From the IMG/VR virus record IMGVR_UViG_3300017991_000048, positions 124,001-188,000 of that record: a DNA stretch of 64,000 nt; one strand, written 5' to 3'. Numbering within the stretch: position 1 is the first letter of the stretch; every line of letters begins with the position of its first letter. The translations under genes and the position numbers were made by a program. Below the pieces are notes generated by a model. The model saw nothing but the letters and a program-made list of their open reading frames with translations. It ran no database searches and was not told the DNA's origin. This document shows, piece by piece, positions 1 to 64,000 of this stretch.

Positions 1-2
1 AC

Positions 3-485
3 ACTGTCAAGCTTTGTGAATCTATCAAGGAACTGGGTTTCAACCTTCGCCTCTCATTGAATATGTCGGACATCTATAACGAGGTAGCCCCGGAAAAGTT
101 TTTTGAGACCGCCAAAGAGCTTGACGCTGATCAGATAACATTCAGAGAGCTTTATGCTGCGGAGTCTGACTCAAAGCAAGCCGAGTGGGTAAAGGAACAT
201 TCTTATGCCCGGAACGCTTGCAAATACATGACAGTGAAAGAGCATGTTGAACGTTATGGTCGGAGGTTAGAACGGCTTTCTTTCGGCTCTGATCGGTATT
301 CACTGGACGGGCTATCGGTTGTTATTGACGATAACTGTATGGATAGGGAAAGGGCTAAACTTTTCTGGCCGGTACATCCTTTTCACGACTTTCCTTTCCC
401 CACCAAGACCTTACGTTATCTCATTCTCCGGGAAGACGGCAAACTCTACACAAAATGGGACGACAAAGGTTCCTTACTGTTTTAG
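3..485 (+). CDS. radical SAM-like protein, C-terminal part (5'-truncated by window edge)
   Basis: Frame is open from position 3 (TVKLCESIKELGFNLRLSLNM...). 'ADQITFRELY' and terminal 'YLILREDGKLYTKWD' resemble C-termini of phage radical SAM proteins; the CxxxCxxC motif is not in the window. Confidence 0.45.
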   Translation, partial: TVKLCESIKELGFNLRLSLNMSDIYNEVAPEKFFETAKELDADQITFRELYAAESDSKQAEWVKEHSYARNACKYMTVKEHVERYGRRLERLSFGSDRYSLDGLSVVIDDNCMDRERAKLFWPVHPFHDFPFPTKTLRYLILREDGKLYTKWDDKGSLLF

Positions 486-517
486 GATAGTTAATTCTGT
501 TGTATGTGCCGTAAGGT

Positions 518-916
518 ATGAGCTTACCTGAACGTATAGCCGAACGGTATCAAGCCGCCGCAGCCTCGAAATACGCCGTTATCCGTAAGGAAAAAGGCAA
601 ATACTGTGTCCGATCGCCCAACAACCCTGACTGGAATGGCGGATGTTTTGACTCAGAAGAAGAGGCCAAAAAACGGCTGCAACAGGTAGAGTTCTTCAAG
701 TCCAAAAAGGCATACTACTTAGAAGAAGACGATCCAGGCGATCCAAACGCTGATAAAGTCGAAATGGCACACGTCGTCGCACAAGCAGCCACCTCTTCCC
801 TAAAGAAACAAGTAGGGTACTTACGCGGTTTTCACATATCCCCTTCCGAACTTAGACGGTTTCAGAAAGTCATAGGGTCCGCTGTAGCCAAAGAGATTTG
901 GCGAATATGGCCTTAA
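518..916 (+). CDS. hypothetical protein with N-terminal RIAERY tag; putative internal virion protein
   Basis: N-terminus MSLPERIAERYQAAA followed by small domain IRKEKGKYCVRS...GCFDSEEEAKKRLQQVEFFK. Confidence 0.6.
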   Translation: MSLPERIAERYQAAAASKYAVIRKEKGKYCVRSPNNPDWNGGCFDSEEEAKKRLQQVEFFKSKKAYYLEEDDPGDPNADKVEMAHVVAQAATSSLKKQVGYLRGFHISPSELRRFQKVIGSAVAKEIWRIWP

Positions 917-1345
917 TCACTTCGGCCTCATTTTCACAACGCGCCTGATCTGAGACACCGTAAAGCCTTGAGGTTGCGGTTTGTTAACTTGATGCCAAGC
1001 GGAGAATGTGATCGGTTGTCCGGGCTGTGTCCATTGAACTGGTATGTAAGCCACGGTTTCAAAGTGCGGAACCTGGGGTTGAGCTTGTACTGTTGTTTTG
1101 TTCAGTTCTTCCAGTACGCGGCCCAACAAAAGCCAGAACTCCGTTTTGGCGGCATCCCCTTTGGTCTGATCTGGGTGGTACTCAAGAGCCAATCGTTTAT
1201 AGTTCCGGTGGGCTCTCGCCTTCAGGTCTTTTAGTAACGTTTTGGCCTCAGCTATTGGAACATTACGGATGGTGTCAAAGTCCGTTTGTGTAACCCCAAG
1301 AGCTTTCAGAGCTTTTTGGGACTGGTCTGGGGGAATTGCCGACAT
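917..1345 (-). CDS. J-domain (DnaJ-like) protein
   Basis: YKRLALEYHPDQTKGD: basic helix II plus HPD motif; GTGTA motif 6 nt upstream. Confidence 0.7.
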   Translation of the reverse strand: MSAIPPDQSQKALKALGVTQTDFDTIRNVPIAEAKTLLKDLKARAHRNYKRLALEYHPDQTKGDAAKTEFWLLLGRVLEELNKTTVQAQPQVPHFETVAYIPVQWTQPGQPITFSAWHQVNKPQPQGFTVSQIRRVVKMRPK

Positions 1346-1351
1346 CGGTGT

Positions 1352-1363
1352 ACTCTACACTTG
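1352..1363 (-). promoter_or_regulatory. putative phage promoter, GTGTA motif
   Basis: Minus strand CAAGTGTAGAGT, 6 nt before ATG 1345, no SD. Confidence 0.55.
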
Positions 1364-1391
1364 AAGATAACCCACACCAGGAGAATTACAA

Positions 1392-2111
1392 GTGCCGGTT
1401 ACGCCGTGCATTGGCGACGTTTGGGAGAATAAAGAAGTTGGTGTCGAGGGTATAGTAGTCAGTCTCAAAGGCACTCGTTTAACTCTCGTAAGCCTCACAG
1501 GGAATCGAGCGACCATCAACTATAATCCGGAAACACTGTTTGGAGCGGTATCAATTTGGTGCCGTAAGGAACAAGCACCTCTGTTCACAATGCCTTGCTC
1601 ACGGTTGACCTGCGATAACCCGGCATTTATCCAATACCGACGCCCTGACAGCACATTAGTTGAAGTGGTGTGCCCCTCTCACGTCCCTAAAAACATCGAA
1701 TCGTTTACAGGTATCCTTCCCGATGAAACAGAACGAAATCACTTTGGCGGCTCGAATTGCTGGACCCAAGGCTGTGGTCAGGATACCACAGAGGTCATTG
1801 GGGAGCTTCCATCCGGGGAAGGTTCCATGTGGAACTGCCAGACGTGCGGCAGTTGGTGGATTGTCAGAGTGCTTACTTTTGCAGAGTACGAGGATAGATT
1901 TGGGACACGCTCTCCGGACCGTATCTTAAAACCAAAGGCACTGGTAAGCGATCTTTCTGGGTATAAACTAATTGAAATAGAAGAAACTACGGATCTTCAA
2001 CGCCGTGAAATGCACTACAGAATCTCTATACAACCGAAAGGTAGCAAGCGTTTAAATGGTCCGCGCCCTCGTACCTTATATGATTACCTAAAGCTGCCCG
2101 ACGACTTTTAG
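1392..2111 (+). CDS. hypothetical Zn-finger-containing protein
   Basis: AGGAG SD before GTG; Cys pairs (CSRLTC..C.SH, CWTQGC, CQTC); C-terminal TLYDYL motif. Confidence 0.6.
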   Translation: MPVTPCIGDVWENKEVGVEGIVVSLKGTRLTLVSLTGNRATINYNPETLFGAVSIWCRKEQAPLFTMPCSRLTCDNPAFIQYRRPDSTLVEVVCPSHVPKNIESFTGILPDETERNHFGGSNCWTQGCGQDTTEVIGELPSGEGSMWNCQTCGSWWIVRVLTFAEYEDRFGTRSPDRILKPKALVSDLSGYKLIEIEETTDLQRREMHYRISIQPKGSKRLNGPRPRTLYDYLKLPDDF

Positions 2112-2143
2112 CCAGGATTTTCTTATGGGTGGCTTGTAATAAG

Positions 2144-3418
2144 ATGCCCACTGATCGCATGGCTAAGGTTGTAGTTTCTCGGTTCCTGGAAGCCCGTGCC
2201 ACCAAGAATTACGAGTTCCTGAACGGCCTCTTTAAGGATCTCAGAGAGGTCTGGCATAAACTTCCAAAAAGTAACTGGTGGGGTCCGGGCTATGCGAAGG
2301 TGTCTAAACCTGACTCCGAAATGTACGCGAAAGAGTTTGCCCGTGCGTCGGGTAAACTTCTCAAAGAACTTAAGTTTACAGCCGAAAACCCGTTCCTAGC
2401 CAAGGCGATAAAAAAGTACGAGGGTAAGCTTCGATTGCTCCGTAAGATGTTAAAAGCGTGGTCAGAGGCTAAAGATTATGAGGAACTTCAAGCGGTACTC
2501 GAAAGTCAGGGCACAAAGTCTAAGAATGCTTGGCAAAAATTCATTGAGTATGAAGATCGAGTGCTCGGTCTTATAAGAGGTCTTGACACTGAAGCTGAAA
2601 CCACCATCAACATGGGGCCATATCGAGTCACTTTGATGACCGCCCATCACGACGAGTGGGACGCGGAAAAAGTTAAGAGGCTACAATACGTTTTAGAAAA
2701 AGTAGACGGCACCTTATCCCGTATGGGCTTGAAGTCATTAGCCGGGGGTAAAGTGTTTGCTTTTCCATCCAAAAGAGTTCCAGGGAGTGGGGCTGCCTTG
2801 GCTACTTACCACACGCATCAAGGAGTATTTGAAATTGCCGCTGAAGGAAAAGTTGCTGACCTTATATCTGTTATGCTTCACGAGATGGGGCACAAGGCTT
2901 ATTACACTTTGGTTGAGGGGCGAGGGCGTACAGCGTGGTCAGACTTCTTTGAAGGCGGCTTGGGAACGCCTGACGTTGATTCCATTATCGAAACCTGGGA
3001 GCGTTCATTAGAAAAGATTGACAACGAACGCGATAGACATCGAGGGCGCTTTTTAGCTTACTATATGCAAGAGTTGATGCCAAAGGGTGATGAGGGGGAC
3101 GCCATGTGGCTGAACATGTTGGCCAGACAACTAGGTATCAAAGAAAAGTTCAATCCCTGGACCGGTGCAGTAAGTAAGAAGTCAGTTCCGGGTTTGGACC
3201 AACTCATAGCTAACCGACATAAGGCTAAAGTTTTCCTCTACCCTGTTACCGCGTACAGCGGCACCAACGCTTCAGAACTGTTTGCGGAGACGTTTATGGA
3301 TTATGCAACCGGAGGTGGTAGGCGTGTTCACCCTCTGGTCGCACATGCTTTCAGGATGACTTTGCCAAAGTTCAAAATGGCCCAGTTATTAAACGAGTTC
3401 CCATCCATTCGGGAATAA
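2144..3418 (+). CDS. zincin-like metallopeptidase-domain protein with N-terminal VVSRF tag
   Basis: MLHEMGH (HExxH) plus downstream YSGTNASELFAETF (third-ligand Glu motif); N-terminal KVVVSRFLEA; start ATG 2144 or GTG 2129. Confidence 0.65.
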   Translation: MPTDRMAKVVVSRFLEARATKNYEFLNGLFKDLREVWHKLPKSNWWGPGYAKVSKPDSEMYAKEFARASGKLLKELKFTAENPFLAKAIKKYEGKLRLLRKMLKAWSEAKDYEELQAVLESQGTKSKNAWQKFIEYEDRVLGLIRGLDTEAETTINMGPYRVTLMTAHHDEWDAEKVKRLQYVLEKVDGTLSRMGLKSLAGGKVFAFPSKRVPGSGAALATYHTHQGVFEIAAEGKVADLISVMLHEMGHKAYYTLVEGRGRTAWSDFFEGGLGTPDVDSIIETWERSLEKIDNERDRHRGRFLAYYMQELMPKGDEGDAMWLNMLARQLGIKEKFNPWTGAVSKKSVPGLDQLIANRHKAKVFLYPVTAYSGTNASELFAETFMDYATGGGRRVHPLVAHAFRMTLPKFKMAQLLNEFPSIRE

Positions 3419-3824
3419 AAAGTTCGGTTGTGAACCCAAACGACACCCAGTGACTGGGCTCTTCTGGAACCTGTGGCGGCTTGCCGACGAGTTTGATTTT
3501 GTTAAATAATAGACCACACTGTTTGGCTATTTTGGTTGGATCTGGCCATTTTTTGCACTCTTCAAAGATAACATCTGCAACTTTATTAAATTGTTCAACT
3601 ACCCAATCCTCATGGCCGCGAGGCGCAAAAAAGTAGACATGATCTTGCACTGTACCGAAAGTTAGGGCGGAAATGAGTACAGCTTCTAACAACTCAGAGT
3701 CTAAGGTTTGGTCTGAAACTCCCCGAAATTTTGGGAACTTTTCATAAAAGCTGAGTTGCTTTGGCGTGGCTTCCCTGCTCAATAAAATCTGATGCCTTTT
3801 GCGAATTGGTGTATTAGTTGCCAT
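3372..3824 (-). CDS. hypothetical protein
   Basis: About 150-aa ORF; GTGTA motif 6 nt before ATG 3824. Confidence 0.5.
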   Translation of the reverse strand: MATNTPIRKRHQILLSREATPKQLSFYEKFPKFRGVSDQTLDSELLEAVLISALTFGTVQDHVYFFAPRGHEDWVVEQFNKVADVIFEECKKWPDPTKIAKQCGLLFNKIKLVGKPPQVPEEPSHWVSFGFTTELFIPEWMGTRLITGPF

Positions 3825-3830
3825 GTTCAA

Positions 3831-3841
3831 ACCCTACACCA
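3831..3841 (-). promoter_or_regulatory. putative phage promoter, GTGTA motif
   Basis: Minus strand TGGTGTAGGGT, 6 nt before ATG 3824. Confidence 0.5.
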
Positions 3842-3955
3842 AATTGAAGTTCTTGTGATAATAAACCTCCAAAAACAGCAACTTTAACGTCAAGTGCTGA
3901 ACTTGAAAGGAGGGTGTGTTGATTCATGCACTGACGGTACAACATAGGAGACTAT

Positions 3956-4801
3956 ATGAGGTACTTAAACTTAATCCTGTTTTGTGTAATCGCGTGTTCC
4001 AGTTCCGTCGCTCAGGACGTGAACCCACCGGAGCCACGTCTAGTTAAAAGACAGGAACCGATATTGTTTGAACCCGAACCCGAACCTAAAGCACCCGAAC
4101 CTCGTAAATCAGTTAGAAAGAGCCAACTCGAACTTGAGTGGCTAACCAAGATTTGTGTAAGTGAGGGCGGCTTCAACTACGATGAATGTGAGAAGATTCT
4201 ACAGACGTTAGAAAACATGAAAGAAGAGCATGAGCGTTCTCTTTTATCTATCATGTATGCCCAGTCTTCCCGTGTCACTCGCCAGAAGCCATTTACAAGC
4301 ACCCGCCAAATTTGGGTAAGCCATCTGCCAATGCAAGGTAAGAAGCCACCAGAAAAGGGGTGGGTTGAGTGTAAAAAGAAAGGCGTTCCCAAAGGGTGTA
4401 CCGGCTCATGGTTCACCACATTGAAGAAATGGCTTCCGTTCCGGGATAAGGTTCGTGAGCTTTATTACAGCGAGATCGTTCCGGAGCCGATACCGGGCCG
4501 TCCCATTCAATGGGGTGGTAATATGGACTACTGGATCGGGGTTGGCCGTAATTTCTGTCCGTTGAACAAAGGTGGTCTGTGGAAAAATACTTACTGGGGG
4601 AACCCAGATGACCCTGCCAATGAGGGTAAATGCTTGCCTATTTGCCAAAAGAGGGTCAAAAGCAGTAGAGTGCTATCAGCGGCTATTGCCAGCGGGAGAG
4701 CCAAGCAAAAGCCTCGAATCCAACAGTTACTAAATGGTGATCCCTTTATCCAGGATCTCAATAAAGGAGGGGTTACTGATGACGGAACAAGAACTGACTG
4801 A
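3956..4801 (+). CDS. exported protein, possible SleB/Hydrolase_2-like cell-wall hydrolase
   Basis: AGGAG SD; hydrophobic signal peptide (LILFCVIACSSS); Pro/Glu linker; LTKICVSEGG resembles the L-x-x-I-x-x-E catalytic helix of SleB-like transglycosylases. Confidence 0.4.
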   Translation: MRYLNLILFCVIACSSSVAQDVNPPEPRLVKRQEPILFEPEPEPKAPEPRKSVRKSQLELEWLTKICVSEGGFNYDECEKILQTLENMKEEHERSLLSIMYAQSSRVTRQKPFTSTRQIWVSHLPMQGKKPPEKGWVECKKKGVPKGCTGSWFTTLKKWLPFRDKVRELYYSEIVPEPIPGRPIQWGGNMDYWIGVGRNFCPLNKGGLWKNTYWGNPDDPANEGKCLPICQKRVKSSRVLSAAIASGRAKQKPRIQQLLNGDPFIQDLNKGGVTDDGTRTD

Positions 4802-5240
4802 ACTCCAGGCTCGTTGTATCAGCGCCAGAGCATACGCACGTAAGATCGCCAACGCGGAATATTATGGTGCTGAGTTGGAGATGGAAACCGGACCGGTCCC
4901 ACCTCCGATTGGAAGCCCAAAGTATTCTGCCACCCATTTGCTTGTTCTTATAGACAGAGCTTTTAAGATCCGACAAGGCTTGGAGCAGAAGGCCCCAGAA
5001 CCTAAAGCTGAAAAGCCCAAGGCCAAACCCAAGCCTAAGAAAGCCCCGGAGAAAAAGGCTGCGGCTAAGAAAAAGCCCGAACCTAAGAAAAAAGCTGAAA
5101 AGAAGAAAGTAGCTGCCAAGGCTAAGAAAGCGGCTCCAGCTAAGAAGGCTGCGGCAAAAAAGAAGAAAGCTGCCAAGAAAGCGGCTCCAGCTAAGAAGAA
5201 AGCTGCACCTAAGAAGGCTGCCAAGAAGAAAAAGAAGTAA
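4779..5240 (+). CDS. histone H1-like Lys/Ala-rich DNA-binding protein
   Basis: AGGAGG SD before ATG 4779; C-terminal half is a K/A/P-rich tail (KKAAPAKKAAAKKKK), with a 24-nt direct repeat at 5124 and 5175. Confidence 0.75.
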   Translation: MTEQELTELQARCISARAYARKIANAEYYGAELEMETGPVPPPIGSPKYSATHLLVLIDRAFKIRQGLEQKAPEPKAEKPKAKPKPKKAPEKKAAAKKKPEPKKKAEKKKVAAKAKKAAPAKKAAAKKKKAAKKAAPAKKKAAPKKAAKKKKK

Positions 5241-5242
5241 CT

Positions 5243-5464
5243 TTAGTACCTATCGTAGTGGTACTCTTCCCACATTTCATCCCAGTGGGCATGATGCTCT
5301 GCGGCACATTCTCGGCAAAGTGGGATCGGGGCGTTGGGATCGGGTATCTTATCGTCATGGATAAGCGCCATCCAGAGAGTGTAAGGTTTCTGAGCATAGG
5401 CTGTGCGGGAATCTTCCAATCTAACATTTTTATCTGACCCGCATCCTCGACAAATCATCGTCAT
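5243..5464 (-). CDS. small Zn-finger protein
   Basis: CRGC...CREC...HH; ATGA overlap with upstream stop; contains TLWMAL. Confidence 0.55.
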   Translation of the reverse strand: MTMICRGCGSDKNVRLEDSRTAYAQKPYTLWMALIHDDKIPDPNAPIPLCRECAAEHHAHWDEMWEEYHYDRY

Positions 5465-5934
5465 TGCTGGCACCGGAGTCGAACCATCTCCATAGCAGCG
5501 GTGAGCGTTTCAATCAGAGAGTTGCCACCTGGAACCTGATATTTATTGGCGTAGTAACGTTGATACCTTACCTTTTCCGCATAATGAGGTGCCCCAAAGA
5601 CCACTTTTCCGGAGCGCTTCCAGGTTCCCCACTCGTCATTTGTGGTCAAACCCGGTAAGCTTTCCATGTTTCGAGGGAGCCAAAACAGTATACAACCCGC
5701 TTGGTCAAGAGCGGCCTCTTCCCATACTATTTGGGCTTCATAGTCCGTATCGCCCCAGTCCCCATCAGCCGGTTCAGGGATGAATACGTACCCGTCGTAC
5801 CCCATGCTTTTTAGTGCTTGGAGGGCATGTGGACGCCAGCTTTGGACACTTTCGTTACGGGGGGTGGGTCCAGCCAGGAATATGGACTTAACCGTCTCTG
5901 TCGGGAGAGGATCTTGGGCATAAACGGGGATCAT
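5461..5934 (-). CDS. nucleoside 2-deoxyribosyltransferase-like protein
   Basis: SIFLAGPTPR..SWR, QIVWEEAAL, ILFW, TTNDEWG motifs typical of the NDT/Rcl-like family. Confidence 0.75.
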   Translation of the reverse strand: MIPVYAQDPLPTETVKSIFLAGPTPRNESVQSWRPHALQALKSMGYDGYVFIPEPADGDWGDTDYEAQIVWEEAALDQAGCILFWLPRNMESLPGLTTNDEWGTWKRSGKVVFGAPHYAEKVRYQRYYANKYQVPGGNSLIETLTAAMEMVRLRCQQ

Positions 5935-5950
5935 AGGATTTCCTGTATAA

Positions 5951-5961
5951 ATATTACACCG
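5951..5961 (-). promoter_or_regulatory. putative phage promoter CGGTGTAATAT
   Basis: 16 nt before ATG 5934 with AGGA SD; divergent partner at 6015. Confidence 0.65.
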
Positions 5962-6014
5962 ATTGCTATAAAAGTGAGAAAAATAACGTGTTAGAATTGA
6001 GTTTTAAGGTTCTC

Positions 6015-6025
6015 CGGTGTAATAG
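6015..6025 (+). promoter_or_regulatory. putative phage promoter CGGTGTAATAG
   Basis: 17 nt before ATG 6043 with AGGAGG SD. Confidence 0.65.
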
Positions 6026-6042
6026 TTAGTAGGAGGTCAATT

Positions 6043-6993
6043 ATGCACGAAGTCGAAAATATGTTTTACTACAAGGAGGTGCCCTGGCACGGTTTGGGGA
6101 AGTCCCTGGACAATCCCCCATCCGTGGAAATGGGTATCCTTGAAGCGGGGCTGGACTGGGAAGTTGAGCGAATTCAGTTGGTTATGGAAGGAACAGACAT
6201 TCAGGTTCCAGCCTACGCCAATGTTCGGTCAACCGATCGTAAGGTGTTGGGTGTCGTTGGCCCCACCTACCGACCACTTCAGAACATCGATGCTTTTCAG
6301 TGGTTCCAGCCTTACCTGGATTCCGGTCAGGTTACCCTGGAGACAGCCGGTTCCCTCAGAGGCGGCAGGCACATCTGGGTTCTGGCACGAATTCAGCAAG
6401 ACCCGGTTGAGATTGTCAAGGGTGACCCGGTGGTTGCGTACATCCTGTTGTCAAACTCTCATAACGGGACTGCCAGCATTCGGGCCGGGTTTACCGGGAT
6501 TCGCGTGGTCTGTGCCAACACAGTGGAAGCGGCTCACAGTGCCGGTTCAAGCAAGCTGCTCAAGATTCGGCACACTGAAAACGCCAACGAAGCCCTGGTG
6601 AGCGTCCGTGAGTCCATGGACGTTGCCCGGAGGGAGTTTGTGGCTACCACCGAGAGTATGCAGCAGATGGCTCGTAAGGGCGTGACTGTTGATACCATAA
6701 AGGAATACGTCAAAGAGGTGTTCCAGCCCAAGTTGAGCCTTGCCAACGATGAAGAGGCTCAGGCCAAAATCGACCGTCAGGTTGACCGGCTTATGCCGCT
6801 GATCGAGTCCGGTCGAGGTGCCGATGTACCGGGTGTCAGAGGAACAATGTGGGGTGTCTACAACAGCGTAACCGAGTTTCTGACCTGGGAGCGCGGTCGC
6901 AGCACCGATACCCGCCTGGAAAGCCTCTGGCTCGGTGATGCCGGGAACATTGCTCGGAGAGCCTACGACGTAGCCGTCAGGATGGCTGCATAA
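6043..6993 (+). CDS. DUF932 / TIGR03299 phage-plasmid family protein
   Basis: PWHGLG, AGLDWEV, LGVVGPTYRPLQN, ETAGSLRGG, LLSNSHNG, RVVCANT, RHT, GTMWGVYNSVTEF. Confidence 0.9.
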   Translation: MHEVENMFYYKEVPWHGLGKSLDNPPSVEMGILEAGLDWEVERIQLVMEGTDIQVPAYANVRSTDRKVLGVVGPTYRPLQNIDAFQWFQPYLDSGQVTLETAGSLRGGRHIWVLARIQQDPVEIVKGDPVVAYILLSNSHNGTASIRAGFTGIRVVCANTVEAAHSAGSSKLLKIRHTENANEALVSVRESMDVARREFVATTESMQQMARKGVTVDTIKEYVKEVFQPKLSLANDEEAQAKIDRQVDRLMPLIESGRGADVPGVRGTMWGVYNSVTEFLTWERGRSTDTRLESLWLGDAGNIARRAYDVAVRMAA

Positions 6994-7005
6994 ACACCCA
7001 AAAAC

Positions 7006-7025
7006 CCCCCGTCTTCGGACGGGGG
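7006..7025. terminator. GC-rich hairpin with C(UUCG)G tetraloop
   Basis: CCCCCGTC-TTCG-GACGGGGG directly after the DUF932 stop; A-tract upstream (U-tail on minus strand), no U-tail on plus strand. Confidence 0.55.
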
Positions 7026-7041
7026 AGCAGGTTCAGGTTCC

Positions 7042-8460
7042 GTGAAAATCGATAATGTCAGATTCTGGTTTGCGTGTAACAGTAGCAGCGTCCATAGCGT
7101 TGTAAGGTATCCGACCGACTCCGAAATAACCGACGACCTCTGTGGCGGGGCTGACTATTTTGGGTGGGAGCCCTTTGTAGCCGCCTCAAACAGAACCAAA
7201 AGAAGCTACCTCAAAACTTTACTCTACGGTCGTATGTTACACCTGAGGGAAACCCTGGAGACAGCAACGGAGACTGCTCGTTTGGTTGCTGATCAGGTAT
7301 TCCCGGACACACCCACCGGACACATTGATCACCAGTCAGTGCCTTTGATTCCAAGAAAGTATGGCTCTCACGAGCCATGTTATGAATTTCTCCGCGAGAT
7401 GACCGACTACATTCTACAGGATGGAGTGGTCATTCATGGCGGTAATGATAACAATGACGGAGAGGATGACCCGGCATACCCCAAGGAATCTAATGTTGAC
7501 TGGTACAAAAACATCCCTCTCGACCAAACCGGTGCTAACTGGGTGTGTAGAAAAGAAGGGGATTGGTGGGTTTTGTTCAACCGAATGAGCGGCACCAAGG
7601 TCACCCTGTCCTTTAAAGATGATGCAGCGCCCCGCACAAGGGCTTCGGTCCCTGAACTGGTAGACCTCAAGATAACAGACTTCTGTCCATACGGGTGTGC
7701 TTGGTGTTACCAGGGAAGCACCCACCAGGGCCGTCATGCTGAGGGCACCCGTGAGTGGTTGAATCTACTTGCAGTTGCACAGGTGTTTGAAGTTGCTATT
7801 GGTGGTGGGGAGCCGACCTTGCACCCAGAGTTCAAGAATTTGTTAAGGACGGCACCCTCTGGTTTGAGTTTGAACTTCTCTACACGGAACCTCGATTGGG
7901 TTTGTTATAACGCCGATCTTATCCGAGAGAAGTGTGGGGGTTTTGCTGTCTCAATTAGTGGAAACTATGCTGAAACTGAGCGCGTCATCAAAGCCCTGGA
8001 TAAAGCGAACCTGCTAGAGAAGGCCACACTGCAATATGTAATGAGCACGGCAAGTGATTGGGACTTTGAGGAAACTGTCAAAACCTGCCACGACTCGCGG
8101 GTTCGCCTCACACTGCTTGGCTACAAGACCACAGGGCGTGGTAAAGCCGCAACAAACCGCTTTGAGACAGCCACTCAAGATCGAGACGGGTGGGTAGAAG
8201 TGATCAGTGACCACAGTTACTATATGGCCATTGACACAGCTTTAGCTGCACGGACACCAGAGGACGTGTTCGATGAAACTTTCTTGAGACGAACTGAAGG
8301 CACTCATAGCATGTATATAGATGCGGTGGCCTCAAAAGCCAGCATCAGCAGTTATTCAGACGCTGATATGGTATCTGTTGAGCCAAGCATGGAATCTTTG
8401 ATCAAGGTGTTCAATGGGTTTGGTGAAGCAGAGACTCTTTGGCGGCATCTAAAAGAGTAA
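7042..8460 (+). CDS. radical SAM protein with N-terminal NSSS domain
   Basis: ITDFCPYGCAWCYQ (CxxxCxxC), IGGGEPTLHP, N-terminal RFWFACNSSSVHS; C-terminal TLWRHL. Confidence 0.85.
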   Translation: MKIDNVRFWFACNSSSVHSVVRYPTDSEITDDLCGGADYFGWEPFVAASNRTKRSYLKTLLYGRMLHLRETLETATETARLVADQVFPDTPTGHIDHQSVPLIPRKYGSHEPCYEFLREMTDYILQDGVVIHGGNDNNDGEDDPAYPKESNVDWYKNIPLDQTGANWVCRKEGDWWVLFNRMSGTKVTLSFKDDAAPRTRASVPELVDLKITDFCPYGCAWCYQGSTHQGRHAEGTREWLNLLAVAQVFEVAIGGGEPTLHPEFKNLLRTAPSGLSLNFSTRNLDWVCYNADLIREKCGGFAVSISGNYAETERVIKALDKANLLEKATLQYVMSTASDWDFEETVKTCHDSRVRLTLLGYKTTGRGKAATNRFETATQDRDGWVEVISDHSYYMAIDTALAARTPEDVFDETFLRRTEGTHSMYIDAVASKASISSYSDADMVSVEPSMESLIKVFNGFGEAETLWRHLKE

Positions 8461-8471
8461 TGGAGATTAAA

Positions 8472-8638
8472 ATGAGTAGATAAGAGAGCTTCGGGGTCTT
8501 TGCGAAGCGTCTCGGATGACTATAAACAACGTTCACGATTACAAGTTGTCTCCGATGGATCGGGATCACATCAGCACAGCGCTCGCTCGTGCGGTAAAAA
8601 TTGCAGACAAGCTTTTGGAGGGTGAAGATGAAAAATGA
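8472..8638 (+). pseudogene. small ORF apparently broken by a 1-nt frameshift (or 40-aa ORF 8516..8638)
   Basis: GGAG SD + ATG AGT AGA TAA at 8472; the shifted frame continues IRELRGLCEASRMTINNVHDYKLSPMDRDHISTALARAVKIADKLLEGEDEK*. Confidence 0.3.
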
Positions 8639-8671
8639 TACGGCAACCAAGACCGACGTGAAGGCGATCCG

Positions 8672-8872
8672 ATGAAATGGGCCTTGGGTCTTTTTATACT
8701 TTTCGCCGTTGCTTGCCTCTGGGGAGCAGGCAGCGGATTAACTGTGACCGCTCAAGCAAAAATCAATGAGAATAGTTACCATCGACAAATGTTAAAAGCT
8801 GAGAAAGATCAAGCTAAAGCTCTCAAAGAGATAGCGGCGACTCTCAAAACCATTCAAAGGGAGTGCCGGTAA
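8672..8872 (+). CDS. small membrane/exported protein
   Basis: Hydrophobic N-terminus followed by a charged helix. Confidence 0.5.
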   Translation: MKWALGLFILFAVACLWGAGSGLTVTAQAKINENSYHRQMLKAEKDQAKALKEIAATLKTIQRECR

Positions 8873-8885
8873 GGAGAAATTCAAA

Positions 8886-9077
8886 ATGACCAAAACTGTG
8901 ACAACTACCAAAGACTTTACCGTAGCTCATCGTCAGGGTGGCGTGGTCATTACCAACGCCAAATTCAAATGCACCAAGTGCAAGAAATGGAAACCCGCTG
9001 CGGAGTTTGGGCTTCGCAAAATGGGGGATGGCAAGATCAGGAATCAGGCACAGTGTACTGTGTGTCGAGGTGAGTAA
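8886..9077 (+). CDS. small Zn-finger protein
   Basis: AGGAG SD; CTKC..KPAAEF...CTVC. Confidence 0.6.
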   Translation: MTKTVTTTKDFTVAHRQGGVVITNAKFKCTKCKKWKPAAEFGLRKMGDGKIRNQAQCTVCRGE

Positions 9078-9376
9078 TGGCGTTTGAAATGATCAGCTTC
9101 AAAATACCAAAGACAATCATTGTCTTTGGCGAAAAAGGGAAAGTTGTACCTCGTGGAGATCGTAACTGGACCATCGAACTCCCATTGAATAACACGGAGG
9201 TTTGTGTGCAACTTTCAGACCCTACGCTTGGTTGTGCTGGACAATATATCGCCAGCTTTGGCATGTGGCGTGGGTATAAATCTTCGTTTACCAAATCGGT
9301 ACGTGCTTTGGAAGCTCAGATGTTGAGGTCTTTCAAAATCCTCGGTGGTCTTATGGGATACGACGTGGAGGATTAG
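9077..9376 (+). CDS. hypothetical protein, paralog of 34197..34544
   Basis: Shares IPKTIxVxGxK, W-x-I, DPxxG and F...V..LE..M.R....LG with 34197..34544. Confidence 0.6.
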   Translation: MAFEMISFKIPKTIIVFGEKGKVVPRGDRNWTIELPLNNTEVCVQLSDPTLGCAGQYIASFGMWRGYKSSFTKSVRALEAQMLRSFKILGGLMGYDVED

Positions 9377-9991
9377 ATGACTTTTCCAAAAATGAGTGAA
9401 GTCCTGGCTGAGGGAACGAAAGGTGATGTGACAATAGAGCACTTCACGGTTTCTGATGAAGAATCTCAATTCACAGCTTTGCGTGGCGGAATGGGATACG
9501 TACCCGCTGGAGATTATGTCAGGCTACTCATTTCTGGTGCTGTAGTGATGAGTGACACTCGAATGGAACAGTTCACCAACTATGACGTGCTGCGTGAGTC
9601 CAAGGGGCGTGTGTTCATTGCCGGGTTGGGCCTGGGCATGATCTGTCACGGCATCGCGGCTAAACCTGAAGTGTCAAAGATTACTGTTCTCGAACTGAAT
9701 GAGAACGTAATCGATCTTGTGGCCCCGTCCCTGCCTGAGAAGGTAGAGGTCAATCAAGGGGATATTTTTGAGTACAAGCCCGGTCGGTGGGAGCAGTTTG
9801 ACACCATTTACTTTGATGTCTGGAATGATATCTGTACCGACAACCTTCCTCAAATGGGTAAGCTGTTTCGACGTTTTCGGAAACATTTGGCACCTAATGG
9901 TTGGATGGACTGCTGGTGCCGAGATTACCTGAAAAAACAACGTCGTAAGGAGCTACAGCAAGAACGTGAGTTGTCTGCTTGGAGACTGTGA
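9377..9991 (+). CDS. class I SAM-dependent methyltransferase / spermidine-synthase-like fold
   Basis: RVFIAGLGLG (motif I), VLELNENVIDLV, GDIF, FDTIYFDVW. Confidence 0.75.
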   Translation: MTFPKMSEVLAEGTKGDVTIEHFTVSDEESQFTALRGGMGYVPAGDYVRLLISGAVVMSDTRMEQFTNYDVLRESKGRVFIAGLGLGMICHGIAAKPEVSKITVLELNENVIDLVAPSLPEKVEVNQGDIFEYKPGRWEQFDTIYFDVWNDICTDNLPQMGKLFRRFRKHLAPNGWMDCWCRDYLKKQRRKELQQERELSAWRL

Positions 9992-9998
9992 TAAGTAA

Positions 9999-10442
9999 AT
10001 GACACAAGGAGTACCGCCATTAGAAGAAGTCTTGCAGCAAGACTTCGAGCAGCAAGAGGACAAGGATCTTTGGGATCACCTCGTAAATAGACACGACGGG
10101 TTTCTTTATCGGTACGAGGAAAGGCGCTATGTGGACCAGCCCATAGAAATCGAGCTACGGAAACTACGAGTGCTCAAACAAACGGCCAAAGGGATCTGGA
10201 TTCAAGATTGGTATCACAAAAAAGGAAAAAGGTTTGTACTGTTCAATTCTCGGAAGAAGTACGCTTGTCTAACAGAAGAGGAAGCGCTTGAGTCTTTCAA
10301 AGCACGTAAAAGCAGGCAGGTCAAAATATTACGAAAGCAGTTGAACTGTGCTGAGGTCGCATTAAGTATAGCCAAAGGCGAAACACCTAATGGACAGGCG
10401 TTCGCATTACCGCCCGTCTGTTTCCGGGAGGAAGAAACATGA
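9999..10442 (+). CDS. hypothetical protein
   Basis: AAGGAG-rich operon context; contains DLWDHL; ATGA overlap with next gene. Confidence 0.55.
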   Translation: MTQGVPPLEEVLQQDFEQQEDKDLWDHLVNRHDGFLYRYEERRYVDQPIEIELRKLRVLKQTAKGIWIQDWYHKKGKRFVLFNSRKKYACLTEEEALESFKARKSRQVKILRKQLNCAEVALSIAKGETPNGQAFALPPVCFREEET

Positions 10443-11578
10443 ATCAAAAGATACTGTTTGTAGGCGGCACATTCGATAAGACCGGCGGGAAGCCTTCCAA
10501 GATTGTTAGACAACTTGCATATGGCTTATACGAAACCGTCAATGGCGGGTCAGTCGCAGAACTGCGTGATCTGGTCAAGTCCTTTGATGACTATACACCC
10601 CCGACCTGCCACTGCCGTGCTCTCCGTCCTACTTATGATGCTATAATTTGGATGCCTAATATTTCCAACGATGAGGAAAAGCTGTTACCAAAGATTAAAA
10701 AGAAGTCGCCGCATACTGTTCTCATAAGTTCAAAGAGGAACACGCAAAACAAGTACTCCTATGTTGAGCTTGTTGACCGGGCGCTCAAATCCAAGTCACA
10801 GTTGCTTATAGAGATTTCCGACTCGGACAGTGGCTTGCGTTTCAGACTCGTCGATCCCTTGGGCAATGTGTCCAGGATCTTTTTCAAAGGGGAGCTACAA
10901 GATTTCAGAGACATGTTATATGAGAAGATTCAATTCTTATTAAGGATGAAACGAATTGGATCAGGGAATGATGCGGGATACTCTCATATTGATCCACCAG
11001 ACAAACCCCAGATCGATAGTAAGTTTTTGGAAGCCATCACGGGCTACGCTGACAAGTTCCATGATCTTATCCACGGAGAGAATGAAAACCCAAGGTTCAT
11101 GGGCAACGTTTCATTCCGTTGCACCAAAGGCGGTTTTCCTTCACAACGGAACGGAGATGCAATCTACGTCAGCAGGAGAAATGTTGACAAACGAAGCTTA
11201 GACGCTGAGAGCTTTGTAGCGGTAGCCCCCCATAAGATATGTGAGCGGTGGGGAGGTATTTTGTATTGGGGTGAGCATAAACCCTCTGTGGATACGCCGA
11301 TTCAGATTCAATTGTACGACGCTTTCCCCAAGATCAATTATATGCTTCACGCTCACGTTTATTACAAGGGTGCCACCATGACAAATCGATACGTGCCTTG
11401 TGGAGATACCCGTGAGGTGGCTGAAGTCGTGAACGTAGTGCCCAACCCCAAGGTTCGAGCGAAGTTTGCCGTAAACCTCAAAGGCCACGGGTGCTTGATC
11501 GCCAGTGCCAAGGTCAAGGATTTGCTCAACCTGGAAGATAAGTTCTACGCCAGACCGACACCGGAAGAGACATTATAA
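10439..11578 (+). CDS. class II aldolase/adducin-domain protein
   Basis: GNVSFR, KPSVDTPIQ, LHAH, NLKGHG metal-binding pattern. Confidence 0.75.
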   Translation: MNQKILFVGGTFDKTGGKPSKIVRQLAYGLYETVNGGSVAELRDLVKSFDDYTPPTCHCRALRPTYDAIIWMPNISNDEEKLLPKIKKKSPHTVLISSKRNTQNKYSYVELVDRALKSKSQLLIEISDSDSGLRFRLVDPLGNVSRIFFKGELQDFRDMLYEKIQFLLRMKRIGSGNDAGYSHIDPPDKPQIDSKFLEAITGYADKFHDLIHGENENPRFMGNVSFRCTKGGFPSQRNGDAIYVSRRNVDKRSLDAESFVAVAPHKICERWGGILYWGEHKPSVDTPIQIQLYDAFPKINYMLHAHVYYKGATMTNRYVPCGDTREVAEVVNVVPNPKVRAKFAVNLKGHGCLIASAKVKDLLNLEDKFYARPTPEETL

Positions 11579-11833
11579 ATGGCAAGCCTGGAAGCATACA
11601 AAGGCTTGTTAAAGCGTATCAAATGGCTGGCTGACGGGAACCCAGATCCAGATGAGTTCTTACAGTCTGTGCGGGGCGCTTTTGAGGATGATGAAAACGG
11701 AGTTTGGGAAGGTCTAATTGAACCGTCGCACAGAAATATAGTTCTGGAAGCGGCTATCGCTGAGATCAATTACCTAAAAGCTGAGATCGACCGGCTCAAA
11801 GAAAGATTAGCGGGAGTGCAATCTATAGACTAA
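11579..11833 (+). CDS. hypothetical protein
   Basis: Abuts upstream stop; coiled-coil C-terminus. Confidence 0.5.
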   Translation: MASLEAYKGLLKRIKWLADGNPDPDEFLQSVRGAFEDDENGVWEGLIEPSHRNIVLEAAIAEINYLKAEIDRLKERLAGVQSID

Positions 11834-12010
11834 TGTAGTTGTAAAAGGCCCACCGGTTGTTCTTACAAGAGTGTACCCATCGTTTTCTAGTTTCAGCTTC
11901 TTGCGCTCAGCTTTTTTAATACTCCCGGTATCATTCCAGTCCACCTTGACCAGTACTTCCTTAGCCGCTTGTTTCGCAAGAGCATTTTCAAACGCTTTTC
12001 TGGGATTCAT
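11807..12010 (-). CDS. small hypothetical protein
   Basis: GGAGG SD before ATG 12010. Confidence 0.5.
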   Translation of the reverse strand: MNPRKAFENALAKQAAKEVLVKVDWNDTGSIKKAERKKLKLENDGYTLVRTTGGPFTTTLVYRLHSR

Positions 12011-12021
12011 TTTGCCTCCAA

Positions 12022-12408
12022 TTACCGAAGCCGCCTCTTCAGTTCCTTTTTGATTTCCCTGGCTTCCGGACCTTTGAACCCACGGGCATTGGCTAGAAAA
12101 TAAGCCACAATCGAAGCGCCGGGGTCCATTCCATACATTGCATCATTTGGGTCCATTACGTTCAAGCTGTACATGGCTTGCAAGTAAGGCTTGGCACCGA
12201 AGTACACATTTCGCCAGAGGTCTGAAATCTCGTGGGCTATCTCAGAGAGGGTCATATGCCGGTAGTCCGATTGTGCTGTGCGAACGCGGTCAGCCAAAGC
12301 CATAAGCTTGGAAGCGATTTTTTCCCGACTGGGATGGGAGCTTTCAGCGTATCGGAGTAATGTTTGTAGCTCGTGAGCTAATTCTTCAGGTGTGGCTAGC
12401 TTTCTCAT
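12022..12408 (-). CDS. phage protein with shared 45-aa N-terminal leader
   Basis: Leader MRKLATPEELAHELQTLLRYA...LADRVRTA is homologous to the 12470 N-terminus; C-terminal domain EIAHEISDLWRNVYFGAKPYLQAM...YFLANA..FKG resembles a conserved small phage protein. Confidence 0.65.
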   Translation of the reverse strand: MRKLATPEELAHELQTLLRYAESSHPSREKIASKLMALADRVRTAQSDYRHMTLSEIAHEISDLWRNVYFGAKPYLQAMYSLNVMDPNDAMYGMDPGASIVAYFLANARGFKGPEAREIKKELKRRLR

Positions 12409-12469
12409 AGTCTGTTCCGTTCCTTTCACCAGCGTTTGTATCAAAAAAATACTTGTAAGCTGATAAGAT

Positions 12470-13183
12470 ATGGACAAAATTGCATCCCCCCGTGATTTGG
12501 CTTCAGAGCTAAAGAAACTTTTGGGTTACGCCGGTAGCCAATCTCCCAGTCGGGTCAAATTGGCAAACGATCTTCTGAGCTTAGCCAACCGTGTGGCTGT
12601 CGAAGGCCAGCACTGGAATTATTGGGATAAAAGCGCCCCTAGAACGCCGTGGGGGAGAGCGGATGCGGCTTACAATTTGGCAAGGGGCGTCACTTTTTAC
12701 GGTACGCCCTCCCACGGTGGTCTGAAAGTGTCAAGAGGGGCCGCAAGAAGTAAACTATCTCCAGCGGCAATAAAACAAGCGGATCAGTGGGGCGGAGCGT
12801 ATTGGTACGAAGAGGATGTGGCTATTGCGATCCCGTTATATGAAGTTCCCGAATGGAGGGAGCAGGCACGTCGAAAGATGGGCATGAAAAGTGAGTCAGA
12901 GCACAGTTTGGAACGAACAATCGAGAGATACTTTCCTGAATACTTCAAGCTCAAAGAAGAGAAGTACGAGTTGCCGCCTACCCCCAAAGTTGGCGAGATT
13001 TGGCAGTTTACCAAACCAGTTCAGTTCGGGTCTGGGTATGAGTTTGAAAAAGGCGACACCATTAGAATCTGGCGAGCTACTTCAGCAGGCGCTATCCAAT
13101 TCACGGCTGATCAGTACGGGCCAGTAAAGTTTAGACTGAGAGCATCGCAAGCCGACTACATCGAGCCATACAAGGGCAGGTAA
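12470..13183 (+). CDS. DUF7007-like protein with shared N-terminal leader
   Basis: Leader MDKIASPRDLASELKKLLGYA...LANRVA; core TPWG...GV.FYGTPSHGG..VS...WYEED. Confidence 0.6.
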   Translation: MDKIASPRDLASELKKLLGYAGSQSPSRVKLANDLLSLANRVAVEGQHWNYWDKSAPRTPWGRADAAYNLARGVTFYGTPSHGGLKVSRGAARSKLSPAAIKQADQWGGAYWYEEDVAIAIPLYEVPEWREQARRKMGMKSESEHSLERTIERYFPEYFKLKEEKYELPPTPKVGEIWQFTKPVQFGSGYEFEKGDTIRIWRATSAGAIQFTADQYGPVKFRLRASQADYIEPYKGR

Positions 13184-13217
13184 AGATCATCTAATCACCT
13201 CTCTTAGTACGGAGGGC

Positions 13218-13805
13218 GTGATTATGAGTGCCAGTTACGACAAACTCATGGCCGAAATGAAGGAGGAATTTCCTAAATTTCGGATTGTCGAGAAAAAAGA
13301 CAGCTTCCTGATGAAGGTCATCAACGTCTTTCTGAAAGTCATAACTTTCGGAAAAATGCGGACTTTTATGACCCGTTTCATTACCACTGTTCTCTATACG
13401 GTTTATGTGCCGCCCAACTGGGACGATACGGATAGGGTGGGCGTCCTCAAACATGAACGGGTACACATGAGGCAGATGCGTAAGTATGGCGTCATTTGGT
13501 TCGCTTTCTCTTATCTGTTTCTGTGGACGCCAGCCGTATTTGCTCGTTTCAGAAGAGTTTATGAGCAAGAGGCATATGAAGAAAGCATGAGACACGACGC
13601 GGCTGACCATGGAATCGAATCCATTGAGGAACCCGCGTATCGAAATCACACGATCAACCATTTCACTTCCGCTCAGTACTTCTGGACGTGGCCGTTTCGG
13701 AAGTCGATAGAGAAGTGGTACGACAGCACAGCACAACGAATCAGATTAGAGATGGGTCTTCCCCTTAAGGACAATAAACAACAGGAGCATAACAATGGCG
13801 GTTAA
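13218..13805 (+). CDS. HExxH zincin-like protein (DUF4157-like)
   Basis: VLKHERVHMRQ plus YEQEAY; GGAGG SD. Confidence 0.65.
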   Translation: MIMSASYDKLMAEMKEEFPKFRIVEKKDSFLMKVINVFLKVITFGKMRTFMTRFITTVLYTVYVPPNWDDTDRVGVLKHERVHMRQMRKYGVIWFAFSYLFLWTPAVFARFRRVYEQEAYEESMRHDAADHGIESIEEPAYRNHTINHFTSAQYFWTWPFRKSIEKWYDSTAQRIRLEMGLPLKDNKQQEHNNGG

Positions 13806-14082
13806 ACCCGGAACACCAGTATACATCATAATGAAAGCCAGAGGCGTTGCATCACCTAATGTGGTGTCAGCTTTGGCAAAAATACTAAAGGCAAGACGAG
13901 TAAAAGCCCATAAGAACATCTTAAATCTTGACCAGCCCAAAGAAAAACAGAGACAAATGATAAAGACTAGGTTTCAAACTATTGAGAAAAACCTAGAAAA
14001 ATGGTTGTTCGAAACCGGCTTTTCGTCTGCAAACGCAGAAACCATGATCAAGAGAGCAAAGGCCGAGTTGTCCCAGAAATAG
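13795..14082 (+). CDS. basic hypothetical protein
   Basis: AGGAG SD; 95 aa. Confidence 0.5.
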   Translation: MAVKPGTPVYIIMKARGVASPNVVSALAKILKARRVKAHKNILNLDQPKEKQRQMIKTRFQTIEKNLEKWLFETGFSSANAETMIKRAKAELSQK

Positions 14083-14093
14083 TGGTGTAATAG
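14083..14093 (+). promoter_or_regulatory. putative phage promoter TGGTGTAATAG
   Basis: 5 nt before ATG 14099. Confidence 0.6.
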
Positions 14094-14098
14094 ATGGA

Positions 14099-14764
14099 AT
14101 GCTTGGCATTCCCAACCATCTTATCCCTGATCGACTCGCTCGTGAGTTAGAAACCCACGACTTTATATGCGGATCAGACGAAGCCGGGTATGGAGCGTGG
14201 GCTGGACCTCTTGTGGTTTGCGCTGTAGTCGTACCTCGAACTTGGCTGTTAGAGGGCCTGACTGATTCTAAAAAGCTGTCCGCAACTGTGCGGGAACGTC
14301 TCTATGCCACTCTGGTCAAGACAGTTCCCCACTATATGGTAGAGGTGACTCCGGAAGAGATTGACGCGGAAGGAGTAGGGAAGGCTTGGCCCAAGGCTCA
14401 CGAAAAGGCTATTCAAGGGGCTCTGGACGCCCACAAAGGCGAGCAGCCCCTTGTCATCGTGGACGGGAACAGGAGCTTTTCAGGGGCCACTGCGCTGCCC
14501 AAAGCCGACTTACTGATTCCAGCGGTTTCCGCTGCTTCTGTCCTGGCCAAAGTCCACCGGGACCGAATTATGAGGGAAATGGACCTGGAATATCCGGGGT
14601 ACGCTTTCAAGAGCCATGTAGGCTATGGCACACAGAAACACAGAGCAGCATTGGAGCGTCTTGGTGTAACTCCGATCCATCGGAAAAGCTACTCCCCCAT
14701 TTCCAGTATGGTGGTAAACCCTGAAGCCCCAGACATTATGGAGTTGTTAGATAGCCTTGAATGA
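14099..14764 (+). CDS. rnhB: ribonuclease HII
   Basis: GSDEAGYGAWAGPLVV, LTDSKKL, IVDGN, KAD...SAASVLAKVHRD, HVGYGT..H, IHRKSY. Confidence 0.95.
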   Translation: MLGIPNHLIPDRLARELETHDFICGSDEAGYGAWAGPLVVCAVVVPRTWLLEGLTDSKKLSATVRERLYATLVKTVPHYMVEVTPEEIDAEGVGKAWPKAHEKAIQGALDAHKGEQPLVIVDGNRSFSGATALPKADLLIPAVSAASVLAKVHRDRIMREMDLEYPGYAFKSHVGYGTQKHRAALERLGVTPIHRKSYSPISSMVVNPEAPDIMELLDSLE

Positions 14765-15021
14765 TGACCCCGGAAGAAATCAAAGAAACGTTGGCCGAGT
14801 GTAATCCTGATGCTCTTCTGGCTGACGGATTCGACGATGCCTTGATAGGAATCGCCCAGAGGTGCGGACAGCCAGTTCTGGCTGTCTATGACATCGACAA
14901 GTGTGTTGACGTGCTAATGAAGCGTGATGCAATGACCTATGAAGAGGCGCGGGAATACCTGGAGTTCAATTCAATCGGGGCGTGGGTGGGGGAGCACACT
15001 CCCATATGGTTGGAGCGGTGA
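14761..15021 (+). CDS. conserved phage hypothetical protein
   Basis: ADGFDDALIG...VYD..K...MTYEEAREYLEFN..GAWVGEHTP. Confidence 0.7.
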   Translation: MMTPEEIKETLAECNPDALLADGFDDALIGIAQRCGQPVLAVYDIDKCVDVLMKRDAMTYEEAREYLEFNSIGAWVGEHTPIWLER

Positions 15022-15983
15022 AAGAGCGAACTTCACCCTTTCTCAAGTGGGTTGGGGGTAAGAGCCAACTGCTCCATGTTCTCTCCCGTCTCATAGCCAA
15101 AAAGAGCCTGACCTACTACGAGCCGTTCTTAGGCGGAGGGGCTATATTCTTCCATTTTGCCGACCGGCGTCGGTTCCGGAAAGCCGTTCTCAATGACAGC
15201 AACCCGGAGCTTATTAACTGTTATGAGGTCGTAAAAGACCGTCTCCCAGAGCTTCTCCAAAGGTTGGACACTTTCAAACAGGATTCCGATTGGAACACCA
15301 AACCTTACTTTGAACACATCCGGGCTCAGAGACTTTCTGATCCCGTGGAACAGGCTGCTCGTACTGTCTATTTGAACCGTACTTGCTTCAATGGCCTTTA
15401 TCGGACCAACCGGGCTGGTGAGTTCAACGCTCCTTTTGGGAAATACGACAACCCTCAACTTTACAATCTGGTAAACATTACAGCCTGTTCAGAGACTTTA
15501 CAACGCTTTGCCACATTACGGGTTGGAGACTTCTCTGAAGCTGTGGCAGACGCTCAAGCCGGTGACTTGGTTTACTTTGACCCTCCGTATGTTCCGTTGT
15601 CTAAGACCTCTAGCTTTACCTCGTACACAGGGGAGTTTGGGGTAGATCAACAAATATCCTTGGCCCAACTCTTCCAGGAACTGTTCGATCGCGGTGTTAT
15701 TGTCGTCCAGTCAAACTCCGATACCCCGTTCGTGCGGGAATTGTACGAGGCTTTTGACCTACATGTAGTAGAAGCCAAAAGGAGTGTGAACTCCAAAGGC
15801 GACAAGAGGGGAGAGGTCGATGAGCTTGTAATAGTAGGGCAGCCAAAGGATCTAAAAATCGACGTGGCTGCCGTATCATACGGCCCTGACGTTTTCCCTT
15901 TGGAGTGTGCTGACTGCGGGACTCTATACAGTTCCGCAGAAATTGTTTGTGTTGAATGTGGTTCGGCAGACGTTAAGGAATGA
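15018..15983 (+). CDS. dam: DNA adenine methyltransferase (Dam/D12 class) with C-terminal Zn ribbon
   Basis: FLKWVGGK, YYEPFLGGG, LNDSN, CFNGLYR.N, YFDPPY, SNS; terminal CADC/CVEC; GTGA overlap start. Confidence 0.92.
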   Translation: MKERTSPFLKWVGGKSQLLHVLSRLIAKKSLTYYEPFLGGGAIFFHFADRRRFRKAVLNDSNPELINCYEVVKDRLPELLQRLDTFKQDSDWNTKPYFEHIRAQRLSDPVEQAARTVYLNRTCFNGLYRTNRAGEFNAPFGKYDNPQLYNLVNITACSETLQRFATLRVGDFSEAVADAQAGDLVYFDPPYVPLSKTSSFTSYTGEFGVDQQISLAQLFQELFDRGVIVVQSNSDTPFVRELYEAFDLHVVEAKRSVNSKGDKRGEVDELVIVGQPKDLKIDVAAVSYGPDVFPLECADCGTLYSSAEIVCVECGSADVKE

Positions 15984-17699
15984 TCACGGAAACATCACTT
16001 CACACTCAAGCAACAGATCGGCACCTTTGTTGAAAGACTTAACCTTGGCTTTGAACCCGGACACTCCCCTGGTGTTCTTCTTTATGGAAGCTTCCATGAC
16101 CTTTTCAACAGCTTGACGGGCTTTACGAGCAGCGGTGGCGTCCTCAGAAGCTCCTTCGATGGTCAGATAAACAATGGGACCGGAGCCTGCTTTTGCGTCA
16201 GAGGAATAGCCCTCAACTTCAACTTTCTCAATTTCTTTTGCAAGGCTACGCATCCACTTTGCAAGCCACCCTTTATCTTTTTCCATTTCCGCCATTTGTG
16301 CCTCCAAATACCGATTGACAATCTGTTGGGCTGCGGTCTTTTTAGCCGCTGCTTTCGCTTGCCACCTCTGATAGTACTGCTTTTGTTGTGCCCACGGCAA
16401 CGACCGAACCTTGACCTGGGGAAACTGTTTCCGAGACTTTGGGTTGGGGTTCGGAACCATGCTATCCCCAACTTCACGAAGGAACCGCATCCGAGTTTTG
16501 TCTTTGTCAGGTTCTTTCTTCTTCGGCTCTTTCTCCGGTTCTGCCTTTTCCTTCGGCTTCTCTTTCTTTTTCTTGGGAGTCGCTCCTGTAGCTCTTTGGT
16601 GCGCCTCTTCATTCATGCTCTTCACAGCCGTGGCAATATCTCCCTCTTCCGGTTTCTTGGGCAAGCCGCTTAATGCATGACCGTATGAGGTAGGCTTATT
16701 TAGTTTATAAGGGGAAATAGCGTAAAGGATCTTATTGATCTCTTTTGTCGCTTTCTCTTTTTCATCTTCGGACATACCCGCGAGCTTGTTCATCAGGTCT
16801 TTGGCCTTGGCCCGAAGCTTACTGGCTTCTTCGGGCTTGTCGTGCGGCGGTCCTTTACGATAGTGGACGAAGTTATCGGGGGATGCTGATTGAATATCCT
16901 TCAGGGCCTCTTCATTTTTCTCGTACCAGTTAGAAATATCAAACTGGTCCACCATCCGTTTTCCCCGGACCTTGCCACGGGAAAGGTTAGATAGCTCCGT
17001 GTCAGCCTGTTCCGGGTGAAGGAAAATGACTGTAACCTCGTACCCGTTAGATTTGGCGTTATCGATCTGGCCTTTGAAGTCTTGAGCGTCAATATCTTCA
17101 CCAGCCGAGTCAACAATCAGTAAATCCTTGACCTTTTCTATCTTACTGCTAACCGACTCTTCAAACCGGTGACGGGCCTCATCTTTATAACGTTCTTTTG
17201 GTTTGCCCGTCTCTTCGTTCTTTTCTTTAGGATCATCATGCCAGCCACGCATGGACACATAGAAATCTTTGTTGGTTTTTCCGAAAAACTCATCGAAGTC
17301 ATCAGGGAAATCATCATGCCCTACGACTTTACTTAACTCTATACGCTCTCCGTCCTTGGTTTCATACCAGTGATCTGCCAACGCTTTCTTGAAAGTATCC
17401 TTGCCTTTTTCGTGGGCTTCTTTGAGAGCGTCAAAGTGTTTCTGAGCCTCTTCAAACTGGATAGCTCGCAAATGGTTATCTGACTCATCCTGCTCAGGAC
17501 GTTCTGGGATGTCCTCTTCTGTCAGTAAAGGGTTGCCTTCATCATCCACGAGCATCTGTGGCAACTTCCATCCGAACTTGGGTGGCGGCTCCCCTAAAAA
17601 GAAGCCTTTACCCGCTGCCGGTGGTCCCATCATTACCACCATTCGCTTCTTATCGCTTTTGGCGTTTAGATAACGAGCTATGATTCGCTGCCTATTCAT
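15984..17699 (-). CDS. P-loop kinase (zeta-toxin/AAA_33-like) multidomain protein with two RY tags
   Basis: VVMMGPPAAGKG, LIVDSAG, GYEVTVIFL, lid NLSRGKVRGKR; tags RIIARYLNA (N-terminal) and QIVNRYLEA (internal). Confidence 0.65.
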   Translation of the reverse strand: MNRQRIIARYLNAKSDKKRMVVMMGPPAAGKGFFLGEPPPKFGWKLPQMLVDDEGNPLLTEEDIPERPEQDESDNHLRAIQFEEAQKHFDALKEAHEKGKDTFKKALADHWYETKDGERIELSKVVGHDDFPDDFDEFFGKTNKDFYVSMRGWHDDPKEKNEETGKPKERYKDEARHRFEESVSSKIEKVKDLLIVDSAGEDIDAQDFKGQIDNAKSNGYEVTVIFLHPEQADTELSNLSRGKVRGKRMVDQFDISNWYEKNEEALKDIQSASPDNFVHYRKGPPHDKPEEASKLRAKAKDLMNKLAGMSEDEKEKATKEINKILYAISPYKLNKPTSYGHALSGLPKKPEEGDIATAVKSMNEEAHQRATGATPKKKKEKPKEKAEPEKEPKKKEPDKDKTRMRFLREVGDSMVPNPNPKSRKQFPQVKVRSLPWAQQKQYYQRWQAKAAAKKTAAQQIVNRYLEAQMAEMEKDKGWLAKWMRSLAKEIEKVEVEGYSSDAKAGSGPIVYLTIEGASEDATAARKARQAVEKVMEASIKKNTRGVSGFKAKVKSFNKGADLLLECEVMFP

Positions 17700-18351
17700 A
17701 TTGCTCCTTAAGTGCCTTTGCTCTCACCGCTCTATTAAGAACCTTACGAGTATCGTTGATGAGCTTATCAGGGTAATCAGGATCATCACCCATTTCAGCT
17801 TTCAGATCCTTGCCAAAAACTTCAACCTTCTTGGCAAGTGAACGAAGATGATCTCTTAAAGTGTTCTTCAATATTGGCTTTCCTTCGTCCCATGCCTTGA
17901 TTTGGGCTATTGTCCAGTCAATACCAAAAAACCCAGTCGTACCTTTGTCGAAATAGTGCCCCAAGTTAAATGATGTGAGCAAGGGGATAACCCGCTCTTC
18001 AAACTTTTCTAGTAGTTGACGAGTGTCTACTAATACAGCGGGGAGAGGTCCCATGTTAGCCTCTCCTTCGATCTTCAGTGTTGCCTTTACTTTAACAGAC
18101 CCGTCTCTATCCATGGTAAGAGACCCCTCTCCTGCAACTTTGCGCCCGTCTGTTGTGGCCATCTCAAGGGTAAAAGACCCTTTAGATTTCGGCTTGCACT
18201 TAATACTCCCTTTGGGTTCAGTGTTGTGCTTGTTCAATCTGAGCCACATGAGAATTTCATTACGAAAAGGCAAAAATTCATCGAATTCTATGCTGTCCTC
18301 TGTCGGCAGACCAGCGAAGCGTGTGACAACTCGATTTGTAATATCAGGCAT
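17692..18351 (-). CDS. hypothetical protein with N-terminal RVVTRF tag
   Basis: MPDITNRVVTRFAG; GAGGTG SD. Confidence 0.6.
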   Translation of the reverse strand: MPDITNRVVTRFAGLPTEDSIEFDEFLPFRNEILMWLRLNKHNTEPKGSIKCKPKSKGSFTLEMATTDGRKVAGEGSLTMDRDGSVKVKATLKIEGEANMGPLPAVLVDTRQLLEKFEERVIPLLTSFNLGHYFDKGTTGFFGIDWTIAQIKAWDEGKPILKNTLRDHLRSLAKKVEVFGKDLKAEMGDDPDYPDKLINDTRKVLNRAVRAKALKEQYE

Positions 18352-18354
18352 CGT

Positions 18355-21222
18355 TCACCTCTTTACATGAAACTTATCAATAATTGTTCCGTCTTTTAGG
18401 TAGCTACTTTCGAGTCCGGGAACAAGATATTGGGATTTTAATGTGCTGGCTTCATGCCCGACAGCTTTGGCTGTGTCCTCAAGAGCCTCTTTGAACTCAG
18501 CCTTGAGTTGGGTCTGACGTTCTTTACGGTCTGTGGGCAACTGTCCAGTTCTTACTTTCTTGAGCCTCTCTCGCATTTCATGGTTCGCGTGGAACCCCCT
18601 GATATCCTTGGCTGTGATTCCGAAAGGCTTCAGGTAAGCATTGACTTTCTCCGGTGTCACCCGACCGCTGTCCCACTGGAGAAGTCCCGCGCCGTTGTCT
18701 TTCATGGCATCATAAGCGTCCCGTAAGGCTTTTCGTATACTCTTGTCCGTGATTTTCTTCTCTTGTTTGACTCCTGACTTGCCCACGTACTTGATAAAGG
18801 CTGCGTCAGGCTGGAAACTCACGTGTTTACGTTTCCAGCCTGTGACGCCAAAATGACCGTCCTTGGCTGATAAGTCATTGCCCACTCGCTCATAGGTGTG
18901 ATCCATGAGAGCCACAGCGAGTGCTGTTCTTGCTATTTCCGGGTCTGAGGATCTAAGGTCTTTCTTAACTTTAGACCGGAGTTTCTTTATGGCTTGACCA
19001 AGCTTTTGGATACGTTCGGCTTTCTTACGGTTTCGATCGGCTACCTGACGTTCGGAGTAAACATATACCGTTGTCTTGCCCCCATCTTGAGAGGGAACCT
19101 GCTTCTTCTCTTTGTACTTGGCGGTCAGGTAGCGTTGAACAATTTGAGCAGCTATCAAAGTACGTCCTTTCAGACGGGCAAAAAGACGGTCCATCACAGG
19201 GCGAATCTCTGTATCAAAGCGTTCTTCTTCAACATAAGTGTCCGCGTCATAGCTCATTTGGGTAAGCCAGGGGTTAGAGATCCCGGCATCGATTAGCTTA
19301 TTATAAACGTACTGTTCGCACATACGCGCCCAGACTTCGGCGGTACTATGGTAATAGGTTAGCCTTCTATCATCGCCACCCATCATATTTTTGTACTGCT
19401 TTTGGACCTCTTCGTTTAATTCAGGTGGCAGTTCAGACCGGTACGCTGCCTCGTACATGGCATTATAGTAAGGGTGGTCCTTGGGTAAATCAAAATACTC
19501 CTTCCCCGTTAAGCTTTTGATCGCTTTTGGCATCGCCAAATCATAAGGTGAGCCGAGCTTGTCCTCCCACCTTTTGTAATCAGGCGTGGCTAATACAGCG
19601 TCAATAAATTCTACAAGCTCAGGAAATTCACTCTCATGTAGATAGTCTCGACGATACGCTAATGCCTCGCCTTCTCCAAGACGGCTCAACGGGACACCGG
19701 TCAGACCAAAGAGGTCACCAGGGCCACCTTTGATTCCCAACTCTTCTCGTTTCTTGGCTTGTTCAGGGTCTACTTGCTTTTGGATACGGTAAGCCAGTAA
19801 GTCTTCTAAGTAATGAGATAGCTCGTGGGCCAACAACCCCTCATAGTCATCACCAAATGTGACTCTGGGTTGCCACTCGCTTTTGTTATCCCAAACAAAA
19901 TAATGTGCCCTTGTCATGCCGCCTGAAAACTTATTGAATCGAAAGGCTAATTTTCTGTTATGTTTGCCGCAGAACCCTTTACCGAATACAGCTTCTAAAT
20001 CGGTTACGGCTCTAGACACGCGGCCAAGTATCTCTTTACGTTCCTCTTCTGTATAATCATGATCAAACTCTATATCGCCTGTGTCGTGCTTTACTTGAAA
20101 TTCCTCTTCAGTAACAGGTTCATATTGAAGCGGGACAAGAGGCTTCCCTTCTCGGACGGCTTTGTTTTTGGACGCTTGATCAATAATGGTATCAATGTCC
20201 TGGACCATCTCTCTCCCCACTATTTTACGTTCGACCGCTTCTTTAATGATCCGTTGCATTGTGGGAAAAGTTTTGGCTTTGCGTATAGAAGTAAGGAGTT
20301 TTTTCGTCTCACGGGGAAGTGTTTTGCGTGTTTTGTCAATACCTTCCCACCGCCCCACCTTGTTTATATATTCTTCGATCTTGAGGCGTGTAAATTCTGT
20401 GGGGCCGTCTGAATCAAGTTTAGCCTCACTGCGGAGTACCTTTTCAAGGGGAACTTCGTCCTTTCTTCTAATAATATTTAGGTTCGCACCGGCAATGTTT
20501 TGTACTTTTTGAAGACGTCTCGTGACATCTTTATAAGCTTCGAGACGTTCCTCTGGGTCGCTATCCTTATGTTTTTCCCAAACTTGATCTTGTTCAGCCT
20601 CAAGTTTATCAGCCAACTCTCTAAGGTTCTTTTTCTTGTCGGCTGGCATTTCGAACCAAGCGCCTGGATTGGCTGTCTCAGAGAGCGGGGCGTTTGGGGT
20701 CGGTAGCTTGATAACTTTACGGAATAAGGTTCGGAGTTTCGGAGGAATTGTTTTAACCTGGACAATAGTCTCCAGGAACTCTTTGACATCCCGCCCTTCT
20801 GTGCTGTCGAGGTTCCGGGCTATGTAGATGACTCTGAACAACTTGGGGTCGTCAATATCACGATAAGAGAGGTTTCTCAGCCCTCTGAAAGCAAGAGCCA
20901 ACTGCCGCAGAGCCTGTTGTTCCTGTCTTACATTCAAAGCGCCAATGGCTCGTAATGGTCTGATCGCAGGTTTTACAGCAGGGCCAAACCGCCCCTCTTC
21001 AAAAGCGTCTGCGAGGTCTAGACAGGCTTTGACAAAATCTGCATGAAAAGTTTTACGCAGTTGCAAATACTTTTTGATCTCGCTCTCATCGAAGAAAGGG
21101 TTGGTGACAATATAGTTTTGGGCCAACAGCATCGCGATACCGGCTGTTACGATTTCCAGGGTTTCTTCAGAATAAGCCGCTGTTAGATACCGGCCTACTA
21201 CGTTTTCAGAACGTGAAAGCAC
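18355..21222 (-). CDS. LPD1-like (HExxH) domain fused to DNA topoisomerase IB
   Basis: AHELSHYLED and YYHSTAEVWARMCEQY (LPD1-like). C-terminal ~250 aa carry topo IB catalytic residues: ERVGN, YVGKSG, VNAYLK..ITAKDIR, VGH, SQYL. Confidence 0.8.
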   Translation of the reverse strand: MLSRSENVVGRYLTAAYSEETLEIVTAGIAMLLAQNYIVTNPFFDESEIKKYLQLRKTFHADFVKACLDLADAFEEGRFGPAVKPAIRPLRAIGALNVRQEQQALRQLALAFRGLRNLSYRDIDDPKLFRVIYIARNLDSTEGRDVKEFLETIVQVKTIPPKLRTLFRKVIKLPTPNAPLSETANPGAWFEMPADKKKNLRELADKLEAEQDQVWEKHKDSDPEERLEAYKDVTRRLQKVQNIAGANLNIIRRKDEVPLEKVLRSEAKLDSDGPTEFTRLKIEEYINKVGRWEGIDKTRKTLPRETKKLLTSIRKAKTFPTMQRIIKEAVERKIVGREMVQDIDTIIDQASKNKAVREGKPLVPLQYEPVTEEEFQVKHDTGDIEFDHDYTEEERKEILGRVSRAVTDLEAVFGKGFCGKHNRKLAFRFNKFSGGMTRAHYFVWDNKSEWQPRVTFGDDYEGLLAHELSHYLEDLLAYRIQKQVDPEQAKKREELGIKGGPGDLFGLTGVPLSRLGEGEALAYRRDYLHESEFPELVEFIDAVLATPDYKRWEDKLGSPYDLAMPKAIKSLTGKEYFDLPKDHPYYNAMYEAAYRSELPPELNEEVQKQYKNMMGGDDRRLTYYHSTAEVWARMCEQYVYNKLIDAGISNPWLTQMSYDADTYVEEERFDTEIRPVMDRLFARLKGRTLIAAQIVQRYLTAKYKEKKQVPSQDGGKTTVYVYSERQVADRNRKKAERIQKLGQAIKKLRSKVKKDLRSSDPEIARTALAVALMDHTYERVGNDLSAKDGHFGVTGWKRKHVSFQPDAAFIKYVGKSGVKQEKKITDKSIRKALRDAYDAMKDNGAGLLQWDSGRVTPEKVNAYLKPFGITAKDIRGFHANHEMRERLKKVRTGQLPTDRKERQTQLKAEFKEALEDTAKAVGHEASTLKSQYLVPGLESSYLKDGTIIDKFHVKR

Positions 21223-21225
21223 TTG

Positions 21226-21501
21226 TTATTTCTTCTGCTCTTCCTTCTCGCGCCTTTTAGTTTCTTGCACATCCTCTGGAGACATTTTGCGGATTGTGTA
21301 AAGCCCCATGGTCCGATTCTTTTTACGTCCTTTGGGCACAGGCTCAATTTCTATGTAAGGGATACCCCTCTTGTCCAAGTATACCCTGACCACTTTGGCT
21401 CGTTTGTTCTTAAACTTGCCAAAAAGGACGTAATCCCCTGGTTTAAAATGTGCCGTCAGAAACCGGGCAGCTACCCGGTCAGATGAGACTTTTCGGTCCA
21501 T
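21226..21501 (-). CDS. small SH3/KOW-like protein with N-terminal RVAARF tag
   Basis: SSDRVAARFLTA followed by FKPGDYVLFGKFKNKRAKVVRV. Confidence 0.6.
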   Translation of the reverse strand: MDRKVSSDRVAARFLTAHFKPGDYVLFGKFKNKRAKVVRVYLDKRGIPYIEIEPVPKGRKKNRTMGLYTIRKMSPEDVQETKRREKEEQKK

Positions 21502-21526
21502 ACTACCTTGAGCTAATAAATATGGA

Positions 21527-22501
21527 TTAACCCTTCAGGGCTTGTTCATACTCGCTCAATAAACGCTGGAATTCGGAGTAGGGGTCATAAAAAGTCTTAC
21601 CCGGCTCGAACTTTACGGCAAACCCCGCAGCTTGAGTGTGACCACCGCCGCCCTTAGATTTGCAGAACTGGCCACAGTTAAAATCCGTATGGGAGCGGGT
21701 TGAAAAGCTCAGGGTGGCAAGCTCATTTGAGTCTACCCCAATGTACTCAAAACCTACTACTAAGTCGGCTTCATCGTGGAGAGCCTCAGCCGCATCGCTG
21801 CTGTATCTGGCTCCAGGGAAAAGGACGACTCTGGTGCCGAATGGGGTTGTGAACCTGTGAGCACCCTCAACAGCCTTTTCAACATCCCGTTCCAAGCGCT
21901 CTACAAGGATCTGCCCCACTGCCCGTCGATAGTCCCACCAGTCACAAAATTCCCGTGAAAATATCGGCTTTGAACCTGCTATAGTTAGCCACCCCTCTTC
22001 TGGGAAAAACCGTAATGTTTCAGAAAGGATGCAAGCCTTTTTCCAGTCCGGGCTCTGTCTCTGCCACGTGTCACGAATTCCTGTCAGATAGGCTAGCTCC
22101 CGTGCAAGGGAGCACTCATACCGGTTGTCCTGCAAAGGTAACCAAACTTCGTGGAAGGCCAAGACCGCCCCGCAGACCCCCGGCTGGAACAGTTCGTCTC
22201 CGAATACCCCATTCTCCCCGAACGCCTCAACAATCGGCTGTGCTGTCTTATGGTGGTCCAGGATCAGAGCGCCAGCTTCTATGAATTCCTTGTACCTGCT
22301 AGGGTGTGGGGAAAAGTCGCAGAATAACATACCCGGCTCTGGTTCCAACTCCAGGTGCTCCGGGGTATCGTATTGAATGAACCGGACCTCTACATGAGGC
22401 AGTGCGTTTTTACAGAATATGGCAGACGCAAGGCCATCAGCACATGAAGCATGTGAGACGACGATCTTGACTGCATTTAGTTTGTCCGTTGCTAAAGGCA
22501 T
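21527..22501 (-). CDS. DHH/DHHA1 family phosphoesterase
   Basis: HASCADG, FCDFS, LDHHKT, RDTW, STRS, GGGGHTQAAG. Confidence 0.88.
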   Translation of the reverse strand: MPLATDKLNAVKIVVSHASCADGLASAIFCKNALPHVEVRFIQYDTPEHLELEPEPGMLFCDFSPHPSRYKEFIEAGALILDHHKTAQPIVEAFGENGVFGDELFQPGVCGAVLAFHEVWLPLQDNRYECSLARELAYLTGIRDTWQRQSPDWKKACILSETLRFFPEEGWLTIAGSKPIFSREFCDWWDYRRAVGQILVERLERDVEKAVEGAHRFTTPFGTRVVLFPGARYSSDAAEALHDEADLVVGFEYIGVDSNELATLSFSTRSHTDFNCGQFCKSKGGGGHTQAAGFAVKFEPGKTFYDPYSEFQRLLSEYEQALKG

Positions 22502-22505
22502 GTCT

Positions 22506-22516
22506 ATATTACAGTT
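22506..22516 (-). promoter_or_regulatory. putative phage promoter variant AACTGTAATAT
   Basis: 4 nt before ATG 22501. Confidence 0.45.
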
Positions 22517-22531
22517 GAGCGCCCCGATCCT

Positions 22532-22759
22532 CTAGCCTATTAGATGATCCCAGAGAGTTTTTCTCGCGGCTCGCTTGAGAGGGATAATCAAAGTCGCTCC
22601 GTCAAGCATCTGATACAACAACTGTGTTTGTTCAGGATCAATCCAGGCACGATCAGCTTGACGAAGCGCCGTTAACCCTTCTGACGATACTCTTGACATA
22701 GGCACTGACATTTCAGGCTGATCGTGCCGGTCTTTAACTGTTTTCCATCCGGGCTTCAC
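22532..22759 (-). CDS. small hypothetical protein with C-terminal TLWDHL
   Basis: GTGA overlap; ends RKTLWDHLIG. Confidence 0.55.
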   Translation of the reverse strand: MKPGWKTVKDRHDQPEMSVPMSRVSSEGLTALRQADRAWIDPEQTQLLYQMLDGATLIIPLKRAARKTLWDHLIG

Positions 22760-23415
22760 AGGGCTTTCTTTTTCTCACGGATTCTATCCAGCAGTTCGTT
22801 TCGTAACTTCTGGCTCACGACCTGATCTCGCTGCTCTTTGGTCGAAGCATACCACTCATTCAGGGCTTCCAGGCTTTCAATGGATTCCAGTTCTTGTAAT
22901 AGCGACTGCTGAATGCCATCCTCCTGAAACTCAGCGGGTGGCTTTTTGAACTCCTGAGCCTCTTTGCCGGTCGCCGCTTCTGGCACCTCTTCCAGCTTAC
23001 TGGTAATTTCCGTGGCCTTTCTAGCCACGTCTATCGCCATTTCCAGGGCTTTCTGGGCCTTATCCTCTTGGGCCTTATCTTGTTCCATTATGGCGTTCAG
23101 AAGCAGCTTTAGGGCGTCCATGGCGGCAATAACAGCATTGTACTGGGCCTGTGTCTTTATTCCTGGTAACTGCTGGCGTAACAGGTTGACTATTGCATCT
23201 TCCGGTTCCGTCGATTTGGCTTCTGGTCCTTGTGCCACCTTCTTAAGTTCGCCCCAATCGAGCCACTCGTAATCTTTGGTCAACTCTCGCCAGAGGGCTT
23301 CATGTTCCGGACCGCCTACTTGAAGGGCGTGAATGGCCAGTCGTCTGACTTCCGCTTTCCACGCCTCTTCCCCTTTTGTTTCTCGGAACTGTCTCAGGTA
23401 TTGTGCAATTTCCAT
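22756..23415 (-). CDS. helical hypothetical protein
   Basis: 219-aa ORF in operon. Confidence 0.6.
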   Translation of the reverse strand: MEIAQYLRQFRETKGEEAWKAEVRRLAIHALQVGGPEHEALWRELTKDYEWLDWGELKKVAQGPEAKSTEPEDAIVNLLRQQLPGIKTQAQYNAVIAAMDALKLLLNAIMEQDKAQEDKAQKALEMAIDVARKATEITSKLEEVPEAATGKEAQEFKKPPAEFQEDGIQQSLLQELESIESLEALNEWYASTKEQRDQVVSQKLRNELLDRIREKKKAL

Positions 23416-23416
23416 A

Positions 23417-23704
23417 TTAGTGTAACTTTTCCTTGTCCTGTTTCAGGATCTCATAAAAGCGCTTCGACACACTCCGGATGTTAATCGGGGGTACACCGGC
23501 TGCCCTCAAGTGCATCTCGTAAAGTCCTTTGAGTAGCTGAGCGCCTGCCTCTCGGTCCTGCATAACCTTCAGGCAGGCGGAGCAGTAGTTCACTTCATCC
23601 GGGGCGCTATCCCCGATCGCTTTCTTTTCAGCGTCAGTCAGCGTGAAGGTTTCGCCAGTTGCATACGGCTTCTGGCATATGATACAAAGGATTTCTTCAG
23701 TCAC
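23417..23704 (-). CDS. Zn-finger hypothetical protein
   Basis: CIIC...YCSAC. Confidence 0.55.
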   Translation of the reverse strand: MTEEILCIICQKPYATGETFTLTDAEKKAIGDSAPDEVNYCSACLKVMQDREAGAQLLKGLYEMHLRAAGVPPINIRSVSKRFYEILKQDKEKLH

Positions 23705-24299
23705 TAAAACGATCTTTCATGTATTGGAAGCCCAGGTTTCCGACTTCCAAGGTTTCGGATTCCAAAGCTTCACTCAGAAGGATGGCCTCTGATAGAGGCA
23801 TGAGAACTTGTGCCGTTTCGAGACGTTCCAACTGATTTTGAAGGTTAATATTGAACTCTATGACGATCTCTGAGCCCTGTGTCAATCTTATGTTTTCGCT
23901 CAACTCATGGGGATGGCACAAAAGAGGATCGCCGGTTGAGAACGTAGCTCGACAATATAGCGGTCTTCTCTCGTATGCGACACACAACTTTTCTTCCAGC
24001 AGTGGGCATGGAATGTTGCTCAGTAGCCAAATGTCGAAGGACAACTTCAATGTTTTGTCCCGATCTGCTTTGAGCTTTTTCTGGAGAGAAGGCGTCCATT
24101 TACCACGCGCAGTCAAATGTCGATACAACAACAGCCCTTCAAGTATTGTGATGAGAAAAGGGTGGTGGCAGCAATAAGAGCAGCCTTTTGAACAGCTAAG
24201 AAGATTGGACCCCTGTCGCAACTGCTGCTCAAACTCTTGCCCCATCTGAGTTTGAAGAGCCTTGGTTTCGGCTAAAGCTTTCTCAAATGGAAGTTTCAT
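23697..24299 (-). CDS. YkgJ / CxxCxxCC Fe-S cluster family protein
   Basis: CSKGCSYCC and CPLL....C.AYERRPLYCR. Confidence 0.85.
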   Translation of the reverse strand: MKLPFEKALAETKALQTQMGQEFEQQLRQGSNLLSCSKGCSYCCHHPFLITILEGLLLYRHLTARGKWTPSLQKKLKADRDKTLKLSFDIWLLSNIPCPLLEEKLCVAYERRPLYCRATFSTGDPLLCHPHELSENIRLTQGSEIVIEFNINLQNQLERLETAQVLMPLSEAILLSEALESETLEVGNLGFQYMKDRFSD

Positions 24300-24793
24300 T
24301 CGTCTTCCAATAGATGGTCGTACAGGTTGGCGGAAGTCCTCTCCGGTGGCGGTCTTTCTCTCACTATCCTCTTCTGGCTCATTGGCTGAAAGTCTCTCGG
24401 TACTTTTATGGGAAAGTTCACCTCCCTGGTGAAAACCTGATACCGGAGAATAAGCTGATCACCGAAGCCCAACCGCAGTTCAGGGTTTAGGTAAAGCGTC
24501 CCGCCTATCTGGAATTCATCAATCTTGGCCCAGTCCAGGAGCCATTTTAAAATGACAACACCCCCAGAGGACGGCCTGTGGACTTCCAGCAACCGTCCTT
24601 TCCTTGGGGGTGTTGTAATAGCAGGCCAATCGCGGAGCGGGTTGCAGGGAATCGGGCAATCCGCTTCCACGCCTAGTATCTGTTTTTCTCTGTCCTGGGA
24701 TTCGATAAACGCCGTATCCGTAGCTGGATCTATTTTATGTACCAACCACAGCTTGGATTGTCGTTGTATCAAATCTCCAGTTTGGATTGCCAT
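24296..24793 (-). CDS. hypothetical protein with C-terminal NLYDHL
   Basis: Ends SANLYDHLLEDE; ATGA overlap. Confidence 0.55.
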   Translation of the reverse strand: MAIQTGDLIQRQSKLWLVHKIDPATDTAFIESQDREKQILGVEADCPIPCNPLRDWPAITTPPRKGRLLEVHRPSSGGVVILKWLLDWAKIDEFQIGGTLYLNPELRLGFGDQLILRYQVFTREVNFPIKVPRDFQPMSQKRIVRERPPPERTSANLYDHLLEDE

Positions 24794-24796
24794 TGC

Positions 24797-25741
24797 CTAA
24801 GAAGAAGGAATGCCAAGATCCTTAGGGTCCATGCCCAACTCAGAAAACATATCATCAGCCGGGGTTGAGCCAACGTCTATGGGTTCTGAAGAAGCGACAA
24901 CGGGTTCCTCCGTAGTAGTCGTCTCTGGTTCAGAAGTTTGAGCTTCTGGAGCTTCTGGTTCCGAAGGCGTGACTGTCTGCTCTGGGGCGGTCTTTACCTC
25001 AGTTGGAGTCGTCTCCTTGACAGTCTCTGGAGCCGTCTCCTTACGCTCTTTTGGGGATTTTGTCCCTTTCCGTACCCAGTCAGCAACCTTGAACCGACCA
25101 CGATCAACCGTTACGAAAATCTTGGCCTTTACAGGGTTACCGTTCTTGTCCTTGACAGTCTTACCTTTGTCGTCCACCTCGTTCGGGGCATCCTTACCAC
25201 CTCGCGCCCCACTGAAAATTGAACTCATGTAAGCTGGAAGATTGTTGCTTGGCGGAGCTTCACCTCTCTCTTCGAGAGCCGCTGCTATATCACGAGCGCC
25301 CATGACCTTTGCTCCCATTATGCGAATAATAGTCTCCGTCAAAGTTAGGCCACCCTTACGGGCGTTTGCGCCTTTCTTTTTCGCGTTGGTCTTGGTGCTC
25401 TTCTTTTTGCTATTACCGCCTGTCTTACGTGCTGACACAGCTTTACGTGCCGCTGGAGCCTTGGCAGGTGGTTTCGGTTCTGGCTTCTTCTCACCGATCA
25501 GCAGCGTTTCAGCTTCCTGCTTGACCTCCGCATATTCAGCGGCGGCTGCATCATACTCAGACTGCGCTACAGCGAGAGCTTTATCAGCTACATCCAGGCG
25601 TCCCTTTGCCTCTTTGAGAGCGGCTTGGACGATGCCCTTAAATTGGCCCTGTAATGTCAGGACCGCTTTTCGTAGCTGGTCTTTGGCTGTGGCGGGTTTC
25701 TTCTTTGCCGGTGCAGCCTTTTTACGTCTTCTATTTCCCAT
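24797..25741 (-). CDS. coiled-coil + winged-HTH-like putative DNA-binding protein
   Basis: AGGAG SD before ATG 25741 (MGNRRRK); basic linker; LTLTETIIRIM...MGARDIAAALEERG...F..VDRGRF; acidic tail. Confidence 0.55.
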   Translation of the reverse strand: MGNRRRKKAAPAKKKPATAKDQLRKAVLTLQGQFKGIVQAALKEAKGRLDVADKALAVAQSEYDAAAAEYAEVKQEAETLLIGEKKPEPKPPAKAPAARKAVSARKTGGNSKKKSTKTNAKKKGANARKGGLTLTETIIRIMGAKVMGARDIAAALEERGEAPPSNNLPAYMSSIFSGARGGKDAPNEVDDKGKTVKDKNGNPVKAKIFVTVDRGRFKVADWVRKGTKSPKERKETAPETVKETTPTEVKTAPEQTVTPSEPEAPEAQTSEPETTTTEEPVVASSEPIDVGSTPADDMFSELGMDPKDLGIPSS

Positions 25742-25903
25742 TTTATTTGGTTCTCCTTTTCCATTTGATACTAGGCTTCTGCCCGTCCCTTTTACATATA
25801 CACCTTTAATCGGTGTTTTGAATCTAACTTCTTTTAAAGTTACACGCAATTAAATTAGGTAAGATTCTGAATTTAGGTCTTAGCGTGTAAATAGTTAGAA
25901 TCG

Positions 25904-26149
25904 TTATGATTCTTTGGTGTTAGGAAATTCCCGGTCCAAATCTACCTCATGGATAATGCCGAGTCTCCGGAGGTGCTGCTCTACCTGATTCGAACTTAAG
26001 GCTTTGCGTAATCCCTCAACTCTCCGGTCTTGACTCTTCTCGGCCCTCAGGATTGCTTGGCGTAATAACTTCTTCCAGCCGTCCTGACGGGTCGGCGGCT
26101 GAATCTGACGTTGAGATCTCTGCGGTTTCTGAATTAGGTGTACGGGCAT
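25904..26149 (-). CDS. hypothetical protein
   Basis: GAGG SD; overlaps the 3' end of 26016..26474 by 134 nt. Confidence 0.45.
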   Translation of the reverse strand: MPVHLIQKPQRSQRQIQPPTRQDGWKKLLRQAILRAEKSQDRRVEGLRKALSSNQVEQHLRRLGIIHEVDLDREFPNTKES

Positions 26150-26474
26150 TTTCTACCTCATTCAATAATCGGGCTTCTATCGAAAGAACCTGATCTAAGG
26201 GGATATCCATCCCGGTTGCAAACAGCCGTAAAAAGACTTGGCGTTGTGTTTCCAGCATGTTCCGTAAGGCTGTGTTCTCAGCTTCGGCCTTTTGTAACGC
26301 TTCGTTTGCAGCTTCCAACTGGATCATCAATTGGTCAATCTTTTCAAGCTCTGGCTTGATCCGTTGAGCCAGTTCAACGACCTCTTGGAGAGGTCCAAGT
26401 GCCGAAAGAATCTGGGTCAACTCTTTTGGTACAGGCTTTTTCTTCTCTTTCGCTCTACGGGTAGCTCGATTCAT
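26016..26474 (-). CDS. coiled-coil hypothetical protein
   Basis: GAGGA SD; MNRATRR start; heptad pattern. Confidence 0.55.
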   Translation of the reverse strand: MNRATRRAKEKKKPVPKELTQILSALGPLQEVVELAQRIKPELEKIDQLMIQLEAANEALQKAEAENTALRNMLETQRQVFLRLFATGMDIPLDQVLSIEARLLNEVENARTPNSETAEISTSDSAADPSGRLEEVITPSNPEGREESRPES

Positions 26475-26480
26475 TATTCC

Positions 26481-26879
26481 TCATTGAGAGAAAGGCGGCT
26501 GCCCACGAAAGACTGCATAGAACGGGATTGAGCCAGGATTGTTAGGCTGATTGAATTGTGCCTGTTCTGCGTCCATCCGCTCCACTACCGGGAGCCGTGG
26601 GGTGGTCCTGGCCAGTTCTAACAGGTGAGGGTCGGAGGTAATTCTTATCAGGTCTTGACGGGCTTTCTCGTCACGCTGGAGAATGTATATAATCTGACAA
26701 TCTTCCAGAGTATCAAGCATACAGACCCCTGGAGCATCCCCATCGGAAGGGCCGTCACCTCTTTCCACCCAAACATTGTCCGAGCCGGGAACGTACAAAT
26801 CACATCGGCTGGTGGGTGCTTCACATTCAGGCAGTTCAGGGCAGACACACGGGGAAGTTTGACAGCTAACACAAGACAT
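26481..26879 (-). CDS. Cys-rich hypothetical protein
   Basis: GAGGTG SD; N-terminal CVSC..PCVC. Confidence 0.55.
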   Translation of the reverse strand: MSCVSCQTSPCVCPELPECEAPTSRCDLYVPGSDNVWVERGDGPSDGDAPGVCMLDTLEDCQIIYILQRDEKARQDLIRITSDPHLLELARTTPRLPVVERMDAEQAQFNQPNNPGSIPFYAVFRGQPPFSQ

Positions 26880-26905
26880 TTTTCACCTCTTAACTAAGCC
26901 GATTC

Positions 26906-27163
26906 TTAGGAGGATAACCAATCTGCCCGGAATATGATAGTGTGGGAGTGCTCTTTTTGACATTGGAGGTCCATCCGCGCATAAAGAAACGGCACTCTAC
27001 GCCTCAGAGCGTGAGCGAAGACTTCGATTTCCTTCTCACATTCAGGGCAGCGAGCATCACGCAGACGCTTTAGCATAGCGTCTACATTAGCTACTGCAAT
27101 GGCTGACTCGACCTCTTCGTCGGTTAGATCTTCTGAATCATCTTCAAGTTCTGGAATAAACAT
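26906..27163 (-). CDS. small Zn-finger protein
   Basis: CPEC...CQKEH. Confidence 0.5.
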   Translation of the reverse strand: MFIPELEDDSEDLTDEEVESAIAVANVDAMLKRLRDARCPECEKEIEVFAHALRRRVPFLYARMDLQCQKEHSHTIIFRADWLSS

Positions 27164-27984
27164 TATGTCGTATCACGTCTTTCGGGGGATAGCTTTTCAT
27201 CCCCGGCATAACAATAGGAACAGTTGTAAGCACATGCTTCATTGATTGTAAAAGGATCAACCATTTTGACACAGCCGCATTCTTCAGTAAGTAAAGGCTT
27301 AGTATCTGTCACGTGATCCCAAAGGTTTCGGTTTATAAAATCAGTTTCCGGGACACAAACCCCCGTCGAGAATAAACCATTCGCTTCTACTAAATCTTGA
27401 TCGTCAGCGCACAGAAAAAGCTGTATCTTACACTTCACAGCCTGTTCTGTCATTTTGTTCAGTATCTCTATTTTCTCTTCGGTAGAACGTGTCTCTGGCA
27501 CCCGGTCATTTTCCTGGAGAAAAGACACATACACGCTCTTTATCCCGGCTCTAACAGCGTAGGAAAGAAGGTCATAGAATCGCGAAAGTACGCTATGAAA
27601 TGGCAACAAGGGAACGGGGCTGAACCGCCAATAGACTTTCTCAAATGTTTCAGAGGCTTGAGACATTAGAATCCCGGCTTGTGTGCTATTTGGTGGGCCG
27701 TCCTCCGCTTCCGTCCATCCGGTAGCGGTCATTTGCACGACCACATTGTAAGGTTCCAGAAGTTTACTACTTTTAATCAAATTCGTAGGATCTTTGGTCC
27801 AGAAAACAAGCCCTAATGTATCTTTGGGGTCCAGGGACCAGATCTCAGGTACGGCTGTTTGAGGGTCAAAAGCCGTCATTTTCCCGGCCAATAGGCGGTC
27901 TATAAACCAGTCCCATTTCCCGGCACAAACATCAGTCCACCGGGAAAGGCTATATGGAAGCCGGGATATGACACCACTCCGCAT
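27163..27984 (-). CDS. DUF1848-like (radical SAM-related) protein
   Basis: SLSRWTD, VFWTKDP, WRFSPV, LCAD, CGC and terminal CAYNCSYCYA. Confidence 0.8.
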   Translation of the reverse strand: MRSGVISRLPYSLSRWTDVCAGKWDWFIDRLLAGKMTAFDPQTAVPEIWSLDPKDTLGLVFWTKDPTNLIKSSKLLEPYNVVVQMTATGWTEAEDGPPNSTQAGILMSQASETFEKVYWRFSPVPLLPFHSVLSRFYDLLSYAVRAGIKSVYVSFLQENDRVPETRSTEEKIEILNKMTEQAVKCKIQLFLCADDQDLVEANGLFSTGVCVPETDFINRNLWDHVTDTKPLLTEECGCVKMVDPFTINEACAYNCSYCYAGDEKLSPERRDTT

Positions 27985-27990
27985 ACCCTA

Positions 27991-28001
27991 GTATTACACC
28001 G
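27991..28001 (-). promoter_or_regulatory. putative phage promoter CGGTGTAATAC
   Basis: 6 nt before ATG 27984. Confidence 0.65.
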
Positions 28002-28021
28002 ATTCGAAGCTAAATCCAGAA

Positions 28022-28480
28022 CTATCTGAGAGGAAACTTCTTAGGTTTACGGACTTTCCTGAAACGGGTCTGCCGAACTTTGGGCCTGTACCCTCTTGAA
28101 ATTGGCTCCACGGTCATATCGAACTTCTTAGCAACCTGGGCCAACTCCGCCAAAGCCGTCCTCTCTGCTGTATCAACAGAGCCACCCTCGTCTACCGGGA
28201 CTTGCAGGTCCACCCGTGTTTCTGTGCGTAGGCCCTTTTCCTCATCAATCCGTGTCAGAAGACCCGATGATTGATGTCCGGTTACTTTCAAAAATATATC
28301 GTGGATCTCTCCGTCGTCGCCTATCACTGGCACAATGGTGCGATTGATAGCCCGAATAACATCGATGTTGAAAGGAATGAGCTTGCGCCCTTCCGCAAAT
28401 AAGACGCTCATCCTATCTACAGCATAGCTGAAGCCAGCAGTTTTGAGATAACGAGAAACAATCTGTTCTGCTGTTTTCAT
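28022..28480 (-). CDS. hypothetical protein with N-terminal QIVSRY tag
   Basis: GAGGA SD before ATG 28480: MKTAEQIVSRYLKTA. Confidence 0.6.
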   Translation of the reverse strand: MKTAEQIVSRYLKTAGFSYAVDRMSVLFAEGRKLIPFNIDVIRAINRTIVPVIGDDGEIHDIFLKVTGHQSSGLLTRIDEEKGLRTETRVDLQVPVDEGGSVDTAERTALAELAQVAKKFDMTVEPISRGYRPKVRQTRFRKVRKPKKFPLR

Positions 28481-28487
28481 AGTATCC

Positions 28488-29303
28488 TCAACGCCACACT
28501 GAGAAATGAGTGTCATATCCGATCTTGTTTTTCTTCAGCCACTCGTCAAACTTGGACCAACTCACATTTTTAAGAACTGTAGGATCGGCGTTTACTATTT
28601 TATAGAGCTTACGGGCTGCTGTTGGCGATGTTGACCCGTAATAAGTATAGTGAGGATCGGCCTGTTGGAAATCGGAACTAGGGCTATACGCTTTGAAGCC
28701 GGTCCACTTGGACATAAAGCTAAAGTCTTTGCCCTCAACTTCTATGGGATCTACATCCTCTGGGACTATGTTAAGATAAAACTCTGTTCTTTCGTGCCAA
28801 TCTTCTTTGCGAAGCCACTCTACATTTTCCTCTGAAACCCCTTTCTCAACACATCTGTCAGCCGCTTTTTCATAAGCGTCCAAAATCTTCTTTTTGATCC
28901 TTTCGTAGTTATCAGAGGAACTCAACTTTGCATCTCGAAGTATGTTTGAAGCGATGAAAGGATCAAACTCACCCATACCTCGACTACTGGGGTTCATCAA
29001 ATCCGCTACTTTGAGCTTTTTCTTACCTTTCTGGGGGAGTTCTTCTAAGAGCCATGTAGTTCTGCTCCAACGTAAGCGAGCATCACGACCCATAAACTTG
29101 CCATCCCAGTCATCCCAACGTCCAGTTCTCCCCTGGAAACGGGCCACAACTCGTTCAGCAGCCTCTTTGAACCGGTCCTTGTTCTTCTGATGCTCTTCGC
29201 GCCACTTCTTGGCGTCTTCAGGACTCATGTTTTCAGTGGGATCAGCGGGTTTACCCTCTTCAAACCGTGAAACTACATCTTCGCTTCGTTGCTCCGTCGC
29301 CAT
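28488..29303 (-). CDS. hypothetical protein with two RF tags
   Basis: AGGAG SD; SEDVVSRFEE and AERVVARFQG. Confidence 0.6.
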   Translation of the reverse strand: MATEQRSEDVVSRFEEGKPADPTENMSPEDAKKWREEHQKNKDRFKEAAERVVARFQGRTGRWDDWDGKFMGRDARLRWSRTTWLLEELPQKGKKKLKVADLMNPSSRGMGEFDPFIASNILRDAKLSSSDNYERIKKKILDAYEKAADRCVEKGVSEENVEWLRKEDWHERTEFYLNIVPEDVDPIEVEGKDFSFMSKWTGFKAYSPSSDFQQADPHYTYYGSTSPTAARKLYKIVNADPTVLKNVSWSKFDEWLKKNKIGYDTHFSVWR

Positions 29304-29316
29304 TATTGACTCCTAT

Positions 29317-30732
29317 CTAAGGCTGTCCCAAAAGTCCTTCAACCATCTTTACTGTTTTTTGATGCCGTCGTTTATCCCAATCTGAGAACTCTTCCGCAGA
29401 GAACTGCTTATCCGGATCAACGATAAACCAGTCAGGATGTATTTCCAGACCACCGGGTTGAGCATCAGCATCCCACCCCTTGGGAAGCAAGTCTCCCACT
29501 TCCCTGGCAATCTGGTTTAGAATAGAAGGGCTGGCTCCTTCGACTTCGATAAACGATCCGGGCCACTCTGAGCCAGCAGGGGTAAAAAGTGTGTCTCTCT
29601 TTATAACACCCCAAACCTTCGTGCTGTACGCAGCCTGACTGAAATCCTTGGTAAGCTGTTCCAGTTTCTTGGTAACAGCGGGAGTCCTACCCAAGCCCCT
29701 GGAAGCTTCACTCATTAGATCACACAAGGTTTCGAGGCTCTTGTACGCTTTGCCTGTATCTTTGGCATTTGTGGCTTTGAGCAGATCCTTTGCGTGACCG
29801 GGCATGTTCCTGGCAGCAAAAGACACAAGGTTCCAAACGACCTCTTTTGCGGTCTTCTGTTGCTCTTCATATCTCCTAACAACTGAAACAGCGGTGGTCA
29901 TATTCGCCTTCTTACTTACAGAACGCATAAGTTCTGACACAAGTTTAGCCTGCTCTGGCGCGTGTTTATGAAAACCTTTGGCGTCTCCTGTAAGTAACTC
30001 CACAAACGCTTCTGCAAATTGCTCACTGTGGTTCCCGGCAGGGTACATTGAAGCTGCGGGTTGATCGAAGCCCCACCCGTCCTTGTGCATCCAACCTTCC
30101 GGTGCCTTTTCTTCCAGGGCATGTCCAATTTCATGCAATAAGACCATCTCATTAGCGTATTCAGGCTCTCGCACCTGGATCTTTTTGAGCTTTGAGTTGT
30201 AGTCGGCTGTCCCTCTGGTTTCGCTCTTGTCGGTGGAAACAATGCCCTTGATGAGCTTTGCGTCTATCAAACCTTGCACCACTGGAAACTTCTTAGCCAG
30301 CCCTCCGAGAAGTTTCCCTATAGGTTCCAAGCCCTTACTGGTTTCGACGGGACTCTTGGCAGCGGGTTTGACTTGTAGCTCCTCACCCGCATGTAGAGCG
30401 CCTTTAAAAGCCAGACTCTTTTCCTTTTCCCACTCCTTTTTGGAACGTTCTCGCTCTTTTTCTTTCTGGCCACGGGTGATCTCGGCTTTGAGTTGATCAG
30501 CTTGATCAGGGCTAAGCTCAAAGCTTTTCATATATTCTCGCCACTTCTCAGGGCTGACTGAAACAGCCACATCCTCATACATCTGGAGCGACGTTTTATT
30601 CTCTACCCTTTTCCGCCACTCGCTCAGAAGGGTGCCCTTTTCCCGCTTTTGCTTGACCGTGTGCTTCTTGGGGTCAGCTTTGGGGTGCTCTTTGAAGTAC
30701 TCCCTCCGAGCCTCTTCTGACGGGAACTCCAT
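29317..30732 (-). CDS. zincin-like metallopeptidase-domain multidomain protein with internal RY tag
   Basis: LLHEIGHALE plus NHSEQFAEAF; internal KKANMTTAVSVVRRYEEQQKTA. Confidence 0.65.
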   Translation of the reverse strand: MEFPSEEARREYFKEHPKADPKKHTVKQKREKGTLLSEWRKRVENKTSLQMYEDVAVSVSPEKWREYMKSFELSPDQADQLKAEITRGQKEKERERSKKEWEKEKSLAFKGALHAGEELQVKPAAKSPVETSKGLEPIGKLLGGLAKKFPVVQGLIDAKLIKGIVSTDKSETRGTADYNSKLKKIQVREPEYANEMVLLHEIGHALEEKAPEGWMHKDGWGFDQPAASMYPAGNHSEQFAEAFVELLTGDAKGFHKHAPEQAKLVSELMRSVSKKANMTTAVSVVRRYEEQQKTAKEVVWNLVSFAARNMPGHAKDLLKATNAKDTGKAYKSLETLCDLMSEASRGLGRTPAVTKKLEQLTKDFSQAAYSTKVWGVIKRDTLFTPAGSEWPGSFIEVEGASPSILNQIAREVGDLLPKGWDADAQPGGLEIHPDWFIVDPDKQFSAEEFSDWDKRRHQKTVKMVEGLLGQP

Positions 30733-30735
30733 ACG

Positions 30736-31155
30736 TTACCCGAATATAGCTGTGATGTCGTACTTGTCTAAAGGATCGTCCACCGAACCGGCACCCGCCG
30801 CTGTGATCGTCCCGTAGATGGTGTCAGGACGTCCTCTTTGGTTAGTAAAAGGTATCTCAAATGTCCAGGTTTTGCTTGTGGGCATCTGTTGGCGATGATA
30901 GGGACCAGGGGCGTATTCCCGTGGGATTATATACTCTTCGTCGGTTAGCGTGAAAGGGATACCCTCTTTACGAAGTACATCAAAAATGCGATTAATCCCT
31001 ACCCAACTCTGGTCACTGTAAATGCCACGTGTGTACCTTTGGGTGAGCTTGTAAAGGTAATTGGTAGCCTTTTGTTTCCGCATCCCATCTAATGGGTTTG
31101 GAAGCTCCAGAGCAGCTTTATAACGAGTTACGATTCGGTCAGTTCTTGTGCCCAT
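30736..31155 (-). CDS. hypothetical protein with N-terminal RIVTRY tag
   Basis: MGTRTDRIVTRYKAA from ATG 31155. Confidence 0.6.
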   Translation of the reverse strand: MGTRTDRIVTRYKAALELPNPLDGMRKQKATNYLYKLTQRYTRGIYSDQSWVGINRIFDVLRKEGIPFTLTDEEYIIPREYAPGPYHRQQMPTSKTWTFEIPFTNQRGRPDTIYGTITAAGAGSVDDPLDKYDITAIFG

Positions 31156-31178
31156 GCCTTTATGAAAACACAAAAACT

Positions 31179-32432
31179 CTAGGCATTGCCCTCTGTCGCT
31201 CTCAGTACCAGAGCAGAGCCAGGATTTGTCACCGCTTCTGGTGTAATCTGGATAGTAGAAATATCTGAATTGTCTGGAGCTTCATAGGTGTACGGCTTCA
31301 GTACCTCTTCCATGATGGAACGTAGCGCCCTGGCACCAGTAAGCCGTTCCTTTGCCTTCTTTGCTATGGCCCGTAACGCTTCTGGGTCAAACTGTAGGTC
31401 GATACCATCAAGAGAAAACAGAGCCCGGAACTGCTTACAAATGGCATTCTTGGGCTCAATCAAGATCTGAACAAGCTCATCTTCACTTAGCTCATAAGTG
31501 GACGTAAGAATCGGGAGTCTGCCTACAATCTCAGGAATCAGCCCAAATTCCTCCACGTCCTCAGATGTAATGTTGGAGTAAATGTCCGTCTTATCCCGCT
31601 TGCTAGGTGCGGTTCGGCCAAAGCCCATACCAGTTGACTTATTGAGCCGCCCGTCAACTATTTCCTCAATACCAGCAAACGAACCGGCTGCTATAAACAG
31701 GATGTTTGTCGTATCGATTATGTCTGAGGAGGTCAGACCTGAGACAGCCTTTGTTCCCATGCCCCGTGGAACTGGAACCTTGTGCCCTTCTATGAGCTTG
31801 AGCAGCGCCTGTTGCACACCTTCGCCTGTTACATCCCGATACCCGGAAGGGCTGCGACCGGACTTACGTGCCAGCTTGTCGAACTCATCTAAGAAGATAA
31901 TGCCCCACTCGGCCCGTTCTATATTCTGTTGAGCATCTGCGAACAAACCCTGGAGTATAGCTTCTGGATCATCTCCAACATACCCGGCCTGAGTCAGTCT
32001 GTTACAATCAGCGACATAAAAAGGTACATCTAACATTCTGGCGATTGCTTTAGCAATCAAGGTCTTGCCAGAACCTGAAGGACCGGGGAGTAAGATGTTA
32101 GATTTCTCGATCTCAACTCTCTCGCCCTCTAACATTACACCCCCGCTTTTGCTCACCTCTCTACGCCTGTAATGTTTGTAAATAGCTATGGCCATATCTC
32201 TCTTGGCGTTCTCTTGGCCTATAACGATTTCGTTCAGTAAATCTGTGATTTCACGAGGTTTTTTGAGCGGGACTTCTGTCGCTTCCTGCTTCCGTTCAGT
32301 CTCTTCGATAGCTCTGGAAGTCTCTTCAATACAGCCATTACAGATATGAGTGCCGTCTTTAGCCCCTACAAGGTGCTTGACTTCATTACGGGGTCTTCCG
32401 CAAAAGTTACACTTTCGTGGTTCTTTAGACAT
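31179..32432 (-). CDS. clpX: ATP-dependent Clp protease ATP-binding subunit ClpX
   Basis: C4 Zn finger (CNFC..ICNGC), KSNILLPGPSGSGKT, GYVG pore loop, IIFLDEFDK, RDVTGEGVQQALLK, MGF loop, GARALR. Confidence 0.95.
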   Translation of the reverse strand: MSKEPRKCNFCGRPRNEVKHLVGAKDGTHICNGCIEETSRAIEETERKQEATEVPLKKPREITDLLNEIVIGQENAKRDMAIAIYKHYRRREVSKSGGVMLEGERVEIEKSNILLPGPSGSGKTLIAKAIARMLDVPFYVADCNRLTQAGYVGDDPEAILQGLFADAQQNIERAEWGIIFLDEFDKLARKSGRSPSGYRDVTGEGVQQALLKLIEGHKVPVPRGMGTKAVSGLTSSDIIDTTNILFIAAGSFAGIEEIVDGRLNKSTGMGFGRTAPSKRDKTDIYSNITSEDVEEFGLIPEIVGRLPILTSTYELSEDELVQILIEPKNAICKQFRALFSLDGIDLQFDPEALRAIAKKAKERLTGARALRSIMEEVLKPYTYEAPDNSDISTIQITPEAVTNPGSALVLRATEGNA

Positions 32433-32441
32433 GACCCTAAT

Positions 32442-32452
32442 ATATTACACCG
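32442..32452 (-). promoter_or_regulatory. putative phage promoter CGGTGTAATAT
   Basis: 9 nt before clpX ATG; embedded in inverted repeat ACACCG-N7-CGGTGT (32447-32465). Confidence 0.65.
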
Positions 32453-32488
32453 AAAAAGCCGGTGTCAAGATCATTACATCCGCTTTTA

Positions 32489-33265
32489 TTACACTTCCCC
32501 GAAAACTATACAGTCTTGATCCCAACGTAGTCCTTCGCTCTGCACACGGGCATCAGGGTATATGATACATATCCCGCCGTCTCCAAAGTCGTTGTTAGCT
32601 TCTTTGCCGTATCGGTTAGATACTATGAGCGTCGTGTCGTTCTCTTCCACAAATTCCATCCAAGCAGTAGCTGGAAAAGCACCCCTTCCCCAATTTGTAG
32701 ATAAGGCCACAACATCAGCGTCACCTTTTTCGTAAAAGTCTTTCCAGTCGCTGTTCTTCTTGTCTCGAATATCCCGGCAAAGTAATAAACCAACCTTATA
32801 CTCCTTACCGTCAACCACAATCTTTCTGATTGGAGGGTTGGCTCTGCCAGGAGTGCCCCATAAGAAGTCATTACCAAAGAAATTGATTTTACGAACAAAA
32901 TCAAAAGTACCGTCCGGACAAAGCATTACTTGGGTGTTATAAAGGTTTCCGGTGCCCTGGTCTTTTTCAACCAACCCCCAAACGATGTGCATGTTCCATT
33001 TGGCAGCCAGGACGTAAAAGACGTCCATACTCGAAAGCGTTGTTTTGAGGGGCTTCAGGTTCTTTGGATCGAACTCCGTAAGAACTTCTGACAGGGGCTC
33101 CGCTTCTTCTACATTCATAATTGAGTAGCCGGTGGTGGCAAGCTCTGGCAACACCACGAGCTTAGCTCCCAAATCAGCGGCTTGGTTGATTAAACTGATC
33201 ATCATCGTCAAGTTACCTTTACGGTACTTGAAATGCGGACGGAACTGGATAGCAGCTACTTTCAC
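32489..33265 (-). CDS. carbon-nitrogen hydrolase (nitrilase superfamily)
   Basis: VAAIQF, VVLPELATTGY (Glu), LYNT, RK (Lys), GLLLCRD (Cys), SNRYG. Confidence 0.9.
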   Translation of the reverse strand: MKVAAIQFRPHFKYRKGNLTMMISLINQAADLGAKLVVLPELATTGYSIMNVEEAEPLSEVLTEFDPKNLKPLKTTLSSMDVFYVLAAKWNMHIVWGLVEKDQGTGNLYNTQVMLCPDGTFDFVRKINFFGNDFLWGTPGRANPPIRKIVVDGKEYKVGLLLCRDIRDKKNSDWKDFYEKGDADVVALSTNWGRGAFPATAWMEFVEENDTTLIVSNRYGKEANNDFGDGGICIIYPDARVQSEGLRWDQDCIVFGEV

Positions 33266-33274
33266 AACGCCTCC

Positions 33275-33946
33275 TTACAAGGCTGCTTTCATAGGTGAAA
33301 GTTTAGCTTGTTCCTCTTTGAACTGGAATTTCCAGCGTTTGATCCGGGTTCCAGCGAAGGTTTGCCCCAAACCCATTCTAGGCGTGGCGCACATGGAGGA
33401 TGTTGAGTACTTGCCGCTTCGACCGGGTAACTGGGCTATATAAGCATCCCTTTCCTGGACGATGTGTGCTCGCCATGGTCCCTCCATCAACATGTAACCG
33501 ATTACTGCCTGAATGTCTTCTATGTCAGAACGAAAACGTACAAAAGACGTAGCTCCGATGGAGGGTAAATCCAAGACCTGGAGTTTACGAAACAGAACCC
33601 CGGTTCTTTCAGCAGCTTCCGTAACCAGATAAGCTACGTCTTTATAGTTCTCACCTCTCAAAAGCTGAATGCCGAAATAGGTGCCTAATTTAACATTCGC
33701 TTTTGATCGAATCGGGCTTTGTTTTGGAGGTGGGGGAAAGACAGGTATTGGAGTTTGAGGGATGTTGATGGACGCCATTTTTCTCGGTTTTGGTGGGATA
33801 ATTTCGTTGTTTTTAGGTTCTGACCTACGCAGTCGCCAAATGGTCTTTCTGCTAACGCCAAACTCTTGAGAGAGCTTAGTGTCAGAAGGTTCTTCCGGTA
33901 TCTTAGAAAGAATGCCTTGACGCAATTCGTTACTTAACTTTTGCAT
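33275..33946 (-). CDS. HTH-domain protein
   Basis: N-terminal DTKLSQEFGVSRKTIWRLRR. Confidence 0.6.
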   Translation of the reverse strand: MQKLSNELRQGILSKIPEEPSDTKLSQEFGVSRKTIWRLRRSEPKNNEIIPPKPRKMASINIPQTPIPVFPPPPKQSPIRSKANVKLGTYFGIQLLRGENYKDVAYLVTEAAERTGVLFRKLQVLDLPSIGATSFVRFRSDIEDIQAVIGYMLMEGPWRAHIVQERDAYIAQLPGRSGKYSTSSMCATPRMGLGQTFAGTRIKRWKFQFKEEQAKLSPMKAAL

Positions 33947-33972
33947 CTTTTGGAAAGGGAAACATAAGTAAG

Positions 33973-34176
33973 TTACTTTCCAGTATGCGCCTCAGAACCA
34001 TCAAGTCTGTTCAACGCATCTATACGAATTCCATCTGATTTCAACTGGTTTTTGAAGGTACTAATATCATCCGTTAGAACGGTAAAAACATTAATCCCTG
34101 GCTCAATGAAAATTACATTCGGTTCCTTGTATTGAACCGAAACTTTCGAGAAAGCGCAGATCGAGTAGTAAGGCAT
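33973..34176 (-). CDS. small hypothetical protein
   Basis: 67-aa ORF in operon orientation. Confidence 0.4.
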   Translation of the reverse strand: MPYYSICAFSKVSVQYKEPNVIFIEPGINVFTVLTDDISTFKNQLKSDGIRIDALNRLDGSEAHTGK

Positions 34177-34196
34177 CTACTTACTCACTTTCATAT

Positions 34197-34544
34197 TTAA
34201 ATCAAACGGCCTAGCGTTTCACCTAGATGTTGCCACAGTCGTTGCATTTCTTTTTCCAGGTCTTTAACAGCGCCCCGGAAATTCTTTGACTCCCCGCTTA
34301 TTCCTAAATAGGTCGCTTCAAAATACCCCGTCTTTTTCTCCACCACTATATCATCCATCCTGCCGACCTCTGGATCAGCATAGCCATAAAACACATTCAC
34401 ATCTTTGTCTTTCATCAGGCTGGTACGGACTGGTATGTGCCATAGAGGGTAGTTTGGGTTATCGGACCCTCTTTCCACTCTCAGTTTTTTACCACCGACC
34501 GTAATGGTCTTTGGGATATAACCCCATCGAGTATTCTTTTTCAT
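34197..34544 (-). CDS. hypothetical protein, paralog of 9077..9376
   Basis: IPKTITVGGKK...F.GAVKDLEKEMQRLWQHLG; ATGA overlap. Confidence 0.6.
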   Translation of the reverse strand: MKKNTRWGYIPKTITVGGKKLRVERGSDNPNYPLWHIPVRTSLMKDKDVNVFYGYADPEVGRMDDIVVEKKTGYFEATYLGISGESKNFRGAVKDLEKEMQRLWQHLGETLGRLI

Positions 34545-35689
34545 ATCACTTCTGCCACAAGCTCTGGCCCCGGTACGTCCTTAAGGTTATACACCGAAAG
34601 GGCGATGGGCCTGACATAAAGCGTATACTCAAACTCAGCCGCTACTTCCCATCGGCTCAAGAGTTCACGGGACTGGCAATCATAAGAGTGAGGGTGGACG
34701 TGGATACATGCTACCGGCTTCAGCCAGCTATGGAGTAACACTGTCTTAATGTCTTGTATTGGCAGGACTCTTTGGGATGTGAGGGCCATAGCCACATTCG
34801 GCTCAGCTAACCAAAAGCTATTGGGTAAACTATCCAAGATCGAAGCGTCGATTTGTTCACACCTGGAACACGCCTCTTCCGCCATGATTCGACCAATGCT
34901 CCTGGCCCACTGAGCGGTGATCTGTTGCTTGAGCAATGTGTAAGGATCGTGTCGAAGATTGGATGAGAGAGCGTCTGTAATTGGGGTGGCTACAGTGGCT
35001 CTGTTTTTGAACGTCCCGCATTTTTCATAATCGGTACATTCAGGCAACTCAGGTGTGCAAAAAAGGAACAGGTCAAAGAAGTCCCTCACTATACCGGTTT
35101 CAGGCGGAATGAGTTGATCCAGCTCATCACGCAGCATTTCGACTATCTTTTTACGACCGGAACGTGTCGCTCTCAGGAGCCGGTTATCACCCTCCTGGAT
35201 TTGTAGCTCAGATTGGGGTAGGCGCTCTGCCAGCTTTTGGACAATCTGTTCATCTCGTTTCTTCTCGTGCTGCCACTGGACGATGGTTCCTTCCAAGTGA
35301 GGCTTCAGACGTGGTAGTGGTTGGGCCAGATTCCCGGATTCACGCAGCACAGGCTCAGGCTGGTACATATCGTCGTCTGTGATCTCACAGATAGCCATGC
35401 CTGTTTCACGTGAAACAAGCAATATCTTGTCTCCGTGCTGCATGAATTCATCGGCCAGATACAGGGCCGTTTCCCAAAGGTTCTCAGTCTCTATTACATA
35501 CTCTGGCAGACGCACGTGTAATGCATCCGCCAGTTTTTCTGAGGGCCAACCTTCGGCTTTAGCCTGTTGGAATAGCTTTTGAAGTTCCGGACGAACTCGA
35601 ATGGCTGTCCGGGCAGCCATTAAAGAGTCAGAGGTAGGCTTCGCGAGAGAGTCTACCTCTACCTCAATACGGGCGAGTTCATCGGACAT
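34541..35689 (-). CDS. hypothetical protein
   Basis: 382-aa ORF directly after the AAA gene. Confidence 0.6.
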   Translation of the reverse strand: MSDELARIEVEVDSLAKPTSDSLMAARTAIRVRPELQKLFQQAKAEGWPSEKLADALHVRLPEYVIETENLWETALYLADEFMQHGDKILLVSRETGMAICEITDDDMYQPEPVLRESGNLAQPLPRLKPHLEGTIVQWQHEKKRDEQIVQKLAERLPQSELQIQEGDNRLLRATRSGRKKIVEMLRDELDQLIPPETGIVRDFFDLFLFCTPELPECTDYEKCGTFKNRATVATPITDALSSNLRHDPYTLLKQQITAQWARSIGRIMAEEACSRCEQIDASILDSLPNSFWLAEPNVAMALTSQRVLPIQDIKTVLLHSWLKPVACIHVHPHSYDCQSRELLSRWEVAAEFEYTLYVRPIALSVYNLKDVPGPELVAEVI

Positions 35690-35690
35690 G

Positions 35691-37253
35691 TCATCCTACA
35701 GAGAATTTACGGTCTGACCCATTTGGATCAGCGGCGTATCTGGCTCGTACTCCGTCATCGGCATCAGGATCAAATCCAACCCAATCAAGAGTTTCCTTGA
35801 TTTCATCCTGCATGGTATGAACGATGCGAGGCTTACGTTCCAGTGCTTTCAGGAAAATATCTTCCCCTACGCAATCCAAACCGTCTTCAAAGCTCTCTGT
35901 CATAGACGACTTCAGGCACTGCTCTATCTCCCGGCCCACCATACTTTTGGCAGCTTCCGACAGTTGAGCGAGATTATAATCGGCGGGTTTTTGCCCTCGT
36001 TTCTTCAGATGGATCTTGATAATGTCAATCCTATCTTCAACAGAAGGCAGATCAAAGAACCAACGCTCATCGGCTCTGTTCACCAACTCAACGGGTAACG
36101 TCTTCAGAGAATTAGCGGTCATCGCCAAACAAACAGGTGCTTTGGTTTCCTGCAACCATGTGGACAGGATACCGATCATGCGACTTGTGGTTCCAGCGTC
36201 GGTATGAGACGATGAGTGACCGCCTGCAAAGCTCTTTTCGGCTTCATCAGTCCACACCACACAAGGTGCCACGGACTCAATGATCTTGAGAGCATGATAG
36301 ACGTTGGACTCAGAATCCCCGACTCCTGACTGGCGTAAACTGCCCAGGTCGAACTGAATCAAGGGTAGACCCCAAGCATTACCCAGAGCCTTGATAGACA
36401 ACGATTTACCGGTGCCCCAAACACCAACCGCCAAAACACCACGAGGTGGCTCCAGACCGAACTCACGTCCTTCTGGGCTCCAGGCGGCAGCGGTACGCTG
36501 TGCCCAGGTTTTGAAACGTCCCGCCCCACCGATTTGGTCAAATGTGAAATCTGCGGTATCGATGTATCGGACAAGGGTGGTTTTTTTAAGTTGTTTGAAA
36601 CGGTACTGGGTGAGTACCTTCGGATCGGCGTGTCCTTGGGTTTTCTTGTAGGTTTGAATGAGGGCCGACTGGACTTCAAACGAGGTCAGACCTCTAAAGT
36701 GCGACTCCGGGTTTTCCGGAGCGTCCATTTTCAGGTTTGAACAGGTTTCGTTCACGACCTCTTCGATTTCTTCGACGGTAAGGCCGGTGTCATGGACAAC
36801 TTCAGTGTAACGGGCCAGCTTCTGTGGGACATACTGCATACTGCCCACGCAGATCAGAACCTTAACGGTTCCCACATCATTGTGGACTTGGTGCAGGATA
36901 TTCAGTATACGCCTTTGAACATGGGCATCTTTTAACCACCGCTCCGGGTCAGTGATTACATAAAATTGCCGCTCTTTCGGCGTTTGATCCTTGTAGATAG
37001 TGATCAGGGCATCATGGATACCCTGAGTCTTACCGTCCGTCGAATGCCCCTTGGACTTCCAATCTGATATAAGGTCGGAAAGTGGCACAAGCCCAAAAGC
37101 AGCATTGTAGACTTTGACAAAGGTTACTTTATCCTTCATCGCAGCCTGAAGCTGGACCAGAAAACGATCCTCTTCTTCAGTCACAAAGTAAATCAACCTT
37201 GTGACTGCCCGGAGGTGAAATGCAAGTTCAGGAAACATTATGCCATATGCCAC
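35691..37253 (-). CDS. Ycf46-like AAA+ ATPase
   Basis: N-terminal TEEEDR domain, IGGAGRFKTW, PPRGVLAVGVWGTGKS, VGDSE, APCVVWTDEAEK, TWLQE, MTAN, R.DE.WFFDLP. Confidence 0.88.
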   Translation of the reverse strand: MAYGIMFPELAFHLRAVTRLIYFVTEEEDRFLVQLQAAMKDKVTFVKVYNAAFGLVPLSDLISDWKSKGHSTDGKTQGIHDALITIYKDQTPKERQFYVITDPERWLKDAHVQRRILNILHQVHNDVGTVKVLICVGSMQYVPQKLARYTEVVHDTGLTVEEIEEVVNETCSNLKMDAPENPESHFRGLTSFEVQSALIQTYKKTQGHADPKVLTQYRFKQLKKTTLVRYIDTADFTFDQIGGAGRFKTWAQRTAAAWSPEGREFGLEPPRGVLAVGVWGTGKSLSIKALGNAWGLPLIQFDLGSLRQSGVGDSESNVYHALKIIESVAPCVVWTDEAEKSFAGGHSSSHTDAGTTSRMIGILSTWLQETKAPVCLAMTANSLKTLPVELVNRADERWFFDLPSVEDRIDIIKIHLKKRGQKPADYNLAQLSEAAKSMVGREIEQCLKSSMTESFEDGLDCVGEDIFLKALERKPRIVHTMQDEIKETLDWVGFDPDADDGVRARYAADPNGSDRKFSVG

Positions 37254-37564
37254 ATCAGAACGATGCTACCCTCTTCGTCGGTGGTTTCTTCATCGATCAC
37301 TGTGCCGGTCTTCAGGAACTCTGCCTTGACCTTGGCCGAACTGTAGTGCTGACGCAGAACGCCGAACCTATCCTGCTTGTGTCCATAGTCACTGTCGCCC
37401 TCGATGTTTCCGGTGCTCAGATCCAGGGAAGCGTTTTTGAAGTCACCGGAACTCATGTAAATCATGTTTCCCCGAACTTCGTGCATAATCCCCGCCTGAT
37501 TCAGAGCCTGGATTGCCAGATCCTTGTCAGTGATATCTGTGGTTTGGTGTATTCGCCGTGACAT
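37238..37564 (-). CDS. DUF1257 / Ycf35-like protein
   Basis: MS..I..TTDITDKDLAIQAL..., LRQHY, G.V.DEET.EEGSIVL; canonical neighbour of Ycf46-type AAA. Confidence 0.65.
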   Translation of the reverse strand: MSRRIHQTTDITDKDLAIQALNQAGIMHEVRGNMIYMSSGDFKNASLDLSTGNIEGDSDYGHKQDRFGVLRQHYSSAKVKAEFLKTGTVIDEETTDEEGSIVLMWHMA

Positions 37565-37582
37565 TAGTAGTTGTCCCTTTCT

Positions 37583-37756
37583 CTAGTTAAGAGTAGTTTC
37601 GTGAACGTCGTCGCAATCAGGACCGGTGACCTCTTCATCAACGGTCTTCCCAACATTGGATGTTACCTTATGAACATCCTTACAGTCTTGCCCTTCACGG
37701 TCAAGAACCTCTGTTACAATCTTTCCATCCTTCTTAATAATGGTTTTACCTTTCAT
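37583..37756 (-). CDS. DUF2997-like small protein (57 aa; absent from ORF track)
   Basis: AGGAGG SD; MKGKTIIKKDGKIVTEVLDREGQDCKDVHKVTSNVGKTVDEEVTGPDCDDVHETTLN; I..DG.I..EV....G..C pattern. Confidence 0.7.
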   Translation of the reverse strand: MKGKTIIKKDGKIVTEVLDREGQDCKDVHKVTSNVGKTVDEEVTGPDCDDVHETTLN

Positions 37757-37772
37757 GGTAACCTCCTGTCTG

Positions 37773-37783
37773 TTATTACACCG
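37773..37783 (-). promoter_or_regulatory. putative phage promoter CGGTGTAATAA
   Basis: 16 nt before ATG 37756 with AGGAGG SD. Confidence 0.65.
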
Positions 37784-37785
37784 TT

Positions 37786-38358
37786 TTACCCTATTTTGAT
37801 TTTTTCTCCAGGTTTTATTACACGGGCATTGGTATCAATAGGGGCCGCAGGAGCGTCCCAGGCATCTTTTTGAGGTTTACTTTTCGCCCCGGAAATCATC
37901 TGGCCTTGTTTTGTCGGAGTGTTAGAATAGGCTAAATCACGGGATAATTGCCCTTTTTCTTGAGGCGGAGGTGGCGGGGGTGGGTCCAGAATCTTAGGGG
38001 GTGTCTCTTCAGGAAGGGGCTCAGACTTAGATTCAATTTTTGTTTCAATTTTAGGTTCTGGAACCGGGGCAGGCAGATCTTTAGGCTCCGTCCAGTCAGA
38101 ATTTACGGCAACGGGCTCTTCAGCAGGCATAAACTTCTGGGCTGCAATCTTCTCATAGTTAGGATCATCGGGGTCCATCTTAGGGACTTCTGAGAATAAC
38201 CGCTCATACCAACTGCCTGTGCGAATCTCAAATTTAGACTTCCCGAAGAAGCTCCGGGTACACCTGGGGCTCACGCAACGCATACAACACTCCGCCGTGA
38301 ACTCATCCACCGGAATGTTATCCATATTACATTCGCCGTATTGGTCTGTCCGTTCCAT
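37786..38358 (-). CDS. hypothetical protein, Cys-cluster N-terminus and Pro-rich tail
   Basis: ECN...CCMRCVSPRC; poly-Pro segment. Confidence 0.55.
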   Translation of the reverse strand: MERTDQYGECNMDNIPVDEFTAECCMRCVSPRCTRSFFGKSKFEIRTGSWYERLFSEVPKMDPDDPNYEKIAAQKFMPAEEPVAVNSDWTEPKDLPAPVPEPKIETKIESKSEPLPEETPPKILDPPPPPPPQEKGQLSRDLAYSNTPTKQGQMISGAKSKPQKDAWDAPAAPIDTNARVIKPGEKIKIG

Positions 38359-38367
38359 CTGAGTTCT

Positions 38368-41304
38368 CTAAGGAATTAGGTTATGCTCCTGAAGGTGAGC
38401 CATTAGCTTTTCTTTGTTGACCTTAAACTCAAGCGTCATATCTGGCGACAAAGGTAAAGATGACGGAACAAGGGTGGTTCCCACAATATCAGTTAAATGC
38501 AAGGGAACTCCCTCAGTCATTAGACTATCCATTATGGCATCAAATACCTGTTGTACGGTTTGTTCATTGAGTTGGTTAATACTTAATACCAGAGTTTCAG
38601 CCTCTGCGACAGGCTTTTCCACCTCAGTCTTAGACTCAATCTGAGGTTTCGCCTCAATCTTAGATTCCGTCTTAGGTTCTGTTGTATTCTTAGACTCGAC
38701 CTCAGGTTCTGGCTTCATCTCAAGTTTCGGTGTCTCAGGTGTCTCAGAAACTATATTAGATACACTCCCCGGCTTGTGTCCCATCAACCACGGAGCATCC
38801 ACAATCCGGAATACCTTCCCGTCCTGGACCTCATTCTGATCCAGAGGCTCTACAACGTCGCCCTTATCATTAACACGTGGTTGTCGAACGGTACTGTACA
38901 CGAAACCATTAAGAACAACCTCATTGCCCTTGGGCTTGTAATCTTTAGGGACTCGCCTCGCGTCGTAGCCAGAACCCCAGTTGAACCCAATCAAGGGCTC
39001 CACTACCAGGGGAACCTTCCATGGCGGCGTAGTAGGCATCCTCCAAGGCATCTCCATCTTACTGACAATTATCGGAACAGCCTCAGCCACGAGGTCGTGT
39101 CGGACCTCGAATACAACTTCATCGTGTACTGTAAGAAGCATCCGGATTGAATCGTCTCCGCCGTTCTTGAGCCATCCTTTTTCATGGAAAATCTTGTGTA
39201 ACCTGATCATGGCAATCTTCATTATATCAGCCCCGGAACCCTGAATCACGTAATTGACAGAGTAACGCTCACAGGCTGCTCTAACCTTATTTTCATCGCT
39301 GTTGGCATCTGGAATGGGAAGCCATCTGCCAAACGCTGTATAAACCCCCAACTCCTTTTTGACACGCTTATGCTGACTTTTGATCCAGCTAGCAAAGGTG
39401 GGCACGGCTTTATCAAACGCCTGTTTACGGCGTCGGGCCTCAACCTCACTACAGCCGGTCGCTCTTACTATGGTCCTTGGGCCACCCCCGTAAAGCAGAG
39501 AAAAGTTCGCTGTTTTCCCCGCACTGCGTTCCTTCTTGGTGATATCCTTCTTTCCGAACAGGGCTCTGGCAGTGATTGAATGAAGGTCGCCGCTGCCCTG
39601 TAGAAACTCGTGAATCCAGACGCTTTCCCCGGAAACGTTGGCCGCGATACGCAACTCTTCCCCGGCATAATCAGCCTTTATCATTGTGTAGCCGGGTCGG
39701 GCTATGAACACTCTTCTGACATCTGAACCGTTGGGAATACCATGTACCGGGATGCCTGAATAGCCGTGCTCAGGGTTTCCAGCCGGGGCAGAAAACCTCC
39801 CGCTGGCAGCGCCGGTCTGTTTGAAGCTAACTCTCAACTCATCGTTTTCATCCGGGTTGTTGGCCAAACCTAACAAGTAAGTCCCTATGAACTTCTCAAC
39901 TTCTCGGAATTTAACAATGTCCTTTAGGATGGGGGGAGCGCTTTCAGCTTTTGCCAACCTCTCTAAGGTGTCTGCATCTGTCTTATACTGACCGCTGGCA
40001 ATGTTCTTGTCGGGCTTGGGAGAGATATCTAAGCCTTTGGGAGCAGGACCGAAAAGGAATGATGAAAGCTGCTTTGGGGAGTTGGGGTCCAGTTCTTCAG
40101 AGCGTCCGTTAGCCTTGGCGAACTTCTGAATCTTCCCATAAATCTGCTCACGCTTCTTTTCTTGTTCAGCTAACGTTTCACGGACCGCTTCTCGTTCGAT
40201 CCGGACGCGGTTCCTCTCCATAACCCGGACCACACAAGTGGTCTGCTTCTCAATCTTATACGTTACTGCGTGTTTGGCGTGACACCGAGGCACCAAATCT
40301 GGAATAGTGCATAACTTGTACGTGCAGATGGCGTCCGACCCTGTGTAGCGCAGCACTCCCGGCTCATCCGGAGCCAAGGTCTGGAATCTAATGTTCTTGG
40401 TCTTACCGAAGAATAACTCCTTCAACTCGATCATCTCATAGGGGTTGCCGTCTGGATCGTGAAGCAACTCCTTGGATTTAGCTTTCAGACCAAACCGCTT
40501 GGCTCCTGCAAAAACTGTAAAAGCGGCAAGCATTCCATCTTCAAAAGAATCAGGATGCCACCAGTCGATACCCGTCACCGGGTAAAGGAACTCCTGGTCA
40601 AACTGAGCATTCCAAAATGCTATGACAAGGTTAGGGTTTTCTGCGGGGCGCTCGACTTTGTAAGAAAGCGGGTCTTTTTTGATAGCTTCCGGAGTCCCTT
40701 CCGGAATCGCGGCATGGCAAAGCCGTGAAATGGCTTCATCTACTTCCTTGACGCTGACATTGAGATTAGGCCCACCGTCAGCCGGTTGGTGACGAACGGG
40801 GATATAAAACCCCTCTTCCCCATCATAAGATATACAGTACCCTACGATTTTGTGTACCGTTTCGGGCTTGCCGTCTTTGTAAATGATTCGATTATCGAGC
40901 CCTTCACATTCCAAGTCCAGCGAGCAAAACTTTCGCTTGATACATTCATCTACGATTTGATTGACTTGTGCTACAGATTCTACCCTGGTGAATGTGTGGT
41001 GCTTCATCCAGGGGTACATGATATCTGGCACTTCCCGATCCCGTTCGAGCCCGGAGTTGTCCATAAAAACCGAAAGGGCATCCAGGTTTTCTTCGGACTT
41101 TTCTTCAGGTTTCAACTCGACTTTGGGTTTCTGAGAACCGCCCAGATCAATGGCATCGAGCACCTCTTCCACACTGGCGTCAAGGTCAATAATCTCCTGC
41201 TCCGAGACAGGTGTTTTAACGTCCTCTTTCTTTGGCTCAGGTTCTTGTTTGGGCTTCTGGCCATTGAGGAATTCATCGAGAAAGTCATTAATATCATCAG
41301 GCAT
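38368..41304 (-). CDS. polA: family A DNA polymerase with 3'-5' exonuclease domain
   Basis: Exo I DLECEG, Exo II NAQFD, Exo III YTGSDA; TGAASGRFS; motif A KADYAGEELR; motif B RSAGKTANFSLLYG; motif C LTVHDE. Confidence 0.95.
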   Translation of the reverse strand: MPDDINDFLDEFLNGQKPKQEPEPKKEDVKTPVSEQEIIDLDASVEEVLDAIDLGGSQKPKVELKPEEKSEENLDALSVFMDNSGLERDREVPDIMYPWMKHHTFTRVESVAQVNQIVDECIKRKFCSLDLECEGLDNRIIYKDGKPETVHKIVGYCISYDGEEGFYIPVRHQPADGGPNLNVSVKEVDEAISRLCHAAIPEGTPEAIKKDPLSYKVERPAENPNLVIAFWNAQFDQEFLYPVTGIDWWHPDSFEDGMLAAFTVFAGAKRFGLKAKSKELLHDPDGNPYEMIELKELFFGKTKNIRFQTLAPDEPGVLRYTGSDAICTYKLCTIPDLVPRCHAKHAVTYKIEKQTTCVVRVMERNRVRIEREAVRETLAEQEKKREQIYGKIQKFAKANGRSEELDPNSPKQLSSFLFGPAPKGLDISPKPDKNIASGQYKTDADTLERLAKAESAPPILKDIVKFREVEKFIGTYLLGLANNPDENDELRVSFKQTGAASGRFSAPAGNPEHGYSGIPVHGIPNGSDVRRVFIARPGYTMIKADYAGEELRIAANVSGESVWIHEFLQGSGDLHSITARALFGKKDITKKERSAGKTANFSLLYGGGPRTIVRATGCSEVEARRRKQAFDKAVPTFASWIKSQHKRVKKELGVYTAFGRWLPIPDANSDENKVRAACERYSVNYVIQGSGADIMKIAMIRLHKIFHEKGWLKNGGDDSIRMLLTVHDEVVFEVRHDLVAEAVPIIVSKMEMPWRMPTTPPWKVPLVVEPLIGFNWGSGYDARRVPKDYKPKGNEVVLNGFVYSTVRQPRVNDKGDVVEPLDQNEVQDGKVFRIVDAPWLMGHKPGSVSNIVSETPETPKLEMKPEPEVESKNTTEPKTESKIEAKPQIESKTEVEKPVAEAETLVLSINQLNEQTVQQVFDAIMDSLMTEGVPLHLTDIVGTTLVPSSLPLSPDMTLEFKVNKEKLMAHLQEHNLIP

Positions 41305-41719
41305 CGGGACAGGGCTCCTGTACTGTCACTACATACACCTCTTGACGCCATAATTTGATGATATCGGCAGCGAGACTTCCGGGCACAATCCCATCTGGCT
41401 CAAAACACCACGGCATCTTGGAAAAAAGAACGCCACATCGACGCGGCATATAAAAAGGACAGGGGTCTTCATGGGCACATCTTTGAGCTTGTTTCGACAG
41501 CTTACGCAGCATTCCTTTGGGCGGTGGTCCCAAGTTGTCTACAAGAGGGCGAGTCCACCCTCGTAAGGCGTGATCCATTGTCTCTTTGGCCACTGACGGG
41601 ATATCCATCACTCCTTGTAAAGGCTGCCACGTTTCTTCCCACGTCCCGCCTACGTCATAGATAAGGTACAGTTCAACCTCCCCCATCTCAGCGGTAGACA
41701 GTTTCAATCGCCTTGGCAT
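41297..41719 (-). CDS. hypothetical protein with Cys cluster
   Basis: CAHEDPCPFY..RRC......PWCF. Confidence 0.55.
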   Translation of the reverse strand: MPRRLKLSTAEMGEVELYLIYDVGGTWEETWQPLQGVMDIPSVAKETMDHALRGWTRPLVDNLGPPPKGMLRKLSKQAQRCAHEDPCPFYMPRRCGVLFSKMPWCFEPDGIVPGSLAADIIKLWRQEVYVVTVQEPCPDA

Positions 41720-42342
41720 TTCTTATTCCGTACCTTTTCTCCTATCTTATTTAACACCTGTTCCAGATTCTTTTTAATCGCCTCTAAGGGAAGAGCTTCA
41801 TTGTCTGAAACATAATGAAGCTGGTCCAAAATTGCCCCCAGTTTCAAATGAGCTTCCATCTCAAAGTACTCCCGCTCTTCTCTTAAGCGGTTTTCACAAG
41901 CTTCAAACAAAGAAGCGACCTCATCCTTAAGAGGGTTATATTCATCTTCGATATGAATAGAAGACTGCGGTTCCGGGACCGGAAGCCCAAAAGCTTTCTC
42001 TATTTGGAACAGCAACTCTGAAAACTTGACTTCTCCGTTAAACTTTTGCCACAACCGGATGGCATCCCATTGTTCACGACAAACAAAACACCAGACGGCA
42101 GAAATTCCGTTCTTATTCTGAGGGTAATAACGCGCACTGGGTTTCGCGTCATCACCATGAAAAGGACATGAAAACTGCTCTTCTTGGGCTCCGCTTTTGT
42201 GGAGCGTGATTCCGTGTCGGCCAAGAACGTCTGCCGCTGTGATGTTGCTGTGGATGTTTGCCACCCGTTCTTTTATCCACTGTCGGATGGCCACGCCGCG
42301 TTCATGTTCCGCGTAGGCTTCCTGTTGGTAGTTTCGAGCCAT
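41704..42342 (-). CDS. stand-alone primase-type CHC2 zinc-binding domain protein
   Basis: CPFHGDDAKPSA...WCFVC...WDAI; no TOPRIM domain. Confidence 0.8.
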   Translation of the reverse strand: MARNYQQEAYAEHERGVAIRQWIKERVANIHSNITAADVLGRHGITLHKSGAQEEQFSCPFHGDDAKPSARYYPQNKNGISAVWCFVCREQWDAIRLWQKFNGEVKFSELLFQIEKAFGLPVPEPQSSIHIEDEYNPLKDEVASLFEACENRLREEREYFEMEAHLKLGAILDQLHYVSDNEALPLEAIKKNLEQVLNKIGEKVRNKKCQGD

Positions 42343-43823
42343 TAGACATCCATAGCTTCGATGTACTCATTGTACTCATCAAGGGTTTCAACGGAGATCC
42401 CTTTAGGTTCCACCTTTTGGGGCGAGAGGATACGACGGCAAGGGAATAATATATGCGCCTCAAAGGGGTCAAAAAGCGGGTTGTCTCGATTTTTAAGGTT
42501 TGTGAACTTTGTCCGTCCTGCTGTCCTCAAGGCATCGTTCAAATAAGTTGTCGTGATAACATCAGCGCTTTTCTCAGCGGCGTTGGCATAAGTAAGTGCT
42601 TTGATCTTATAAACCCCCTCGTTTTTATCGGCATCGTCTTTTCCTTGTCGGTTGATCTGGAAAAGCATAAGCACTGGGACGCCATTATTATGATCAAAAT
42701 GCAATGCGAATTGCTTGGCATCGTTTATAACGGAGTTAAGTTCGATCGTGTAGTCTTTATTTCGACGGCTTTTCCGGGCCTCGATCCATTGCCCGTGGTC
42801 CAATATAACCATACCCACTTCGAACTCTTTGTGTAATAATTCGATTTGAGCCGCCACATCTTCCATATCCCACGGACGGTCAGGAGTCACCACCTCATAG
42901 GTAGTGTAGTTGGGGTTACTTTCCCAGTCCGGTTTTACGTGGTTAAAGTAAAAGTCCTTTTCTTCCGTGGTAAGCTTCCCGTCACGGATACCTTCATAAT
43001 CTAGAGGCTTGAACCCTTTCAAAGCAAACTTGGCATTCGCACTATGAACCGTAAAAATGTTACGGCGGATCTGAGCGTAGGGCATCTCAAAGGAAACATA
43101 GACCACATTTTTCTTGAATCTGGTAACAGCCTCGTAGCCCCAGTTCACTGCAAAGGTGGTTTTAAGTTCTGAAGGAAAGGCCGCGTGTATCCATAACTCA
43201 CCCTTCTTGACTCCTTTACAAGCGTCGTCTATTTCATTGATCCCTGAAAGCACCCCATAAACACGACTCTTGTCGCTTTCAGCAGCTTCATACTCTTCCA
43301 CCATCTCCTGGCCGTCTTTACGGACATCCCCATGAACTCTCACATTCGTGTCTACAACCCGGATCTCCTGAGAGCGTTTGGTAAAATGCAGGATGGCGTC
43401 TTCCAATCCCTTACGGACCGTTTTCTTTTTCTTGTCCTCAACGCCTTTGATGAGAATATCATGTGTCTCTTTGAGGAGAGCTACAGCTTTAACTTTGGCT
43501 TGGCTCTCCTGTAATGTACGCAACAGGTGAACAAAGTTTGTACGAGCGTAAGGGCGGTAGGTTTGGACATCTTTTAAGCGCTCAACAGCCTCTACTCCGC
43601 TGTTTTCCACAAAGTAGTCGAGGACGGTTTGAGCAGACGGCATCTCAAAATGCTGAATGAAGAAACCTAATATGTATTTGAAAATCTGGTCATCTTCCGG
43701 ACGGCTCCATTCAAATTGCCCTATATCAACCGCTTTACGAAGAAGTTGAAAATTGCGAACGAGGTTTTCCGGGGAAACCTCTTTGTCAAACTCTATAACA
43801 GATCGTAATAATCGTGTGGGCAT
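42342..43823 (-). CDS. DnaB-like replicative helicase
   Basis: SGINEIDDACKG.KKGEL, AAFPSELKTT (variant Walker A), YVSFEM, VILDH, LFQINRQG, AEKSADVI, LKNRD. Confidence 0.85.
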   Translation of the reverse strand: MPTRLLRSVIEFDKEVSPENLVRNFQLLRKAVDIGQFEWSRPEDDQIFKYILGFFIQHFEMPSAQTVLDYFVENSGVEAVERLKDVQTYRPYARTNFVHLLRTLQESQAKVKAVALLKETHDILIKGVEDKKKKTVRKGLEDAILHFTKRSQEIRVVDTNVRVHGDVRKDGQEMVEEYEAAESDKSRVYGVLSGINEIDDACKGVKKGELWIHAAFPSELKTTFAVNWGYEAVTRFKKNVVYVSFEMPYAQIRRNIFTVHSANAKFALKGFKPLDYEGIRDGKLTTEEKDFYFNHVKPDWESNPNYTTYEVVTPDRPWDMEDVAAQIELLHKEFEVGMVILDHGQWIEARKSRRNKDYTIELNSVINDAKQFALHFDHNNGVPVLMLFQINRQGKDDADKNEGVYKIKALTYANAAEKSADVITTTYLNDALRTAGRTKFTNLKNRDNPLFDPFEAHILFPCRRILSPQKVEPKGISVETLDEYNEYIEAMDV

Positions 43824-44674
43824 TATACGTCCGGTAAACCATTCTTACGCTTTTTATACTGCTCGTAGGGCTTACGCTGCTTTTCAGGGATTTCGATAGT
43901 GTCTGCATCCAACATACGAGATCCCTTTTCCAAAGTTTCACTCTTGGTTACTTCTATCCCAGGCCCCATGGCAATTTCATTGTCAAAAGCCTCTTGCGCC
44001 TCAACCTTCTTTATCTCCCGTAGCTCTTCTACGTTCCCACCCAAATCAATAATGTCGAAGTTCTCGCCTATATAACTGTTTACTTTCTCACTATATGTAG
44101 CGCTATCATGCGAAAACCCGTCATCTCCTGCAATGATCCAGGTAGCTTTACGGCGGCGTCTACGAATTGTAAGGGCTTCATATAATACATCTGGCATCGC
44201 TCTATTTCGTTTTACTGCTCCCAGGTACAAAATTACCAAATCAGGGTCGGAAAGTAAGTCGGAAAGACAGTTATTGGTTTCAATAACGTTTCGAACCCCC
44301 GATGGTCTAAGGTCGTATCTCTCTTTGCCAAGCCAAACATTGAGCAGACGATCATCATCCATAATTTTGAAAGCAAATTCGGGAGAGTATAAATACTTGC
44401 CCGACAATACCCAACGAAGGTGTCGGCAAACGATTTCCCATGTTCCTTTGAGAAATAAGTCGTCCGTTGTTCTATCTACTGGGTCGTTTTCACTGGGAGC
44501 ATAGAGCGGAGACTTTTTTACCCATTTAGCATTATAAACATCAGAGTTACCGATGTACTCTTGAAATAGTTTCTTCTCCAAGCACTTACAGCGCTTAGGA
44601 ACAACCACTTCATCCTTGCACTCGTAAAGCCACTGTTTTCCTTTACACAGTGGGCAAGTTTTTTCTTTAGTCAC
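43823..44674 (-). CDS. DnaC/IstB-like helicase loader, degenerate ATPase
   Basis: N-terminal CPLCKG..W...CKC; DLVILYLG and RRRRKATWI match the DnaC layout, but Walker A/B are lost; directly upstream of DnaB. Confidence 0.55.
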   Translation of the reverse strand: MTKEKTCPLCKGKQWLYECKDEVVVPKRCKCLEKKLFQEYIGNSDVYNAKWVKKSPLYAPSENDPVDRTTDDLFLKGTWEIVCRHLRWVLSGKYLYSPEFAFKIMDDDRLLNVWLGKERYDLRPSGVRNVIETNNCLSDLLSDPDLVILYLGAVKRNRAMPDVLYEALTIRRRRRKATWIIAGDDGFSHDSATYSEKVNSYIGENFDIIDLGGNVEELREIKKVEAQEAFDNEIAMGPGIEVTKSETLEKGSRMLDADTIEIPEKQRKPYEQYKKRKNGLPDV

Positions 44675-46445
44675 GGGTACTTTCTACACCAGAACGCAAG
44701 CGTTTAATTAGCTGCTTGGCGAAGCTGCCCTCCTCTTCGAAGTCAAGAGCGCCGACAGCGGACTCGCCTAAAACCTTGTCTATCAAGGCTTTCTTGCGTT
44801 GGAGAATCTCCAATGTGTAGTGGTCGATAGTTTTCTTCGGGTTTCCGGGACGTTCCGCAACAAGATGGATGGCAACTACGTGCTGATGGGGAGAGCCTAT
44901 TCGAATCGGACGCCCTAATAACTGGACATAATTTCCCCATGACCACGGGGCGTTATAGGCGATCAGAACCTTGGCGGCTTGGAGATTGATAGACTCTGAG
45001 CCAGCATCAGAGATAAAGATAACCCGAACCTTTGATTTCAAGTCCTGGAAGGCTTCCATGGCTTTTTGTCGGGCCGGGTTTTTCTTGGTGTCTACAACCT
45101 TTCCAGTGATAGCGGTGGACTCGATCCCGGCCTTTTTGCAAAGCTGTTGAAGTCTCGGAACCAGAGAGGCAAAGCGTGTATACACAATTACCTTCTCTTC
45201 ATCGAACTCGCCTGTCAGAAGGTCCATGAGCGCCTGTTCCTTTGAACTAAGCTCAGTGACTTTCGCCTGCTCATCATGGTACATATCAACATCGATAAGA
45301 TCCCCCTCTTCATAACGAAGCAAATGCAAGGAATCCACAGTCTGCTGACAATAGATAAGGGCTACGAGTTTCTTATGTTCTTCATAATCCCTGACCTCAC
45401 CGTCGCCAAGTTCCAAAATACCAGTCAGAGCCTCATCGTACTTGGCGTCTTCGGCGGCTGTTAGCTCAATCAGCACCTCTCTTGTGATAAGCTTTGGCAA
45501 CTCGTTAGAAATGAGATGCTTGGCGCGGCCCAAAAAGAACGGGTCAATACGTTTACGGAAAAGTTCCAGGTTTTTGTAACCGGTAATAATCGGAATCTGG
45601 CGTCGTGTTCCAGTCTTTGTGACTACCGGCTGCATCCTTGTGGTGCAGAACTGGCCCATGAACTTTGTCTTGGTGGTGAAGACACCAGGGTAGATACACT
45701 TATAAATGGCGAAGCCTTCGATCAGGTTGTTTTTCAGAAGGGTTGCCGTCATCCCATAACAGCGATTGGAACGATCCGCCAACTCCCAACACACTTGCCA
45801 AGTCTTGGTCCTCTCGTTCTTGAACGCAGTGCATTCATCATAAGTAATGCTAAGGGCCGGTATGCCTTTGGTGATCCCGTCCAGCAAACCAGGAGTAGCT
45901 GGAGCTTTCATATCCGGTTGTCCGTTTGCTTTTAACGGTCTTTTGGCTCCTTTGCCCCAGTCCCGGACCAGTGAAGCATAACCTATGACCATAATGGCTT
46001 TTTCGTCTCCACTGTGGGCTGCAAAAGCCTTATATGTTGCTTTTCGTTCCTCTGCGGTCCCTTCTACTAGATAAACCTTGATCCCTGTTGTAAACCTGTA
46101 AATCTCGGCTCTCCACTGTCTGAGAGCACTTTTAGGGGCTACCACTATGACTTTATTCTCTGGTTCCTTCTGCCACGCATAACAATGAGAGGCGATTGCG
46201 ATTATGGTTTTACCGGTCCCGGTGTCGTCTCCCAGAACAAACCGCTTCATTGAGATCAGGTGGAAAACCGCCTGAACTTGATAATACCGGAGCTTGAAAG
46301 GCTTCTCGTCTCCGTTCAAATCGACAAACTCTGACCGGAGCATTGAGGTCGGCTTCAGAGAAACCTTCGTACTGGCGCGAACCTTTTGGAGAAGTTCATA
46401 AACCTTCGCGTGTTTAGCCAGTAAGTCTTCTTTTTTGGAGGCCAT
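44667..46445 (-). CDS. SNF2-family helicase/ATPase
   Basis: LRYYQ, LGDDTGTGKT, VVAPKS..QW..E, YDEC, MTATLLKN, SKEQAL, DAGSESINLQAA, QLLGRPIRIG. Confidence 0.9.
   Translation of the reverse strand: MASKKEDLLAKHAKVYELLQKVRASTKVSLKPTSMLRSEFVDLNGDEKPFKLRYYQVQAVFHLISMKRFVLGDDTGTGKTIIAIASHCYAWQKEPENKVIVVAPKSALRQWRAEIYRFTTGIKVYLVEGTAEERKATYKAFAAHSGDEKAIMVIGYASLVRDWGKGAKRPLKANGQPDMKAPATPGLLDGITKGIPALSITYDECTAFKNERTKTWQVCWELADRSNRCYGMTATLLKNNLIEGFAIYKCIYPGVFTTKTKFMGQFCTTRMQPVVTKTGTRRQIPIITGYKNLELFRKRIDPFFLGRAKHLISNELPKLITREVLIELTAAEDAKYDEALTGILELGDGEVRDYEEHKKLVALIYCQQTVDSLHLLRYEEGDLIDVDMYHDEQAKVTELSSKEQALMDLLTGEFDEEKVIVYTRFASLVPRLQQLCKKAGIESTAITGKVVDTKKNPARQKAMEAFQDLKSKVRVIFISDAGSESINLQAAKVLIAYNAPWSWGNYVQLLGRPIRIGSPHQHVVAIHLVAERPGNPKKTIDHYTLEILQRKKALIDKVLGESAVGALDFEEEGSFAKQLIKRLRSGVESTRD
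44681..44691 (-). promoter_or_regulatory. putative phage promoter TGGTGTAGAAA
   Basis: 6 nt before GTG 44674, inside the 3' end of the SNF2 gene. Confidence 0.45.
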
Positions 46446-46453
46446 ATCGGTGG

Positions 46454-46464
46454 ATCTTACACCG
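46454..46464 (-). promoter_or_regulatory. putative phage promoter CGGTGTAAGAT
   Basis: 8 nt before ATG 46445, at the head of the replication operon. Confidence 0.6.
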
Positions 46465-46478
46465 ACAATCGGATAAGT

Positions 46479-47519
46479 CTATCTCATCTGGGCTTCAGCG
46501 GCTTTCAGAATCTCAACAGCGTCTTCCGGTAGGTCTTTCATATACTCTACCAGCCAGCCGATGATCTTCTTCCCGTTTCTAATCCGGGTGAGCATCTTCT
46601 TAGACCCTCTGTAGTGGTAACGGCCAAAAATGAGTCGCAGAAGTTCCTGACCTCCGAAACGGGCACGGTTGAACTTATCGTAATCTCTGTCGGAAAGCGT
46701 GTATGCGCGGCCATTCAAAATAAGGTCCAACTCTGGCTTGTCATAACTACCACCGATTTCCAGTTGGACAGTTTGCTTACGTCCAGCAACAGAGGGGTCC
46801 GTTCCTGAGACTTGACCGCTGTTTACGAGCCAGTGTTTGATAGACGTGGGCGAACCAGAAGGCTCTCGCTCTCCGAGTCTCCACCCTTTGGCGTCCAACA
46901 CCTTGGAATTGAACCGGCCTTTGAATCCCAGAGCCTTGAGAGCCTTGACTACATTACCATACAACCATCTCGGCTGTACCCCTTCATCCTTTTTAATAGG
47001 TATTTCTATGGACTTCACGGTCCATATGTTCTCATCGTGAGTACCACCTATGAAATAGTCGTGCCTTGTGTAATGACGTGCGGCCACAAAAACGTGCTCT
47101 CTGTCCGTTCTGCCGTAGGCTACAAAGTTAGAATCTCCCTGACTGGACTCGTCTGAACTCCAGCGAGGACCGTACTGTCTTGGAGTGACAAAAAACCACT
47201 CGACCCCGCCTGGAATCCCTGCTCTGGATTCCGCTTGGTCAAATGTAACCTCCGTCTTCTTCGGGGGTTCCCATTTCCTTACCGGGGTATCTCGTCTGTC
47301 ATAACTGGGACGGGCTTTACCCTCCAAGATGTCCTTGGCAACGTTAACTTCTTCCATCTCTCTGTCAGTCCCGCCTACATCCGGGTGTAGCTTTAGCGCT
47401 TTTTGACGGTAAGCCTCTTTAATCTCTCTGGGGCTTGGATCACTGTCAGGCGGAAAGCCAAGCTTTTCCTTGGCTTCGGACATTGACATGGCGGCTAATA
47501 AGAAGGCGTAACGGTCCAT
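46479..47519 (-). CDS. J-domain (DnaJ-like) protein with large C-terminal domain
   Basis: EAKEKLGF...EIKEAYRQKALKLHPDVGG...MEEVNVAKDIL; probable start ATG 47519. Confidence 0.8.
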   Translation of the reverse strand: MDRYAFLLAAMSMSEAKEKLGFPPDSDPSPREIKEAYRQKALKLHPDVGGTDREMEEVNVAKDILEGKARPSYDRRDTPVRKWEPPKKTEVTFDQAESRAGIPGGVEWFFVTPRQYGPRWSSDESSQGDSNFVAYGRTDREHVFVAARHYTRHDYFIGGTHDENIWTVKSIEIPIKKDEGVQPRWLYGNVVKALKALGFKGRFNSKVLDAKGWRLGEREPSGSPTSIKHWLVNSGQVSGTDPSVAGRKQTVQLEIGGSYDKPELDLILNGRAYTLSDRDYDKFNRARFGGQELLRLIFGRYHYRGSKKMLTRIRNGKKIIGWLVEYMKDLPEDAVEILKAAEAQMR

Positions 47520-47523
47520 ATTA

Positions 47524-47964
47524 CTAACTGCAAATAATAAGAGACTTAACTTTGGGCGGCTGGCGCTTTTTCCGCTCCATAATGGTAACACTGGCAGTTC
47601 TGATACCCATCCGACCTTTGACCGTATCAATGGCTTCTTCAGGGTCATACTTCCCACAGGAAAATATGTCCATACTAAAGAACGACTGAAGAGGCCATGC
47701 GTGGAGACTGATATGGCTTTTCGTAATAACACAAAAAGCTGTCAAGCCACCTTCGTCATGGAACTCGCCAGTTTCTTCCGATTTACGTAATATCTCCGGA
47801 TCGATTGGGACTTCATAAAAACGTGGGCGAGCCAAGAACTCCGATTTCAGAATCTGGACCAGATCATCGAAAAGGATGTATAAAGTATCCTCATTAAAGA
47901 CATCAACATCTCTCACAAAGGCGTCAATTGTGACATGCGTTCCCGCGCTCTCGATCATCTTCAA
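47524..47964 (-). CDS. speD: S-adenosylmethionine decarboxylase proenzyme (class 1b fold)
   Basis: GTHVTID, GGLTAFCVITKSHISLHAWP...MDIFSCG. Confidence 0.8.
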   Translation of the reverse strand: MKMIESAGTHVTIDAFVRDVDVFNEDTLYILFDDLVQILKSEFLARPRFYEVPIDPEILRKSEETGEFHDEGGLTAFCVITKSHISLHAWPLQSFFSMDIFSCGKYDPEEAIDTVKGRMGIRTASVTIMERKKRQPPKVKSLIICS

Positions 47965-48115
47965 ATCTCTTACGTCTGTAATCTAGGTATTCACAGGTGC
48001 AGGCATAAGTGAATCCACACACCCAGAAAACGGCGAAACAAGTGAGTATTACCCACGCTGTTATATTAAGGATCTCTACCACTATGGCCTCAGAAAGCGA
48101 AGTAAACCGCCACAA
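47924..48115 (-). CDS. small single-TM protein
   Basis: Hydrophobic ITAWVILTCFAVFWVCGF; start uncertain. Confidence 0.35.
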   Translation of the reverse strand: MWRFTSLSEAIVVEILNITAWVILTCFAVFWVCGFTYACTCEYLDYRRKRFEDDRERGNACHN

Positions 48116-48743
48116 AGGGATTAGAGCGCCATGCGGTCCAGGTAAGGCTATACCCGGCGTACAGGCCGAAGTTGGTGGTCAGATCAGCAGCCAGACCAGC
48201 CCCTAAGGACCTGACTCCGACATAGGCATTCAGGTTTGCCCAATGGAAGTAGAACAACTCCATCAGAAGTCCACCATCTAATACTTCCTGGAACTCCTTG
48301 GCCTGGAAAGCATCGGCCACTAGAAAGCCAAATACAGCCTTTATCCTGAGTCGGAAACCGGCTTTTGGTTCCACACGTTGTGCTACTTGTAGTTCTATGT
48401 CGGATTTGGCTGTGATTTGGTAATTGCACCAATTTATCTGCAACTCATAAGGCTTCGGGCCAGACCCGGAACCGTAGACCCGCCCTTTTCGGTCAACCAT
48501 GATCTTGACGGAATCGGACGTGACTTTAGGAGCTTCATCCATCCGACATTTGTGTTGCTTCAAGAGCTTGAGGAACAAGTCCAAATCTTCAGTTTTTACA
48601 CAGGTGCCGCCTGGACAAGATGCCGGTCCTGTGGATGCCATAGGTGGTTCCACGGTCACTGTAGACTCTTCCACAGTTGGAACGGGCTTGGCATTCGCAG
48701 TGGTGGTCACGAAAAGCAATAGAAATGGCAAAAACAGACGCAT
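48090..48743 (-). CDS. exported protein with C-terminal beta-strands (outer-membrane-like); possible lysis accessory
   Basis: Signal peptide ..TTTANA; alternating hydrophobic strands ending VAVYFAF. Confidence 0.5.
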   Translation of the reverse strand: MRLFLPFLLLFVTTTANAKPVPTVEESTVTVEPPMASTGPASCPGGTCVKTEDLDLFLKLLKQHKCRMDEAPKVTSDSVKIMVDRKGRVYGSGSGPKPYELQINWCNYQITAKSDIELQVAQRVEPKAGFRLRIKAVFGFLVADAFQAKEFQEVLDGGLLMELFYFHWANLNAYVGVRSLGAGLAADLTTNFGLYAGYSLTWTAWRSNPFVAVYFAF

Positions 48744-48758
48744 TATGTTCCTTGAGTC

Positions 48759-49412
48759 TTACGGCATATCATTAAATTTTTGCTTGTACTCTTGCCTGAT
48801 CTCGTCAGTTATCTCATCAAACTCGCTATTAGTAGCCTTGGTCAGATTTCTAAGTAGATCTATTACCTTAGTCCCACGACTACAAACGTTAGACATATCT
48901 GACAGTATATCGTCCTCACCCTTTACAACCTGCTGTAAAGTATCCACATTGACAGACAACACTGCTAGACCATTGGAAAGCTCATGCACAATTAGACGAG
49001 TCAGTTCTTTACATATATCTACACGTTTTATCTGTTCCTGTTGGGCAAAAATCATCTTCTCAGCTTCGACCAAAGCCTTGTCGGAGGTAATATCTCTAGC
49101 CAAGATCAGTACTTTGCCATCACCCAGAGAACTGACAGTGCTTTGGTATATTCGCTTCTTTCCTTCCGCATCAACCCTGGAAGTTTCGTATTTGGTAATA
49201 GACCCGTTTTTGGCTTGTCGAATAGAGGTACTCATTATACCTCTATGCTCATCTTCCATCCAATCCATAGCGGATGTACCAATCACTTCTTCCCTGGTCG
49301 TATTTATTCCCTCTTCAAGAAGATTGATGTACTCAATCTTCCCGTCGTTGTCTGTTATTATTACCATCTCAGGGATGCTGTCTAAGACACGTTCCCAGTT
49401 TTCGTCAGACAT
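48759..49412 (-). CDS. PAS + HisKA-like protein lacking the HATPase domain
   Basis: VLDSIPEMVIITDNDGKIEYIN...EEVIG...RDITS.K..E (PAS), then LIVHELSNGLAVL (H-box), then stop. Confidence 0.75.
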   Translation of the reverse strand: MSDENWERVLDSIPEMVIITDNDGKIEYINLLEEGINTTREEVIGTSAMDWMEDEHRGIMSTSIRQAKNGSITKYETSRVDAEGKKRIYQSTVSSLGDGKVLILARDITSDKALVEAEKMIFAQQEQIKRVDICKELTRLIVHELSNGLAVLSVNVDTLQQVVKGEDDILSDMSNVCSRGTKVIDLLRNLTKATNSEFDEITDEIRQEYKQKFNDMP

Positions 49413-49420
49413 TATAAACC

Positions 49421-49993
49421 TTAATTATATTTGTTGAGCAAGGCGTCGATCTCTTCGGCTTCGATACCGGAAGTGTCTTTGACCGTAACGGCAAATTTCT
49501 TGGGCTTTACCACTATAACTTTGTCAACATCCTTGGCTTTTACACCGGTAGGTAGTTTGACCTTTACAGACTTATCTTCACCAGGAGGGGTGAACTCAAC
49601 CACGTCAGGATTCGAGAAAATGCCCGGTTTCTTAATCGGCACAACCACAGCCTGAGTGTTTCCCTCAGAATCAGCTTCACCCGGTTTGATAATCTTGCCA
49701 TCTTTGTCTACCCGGTCCTCAGGCACCGTATTGGCTGTATCTATTGCATTGTCGTCAGGGTCTTTTTTACCGAACAACCGCCCCAGGATTCCACCTACCT
49801 GTATGTTTTTGAACCCAAATATTATCAGAAGGACGGCTACCGCTACTACAATTAAAGCCACGCCAGGGGCCACAAAAACCTTAGCCAACCACTTGCCGAT
49901 ATCTATGGTTTTAGCCTTTACCGTCTGCCAGAACGTAGGTTTCTCCTCTGGCTTCGGTAGCGGAGGTGGCTCCGCTTTAGGTGTGTCGCACAT
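49421..49993 (-). CDS. single-TM membrane protein (spanin-like position)
   Basis: One long TM (GVALIVVAVAVLLIIFGF) followed by a soluble domain; follows the holin-like gene. Confidence 0.5.
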   Translation of the reverse strand: MCDTPKAEPPPLPKPEEKPTFWQTVKAKTIDIGKWLAKVFVAPGVALIVVAVAVLLIIFGFKNIQVGGILGRLFGKKDPDDNAIDTANTVPEDRVDKDGKIIKPGEADSEGNTQAVVVPIKKPGIFSNPDVVEFTPPGEDKSVKVKLPTGVKAKDVDKVIVVKPKKFAVTVKDTSGIEAEEIDALLNKYN

Positions 49994-50394
49994 TAGTCAT
50001 TACCGTTGGGCGTAAGATCCTTGGGATCAACACCAAGCTTCTTAGCAAAACCCATGCGTAACCCCTTGTAAAGCATGCCGCTGAACCAGCCGATAACGCT
50101 GCCAAAAAGACAACGAGCCGCTGTCGTTTTGAGGTCTTCCCCAAAAATGAACGGCATATCGATCAGCCCTGACAGCGCTCCAGTGACCACGGGGATAAGG
50201 TAAAGGATGAACTTGTTCCACCATCTGGCGAACGGAGTCTCATAGGTTGCATCCTTATGATTTTCGTCAGCTTTTTTCGCCAGAGAAGGTCTGGCTGTCT
50301 CTACGGCTCGACGGATAAACCATGTCACGATGTAACACGCCAGTGCCAGAATCACCGCACCGGTTGATATAAACTGTTGTACTATTTCATCCAT
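49993..50394 (-). CDS. putative holin
   Basis: 133 aa, three hydrophobic segments, charged C-terminus; follows the virion gene block. Confidence 0.5.
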   Translation of the reverse strand: MDEIVQQFISTGAVILALACYIVTWFIRRAVETARPSLAKKADENHKDATYETPFARWWNKFILYLIPVVTGALSGLIDMPFIFGEDLKTTAARCLFGSVIGWFSGMLYKGLRMGFAKKLGVDPKDLTPNGND

Positions 50395-50396
50395 CT

Positions 50397-50678
50397 TTAA
50401 CTCCCCTCGATTGTTGCTTTAGTCAGTTCTTTCACCTTTTCAATAAGCGCTGGATTCACCGCTTCTGAGACAGGCGGTAGCTTCCCGAAAGAAGGACGTT
50501 CAGCAGCCCCTCTTTCCCACAGGTCTATCTTTTTGAGTTGGTTGTGAAGCTGTTGAATCTGTTCAGGCGCAAGATCGGGGTTTGATAAAGACGCCTGAAT
50601 GCGATCCTTGACAGCTTTCGCGCCTTTCTTCCGTTGTTCCGGAGAAAGATCTAAATAACTCATGCGAATAACCGACAT
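50397..50678 (-). CDS. hypothetical protein
   Basis: 93-aa ORF in operon. Confidence 0.5.
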   Translation of the reverse strand: MSVIRMSYLDLSPEQRKKGAKAVKDRIQASLSNPDLAPEQIQQLHNQLKKIDLWERGAAERPSFGKLPPVSEAVNPALIEKVKELTKATIEGS

Positions 50679-50682
50679 AAAA

Positions 50683-53600
50683 CTAAACCTTTCTAGCTAA
50701 CTGGATCGTGGACGGATCGATAAGCATCTTGACATTATTACTTACCATCGGGTGTCCCTCGATACGGTACAGATCCGCTGCTGAGTATCCTTCACCATCA
50801 CCATTGGTTCCGATGAGAATGGTGGAAGGGTCATTCGCAACTGAAGGAGGTCGCGTTACATTTGTTATCACCAACAACATTAGCTCATCGCCAGCCGATA
50901 CCTCATTGGAACCGACATTCGTAACAGTGTTACGGACTAACATGGCTCTACCTTGTATTGCGTTTACATTGGTTGAAACCACGTTACTCATTGCGTTTTG
51001 CAATGAAACAGAGCCGCCAGGATGAGGCCCAGAAGCTGTAAACACAGAGCCGCCCCGGAGCACACGGAAGTTGGTTAGCAGCGAGTAGTTGCCCTGCTCC
51101 CCGTCCACATGAACCAGAACATCACCAGGATCTCCGATCCCTGAAGACGCTGTGCTCAGATTGACTTCATCTTGCTCTATTTGGCTATCAGCCGCCAATC
51201 CTGTCGAGCTACCGCTTCCCACAACATCCTCAAGTACCAGTGTTGCAGGCATCAAAGACGAGTGGATTTTACCGCGAAAATCTTTGTCACGCCAAAGCGC
51301 TCCCAAAGGTAGCCGTTCAGAACAGCCAAGATACTCCGTTCCGATGTTAAGAGCGTCACCAGAAACAAAGTTCTTGGGCAGCGACTTGGGCCTGTCAGCA
51401 ATTGCTGTGCTTGGCGGGTAGACCGTGGGGTCTTCATAAGCCACATTGGTGAAGGTGCCCAACTCTCCAGGCAGTGCAGCGTAGGAAGCATCCCCGGAAT
51501 ACCGTCCGGTGCCAAGGGTTGTGGAAAACCCTACAGACGCCAGTATTTCTAACACCTTCTCATTGGGCCGCGTGAGGGTATCATAATCCAAGTCTGTAGA
51601 ATCAATCTCATACGCTGTGCCTGACGTTAACGGCCCCGGCGCATAAGGTATGTCAATGTAACTCGTCTGACTGCCCCAAGCGTCTCCTTGGTACGGAGTC
51701 CGAGAGTAATTGATCAGGATCTGATCCGATTGCTCAGCAGGCCCCGGCAAAACACAAGTAGGCAACGGAACCACCTTATTAATGTTATCTTCGCGGTTCG
51801 GGTTGGTCTGAGGATCAGTGCCGTCTCCAACAAGATTCCAACCATTGAGATTTCCCGGACGGGTCATCACCAAACGAAATTCTGAGTCTAGGTCAAACGA
51901 GCCACGATCAAACCCAAAGATCACCGCTTCGACAACATATTCTCCCGACTGGAAATCAGCGATCGGCACGGGAGATTTTGTAATATCGATTGCATTCGCA
52001 TTAAGAATGAACGTCGAGTCTCCGTCGTCATCGATTTCAACCCATAAAGGTGGACCGTCCGACTGAGGCACTGATTGGCGAAGTAAATTTACAGCCGTAC
52101 CCGTGCCGCCCGTGTCACGTTGTAAAGTAAATGGGCTGTCATTGGTTGTGTAATCAGAGGCTTCATACACGCCGAAAATCCGAGCGACCCCATAAAACGG
52201 CGGGAACTCCAACCCCTCCCGATCATAACCTCGCGTGTCGGTAAAGAATCGAATACCACACCAATCGTTACCCCCGATGCCAGTCCCGATAGTATTATAT
52301 GGAATAGGCGTGGAAGCATTGTCCACCTGACTGAAGATAGAATACTCTCTTGTGCCGCCTGCATTTCCGTTAAAATAAGCAGCATATGTAAACTGTTCAG
52401 CCGTTGGCGTACCGGGAAGACTTCTGATCATAAAGTCGATGCCACTTGCAAACGTTGTAGTTCCAACGGTACGAATTGGAACCTGTACTTCTCCCCACCC
52501 CGGCATTAGATGACGAGGTAAGGACACATAAATGTTCTTCTGTGTCGCGATGCTGTGAGTTTCACCACAGAACAAGCCCAAAGGATCAGTAGTTGCCCAC
52601 TTTGGAGTTACGCCATCCGGTTCGAAGAGAGGCATAACTCCTTGCGCGTCGTGGACTGTATACGAAACAGCAACCCCTGCTTGAGCGCGGATAGGACGAT
52701 CCAACGTGTAAGCCGTTGGAGCCACAGATAGAATTGTATACCGACCGGCACCCGGCCCTGACGGAATAACTAAAGCGTCTCCCCCGGCAGCGGGGGCTGT
52801 CCCACTACCGTCATTCAGGATGGGATCATTGAGTCCGTTAGTAACTCCTGTAGCGCTGGTCTTTTTCGCAGTTGGGACAGGGTTCGCAGCGTCTCCATCA
52901 ACTGTTAACGGACCTGTGAAATCCAAACGGCGGAAAGGAGTGACTAAAACAGTCTTGCTTCCAAGGTCTGCGTACATCTCAGAAGTCACAGGAAGCAGGT
53001 TGTTGAATGTGGCCGAGCGGTACTTGCTCCATAAAGGAGCCCAGGCCACTCTTGCCCCTAAATTACTAGAAGGAGCACCCCACTGTTGGGTGAGTATGTC
53101 TGCTCCTGGATTAAGATATGAAATCGAATGCAGCGAATCAGGTCGGCGGGACAAGCCGCGTCCCGGACCATACACCGCGTGAACCTTAATATGCAAATAA
53201 GTTGGGGCGGCAGTTGTCGTGGTTTGTGTTGGAAAGTCTGGACCCAATGTAATGGTCAAATCATCATTTGGACCTGGAACTGCGGGGGTTACCGTGTACA
53301 TCGAAGGCGGCAAATCGCCTGTCTCACCGTCAAGCCGAAGAGACACAGACCCAGACAAACTGTCATATAGCCATCGTACCTGATCTGTTGCTCCAGCCTG
53401 AAACCCCGTCTTGAGCTGGTTTACGGGGATTACAATTATGTCACCGCTTTGAAAGGCGTTAGCCGCCTGTTGGTTTATCGTTTGAACTGTCAAACCAAGG
53501 GACCAATTTACGTCAATGTCAACACCGGGACCAGGAGGTACGATACCGGTACTTGGTTCAACCACGCACTCAATAGGCTGAAGAGTAGCCGCGTCTGAAA

Positions 53601-55038
53601 ACACCATACGAATGTTGTCCGGTGCATCTAACTGAGTGACGCCCAGAGACACCGCAGCCGACTGAATCGCATCTTGATAATGGACAAAAGAGCCTTGAGG
53701 ACCAGCACCAGTGCGCTTCCAGTTAGCTCTAAGCTGCCCACGCAGAAGCTTGTCGAGGTTGTTTCTAAGAAGCGCCGTATAATCCATACCGTTAGGATTA
53801 ACCAAATGCCTAAGGTCTAAGATATCCGTATTGGCAACCTGATCTGCATACAACCCATCTGGACGACCTGACACCACTGTAATCACGGACCCTGCCGTAT
53901 GTGCTTCCGCGAGAGTTCCGTTAGCACCACGAGTTATGCCACTTATAGTGGTTCCCGTGATTGAGGTATAGGTCATAATCTCGTCGTTGATCTTGATCGT
54001 AACCGCTGTTGCGGGTGTGGTGGGCAACGGTATATCGGTTGCCGACACAAGGGTTGCCGACGTGTCAGAATCCGTCATCGCGGCGTCTAACGTAGGAACT
54101 GTCGAAAAAGTGGCGACCCCTGTGCGATCGACCGCTGTAGGATTTCGGTCAAAACTGCCATTAAGATTCTGAGAAGGGGTGCCATTCCATACGACTGTAT
54201 TACGACGGAAAACAACACAGATAGGAACGGCGTAAGAATAACCATCCACAGTGCCCAGATCATTCTGACTACCATCACCGGCTCTCCATAGCCCTGGATC
54301 ACCAAGTGTCTCTCTCATGTTCTCAAAAACATAAGCGGTAGGAGCAGAAGCCGCACCCTGAGCCTTAACAACAACAGGATCAAACCCATCGGGATTTGTT
54401 GTCAACCCTACTAACCCTTTGACAACACGAATGCGATATTGAATCTGAACTCTTTGCTCAGTCTCAAACCCCAACGCCGGGTCAATAAGGTCGTCAGATA
54501 GGAAGCTGTAACCACCTTCGACATTCCCATACTTATAAATAGCGCTCGCAGATGGCTTATTAGTAGTAGACGGGTCAGGTTGAATCCGAGCTTTCCAAAC
54601 TTCCAGGAAAGCAAAGTCGATACGGAAATCCCCTGAATTCTCCGGAGGTGGGTCCAGAGCTATGACATTAGTCGTATCGGTATCATCAGGTGACCCCGGA
54701 GGTGTTCCCGTCCGAGTCCCTGTAACCGGAATAAGCCATCCATTGACGTTAGCCCACATGATGGACTTCTGCTCGCCGGTTCTTTGTGGGCCAAACTTAA
54801 ACCAATTTGACCAGATGGAACTTGTAAGAAAGTCGGCCTGCGGGTTGGTTTCATTACCCAAGAATCCTGAAGGCATGTCACGCAAAAGAGCCGCCTGTAC
54901 GGACCTACCCGCCAACTGTTGCATTAGATTCAATGCTGCGTCAGTCGGTGGCTTCCCTTCTTGCCAAATAGCGAGTTGGTACGCCGTTTCATCAGCCAAA
55001 AGAACTCTGGATACCCCGGAACCAAAATTGTCTGTCAT
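50683..55038 (-). CDS. large virion structural protein (tail/baseplate-associated)
   Basis: 1451 aa, G/T/P/D-rich beta-type composition; N-terminal WQEGKPP.DA.LN..Q and DFAFLEVW pattern, plus TIKINDEIMTY..RGANGT.A.AH.AG module seen in tail proteins. Confidence 0.65.
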   Translation of the reverse strand: MTDNFGSGVSRVLLADETAYQLAIWQEGKPPTDAALNLMQQLAGRSVQAALLRDMPSGFLGNETNPQADFLTSSIWSNWFKFGPQRTGEQKSIMWANVNGWLIPVTGTRTGTPPGSPDDTDTTNVIALDPPPENSGDFRIDFAFLEVWKARIQPDPSTTNKPSASAIYKYGNVEGGYSFLSDDLIDPALGFETEQRVQIQYRIRVVKGLVGLTTNPDGFDPVVVKAQGAASAPTAYVFENMRETLGDPGLWRAGDGSQNDLGTVDGYSYAVPICVVFRRNTVVWNGTPSQNLNGSFDRNPTAVDRTGVATFSTVPTLDAAMTDSDTSATLVSATDIPLPTTPATAVTIKINDEIMTYTSITGTTISGITRGANGTLAEAHTAGSVITVVSGRPDGLYADQVANTDILDLRHLVNPNGMDYTALLRNNLDKLLRGQLRANWKRTGAGPQGSFVHYQDAIQSAAVSLGVTQLDAPDNIRMVFSDAATLQPIECVVEPSTGIVPPGPGVDIDVNWSLGLTVQTINQQAANAFQSGDIIVIPVNQLKTGFQAGATDQVRWLYDSLSGSVSLRLDGETGDLPPSMYTVTPAVPGPNDDLTITLGPDFPTQTTTTAAPTYLHIKVHAVYGPGRGLSRRPDSLHSISYLNPGADILTQQWGAPSSNLGARVAWAPLWSKYRSATFNNLLPVTSEMYADLGSKTVLVTPFRRLDFTGPLTVDGDAANPVPTAKKTSATGVTNGLNDPILNDGSGTAPAAGGDALVIPSGPGAGRYTILSVAPTAYTLDRPIRAQAGVAVSYTVHDAQGVMPLFEPDGVTPKWATTDPLGLFCGETHSIATQKNIYVSLPRHLMPGWGEVQVPIRTVGTTTFASGIDFMIRSLPGTPTAEQFTYAAYFNGNAGGTREYSIFSQVDNASTPIPYNTIGTGIGGNDWCGIRFFTDTRGYDREGLEFPPFYGVARIFGVYEASDYTTNDSPFTLQRDTGGTGTAVNLLRQSVPQSDGPPLWVEIDDDGDSTFILNANAIDITKSPVPIADFQSGEYVVEAVIFGFDRGSFDLDSEFRLVMTRPGNLNGWNLVGDGTDPQTNPNREDNINKVVPLPTCVLPGPAEQSDQILINYSRTPYQGDAWGSQTSYIDIPYAPGPLTSGTAYEIDSTDLDYDTLTRPNEKVLEILASVGFSTTLGTGRYSGDASYAALPGELGTFTNVAYEDPTVYPPSTAIADRPKSLPKNFVSGDALNIGTEYLGCSERLPLGALWRDKDFRGKIHSSLMPATLVLEDVVGSGSSTGLAADSQIEQDEVNLSTASSGIGDPGDVLVHVDGEQGNYSLLTNFRVLRGGSVFTASGPHPGGSVSLQNAMSNVVSTNVNAIQGRAMLVRNTVTNVGSNEVSAGDELMLLVITNVTRPPSVANDPSTILIGTNGDGEGYSAADLYRIEGHPMVSNNVKMLIDPSTIQLARKV

Positions 55039-55185
55039 ATCTTTTACCTTCTGATTTAATCCTGACGAAAGCCTGTCGAAAGGGTTAAATTATAGGGACT
55101 TTCGCAATAGGGGTTGTGCTCCTGGTACACCAACCTCAAAAGTGTTATTTAAAAAGGGGGAAATTCTAGAGTTTTTACCCCTCTC

Positions 55186-55196
55186 AAGTGTAATAT
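55186..55196 (+). promoter_or_regulatory. putative phage promoter AAGTGTAATAT
   Basis: 4 nt before ATG 55201, no SD. Confidence 0.55.
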
Positions 55197-55200
55197 CTTC

Positions 55201-57540
55201 ATGGAAAGATTTTTTCTCGTTTTTACCCTAATCGTGGCGACAGCCTGCGGGACTAGCGCCACCCCTCCCTCTGGGTCAAAATCTGGCGATCCGACGTCTG
55301 TTACAAGCGGTGAAACCGACGATGCTGAAAAGCCAGACGACACCTCTACTCAAGATGCTGGAGTGTTGGATAGTGCTTCTGAGGTATTGGACAGTGGCTC
55401 TGAGCCCTTAGATTCCAGTGTTGATGCTAGTATAGAAGACTCAGGCACTGGTGCTTCAGACACTGGTATAGGAGACTCAGGCACTGATAGCGGGGCAATT
55501 GACGCTGGCTCCGATACGGCTACAGACACTTCTGTCCCAGATTGCACCACAGGAACTAAGTGCGTCGATCTTAAGGTCTTTGCCTGTGTTAGCGGCTCCT
55601 GGGTAGAGCAGAGCACCTGTCCCTACGTGTGTGACAACGGAGCTTGCACTGGGGTCTGCACCCCCTCTGACAAGCGGTGCAACGATAAGAATTTAGAGGT
55701 TTGCGATCTAAACGGGCAATGGGAAATCTCCACTACATGCCCCTACATTTGTTCAGGTACTGCCTGTGCTGGAAGTTGTGTTCCAGACGACAAAGACTGC
55801 TCAGGAACTACGTCCCGGACCTGTAACAACTCTGGCGAATGGGTCAATGGTTCGGCCTGTCCTTATGTATGTTCAGACGGAGACTGTACAGGTGTGTGTG
55901 TCCCAACTACTCGTCAATGCGATGGATTAAAATCTCAGACCTGTAGTGCTCAGGGGCAATGGGAAACAGACCAAACCTGTCCTTACGTTTGCTCAGGTAA
56001 TGGAAACTGTACAGGCGAGTGTGTTCCTACCACTAAACAGTGTGATGGCTCTACGCCTCAAGTATGTGACGGTGACGGCTTTTGGGCTTCTGGATCAGCT
56101 TGTGGCTATGTATGCTCACAGGGGGATTGTACGGGGGTCTGTGTCCCAGAAACTGATCGATGCGAGGGCAAGAAGTCTCAGACTTGTAACGCTCAAGGTC
56201 AATGGGCGACAAATCAAACCTGTCCCTATGTCTGCACAGGGGCCGGGAACTGTACCGGTGAGTGTGTCCCTGAGAGTGAGGACTGTCAGGGAGATACCCC
56301 ACGGTCTTGTAATGCTCAAGGTCAATGGATAAGCGGCTCAGAGTGCCCGTTTGTGTGCTTAGATGGCGATTGTACCGGTGTCTGTGAGCCTGAAGATACC
56401 CAGTGCTCTGACGAACAAATTCAGGACTGCAACGCTCTAGGCCAATGGAACACGCCTGTTGATTGTGAGGCTGTTGACGGAGCCGAGTCCTACTGTGAAA
56501 CAGGTGAATGCACCTATGCTTGTAAGCTAGATTTTGATGATTGTGACAGCAATCCTAACAACGGTTGCGAAGCCGATCTAAATGCCGATCCTGATAACTG
56601 TGGCTATTGTGGGCATTGGTGTTGTGGCGGAGCTTGCGGGGATGGAACATGCGAAGTTTACACTTCAGGTATCTACCCTTCGTTAGGTCCGTGGCCCCAG
56701 ATAGACAGTTACGATGTAAGTCAAACGGACATCTACTGGACTACTGGCACTGATCTCAAAAAACAGTCTCGCTCAGGTGGGGGAACCACAACGCTTGTTT
56801 CCGGAGAAACCAACCTCCGGGCTGTAACAGTTTATGAGTCGGAAGTGTTTTGGACTTCCGATAGCCCTTCTACTCGTATATATTCTCTCACCACTCCGGA
56901 AGGCATCAGCACCTTTACCAGCATCGCCAATCAACTCGTCGTGACTTCTACCGATATTTTTTATGCTGTTGGCAACCGAAGTGTTATAAATTACGTCCTA
57001 CGTTCTAATAATCACGTTGATAGCGTAATGAGTGGCGGTTTAACCAACGCATACGCAGAGCCAATCGTAACAGATGGCACTTATGTATATGCCGCCCGTC
57101 AGATGTACTCTTCAAACCAAACCCCTATTGTAAGAGCCCCAATCCATGGTGATACGGAAGCGGTCTTTGTCGATTACTCACCAACAATACCAACCGCAGC
57201 ATACAGTTTCAGGCATCTGGCAATAGACGACGCTAACTTATATTATGTCTTCTATATAGGCGCTGAGCCTGCTTCAAACGGTATTTACAAAAAGCCGCTT
57301 GCAGGCGGGGATGCAGTGCAACTTCTATCTAGCTCTACCTCGTATGCGCTTGCTACCGATGGTCTGAACATCTACTACGCCAACTCTCCTCCTGGTCCCG
57401 ACTCAATTCAGAAAATCAGTGTAGATGGAGGATCAGCGACAACCTTACACACGGGCGACAACTTCCGAGATATAAAAGTTGTAGACCAATGTGTGTACTT
57501 TTATGGCAATGGAGTCCAAGCCATTGCAGTGGAGCCCTAG
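55201..57540 (+). CDS. myxobacterial-type Cys-rich repeat lipoprotein with C-terminal beta-propeller (DUF5050-like)
   Basis: Lipobox VATAC; DAG/DSG linker; 7+ Cys repeats; NGCEADLNADPDNCGYCG module; blades LAIDDANLYY, LATDGLNIYYAN, IVTDGTYVY. Confidence 0.8.
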   Translation: MERFFLVFTLIVATACGTSATPPSGSKSGDPTSVTSGETDDAEKPDDTSTQDAGVLDSASEVLDSGSEPLDSSVDASIEDSGTGASDTGIGDSGTDSGAIDAGSDTATDTSVPDCTTGTKCVDLKVFACVSGSWVEQSTCPYVCDNGACTGVCTPSDKRCNDKNLEVCDLNGQWEISTTCPYICSGTACAGSCVPDDKDCSGTTSRTCNNSGEWVNGSACPYVCSDGDCTGVCVPTTRQCDGLKSQTCSAQGQWETDQTCPYVCSGNGNCTGECVPTTKQCDGSTPQVCDGDGFWASGSACGYVCSQGDCTGVCVPETDRCEGKKSQTCNAQGQWATNQTCPYVCTGAGNCTGECVPESEDCQGDTPRSCNAQGQWISGSECPFVCLDGDCTGVCEPEDTQCSDEQIQDCNALGQWNTPVDCEAVDGAESYCETGECTYACKLDFDDCDSNPNNGCEADLNADPDNCGYCGHWCCGGACGDGTCEVYTSGIYPSLGPWPQIDSYDVSQTDIYWTTGTDLKKQSRSGGGTTTLVSGETNLRAVTVYESEVFWTSDSPSTRIYSLTTPEGISTFTSIANQLVVTSTDIFYAVGNRSVINYVLRSNNHVDSVMSGGLTNAYAEPIVTDGTYVYAARQMYSSNQTPIVRAPIHGDTEAVFVDYSPTIPTAAYSFRHLAIDDANLYYVFYIGAEPASNGIYKKPLAGGDAVQLLSSSTSYALATDGLNIYYANSPPGPDSIQKISVDGGSATTLHTGDNFRDIKVVDQCVYFYGNGVQAIAVEP
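55543..56466 (+). repeat. tandem ~40-aa six-Cys repeats (7 full + 1 partial)
   Basis: C.P....C.G.....C...G.W.....CPYVC..G.C.G.; units alternate (GDCTGV / GNCTGE), giving a higher-order ~81-aa repeat. Confidence 0.85.
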
Positions 57541-57541
57541 A

Positions 57542-57775
57542 ATGCCTGGAACACCATCTATTGCGTCCCGACGAGTAATCTTGCTCATCGACGACAATAA
57601 GGACACCGAAAGAGCCAGAAGCCTGCTCAAAAACCGGCGTATCAAGTTTTCTGAAGTAAGTGACGCCACTATCCGTGGGCCAAAACCACCTTATCCGCGC
57701 CCATCACTGATAGCTGGCGGAGTGGTCTACAAAGGCTTGAACGAAATCAGATTTGGCGTCAACTTTGTTCTATAG
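57542..57775 (+). CDS. small glutaredoxin-like protein lacking CxxC
   Basis: GGAG SD; VILL......ERARSLLKNRRIKFSEV...PSLIAGGVVYKGLNEI. Confidence 0.4.
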   Translation: MPGTPSIASRRVILLIDDNKDTERARSLLKNRRIKFSEVSDATIRGPKPPYPRPSLIAGGVVYKGLNEIRFGVNFVL

Positions 57776-58024
57776 TGATTTAATTATCCATACAGCCAAC
57801 GCTATAAGAACCGGGATAGCCCCACCCATCAGACCCCAGACGTGAGATTTAACCTTTAGAACACCGATCTCGACCTTAATGTCCGTCTGGTCACTTTGGA
57901 TCTTCTCTACCGTCTGATTTATTCTCTTAATCTCCTTGAGCACGTGAATAGTGTACTCGCTAACGTCTCTCTGAGAGCTAGGAGTGCGCGGAGGTGTGAG
58001 GCTATCATCATCATAGATTCCCAT
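57770..58024 (-). CDS. small coiled-coil + C-terminal TM protein (holin/XhlA-like)
   Basis: Heptad helix followed by WGLMGGAIPVLIALAVWII. Confidence 0.5.
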   Translation of the reverse strand: MGIYDDDSLTPPRTPSSQRDVSEYTIHVLKEIKRINQTVEKIQSDQTDIKVEIGVLKVKSHVWGLMGGAIPVLIALAVWIIKSL

Positions 58025-58226
58025 CTAAGTTTCTTTCTCGTGCTATAATCCTAGTCGCAAGCTTTTCTATTTCTTCCAGTTCCCCGTTCTGGCCATTTCC
58101 CCCATTCACACGTTCCTCTTCCTCTATTACACCGTTTTTCTTTTGAACCTCCATCGCGTAAACAACGCCCACGCTGGCTATAACTGAGATGCAAACAGTG
58201 AGCATGATTAAAAACGCGGTTTCCAT
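58011..58226 (-). CDS. small N-terminal TM protein
   Basis: AGGAGG SD; hydrophobic N-terminus. Confidence 0.5.
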   Translation of the reverse strand: METAFLIMLTVCISVIASVGVVYAMEVQKKNGVIEEEERVNGGNGQNGELEEIEKLATRIIARERNLDGNL

Positions 58227-58315
58227 CTTAACACACCTCCTAGAGGCTAAACGGCTTCTTACTATATAATAACAGTAATAATAAGATCTTCATTCCTATT
58301 TTACAGTTTTTCCAA

Positions 58316-59167
58316 CTAAGCTCTTTCCTCCAAATAAACGCTAAGAGCCTCTTCCCAAGGAATTAAACGGTCCAACCCTATCGTTTTCAAACCCTTATTT
58401 TCCAAAACCGAGTAAGAAGGCCGAGTAGCCTTGGCTCCAGACTCCGCTGTTGTTTGTGGGCTCACGTCAGGTTCGAGCCCTTTTTGCCTGAAGATTTCCA
58501 GGGCAAACTCGTACCAGGAGCACTGACCCTGACATGTAGCATGGTAAAGCCCGTAACTCTCTGTCCGAATCAGAACTCCTATTTGCTGTGCCAAGCCTTT
58601 AGTTGAGGTAGGCGTTAAAACCTGATCGTCAACCACTTTTATAGGCTTTCCTGATTCAGCCAATCTTAACATTGTTTCAACAAAGTTACCCCCTTTGCCA
58701 GATGAGCCTGCTAACCCGTACAGCCCACTGGTCCTGACAATGAAATGCCTGTGCCACGAAAGCTGAATGTCAAGTTCCCCTGCTACCTTGCTAGACCCAT
58801 ATACATTCACTGGGTCTACTTCATCCGCCTCTATGTATGGTTCGCCTTTCTTCCCTGAGAAGACATAATCTGTGCTCAGATGTACCAGAGCGGCGTTCAA
58901 GTTGTTGCATACTCTCGCAAGATTAGAAGCTCCATCAGCATTCACTTTAGTGGCCAAATCAGGATGCTCTTCGGCTTCATCAACTCGGTGGTATGCCGCT
59001 GTGTTTATTACGACTTCTGGCTCTAGAGGCTCTAATACGGTCTTAACGGACTCATATTGACTCACCTCTATGTCTCTGTGAGTGAGCTTGGAAACCGTGT
59101 CCTCGTTCAATGTCAGAATGAGGTCGTGAGCCAGTTGCCCGTTTGCCCCAATCAAAGCAATCCGCAC
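58316..59167 (-). CDS. rmlD: dTDP-4-dehydrorhamnose reductase
   Basis: GANGQL, INTAAY, STDYVF.G, YGSSK..GE, GNFV.TM, VV.DQ..TPT, SWYEFA, RP.YSVL. Confidence 0.95.
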   Translation of the reverse strand: MRIALIGANGQLAHDLILTLNEDTVSKLTHRDIEVSQYESVKTVLEPLEPEVVINTAAYHRVDEAEEHPDLATKVNADGASNLARVCNNLNAALVHLSTDYVFSGKKGEPYIEADEVDPVNVYGSSKVAGELDIQLSWHRHFIVRTSGLYGLAGSSGKGGNFVETMLRLAESGKPIKVVDDQVLTPTSTKGLAQQIGVLIRTESYGLYHATCQGQCSWYEFALEIFRQKGLEPDVSPQTTAESGAKATRPSYSVLENKGLKTIGLDRLIPWEEALSVYLEERA

Positions 59168-59168
59168 G

Positions 59169-60206
59169 TCAAAAAACCGATCCAGTCACCTTGATAACGC
59201 CACTAGCCTCTTCCAAAAGCCTCATCCAATTAATATTATAGTATCGAGGGTTCTCAAAATCCATATAATTATATTCTTTGATCTTCTCGACTATAGTCAC
59301 AACGGATTCCTCGATCGTAACCTTTGGTTTGATGCCCAAAACTTTTTCCATCTTGGTGGTTTCAACTCTGTAACTCCGTACTCCTTTGTAGGAGTATACC
59401 GGTTCGATATCTACCTGTATGTTCAACTGAGACAGTGCCTCTTTCGTTCTAAGAGCCAGTTCAGATATACGCATGTTTTCAGATGAGATATTAAAGATCT
59501 CACCCCTAACTTTTTCAGCCGGTGCTTCGATGCTGGCTATATAGGCTCTGGCTACATCTCGTACACTAATCAAGGGACGCCACATTTCCCCGCCATAATG
59601 TAAAACCAACTTGCCCTTTGTCAGAGCATCTTTGACAAAGGTGTTGACTACCAAGTCGTAACGCATCCTGGGCGAGAAACCAAATATAGTACCTTTACGT
59701 AAAAGCACAGGACAGAAATCTCCATCCACCATCTCAAGCAAGAGCTTTTCGGCTTCCAGTTTGGAACTTGAGTAAGCTGAACGAGAAACTACGTCAGCCT
59801 CTTCATCCTGAAGCATGTCTTGTTCATCATCCCCAACTCCTTTGTCGTAGATCGAACAAGTGGACGCAAGGACGTACCTCTGCACCCCGGCTTCTTTACA
59901 CAGTCGTGCCAATGTTACCGTGGCGTCCGTGTTCATCTCGTGGTTGGCTTTTGGATTGAACTCAGCAGTCGGATCGTTTGAAAGACCGCCAATATTTATA
60001 ACAGCGCTTACCCCCTCAAAAGCTTCAGGGCCGACTGAACGCATATCTTCAACGATGAGTTCAACTCTGTCCCGAAATTCGCGTAAACCGTAATCCCCAA
60101 AGTAAAGCCTGTCCACAATCTTTACAGAGTAGCCTCGCTCCAATAGCTCTTCTGTCAAGACGGACCCAACATACCCCGCTCCGCCAACAAGTAGGACTTT
60201 CTTCAC
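59169..60206 (-). CDS. NAD-dependent sugar epimerase/dehydratase (extended SDR)
   Basis: GGAGYVGS, LSNDP, ASTCSIY, YSSSK, SPRMRYDLVVN, WRP. Confidence 0.92.
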   Translation of the reverse strand: MKKVLLVGGAGYVGSVLTEELLERGYSVKIVDRLYFGDYGLREFRDRVELIVEDMRSVGPEAFEGVSAVINIGGLSNDPTAEFNPKANHEMNTDATVTLARLCKEAGVQRYVLASTCSIYDKGVGDDEQDMLQDEEADVVSRSAYSSSKLEAEKLLLEMVDGDFCPVLLRKGTIFGFSPRMRYDLVVNTFVKDALTKGKLVLHYGGEMWRPLISVRDVARAYIASIEAPAEKVRGEIFNISSENMRISELALRTKEALSQLNIQVDIEPVYSYKGVRSYRVETTKMEKVLGIKPKVTIEESVVTIVEKIKEYNYMDFENPRYYNINWMRLLEEASGVIKVTGSVF

Positions 60207-60668
60207 TTACTTGCCTTTCACCGTCCAAAGGCCGCCATAAAAGTTCGGCGGAATCCGAACTTCGTCGGGCTGCTCAGGATTGTAACAATGGCTGGCTACG
60301 CTGATCATCTGAGTATCGTCCTCAAGAGACATCCAGCCGTGGTATACACCGGGGGGTACAACAACCAGCCGGGGCCTTCTGGAACTGGCAATGATTGTCA
60401 TCTTTTCGTCCTTGGTAGGCCCTTCACGATCATCGACAAGCACAAATTTGGCGGTGCCGTGGCTGATAAAGAACCAGTCCCAAAGCTCTTCATGTTTATG
60501 AAACGCCCGAATGGTCCCGCGTACAGGGTCGCCTACCAAATAAACTTGGCCGAACTTATGAACCACACCATGCGGCATGGAGTCTTCGGCATGACGGACG
60601 ATTTCAATGAGATAACCTCTGTCGTCCTCGTGGCAAGTTAGATCTATTATTTTCACATCTGTAATCAT
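60207..60668 (-). CDS. rmlC: dTDP-4-dehydrorhamnose 3,5-epimerase-like (cupin)
   Basis: HEDDRG.L.E, GTIRAFHKH, LVDDRE, VPPGVYHG, YNPEQPDE.R. Confidence 0.85.
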   Translation of the reverse strand: MITDVKIIDLTCHEDDRGYLIEIVRHAEDSMPHGVVHKFGQVYLVGDPVRGTIRAFHKHEELWDWFFISHGTAKFVLVDDREGPTKDEKMTIIASSRRPRLVVVPPGVYHGWMSLEDDTQMISVASHCYNPEQPDEVRIPPNFYGGLWTVKGK

Positions 60669-61355
60669 CTATATATCCTCATTAGGTAAATCAAACTCTG
60701 CGAAGAGAGATGCGACATACACATTCTCAACAGAATAATTATCAGTAATTTGAACTTCCAAGCGATAAGGGTGGGGGAACATATGTGAAAAGAATGTGTC
60801 TGAGAAAATGTTTCCTACCGACTTGGCCGGTACGTGATCTTCGGCTGTTAGTACAACCTCATTACCGTCCTCACCTACCAACAAACAGTCCACGGTATGA
60901 TCAACCGGATCGTTGTTAAACAGAACAAAACTAGCGCCACAAGGGTAGAAACTTGTTACCGGGACTTGCCACATCTTTCCTGGAGGCGGCGCGGCTACCA
61001 CGGTTCGTCCGGGACCAATACGAACTCTTGGGCTGACACAAGACTTGTCTACGTGAATCTTATCTGGGGTAAAAACCAGATCGTCTTTTTCTGTTTGTAA
61101 TATGATTTTTTCATTTGCCACAAGACCGAACGTAGCGGAAGCTGGATTAGGGGACGGCACATTCGCAGATTCATCTTTCCCCAAAACCCCATCAGCTAAT
61201 GCCAATTCATTGCCGTGAGTATCGATATACAAGATCTTATATTCAACCGGATCACTGCCTTTGTTGTGTATAGCCCCGACATTGACCGCCTCGCCTACAT
61301 TACAGACAATCCTGATCTCATCCTCAGCCCCTTCAACGAGCACACGGTTTACCAT
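60669..61355 (-). CDS. hypothetical beta-rich protein
   Basis: 228-aa ORF within the sugar cluster; two similar halves (HNKGSDPV / NNDPVDH). Confidence 0.55.
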   Translation of the reverse strand: MVNRVLVEGAEDEIRIVCNVGEAVNVGAIHNKGSDPVEYKILYIDTHGNELALADGVLGKDESANVPSPNPASATFGLVANEKIILQTEKDDLVFTPDKIHVDKSCVSPRVRIGPGRTVVAAPPPGKMWQVPVTSFYPCGASFVLFNNDPVDHTVDCLLVGEDGNEVVLTAEDHVPAKSVGNIFSDTFFSHMFPHPYRLEVQITDNYSVENVYVASLFAEFDLPNEDI

Positions 61356-61993
61356 TTAACTAGATCCTCAAACTGTAAAAACGCTGGTTTTTTTGGATAC
61401 CCTTCTTTGGTGGCGTCTTCAACTAACATGGGAAGCCCTGGAGAAACGAGGCCAGTAGAAGCCACATTTGTTCTTGGGTACGGAATGCGTTTCCCTAAAA
61501 ACTTAGCCAAGTCCTCCATCTTGGTAGTTGATTCCAACGGAAGAACAAGAAGTTGTTTCGTTCCAGCAAAATAATCTCGTACTCCTTCTTCATGTTCTAA
61601 AAAGACACGCTTGAAATGAGCCTCATGGTATCCCTCGATATTACAAGGACACCCGAAGATTTTGGATGAACGCCAATCGAGAAGCTTTTGTAATCTCGGT
61701 GGCCAGACGGTCTTCATGTGCTTCTGTATTGACACTAACCACTTGTCCACATTCCGTGTGGTCAGTATGAATTTACTGTCAGGGTACGTCTTATCACACA
61801 ACTCGTATTCGACCTCATTCATATTACTGATTGAATCCCAAGGTCTGGCGTCCCAGTAAACATCTCCGGTTTCCTGAAGATGTTCCGCATATTTCAACGG
61901 GAAGTGTATATCGACCAGCCCCATCATTCGTACAGCAAACGAGTAAGAAGTTGTTCCGGTTTTGAAATGGCCTATGGCAAAAATCTTAGACAT
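61349..61993 (-). CDS. sulfotransferase family protein
   Basis: KIFAIGHFKTGTTS (PAPS loop), YPDSKFILTTR..KW..S, H...V.DYF. Confidence 0.85.
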   Translation of the reverse strand: MSKIFAIGHFKTGTTSYSFAVRMMGLVDIHFPLKYAEHLQETGDVYWDARPWDSISNMNEVEYELCDKTYPDSKFILTTRNVDKWLVSIQKHMKTVWPPRLQKLLDWRSSKIFGCPCNIEGYHEAHFKRVFLEHEEGVRDYFAGTKQLLVLPLESTTKMEDLAKFLGKRIPYPRTNVASTGLVSPGLPMLVEDATKEGYPKKPAFLQFEDLVKW

Positions 61994-62747
61994 CGAAATA
62001 AGTTTCTATAAGTTTGTCCACAGCATTTTCCTTAATCACATCTTTCGGAATGTGACGTCCTGGCCATGTTTTCTCAAGCTCGATCAAATCTTCGTATAGA
62101 GGGAAGTAATCTACACCATTATTTTCCTCGGCCAATTCCTTACACGCTGTTACCAATATAGCTTTCGATTCGGGTGTGGTTGCAGTGTTCACTGGAGCAA
62201 GAGGGGATACCATCAATATGAACGATGTATCGGCTTTCACTGATCGGAGGGTGTTTATTGAATCTTGTATATAACTTTTGCATTCTGGCACCGATAACAT
62301 TTTCGCTGTGGTATTGGCTTTCTTAAACCCTCTAGCTGGCACTTGCCAAAAACAATCATCAGCGTCTTGCCAAACTTCTGCCATACCGAAAATGAATATT
62401 ATGTTTTGAGCATCAAACATATGCCGCAAAACATTATTGTAAAGCCATCGCCTACGGTCAAAGAAATGCTCTTTTGTGAACGGCATGAGGCCAGCTAATT
62501 GTATATCAATATACTGCCCCAAGTAGCTGCGGCAAAACTTTTCATAATCTTCATCGTGAACGACTCCGCCTCGATGATAAATTTTCGTCGCTATCTCTAT
62601 TTCACAGTAAATACCGGGCGGAGAATATTTATTGAAGTCGCCTGGGGTTTTCACTACTTTGAGAACCCCATCTAAATGGTTTTCCATCTGTCTTGCTATA
62701 CAACTCCCGAACAAAAATAGCTTTGTGTCTTGAAAATCAGTAGCCAT
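61986..62747 (-). CDS. GSCFA-domain protein
   Basis: FGSCIA, IFIFGMAEVW, ILMVSP, SKAIL, YFP.YE, RH. Confidence 0.8.
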   Translation of the reverse strand: MATDFQDTKLFLFGSCIARQMENHLDGVLKVVKTPGDFNKYSPPGIYCEIEIATKIYHRGGVVHDEDYEKFCRSYLGQYIDIQLAGLMPFTKEHFFDRRRWLYNNVLRHMFDAQNIIFIFGMAEVWQDADDCFWQVPARGFKKANTTAKMLSVPECKSYIQDSINTLRSVKADTSFILMVSPLAPVNTATTPESKAILVTACKELAEENNGVDYFPLYEDLIELEKTWPGRHIPKDVIKENAVDKLIETYFDV

Positions 62748-63435
62748 ACTTCTTCGCCAGTGTTTTCAGGCCCTCTTGTAGTGGCGCACTCAGACCGCTC
62801 AAACTCAGCCCCTCAACAGTGTTTTTCAGATCAGGGTCTGAGTGCCACCATCCTATATTTACAGTGGTCGGGGTACTATCTAATGCTTTCCTTGCGTCAT
62901 CCAATGATCTATGGTGCCCTACCAAATCAGCTATCTTTGTCAGTTTTTCAGCACTAAGAGTTTCTAATTGGTATCTAAAATGTGCGTGGTCTTCTATTTG
63001 TTTGTTCCAATCCAGCCAAAACGCGACGGATTTAGATACCTCGTCAGTGTAGTTATGAACACCAAGCGCGTACTCTTCAATCACATCGATGTACCCCTTA
63101 TTTCGTGGGTTCCCGGTAAATAGTTCTCTGCCTACCAGCGACTTTAAAGCTGCCATTGGGTGTCGCACTTGGTGGATAACGATCACGTCTTTCGGAAGTA
63201 CGGGTAGAAAAGGAACGGCGAGCCAAGACGAATCTCCAAGGGTATCAGGCAGAGAAAGGTCCGCACCGGCCTCTAAAGAACCTCTGAACCGCCCTCGTGC
63301 CTCTCCAAGCCCAAACACCGACTCATGCCCACAAGGTATACCAAGATTTGTGAGAAGTTTTGCTATATATCCTGTGCCGCTTCTAGGCACAGCGCATATC
63401 AGAAACCGTTTCATCCGACTGGACAGATCGCGCAA
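62737..63435 (-). CDS. sulfotransferase-like protein
   Basis: ICAVPRSGTGY, CGHE, IHQVRHP...LKS. Confidence 0.75.
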   Translation of the reverse strand: MRDLSSRMKRFLICAVPRSGTGYIAKLLTNLGIPCGHESVFGLGEARGRFRGSLEAGADLSLPDTLGDSSWLAVPFLPVLPKDVIVIHQVRHPMAALKSLVGRELFTGNPRNKGYIDVIEEYALGVHNYTDEVSKSVAFWLDWNKQIEDHAHFRYQLETLSAEKLTKIADLVGHHRSLDDARKALDSTPTTVNIGWWHSDPDLKNTVEGLSLSGLSAPLQEGLKTLAKKYGY

Positions 63436-63998
63436 TAAGGGTACTTTTTCCGACCACCGGGTTTCCCTAAAGTTAGTATTATCTCCTGGTGCTTTTCGCT
63501 ATACCACAAATCTTCTACTGAAGTGTCTGAGACACTGCCCAAATCAAACTCGCCAAGAGGGTCTTGACAGCACAATCGCATCTTGCCGTCAAATCCGATG
63601 ATCATGTTTTGCCGACATCCAGCAAAGCAAGGCTTCGAACTTTGACGCCTGATCGCCTCATTCAAAGTCTCTCTGGGGTCATAATGAGTCAGATGATGTA
63701 CACTTCTAAAGGCTACTTTAGCCGACTTGAACAGGCCACCAATGTATTTTCTACGCTTAAAAGCTGCTTGGTCATTTAAAGAGATATTCAATTGATGGAA
63801 ATATGGGTCAATACTCTCCGCTATTTCTGGAGTCAGAATATCTCCATTGCTACATGCTACCACCGGGTCAAAGCCCTTTTCCATTGCATACTTTGCGAAA
63901 TCTGGAAGACGTTTATCAAACAATGGCTCATTGAAGAACTGTAGGACAACCATCTTCCGGTGTCCCATGTCCCAAGCCTGATCTAAGATGTCATACAC
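63411..63998 (-). CDS. radical SAM/SPASM protein (5'-truncated by window edge)
   Basis: FFNEPLFD, SNGDIL, PC....NMIIGFDG.MRLCC.D....LG.V...SVEDLW, C..CP. Confidence 0.8.
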   Translation of the reverse strand: MYDILDQAWDMGHRKMVVLQFFNEPLFDKRLPDFAKYAMEKGFDPVVACSNGDILTPEIAESIDPYFHQLNISLNDQAAFKRRKYIGGLFKSAKVAFRSVHHLTHYDPRETLNEAIRRQSSKPCFAGCRQNMIIGFDGKMRLCCQDPLGEFDLGSVSDTSVEDLWYSEKHQEIILTLGKPGGRKKYPYCAICPVG

Positions 63999-64000
63999 CA

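What the first reader, a model, noticed from the sequence alone, without database searches (positions are those of the whole stretch)
55186..57540. Phage-borne myxobacterial-style Cys-repeat surface lipoprotein on its own promoter
Seen: lipobox, DAG/DSG linker, seven-plus six-Cys repeats in an alternating dimer pattern, an NGCE.DL..DP.NCG.CG module and a beta-propeller. It lies antisense to the structural block and has a GTGTA motif 4 nt upstream. Known: this architecture is typical of Myxococcota (Polyangium/Sorangium-type) surface proteins, and the myxobacterial kin-recognition receptor TraA also uses a Cys-rich stalk with a distal recognition domain. Inference: the host is a myxobacterium, and the phage displays a captured adhesin on infected cells (superinfection exclusion, or manipulating cell contact/outer-membrane exchange to spread).
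Basis: partly seen in the sequence, partly recalled or inferred. Interest (0 to 1): 0.62.

Follow-up and report, generated by a model that had tools for sequence, protein, structure and literature searches.

The report
Huge-phage stalked cysteine-rich envelope lipoprotein
A 398-kb phage carries, under its own promoter-like motif, a long disulfide-rich lipoprotein of a family otherwise found almost only in myxobacteria; it is most likely exported to the infected cell's envelope rather than built into the virus particle, which points to (but does not prove) a myxobacterial host.

Summary
The ORF is real (window 55201-57540, +, 779 aa).
- a lipobox;
- a 98-aa D/S/G/T-rich linker;
- eight six-Cys repeats of alternating type;
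- an NGCE...CGxCG module;
- a six-bladed YWTD/DUF5050-type beta-propeller (AF2 pLDDT 92).

The window lies in a complete 398-kb phage record with terminal repeats. The gene is not a recent capture. Orthologues (38-50% identity, lipobox Cys invariant) sit on other large phage contigs (147-433 kb). They usually lie beside a conserved 1451-aa protein with a tail-fibre-like domain, and most of them cluster apart from the cellular relatives in a tree.

Cellular relatives are almost all Myxococcota: 79 loci among 185,579 species, and 63/301 Myxococcota against 0/301 Chloroflexota. It is not a TraA relative. The flanking block is replication and sugar genes, not structural genes. GTGTAAT is a recurrent promoter-like motif of this phage.

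A myxobacterial host is plausible but unproven: phage GC is 48% against 57-74%, there was no CRISPR hit, and the neighbouring RmlD gene gives no support.

The function is inferred: an exported envelope lipoprotein that alters the infected cell's surface. Superinfection exclusion is the leading guess.

The parts
55166..55196 (+). Promoter-like element: CTAGAGTTT (55166-55174), a 13-nt spacer, then GTGTAATAT (55188-55196). It ends 4 nt before the ATG, and no Shine-Dalgarno sequence lies in between.
   Evidence: GTGTA is the second most enriched 5-mer upstream of 487 ORF starts (48 genes, 6.4x), with peak spacing 9-10 nt. 37 of 121 GTGTA[AG]T sites lie within 45 nt upstream of a start, with a -35-like TAGAGTTT/TTGA box. 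The window has 12 GTGTARTA sites against 2.0 expected, reached by 0 of 100 shuffles. Orthologues in L085, L002 and L004 keep the same layout.
55201..55248 (+). Lipoprotein signal peptide, residues 1-16, ending in the lipobox V-A-T-A-C16.
   Evidence: Read directly. Cys16 is invariant in 16 full-length homologues. Nearly all 120 family members start with a lipobox signal peptide.
55249..55542 (+). Low-complexity acidic D/S/G/T-rich tether, residues 17-114.
   Evidence: Composition. It is variable and gapped among homologues. Cellular relatives have shorter linkers.
55543..56520 (+). Stalk: eight six-Cys repeats, residues 115-440, of alternating 40- and 41-aa types.
   Evidence: The AF2 model has pLDDT 93.6 and pTM 0.55, with all-beta modules. 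No convincing PDB counterpart. Homologues carry roughly 4 to 10 repeats (24-60 stalk Cys), most often 7 or 8.
56521..56652 (+). NGCE...DP.NCG.CGH.CCGG.C cysteine module, residues 441-484.
   Evidence: Its columns are invariant in A1 and A2. It supplied the pattern that found the Myxococcota loci, and it is often tandem in cellular proteins.
56653..57540 (+). Six-bladed YWTD/DUF5050-type beta-propeller head, residues 485-779, plus the stop codon.
   Evidence: Pfam PF16472, the AF2 model, Foldseek against PDB, atlas and viral libraries.
50683..55038 (-). Divergent neighbour: a conserved 1451-aa protein (P0124) with a tail-fibre-like domain. Its gene is linked to the lipoprotein gene in related phages.
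   Evidence: PHROG tail and tail-fibre hits at residues 305-391. It is 63-78% identical in 5 related loci. It matches Tunturi_5 gp247 'tail fiber protein', phage G gp420 and LR745208.1.
58316..62747 (-). Downstream sugar-modification block: RmlD-like, epimerase/dehydratase, RmlC-like, sulfotransferase and GSCFA genes. This is context only and is not shown to act with the lipoprotein.
   Evidence: Pfam hits. A comparable sugar and methyltransferase block follows the orthologue in L002.

Best explanation
The gene encodes a phage lipoprotein that is made in the infected cell, not a virion part.

Shown or read directly:
- a type II (lipobox) signal peptide;
- a roughly 100-aa disordered acidic tether;
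- a rod of eight beta modules, each with six Cys;
- a small Cys knot;
- a six-bladed beta-propeller at the far end;
- a phage-specific promoter-like motif directly in front of the start codon.

Inferred:
- The host Sec/Lgt/LspA machinery exports and lipidates the protein.
- The 58 post-lipobox cysteines are oxidised in the periplasm.
- The protein is anchored in the envelope. The +2 residue is Gly or Ser, so probably the outer membrane, but whether it faces the surface or the periplasm is unknown.
- The propeller binds an envelope or surface ligand.

The gene came long ago from the Myxococcota family of stalked lipoproteins. It is now a conserved, fast-evolving gene of a lineage of huge phages (contigs of 147-433 kb here), usually next to a conserved gene for a protein with a tail-fibre-like domain.

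Most likely role: it changes the surface of the infected cell so that further phage cannot adsorb or inject, or so that progeny are not trapped on debris. That would make it a giant functional analogue of T5 Llp or Cor.

Sub-confidences: exported lipoprotein and not a virion protein 0.85; Myxococcota origin of the gene 0.85; Myxococcota host 0.55; superinfection exclusion or receptor masking as the function 0.35.
For: - Phage record: 398,071 bp, terminal repeats, CheckV 100%; 42 tRNAs; replication genes.
- The lipobox Cys is invariant in 16 homologues, and lipoboxes run through the whole family.
- Head and stalk models are confident.
- Orthologues lie on phage contigs of 147, 208, 283, 323, 411 and 433 kb, with the 1451-aa gene adjacent in 7 of 8 loci.
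- The lipoprotein is 38-48% identical among these loci, against 63-78% for its neighbour.
- The gene region has the phage's GC: 48.5% against 48.4% for the genome.
- In the tree, a 27-row clade (SH-aLRT 99) holds 6 of 7 proteins from known huge-phage contigs, and all 31 Myxococcota-genome proteins lie on the other side.
- Taxonomy of cellular relatives.
- Promoter motif.
- Precedent: the T5 Llp lipoprotein gene lies adjacent to the receptor-binding protein gene pb5 and blocks the receptor FhuA (PMC9586334). In Tunturi_5 a 'lipoprotein precursor' gene also sits among tail-fibre genes.
Against: - There are no expression data.
- The host and the ligand are unknown.
- The 1451-aa neighbour is highly conserved, unlike a typical receptor-binding protein. 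It is called tail-fibre-like only from an 80-aa domain and from one annotated relative.
- Known exclusion lipoproteins are about ten times smaller and share no sequence with this protein (no PHROG hit).
- Beta-propellers also occur in phage virion proteins.
- Phage GC is far below that of the Myxococcota genomes carrying relatives.
- No CRISPR-like match in 401 Myxococcota genomes for a 20-kb piece.
- The named best hits of the neighbouring RmlD gene are Chloroflexota, Planctomycetes and Acidobacteriota.
Confidence: 0.45

Rival explanations
1. Social manipulation. The phage displays a host-type stalked receptor to change cell-cell adhesion, kin recognition or outer-membrane exchange, and so helps its own spread through a myxobacterial swarm.
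For: - The family is Myxococcota-specific.
- Cellular members carry swappable binding heads (FGE/lectin-like, RCC1, LamG, discoidin, fibrinogen-C, NHL) on the same stalk. This suggests a polymorphic surface-receptor family.
- TraA uses the same logic of a Cys-rich stalk with a distal head (PMC3325183).
- The head is the less conserved part of the protein.
Against: - There is no homology to TraA parts.
- No cellular member of the family has a known function.
- The host is unproven.
- Surface exposure is unproven.
Confidence: 0.15
2. A periplasmic role. The lipoprotein stays inside the envelope and its rod spans the periplasm. It might block DNA entry of a second phage, hold the envelope together until lysis, or bind peptidoglycan or an outer-membrane protein from inside, as T5 Llp does.
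For: - T5 Llp was long thought to be external but is periplasmic (PMC9586334).
- BamB, a periplasm-facing lipoprotein propeller, is among the fold matches.
- No surface-export signal can be read from the sequence.
Against: - The heads of cellular relatives are lectin- or adhesin-like, which suggests an outside location.
- A long acidic tether plus a long stalk is more typical of displayed proteins.
Confidence: 0.2
3. A virion fibre or receptor-binding protein.
For: - The gene lies next to a gene for a protein with a tail-fibre-like domain.
- Propeller folds occur in phage structural proteins.
Against: - The lipobox signal peptide is invariant.
- 58 cysteines in a regular disulfide-type pattern need an oxidising compartment, whereas tailed-phage virions assemble in the cytoplasm.
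- No PHROG structural family matches.
- All relatives are cellular lipoproteins.
- The gene is on the opposite strand and has its own promoter-like motif.
Confidence: 0.05
4. An artefact: host DNA mis-assembled into the phage contig, or a very recent passenger gene with no phage function.
For: The family is otherwise cellular.
Against: - The region has the phage's GC (48.5%), not 57-74%.
- The phage's own promoter-like motif precedes the gene.
- The same gene in the same neighbourhood is found on at least 8 independent phage contigs from different samples.
- Most phage copies cluster apart from the cellular ones in the tree.
Confidence: 0.02

Closest known systems
Myxococcota stalked Cys-repeat lipoproteins (unnamed family). 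Examples: the L007 ORF on a 3.3-Mb contig, the Minicystis rosea 1130-aa ORF, and MBI5535744.1, annotated 'SUMF1/EgtB/PvdO family' (Deltaproteobacteria MAG).
   Same: They share the lipobox, the six-Cys 40-aa repeat (37-48% identity), the CGxCGH module, and in many cases the same YWTD-type propeller.
   Different: - The phage copies have a longer tether (about 100 aa against 10-40) and more repeats than the L007-type protein (7-8 against 4).
- Head identity to cellular copies is low (23-28%).
- Most phage copies cluster apart from the cellular ones in the tree.
- The phage copies have phage-like GC and a phage promoter-like motif.
T5 Llp and the Cor lipoproteins (phage superinfection exclusion).
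   Same: They are phage-encoded lipoproteins made in the infected cell, and their gene lies beside a tail or receptor-binding protein gene (PMC9586334).
   Different: Llp and Cor are small single-domain proteins and are unrelated in sequence (no PHROG hit). For the present protein, the target and any exclusion activity are unknown.
TraA, the myxobacterial kin-recognition receptor.
   Same: It has a Cys-rich stalk that presents a distal binding domain on a myxobacterial envelope (PMC3325183).
   Different: TraA has a type I signal peptide, an N-terminal PA14 head, TIGR04201 repeats and a C-terminal MYXO-CTERM anchor. None of these is present here, and the polarity is reversed.
LDL-receptor/LRP6 YWTD propellers; Pfam DUF5050; BamB.
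   Same: They share the six-bladed propeller fold. Foldseek E is 1e-9 to 1e-8 against PDB, with TM up to about 0.5-0.57 for single-propeller entries and BamB; atlas TM is 0.6-0.7. Pfam DUF5050 is above its cut-off.
   Different: Sequence identity is 10-18%. The similarity is of fold only and says nothing about the ligand.

Membership tests
Bacterial lipoprotein (Lgt/LspA substrate) | N-terminal signal peptide with a basic n-region, a hydrophobic core and a lipobox ending in Cys within about 35 residues | tested here: met
   M-E-R, then a hydrophobic run, then V-A-T-A-C16. The Cys is invariant in 16 homologues.
Bacterial lipoprotein (Lgt/LspA substrate) | Actual acylation and signal peptidase II cleavage | not testable with these tools
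   This needs labelling or a globomycin assay. The phage encodes no LspA or DsbA of its own.
Myxococcota six-Cys-stalk lipoprotein family | Tandem 40-aa six-Cys repeats | tested here: met
   Eight repeats, 37-48% identical to cellular stalks.
Myxococcota six-Cys-stalk lipoprotein family | NGCE...CGxCGHxC module followed by a propeller | tested here: met
   An HMM of residues 441-779 matches its full length in about 30 Myxococcota ORFs. L007 was read directly.
Pfam DUF5050 (PF16472) | Score above the gathering threshold | tested here: met
   32 bits against a cut-off of 27. The match is partial, covering residues 682-768. The fold is confirmed.
TraA kin-recognition receptor | PA14-like variable domain | tested here: not met
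   The Pfam scan returns only DUF5050.
TraA kin-recognition receptor | TIGR04201 Cys-rich repeat | tested here: not met
   No NCBIfam hit. A search of the phage's own genome with TIGR04201 gives no match in this gene.
TraA kin-recognition receptor | MYXO-CTERM sorting tag (TIGR03901) | tested here: not met
   No NCBIfam hit. The protein ends ...AIAVEP, with no hydrophobic or Arg-rich tail.
Phage superinfection-exclusion lipoproteins (Llp/Cor) | Sequence relationship to Llp or Cor families | tested here: not met
   No PHROG family matches at E<=0.001.
Phage superinfection-exclusion lipoproteins (Llp/Cor) | Gene adjacent to the receptor-binding or tail-fibre gene | tested here: inconclusive
   The neighbour has a tail-fibre-like domain and matches a protein annotated as a tail fibre. 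Its role in the virion is not shown.
Phage superinfection-exclusion lipoproteins (Llp/Cor) | Blocks adsorption or injection of the cognate phage | not testable with these tools
   This needs the host and the phage in culture.
Virion tail fibre / receptor-binding protein | Cytoplasmic assembly into virions and relationship to structural families | tested here: not met
   Signal peptide with lipobox, a disulfide-type Cys pattern, and no structural PHROG.

The most novel reading that the evidence does not exclude
A lineage of huge phages (contigs of 147-433 kb here) infects Myxococcota and has domesticated one member of the host's polymorphic stalked-receptor family. It displays a taller copy on infected cells to rewire cell-cell contact (adhesion, kin recognition or outer-membrane exchange) as well as, or instead of, excluding other phages. 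This would be the first phage-encoded social-surface receptor, and the gene would serve as a host marker for a whole huge-phage clade.
Probability: 0.15. Interest if true: 0.8.

Novelty: new variant of a known kind. Interest (0 to 1): 0.55.

Why it matters
Phage-encoded envelope lipoproteins are known as small exclusion factors. This one is ten times larger and modular, belongs to a cell-surface family otherwise found almost only in one bacterial phylum, and is conserved across a lineage of huge phages.

If the host inference holds, it assigns uncultured huge phages to Myxococcota, for which few phages are known. It would also offer a handle on a large, uncharacterised family of myxobacterial surface lipoproteins. 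The recurrent GTGTAAT promoter-like motif, placed so close to start codons that the leaders must be very short or absent, is a testable feature of the phage's gene expression.

Tried and rejected
- No match in the INPHARED phage collection by tblastn, in PHROGs, or in NCBIfam.
- PDB by sequence gave only chance-level hits.
- The stalk model has no meaningful PDB fold match, TM <= 0.17.
- The head-only word search found only 5 proteins and added no taxonomy.
- CRISPR-type search: window 38000-57900 against 401 Myxococcota genomes gave only 26-40-nt matches at E about 1e-3, plus one conserved DnaB stretch. This is treated as chance. Only 5% of the phage was tested.
- The RmlD neighbour was used as a host marker. 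Its named best hits (58-62% identity) are Chloroflexota, Planctomycetes and Acidobacteriota, so it gives no support.
- tmRNA tag of a related phage fragment, L086: ANDNAFAAPVLAAA. Four Myxococcota genomes have ANDNA[IL]ALAA, and Chloroflexota tags differ. This is a weak hint only, and it is not from the window's phage.
- Terminase_6N, DsbA and LspA Pfam families were not found in the phage.
- The small + strand ORF 57491-57775 after the gene has no Pfam hit and no similarity to the ORF at the same place in L085, so it is not counted as part of the unit.
- The strict sigma-70 and terminator scan found nothing at the gene's ends.
- The Python box was lost. A planned repeat-identity matrix and linker statistics were replaced by alignments.
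Full report
WHAT IS THERE

The window is bases 124001-188000 of a 398,071-bp IMG/VR virus record with direct terminal repeats and a CheckV completeness of 100%. The record has 48.4% GC and 42 tRNA genes.

The ORF at 55201-57540 (+) encodes 779 aa. Reading it directly gives these parts:
- a signal peptide ending in the lipobox V-A-T-A-C16;
- a 98-aa D/S/G/T-rich linker with repeated D[AS]G;
- eight six-Cys units (residues 115-440) with fixed spacing and alternating 40/41-aa types;
- a cysteine module NGCE...DP.NCG.CGH.CCGG.C (residues 441-484);
- a C-terminal domain with YW/FW/YY blade motifs.

Pfam reports DUF5050 above its cut-off. AlphaFold2 with 40 homologues gives a confident head model (pLDDT 92.1, pTM 0.91), a six-bladed propeller. 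Its best solved matches are LDLR/LRP6/LRP2 YWTD propellers and BamB, and its best predicted matches are DUF5050, PD40 and NHL propellers. The stalk model is also confident locally (pLDDT 93.6). Its low pTM (0.55) suggests a chain of small all-beta modules whose relative orientation is uncertain, and it has no real solved counterpart. TRF finds no DNA-level repeat, so the repeats are old.

CONTEXT

- Upstream on the minus strand lie DNA polymerase, a DnaB-like helicase, another helicase, AAA ATPases and a DHH phosphoesterase.
- Downstream lie RmlD-like, epimerase, RmlC-like, sulfotransferase and GSCFA genes.
- The immediate divergent neighbour (50683-55038) is a 1451-aa protein, P0124. It has a roughly 80-aa domain shared with PHROG tail and tail-fibre families. 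By tblastn it matches a 485-kb uncultured phage (LR745208.1), Bacillus phage G gp420, and gp247 'tail fiber protein' of the 309-kb Tunturiibacter phage Tunturi_5. The Tunturi_5 neighbourhood also holds tail-fibre, virion-structural and 'lipoprotein precursor' genes.

PROMOTER

GTGTA is not a chance word here.
- Among 487 crudely called ORFs of the phage it is the second most enriched 5-mer in the 20 nt before start codons: 48 genes and 6.4-fold enrichment, against 12-fold for AGGAG.
- Its spacing to the start codon peaks at 9-10 nt.
- 37 of the 121 GTGTA[AG]T sites in the genome lie within 45 nt upstream of a start, and a TAGAGTTT/TTGA-like box sits 13-14 nt further upstream.
- In the window, GTGTARTA occurs 12 times against 2.0 expected, a count reached by 0 of 100 shuffles.
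- In front of this gene the element reads CTAGAGTTT (55166-55174), 13 nt, GTGTAATAT (55188-55196), 4 nt, ATG. There is no Shine-Dalgarno sequence.
- The orthologues in L085, L002 and L004 keep the same layout.

The spacing implies a very short leader or none at all. This is inferred; no transcript ends were available.

RELATIVES

The word-based protein search found full-length homologues (38-50% identity, 100% coverage) on very large contigs. It also found many cellular proteins that share only the stalk, fused to other heads such as FGE-sulfatase, RCC1, LamG, discoidin, fibrinogen-C and NHL.

Contexts show that the full-length ones are phage genes. The contigs measure 147, 283, 411 and 433 kb, plus IMG/VR contigs of 37, 208 and 323 kb. 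The P0124 homologue lies adjacent or within a few kb in 7 of 8 loci. One further group (L086) sits inside a phage-type array of 22 tRNAs and a tmRNA.

Across these loci P0124 is 63-78% identical, whereas the lipoprotein is 38-48% identical. The lipoprotein therefore evolves much faster than its neighbour. The lipobox Cys is invariant in all 16 aligned full-length homologues. Almost every family member, phage or cellular, begins with a lipobox signal peptide.

TAXONOMY OF THE CELLULAR FAMILY

- A degenerate-pattern scan of one genome from each of 185,579 species, using the CGxCGHxC motif, gave 79 confirmed loci. Nearly all are Polyangiaceae, Polyangia, Labilithrix, Sandaracinus, Kofleriaceae, Minicystis rosea or 'delta proteobacterium' MAGs, and one is a Chloroflexia MAG.
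- About 30 of the ORFs in these loci match the whole head profile.
- One, on a 3.3-Mb contig, reads lipobox, short linker, four six-Cys repeats, CGxCGH module and YWTD propeller.
- With residues 115-779 as the query, 63 of 301 evenly sampled Myxococcota species match at E<=1e-5, against 0 of 301 Chloroflexota. Minicystis rosea alone has 15 matches.
- Atlas look-alikes also point to Myxococcota, though only as leads.

TREE

This is a tree of 72 head domains (IQ-TREE quick search).
- A clade with SH-aLRT 99 contains the window's protein and 5 of the 6 other proteins known to lie on huge-phage contigs.
- All 31 Myxococcota-genome proteins lie on the other side of the midpoint root.
- One protein from a 433-kb contig, P0072, sits with P0049 on a long branch on the cellular side. 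This may be a second capture or an artefact.
- The root is not established, so the direction of transfer is inferred rather than shown. The inference rests on breadth: many paralogues and many head types in Myxococcota, against one architecture in one phage lineage.
- The gene region has phage-like GC, 48.5%. This argues for long residence in the phage.

HOST

The case for Myxococcota rests on the origin of this gene.
- Against it, or neutral: the phage clade has 44-58% GC, while the Myxococcota loci have 57-74%. A 20-kb piece gave no CRISPR-like hit in 401 Myxococcota genomes. The RmlD neighbour's named best hits come from other phyla.
- Mitigating: a 2026 preprint links phages of 45.9-50.7% GC to Myxococcota by CRISPR spacers. 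It also notes envelope-sugar genes in myxophages (bioRxiv 10.64898/2026.09.14.751636).
- A weak hint: the tmRNA of the related phage fragment L086 has a tag beginning ANDNA, as in four Myxococcota genomes and unlike four Chloroflexota tags.

I put the Myxococcota host at about 0.55.

MECHANISM

Shown: the domain layout, the conserved lipobox, the phage setting, the synteny, and the promoter-like motif.

Inferred:
- The protein is exported, lipidated and disulfide-bonded by host machinery. The phage encodes no DsbA or LspA of its own.
- It is anchored in the envelope with the propeller held at a distance.
- It binds an envelope or surface ligand.

A virion role is unlikely. Tailed-phage particles assemble in the cytoplasm, whereas 58 regularly spaced cysteines and a lipobox imply an oxidising, extracytoplasmic location.

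The best-supported functional guess is superinfection exclusion or receptor masking, by analogy with T5 Llp, whose gene lies next to the receptor-binding protein gene (PMC9586334). The fast evolution next to a conserved gene for a protein with a tail-fibre-like domain fits this guess.

Neither can be excluded.

COMPARISON WITH KNOWN FAMILIES

- It is a member of the unnamed Myxococcota stalked six-Cys lipoprotein family and of Pfam DUF5050.
- It is not a TraA relative: it has no PA14 domain, no TIGR04201 repeat and no MYXO-CTERM tag, and it is anchored at the opposite end (PMC3325183).
- It is not related in sequence to Llp or Cor.

LIMITS

- The Python box was lost. Gene calls behind the motif statistics were crude (longest ORFs).
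- Taxon labels are those of the record titles.

Noticed in passing
whole phage genome (G000); in the window e.g. 5952-5959(-), 6017-6024(+), 14085-14092(+), 27992-27999(-), 32443-32450(-), 55188-55195(+): There is a class of about 37 promoter-like sites. Each has a TAGAGTTT/TTGA-like box, a 13-14 nt spacer, then (c)gGTGTA[AG]T, placed so that start codons follow 9-10 nt after GTGTA. This implies very short or absent 5' leaders. AGGAG Shine-Dalgarno sites are used by other genes.
   Followed up: partly
window 50683-55038 (-): This 1451-aa protein is highly conserved (63-78% identity) in related huge phages. It has a roughly 80-aa tail-fibre-type domain, distant matches to Bacillus phage G gp420 and Tunturi_5 gp247, and a weak atlas lead to DUF4815 viral proteins.
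   Followed up: partly
L086 1-14343 (NCBI GCA_020050275.1, 167-kb contig): This contig is binned in a MAG but looks like a huge-phage fragment. It has 22 tRNA genes and a tmRNA (tag ANDNAFAAPVLAAA) within 14 kb, together with response-regulator and histidine-kinase genes and a family member of the lipoprotein.
   Followed up: partly
L085 4893-5753 (NCBI GCA_902725915.1, 283-kb contig): A LAGLIDADG homing-endonuclease gene is inserted between the 1443-aa gene and the lipoprotein gene. This is exactly where the two genes abut in the window.
   Followed up: no
window 58316-62747 (-): The phage carries a sugar-modification cluster: RmlD-like, epimerase/dehydratase, RmlC-like, sulfotransferase and GSCFA genes. 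A different sugar and methyltransferase/radical-SAM set occupies the same place in L002.
   Followed up: partly
window 48759-49412 (-): The phage encodes a PAS-domain protein (Pfam PAS_4, E 1e-10). Related phage loci also carry signalling domains.
   Followed up: no
G000:C1:92617-92693: ARAGORN reports a tRNA with a four-base anticodon (tccg) between two tRNA-Ile genes. L086 also has one, with anticodon aaga.
   Followed up: no
L002, L004, L085 (near the lipoprotein orthologues): An AdoMet decarboxylase-family gene (PF02675) recurs within a few kb of the lipoprotein gene in related phages.
   Followed up: no
L005 / protein P0072 (433-kb contig): The copy in this huge phage does not group with the other phage copies. 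It sits on a long branch among the cellular sequences, which may reflect an independent capture or rapid divergence.
   Followed up: no
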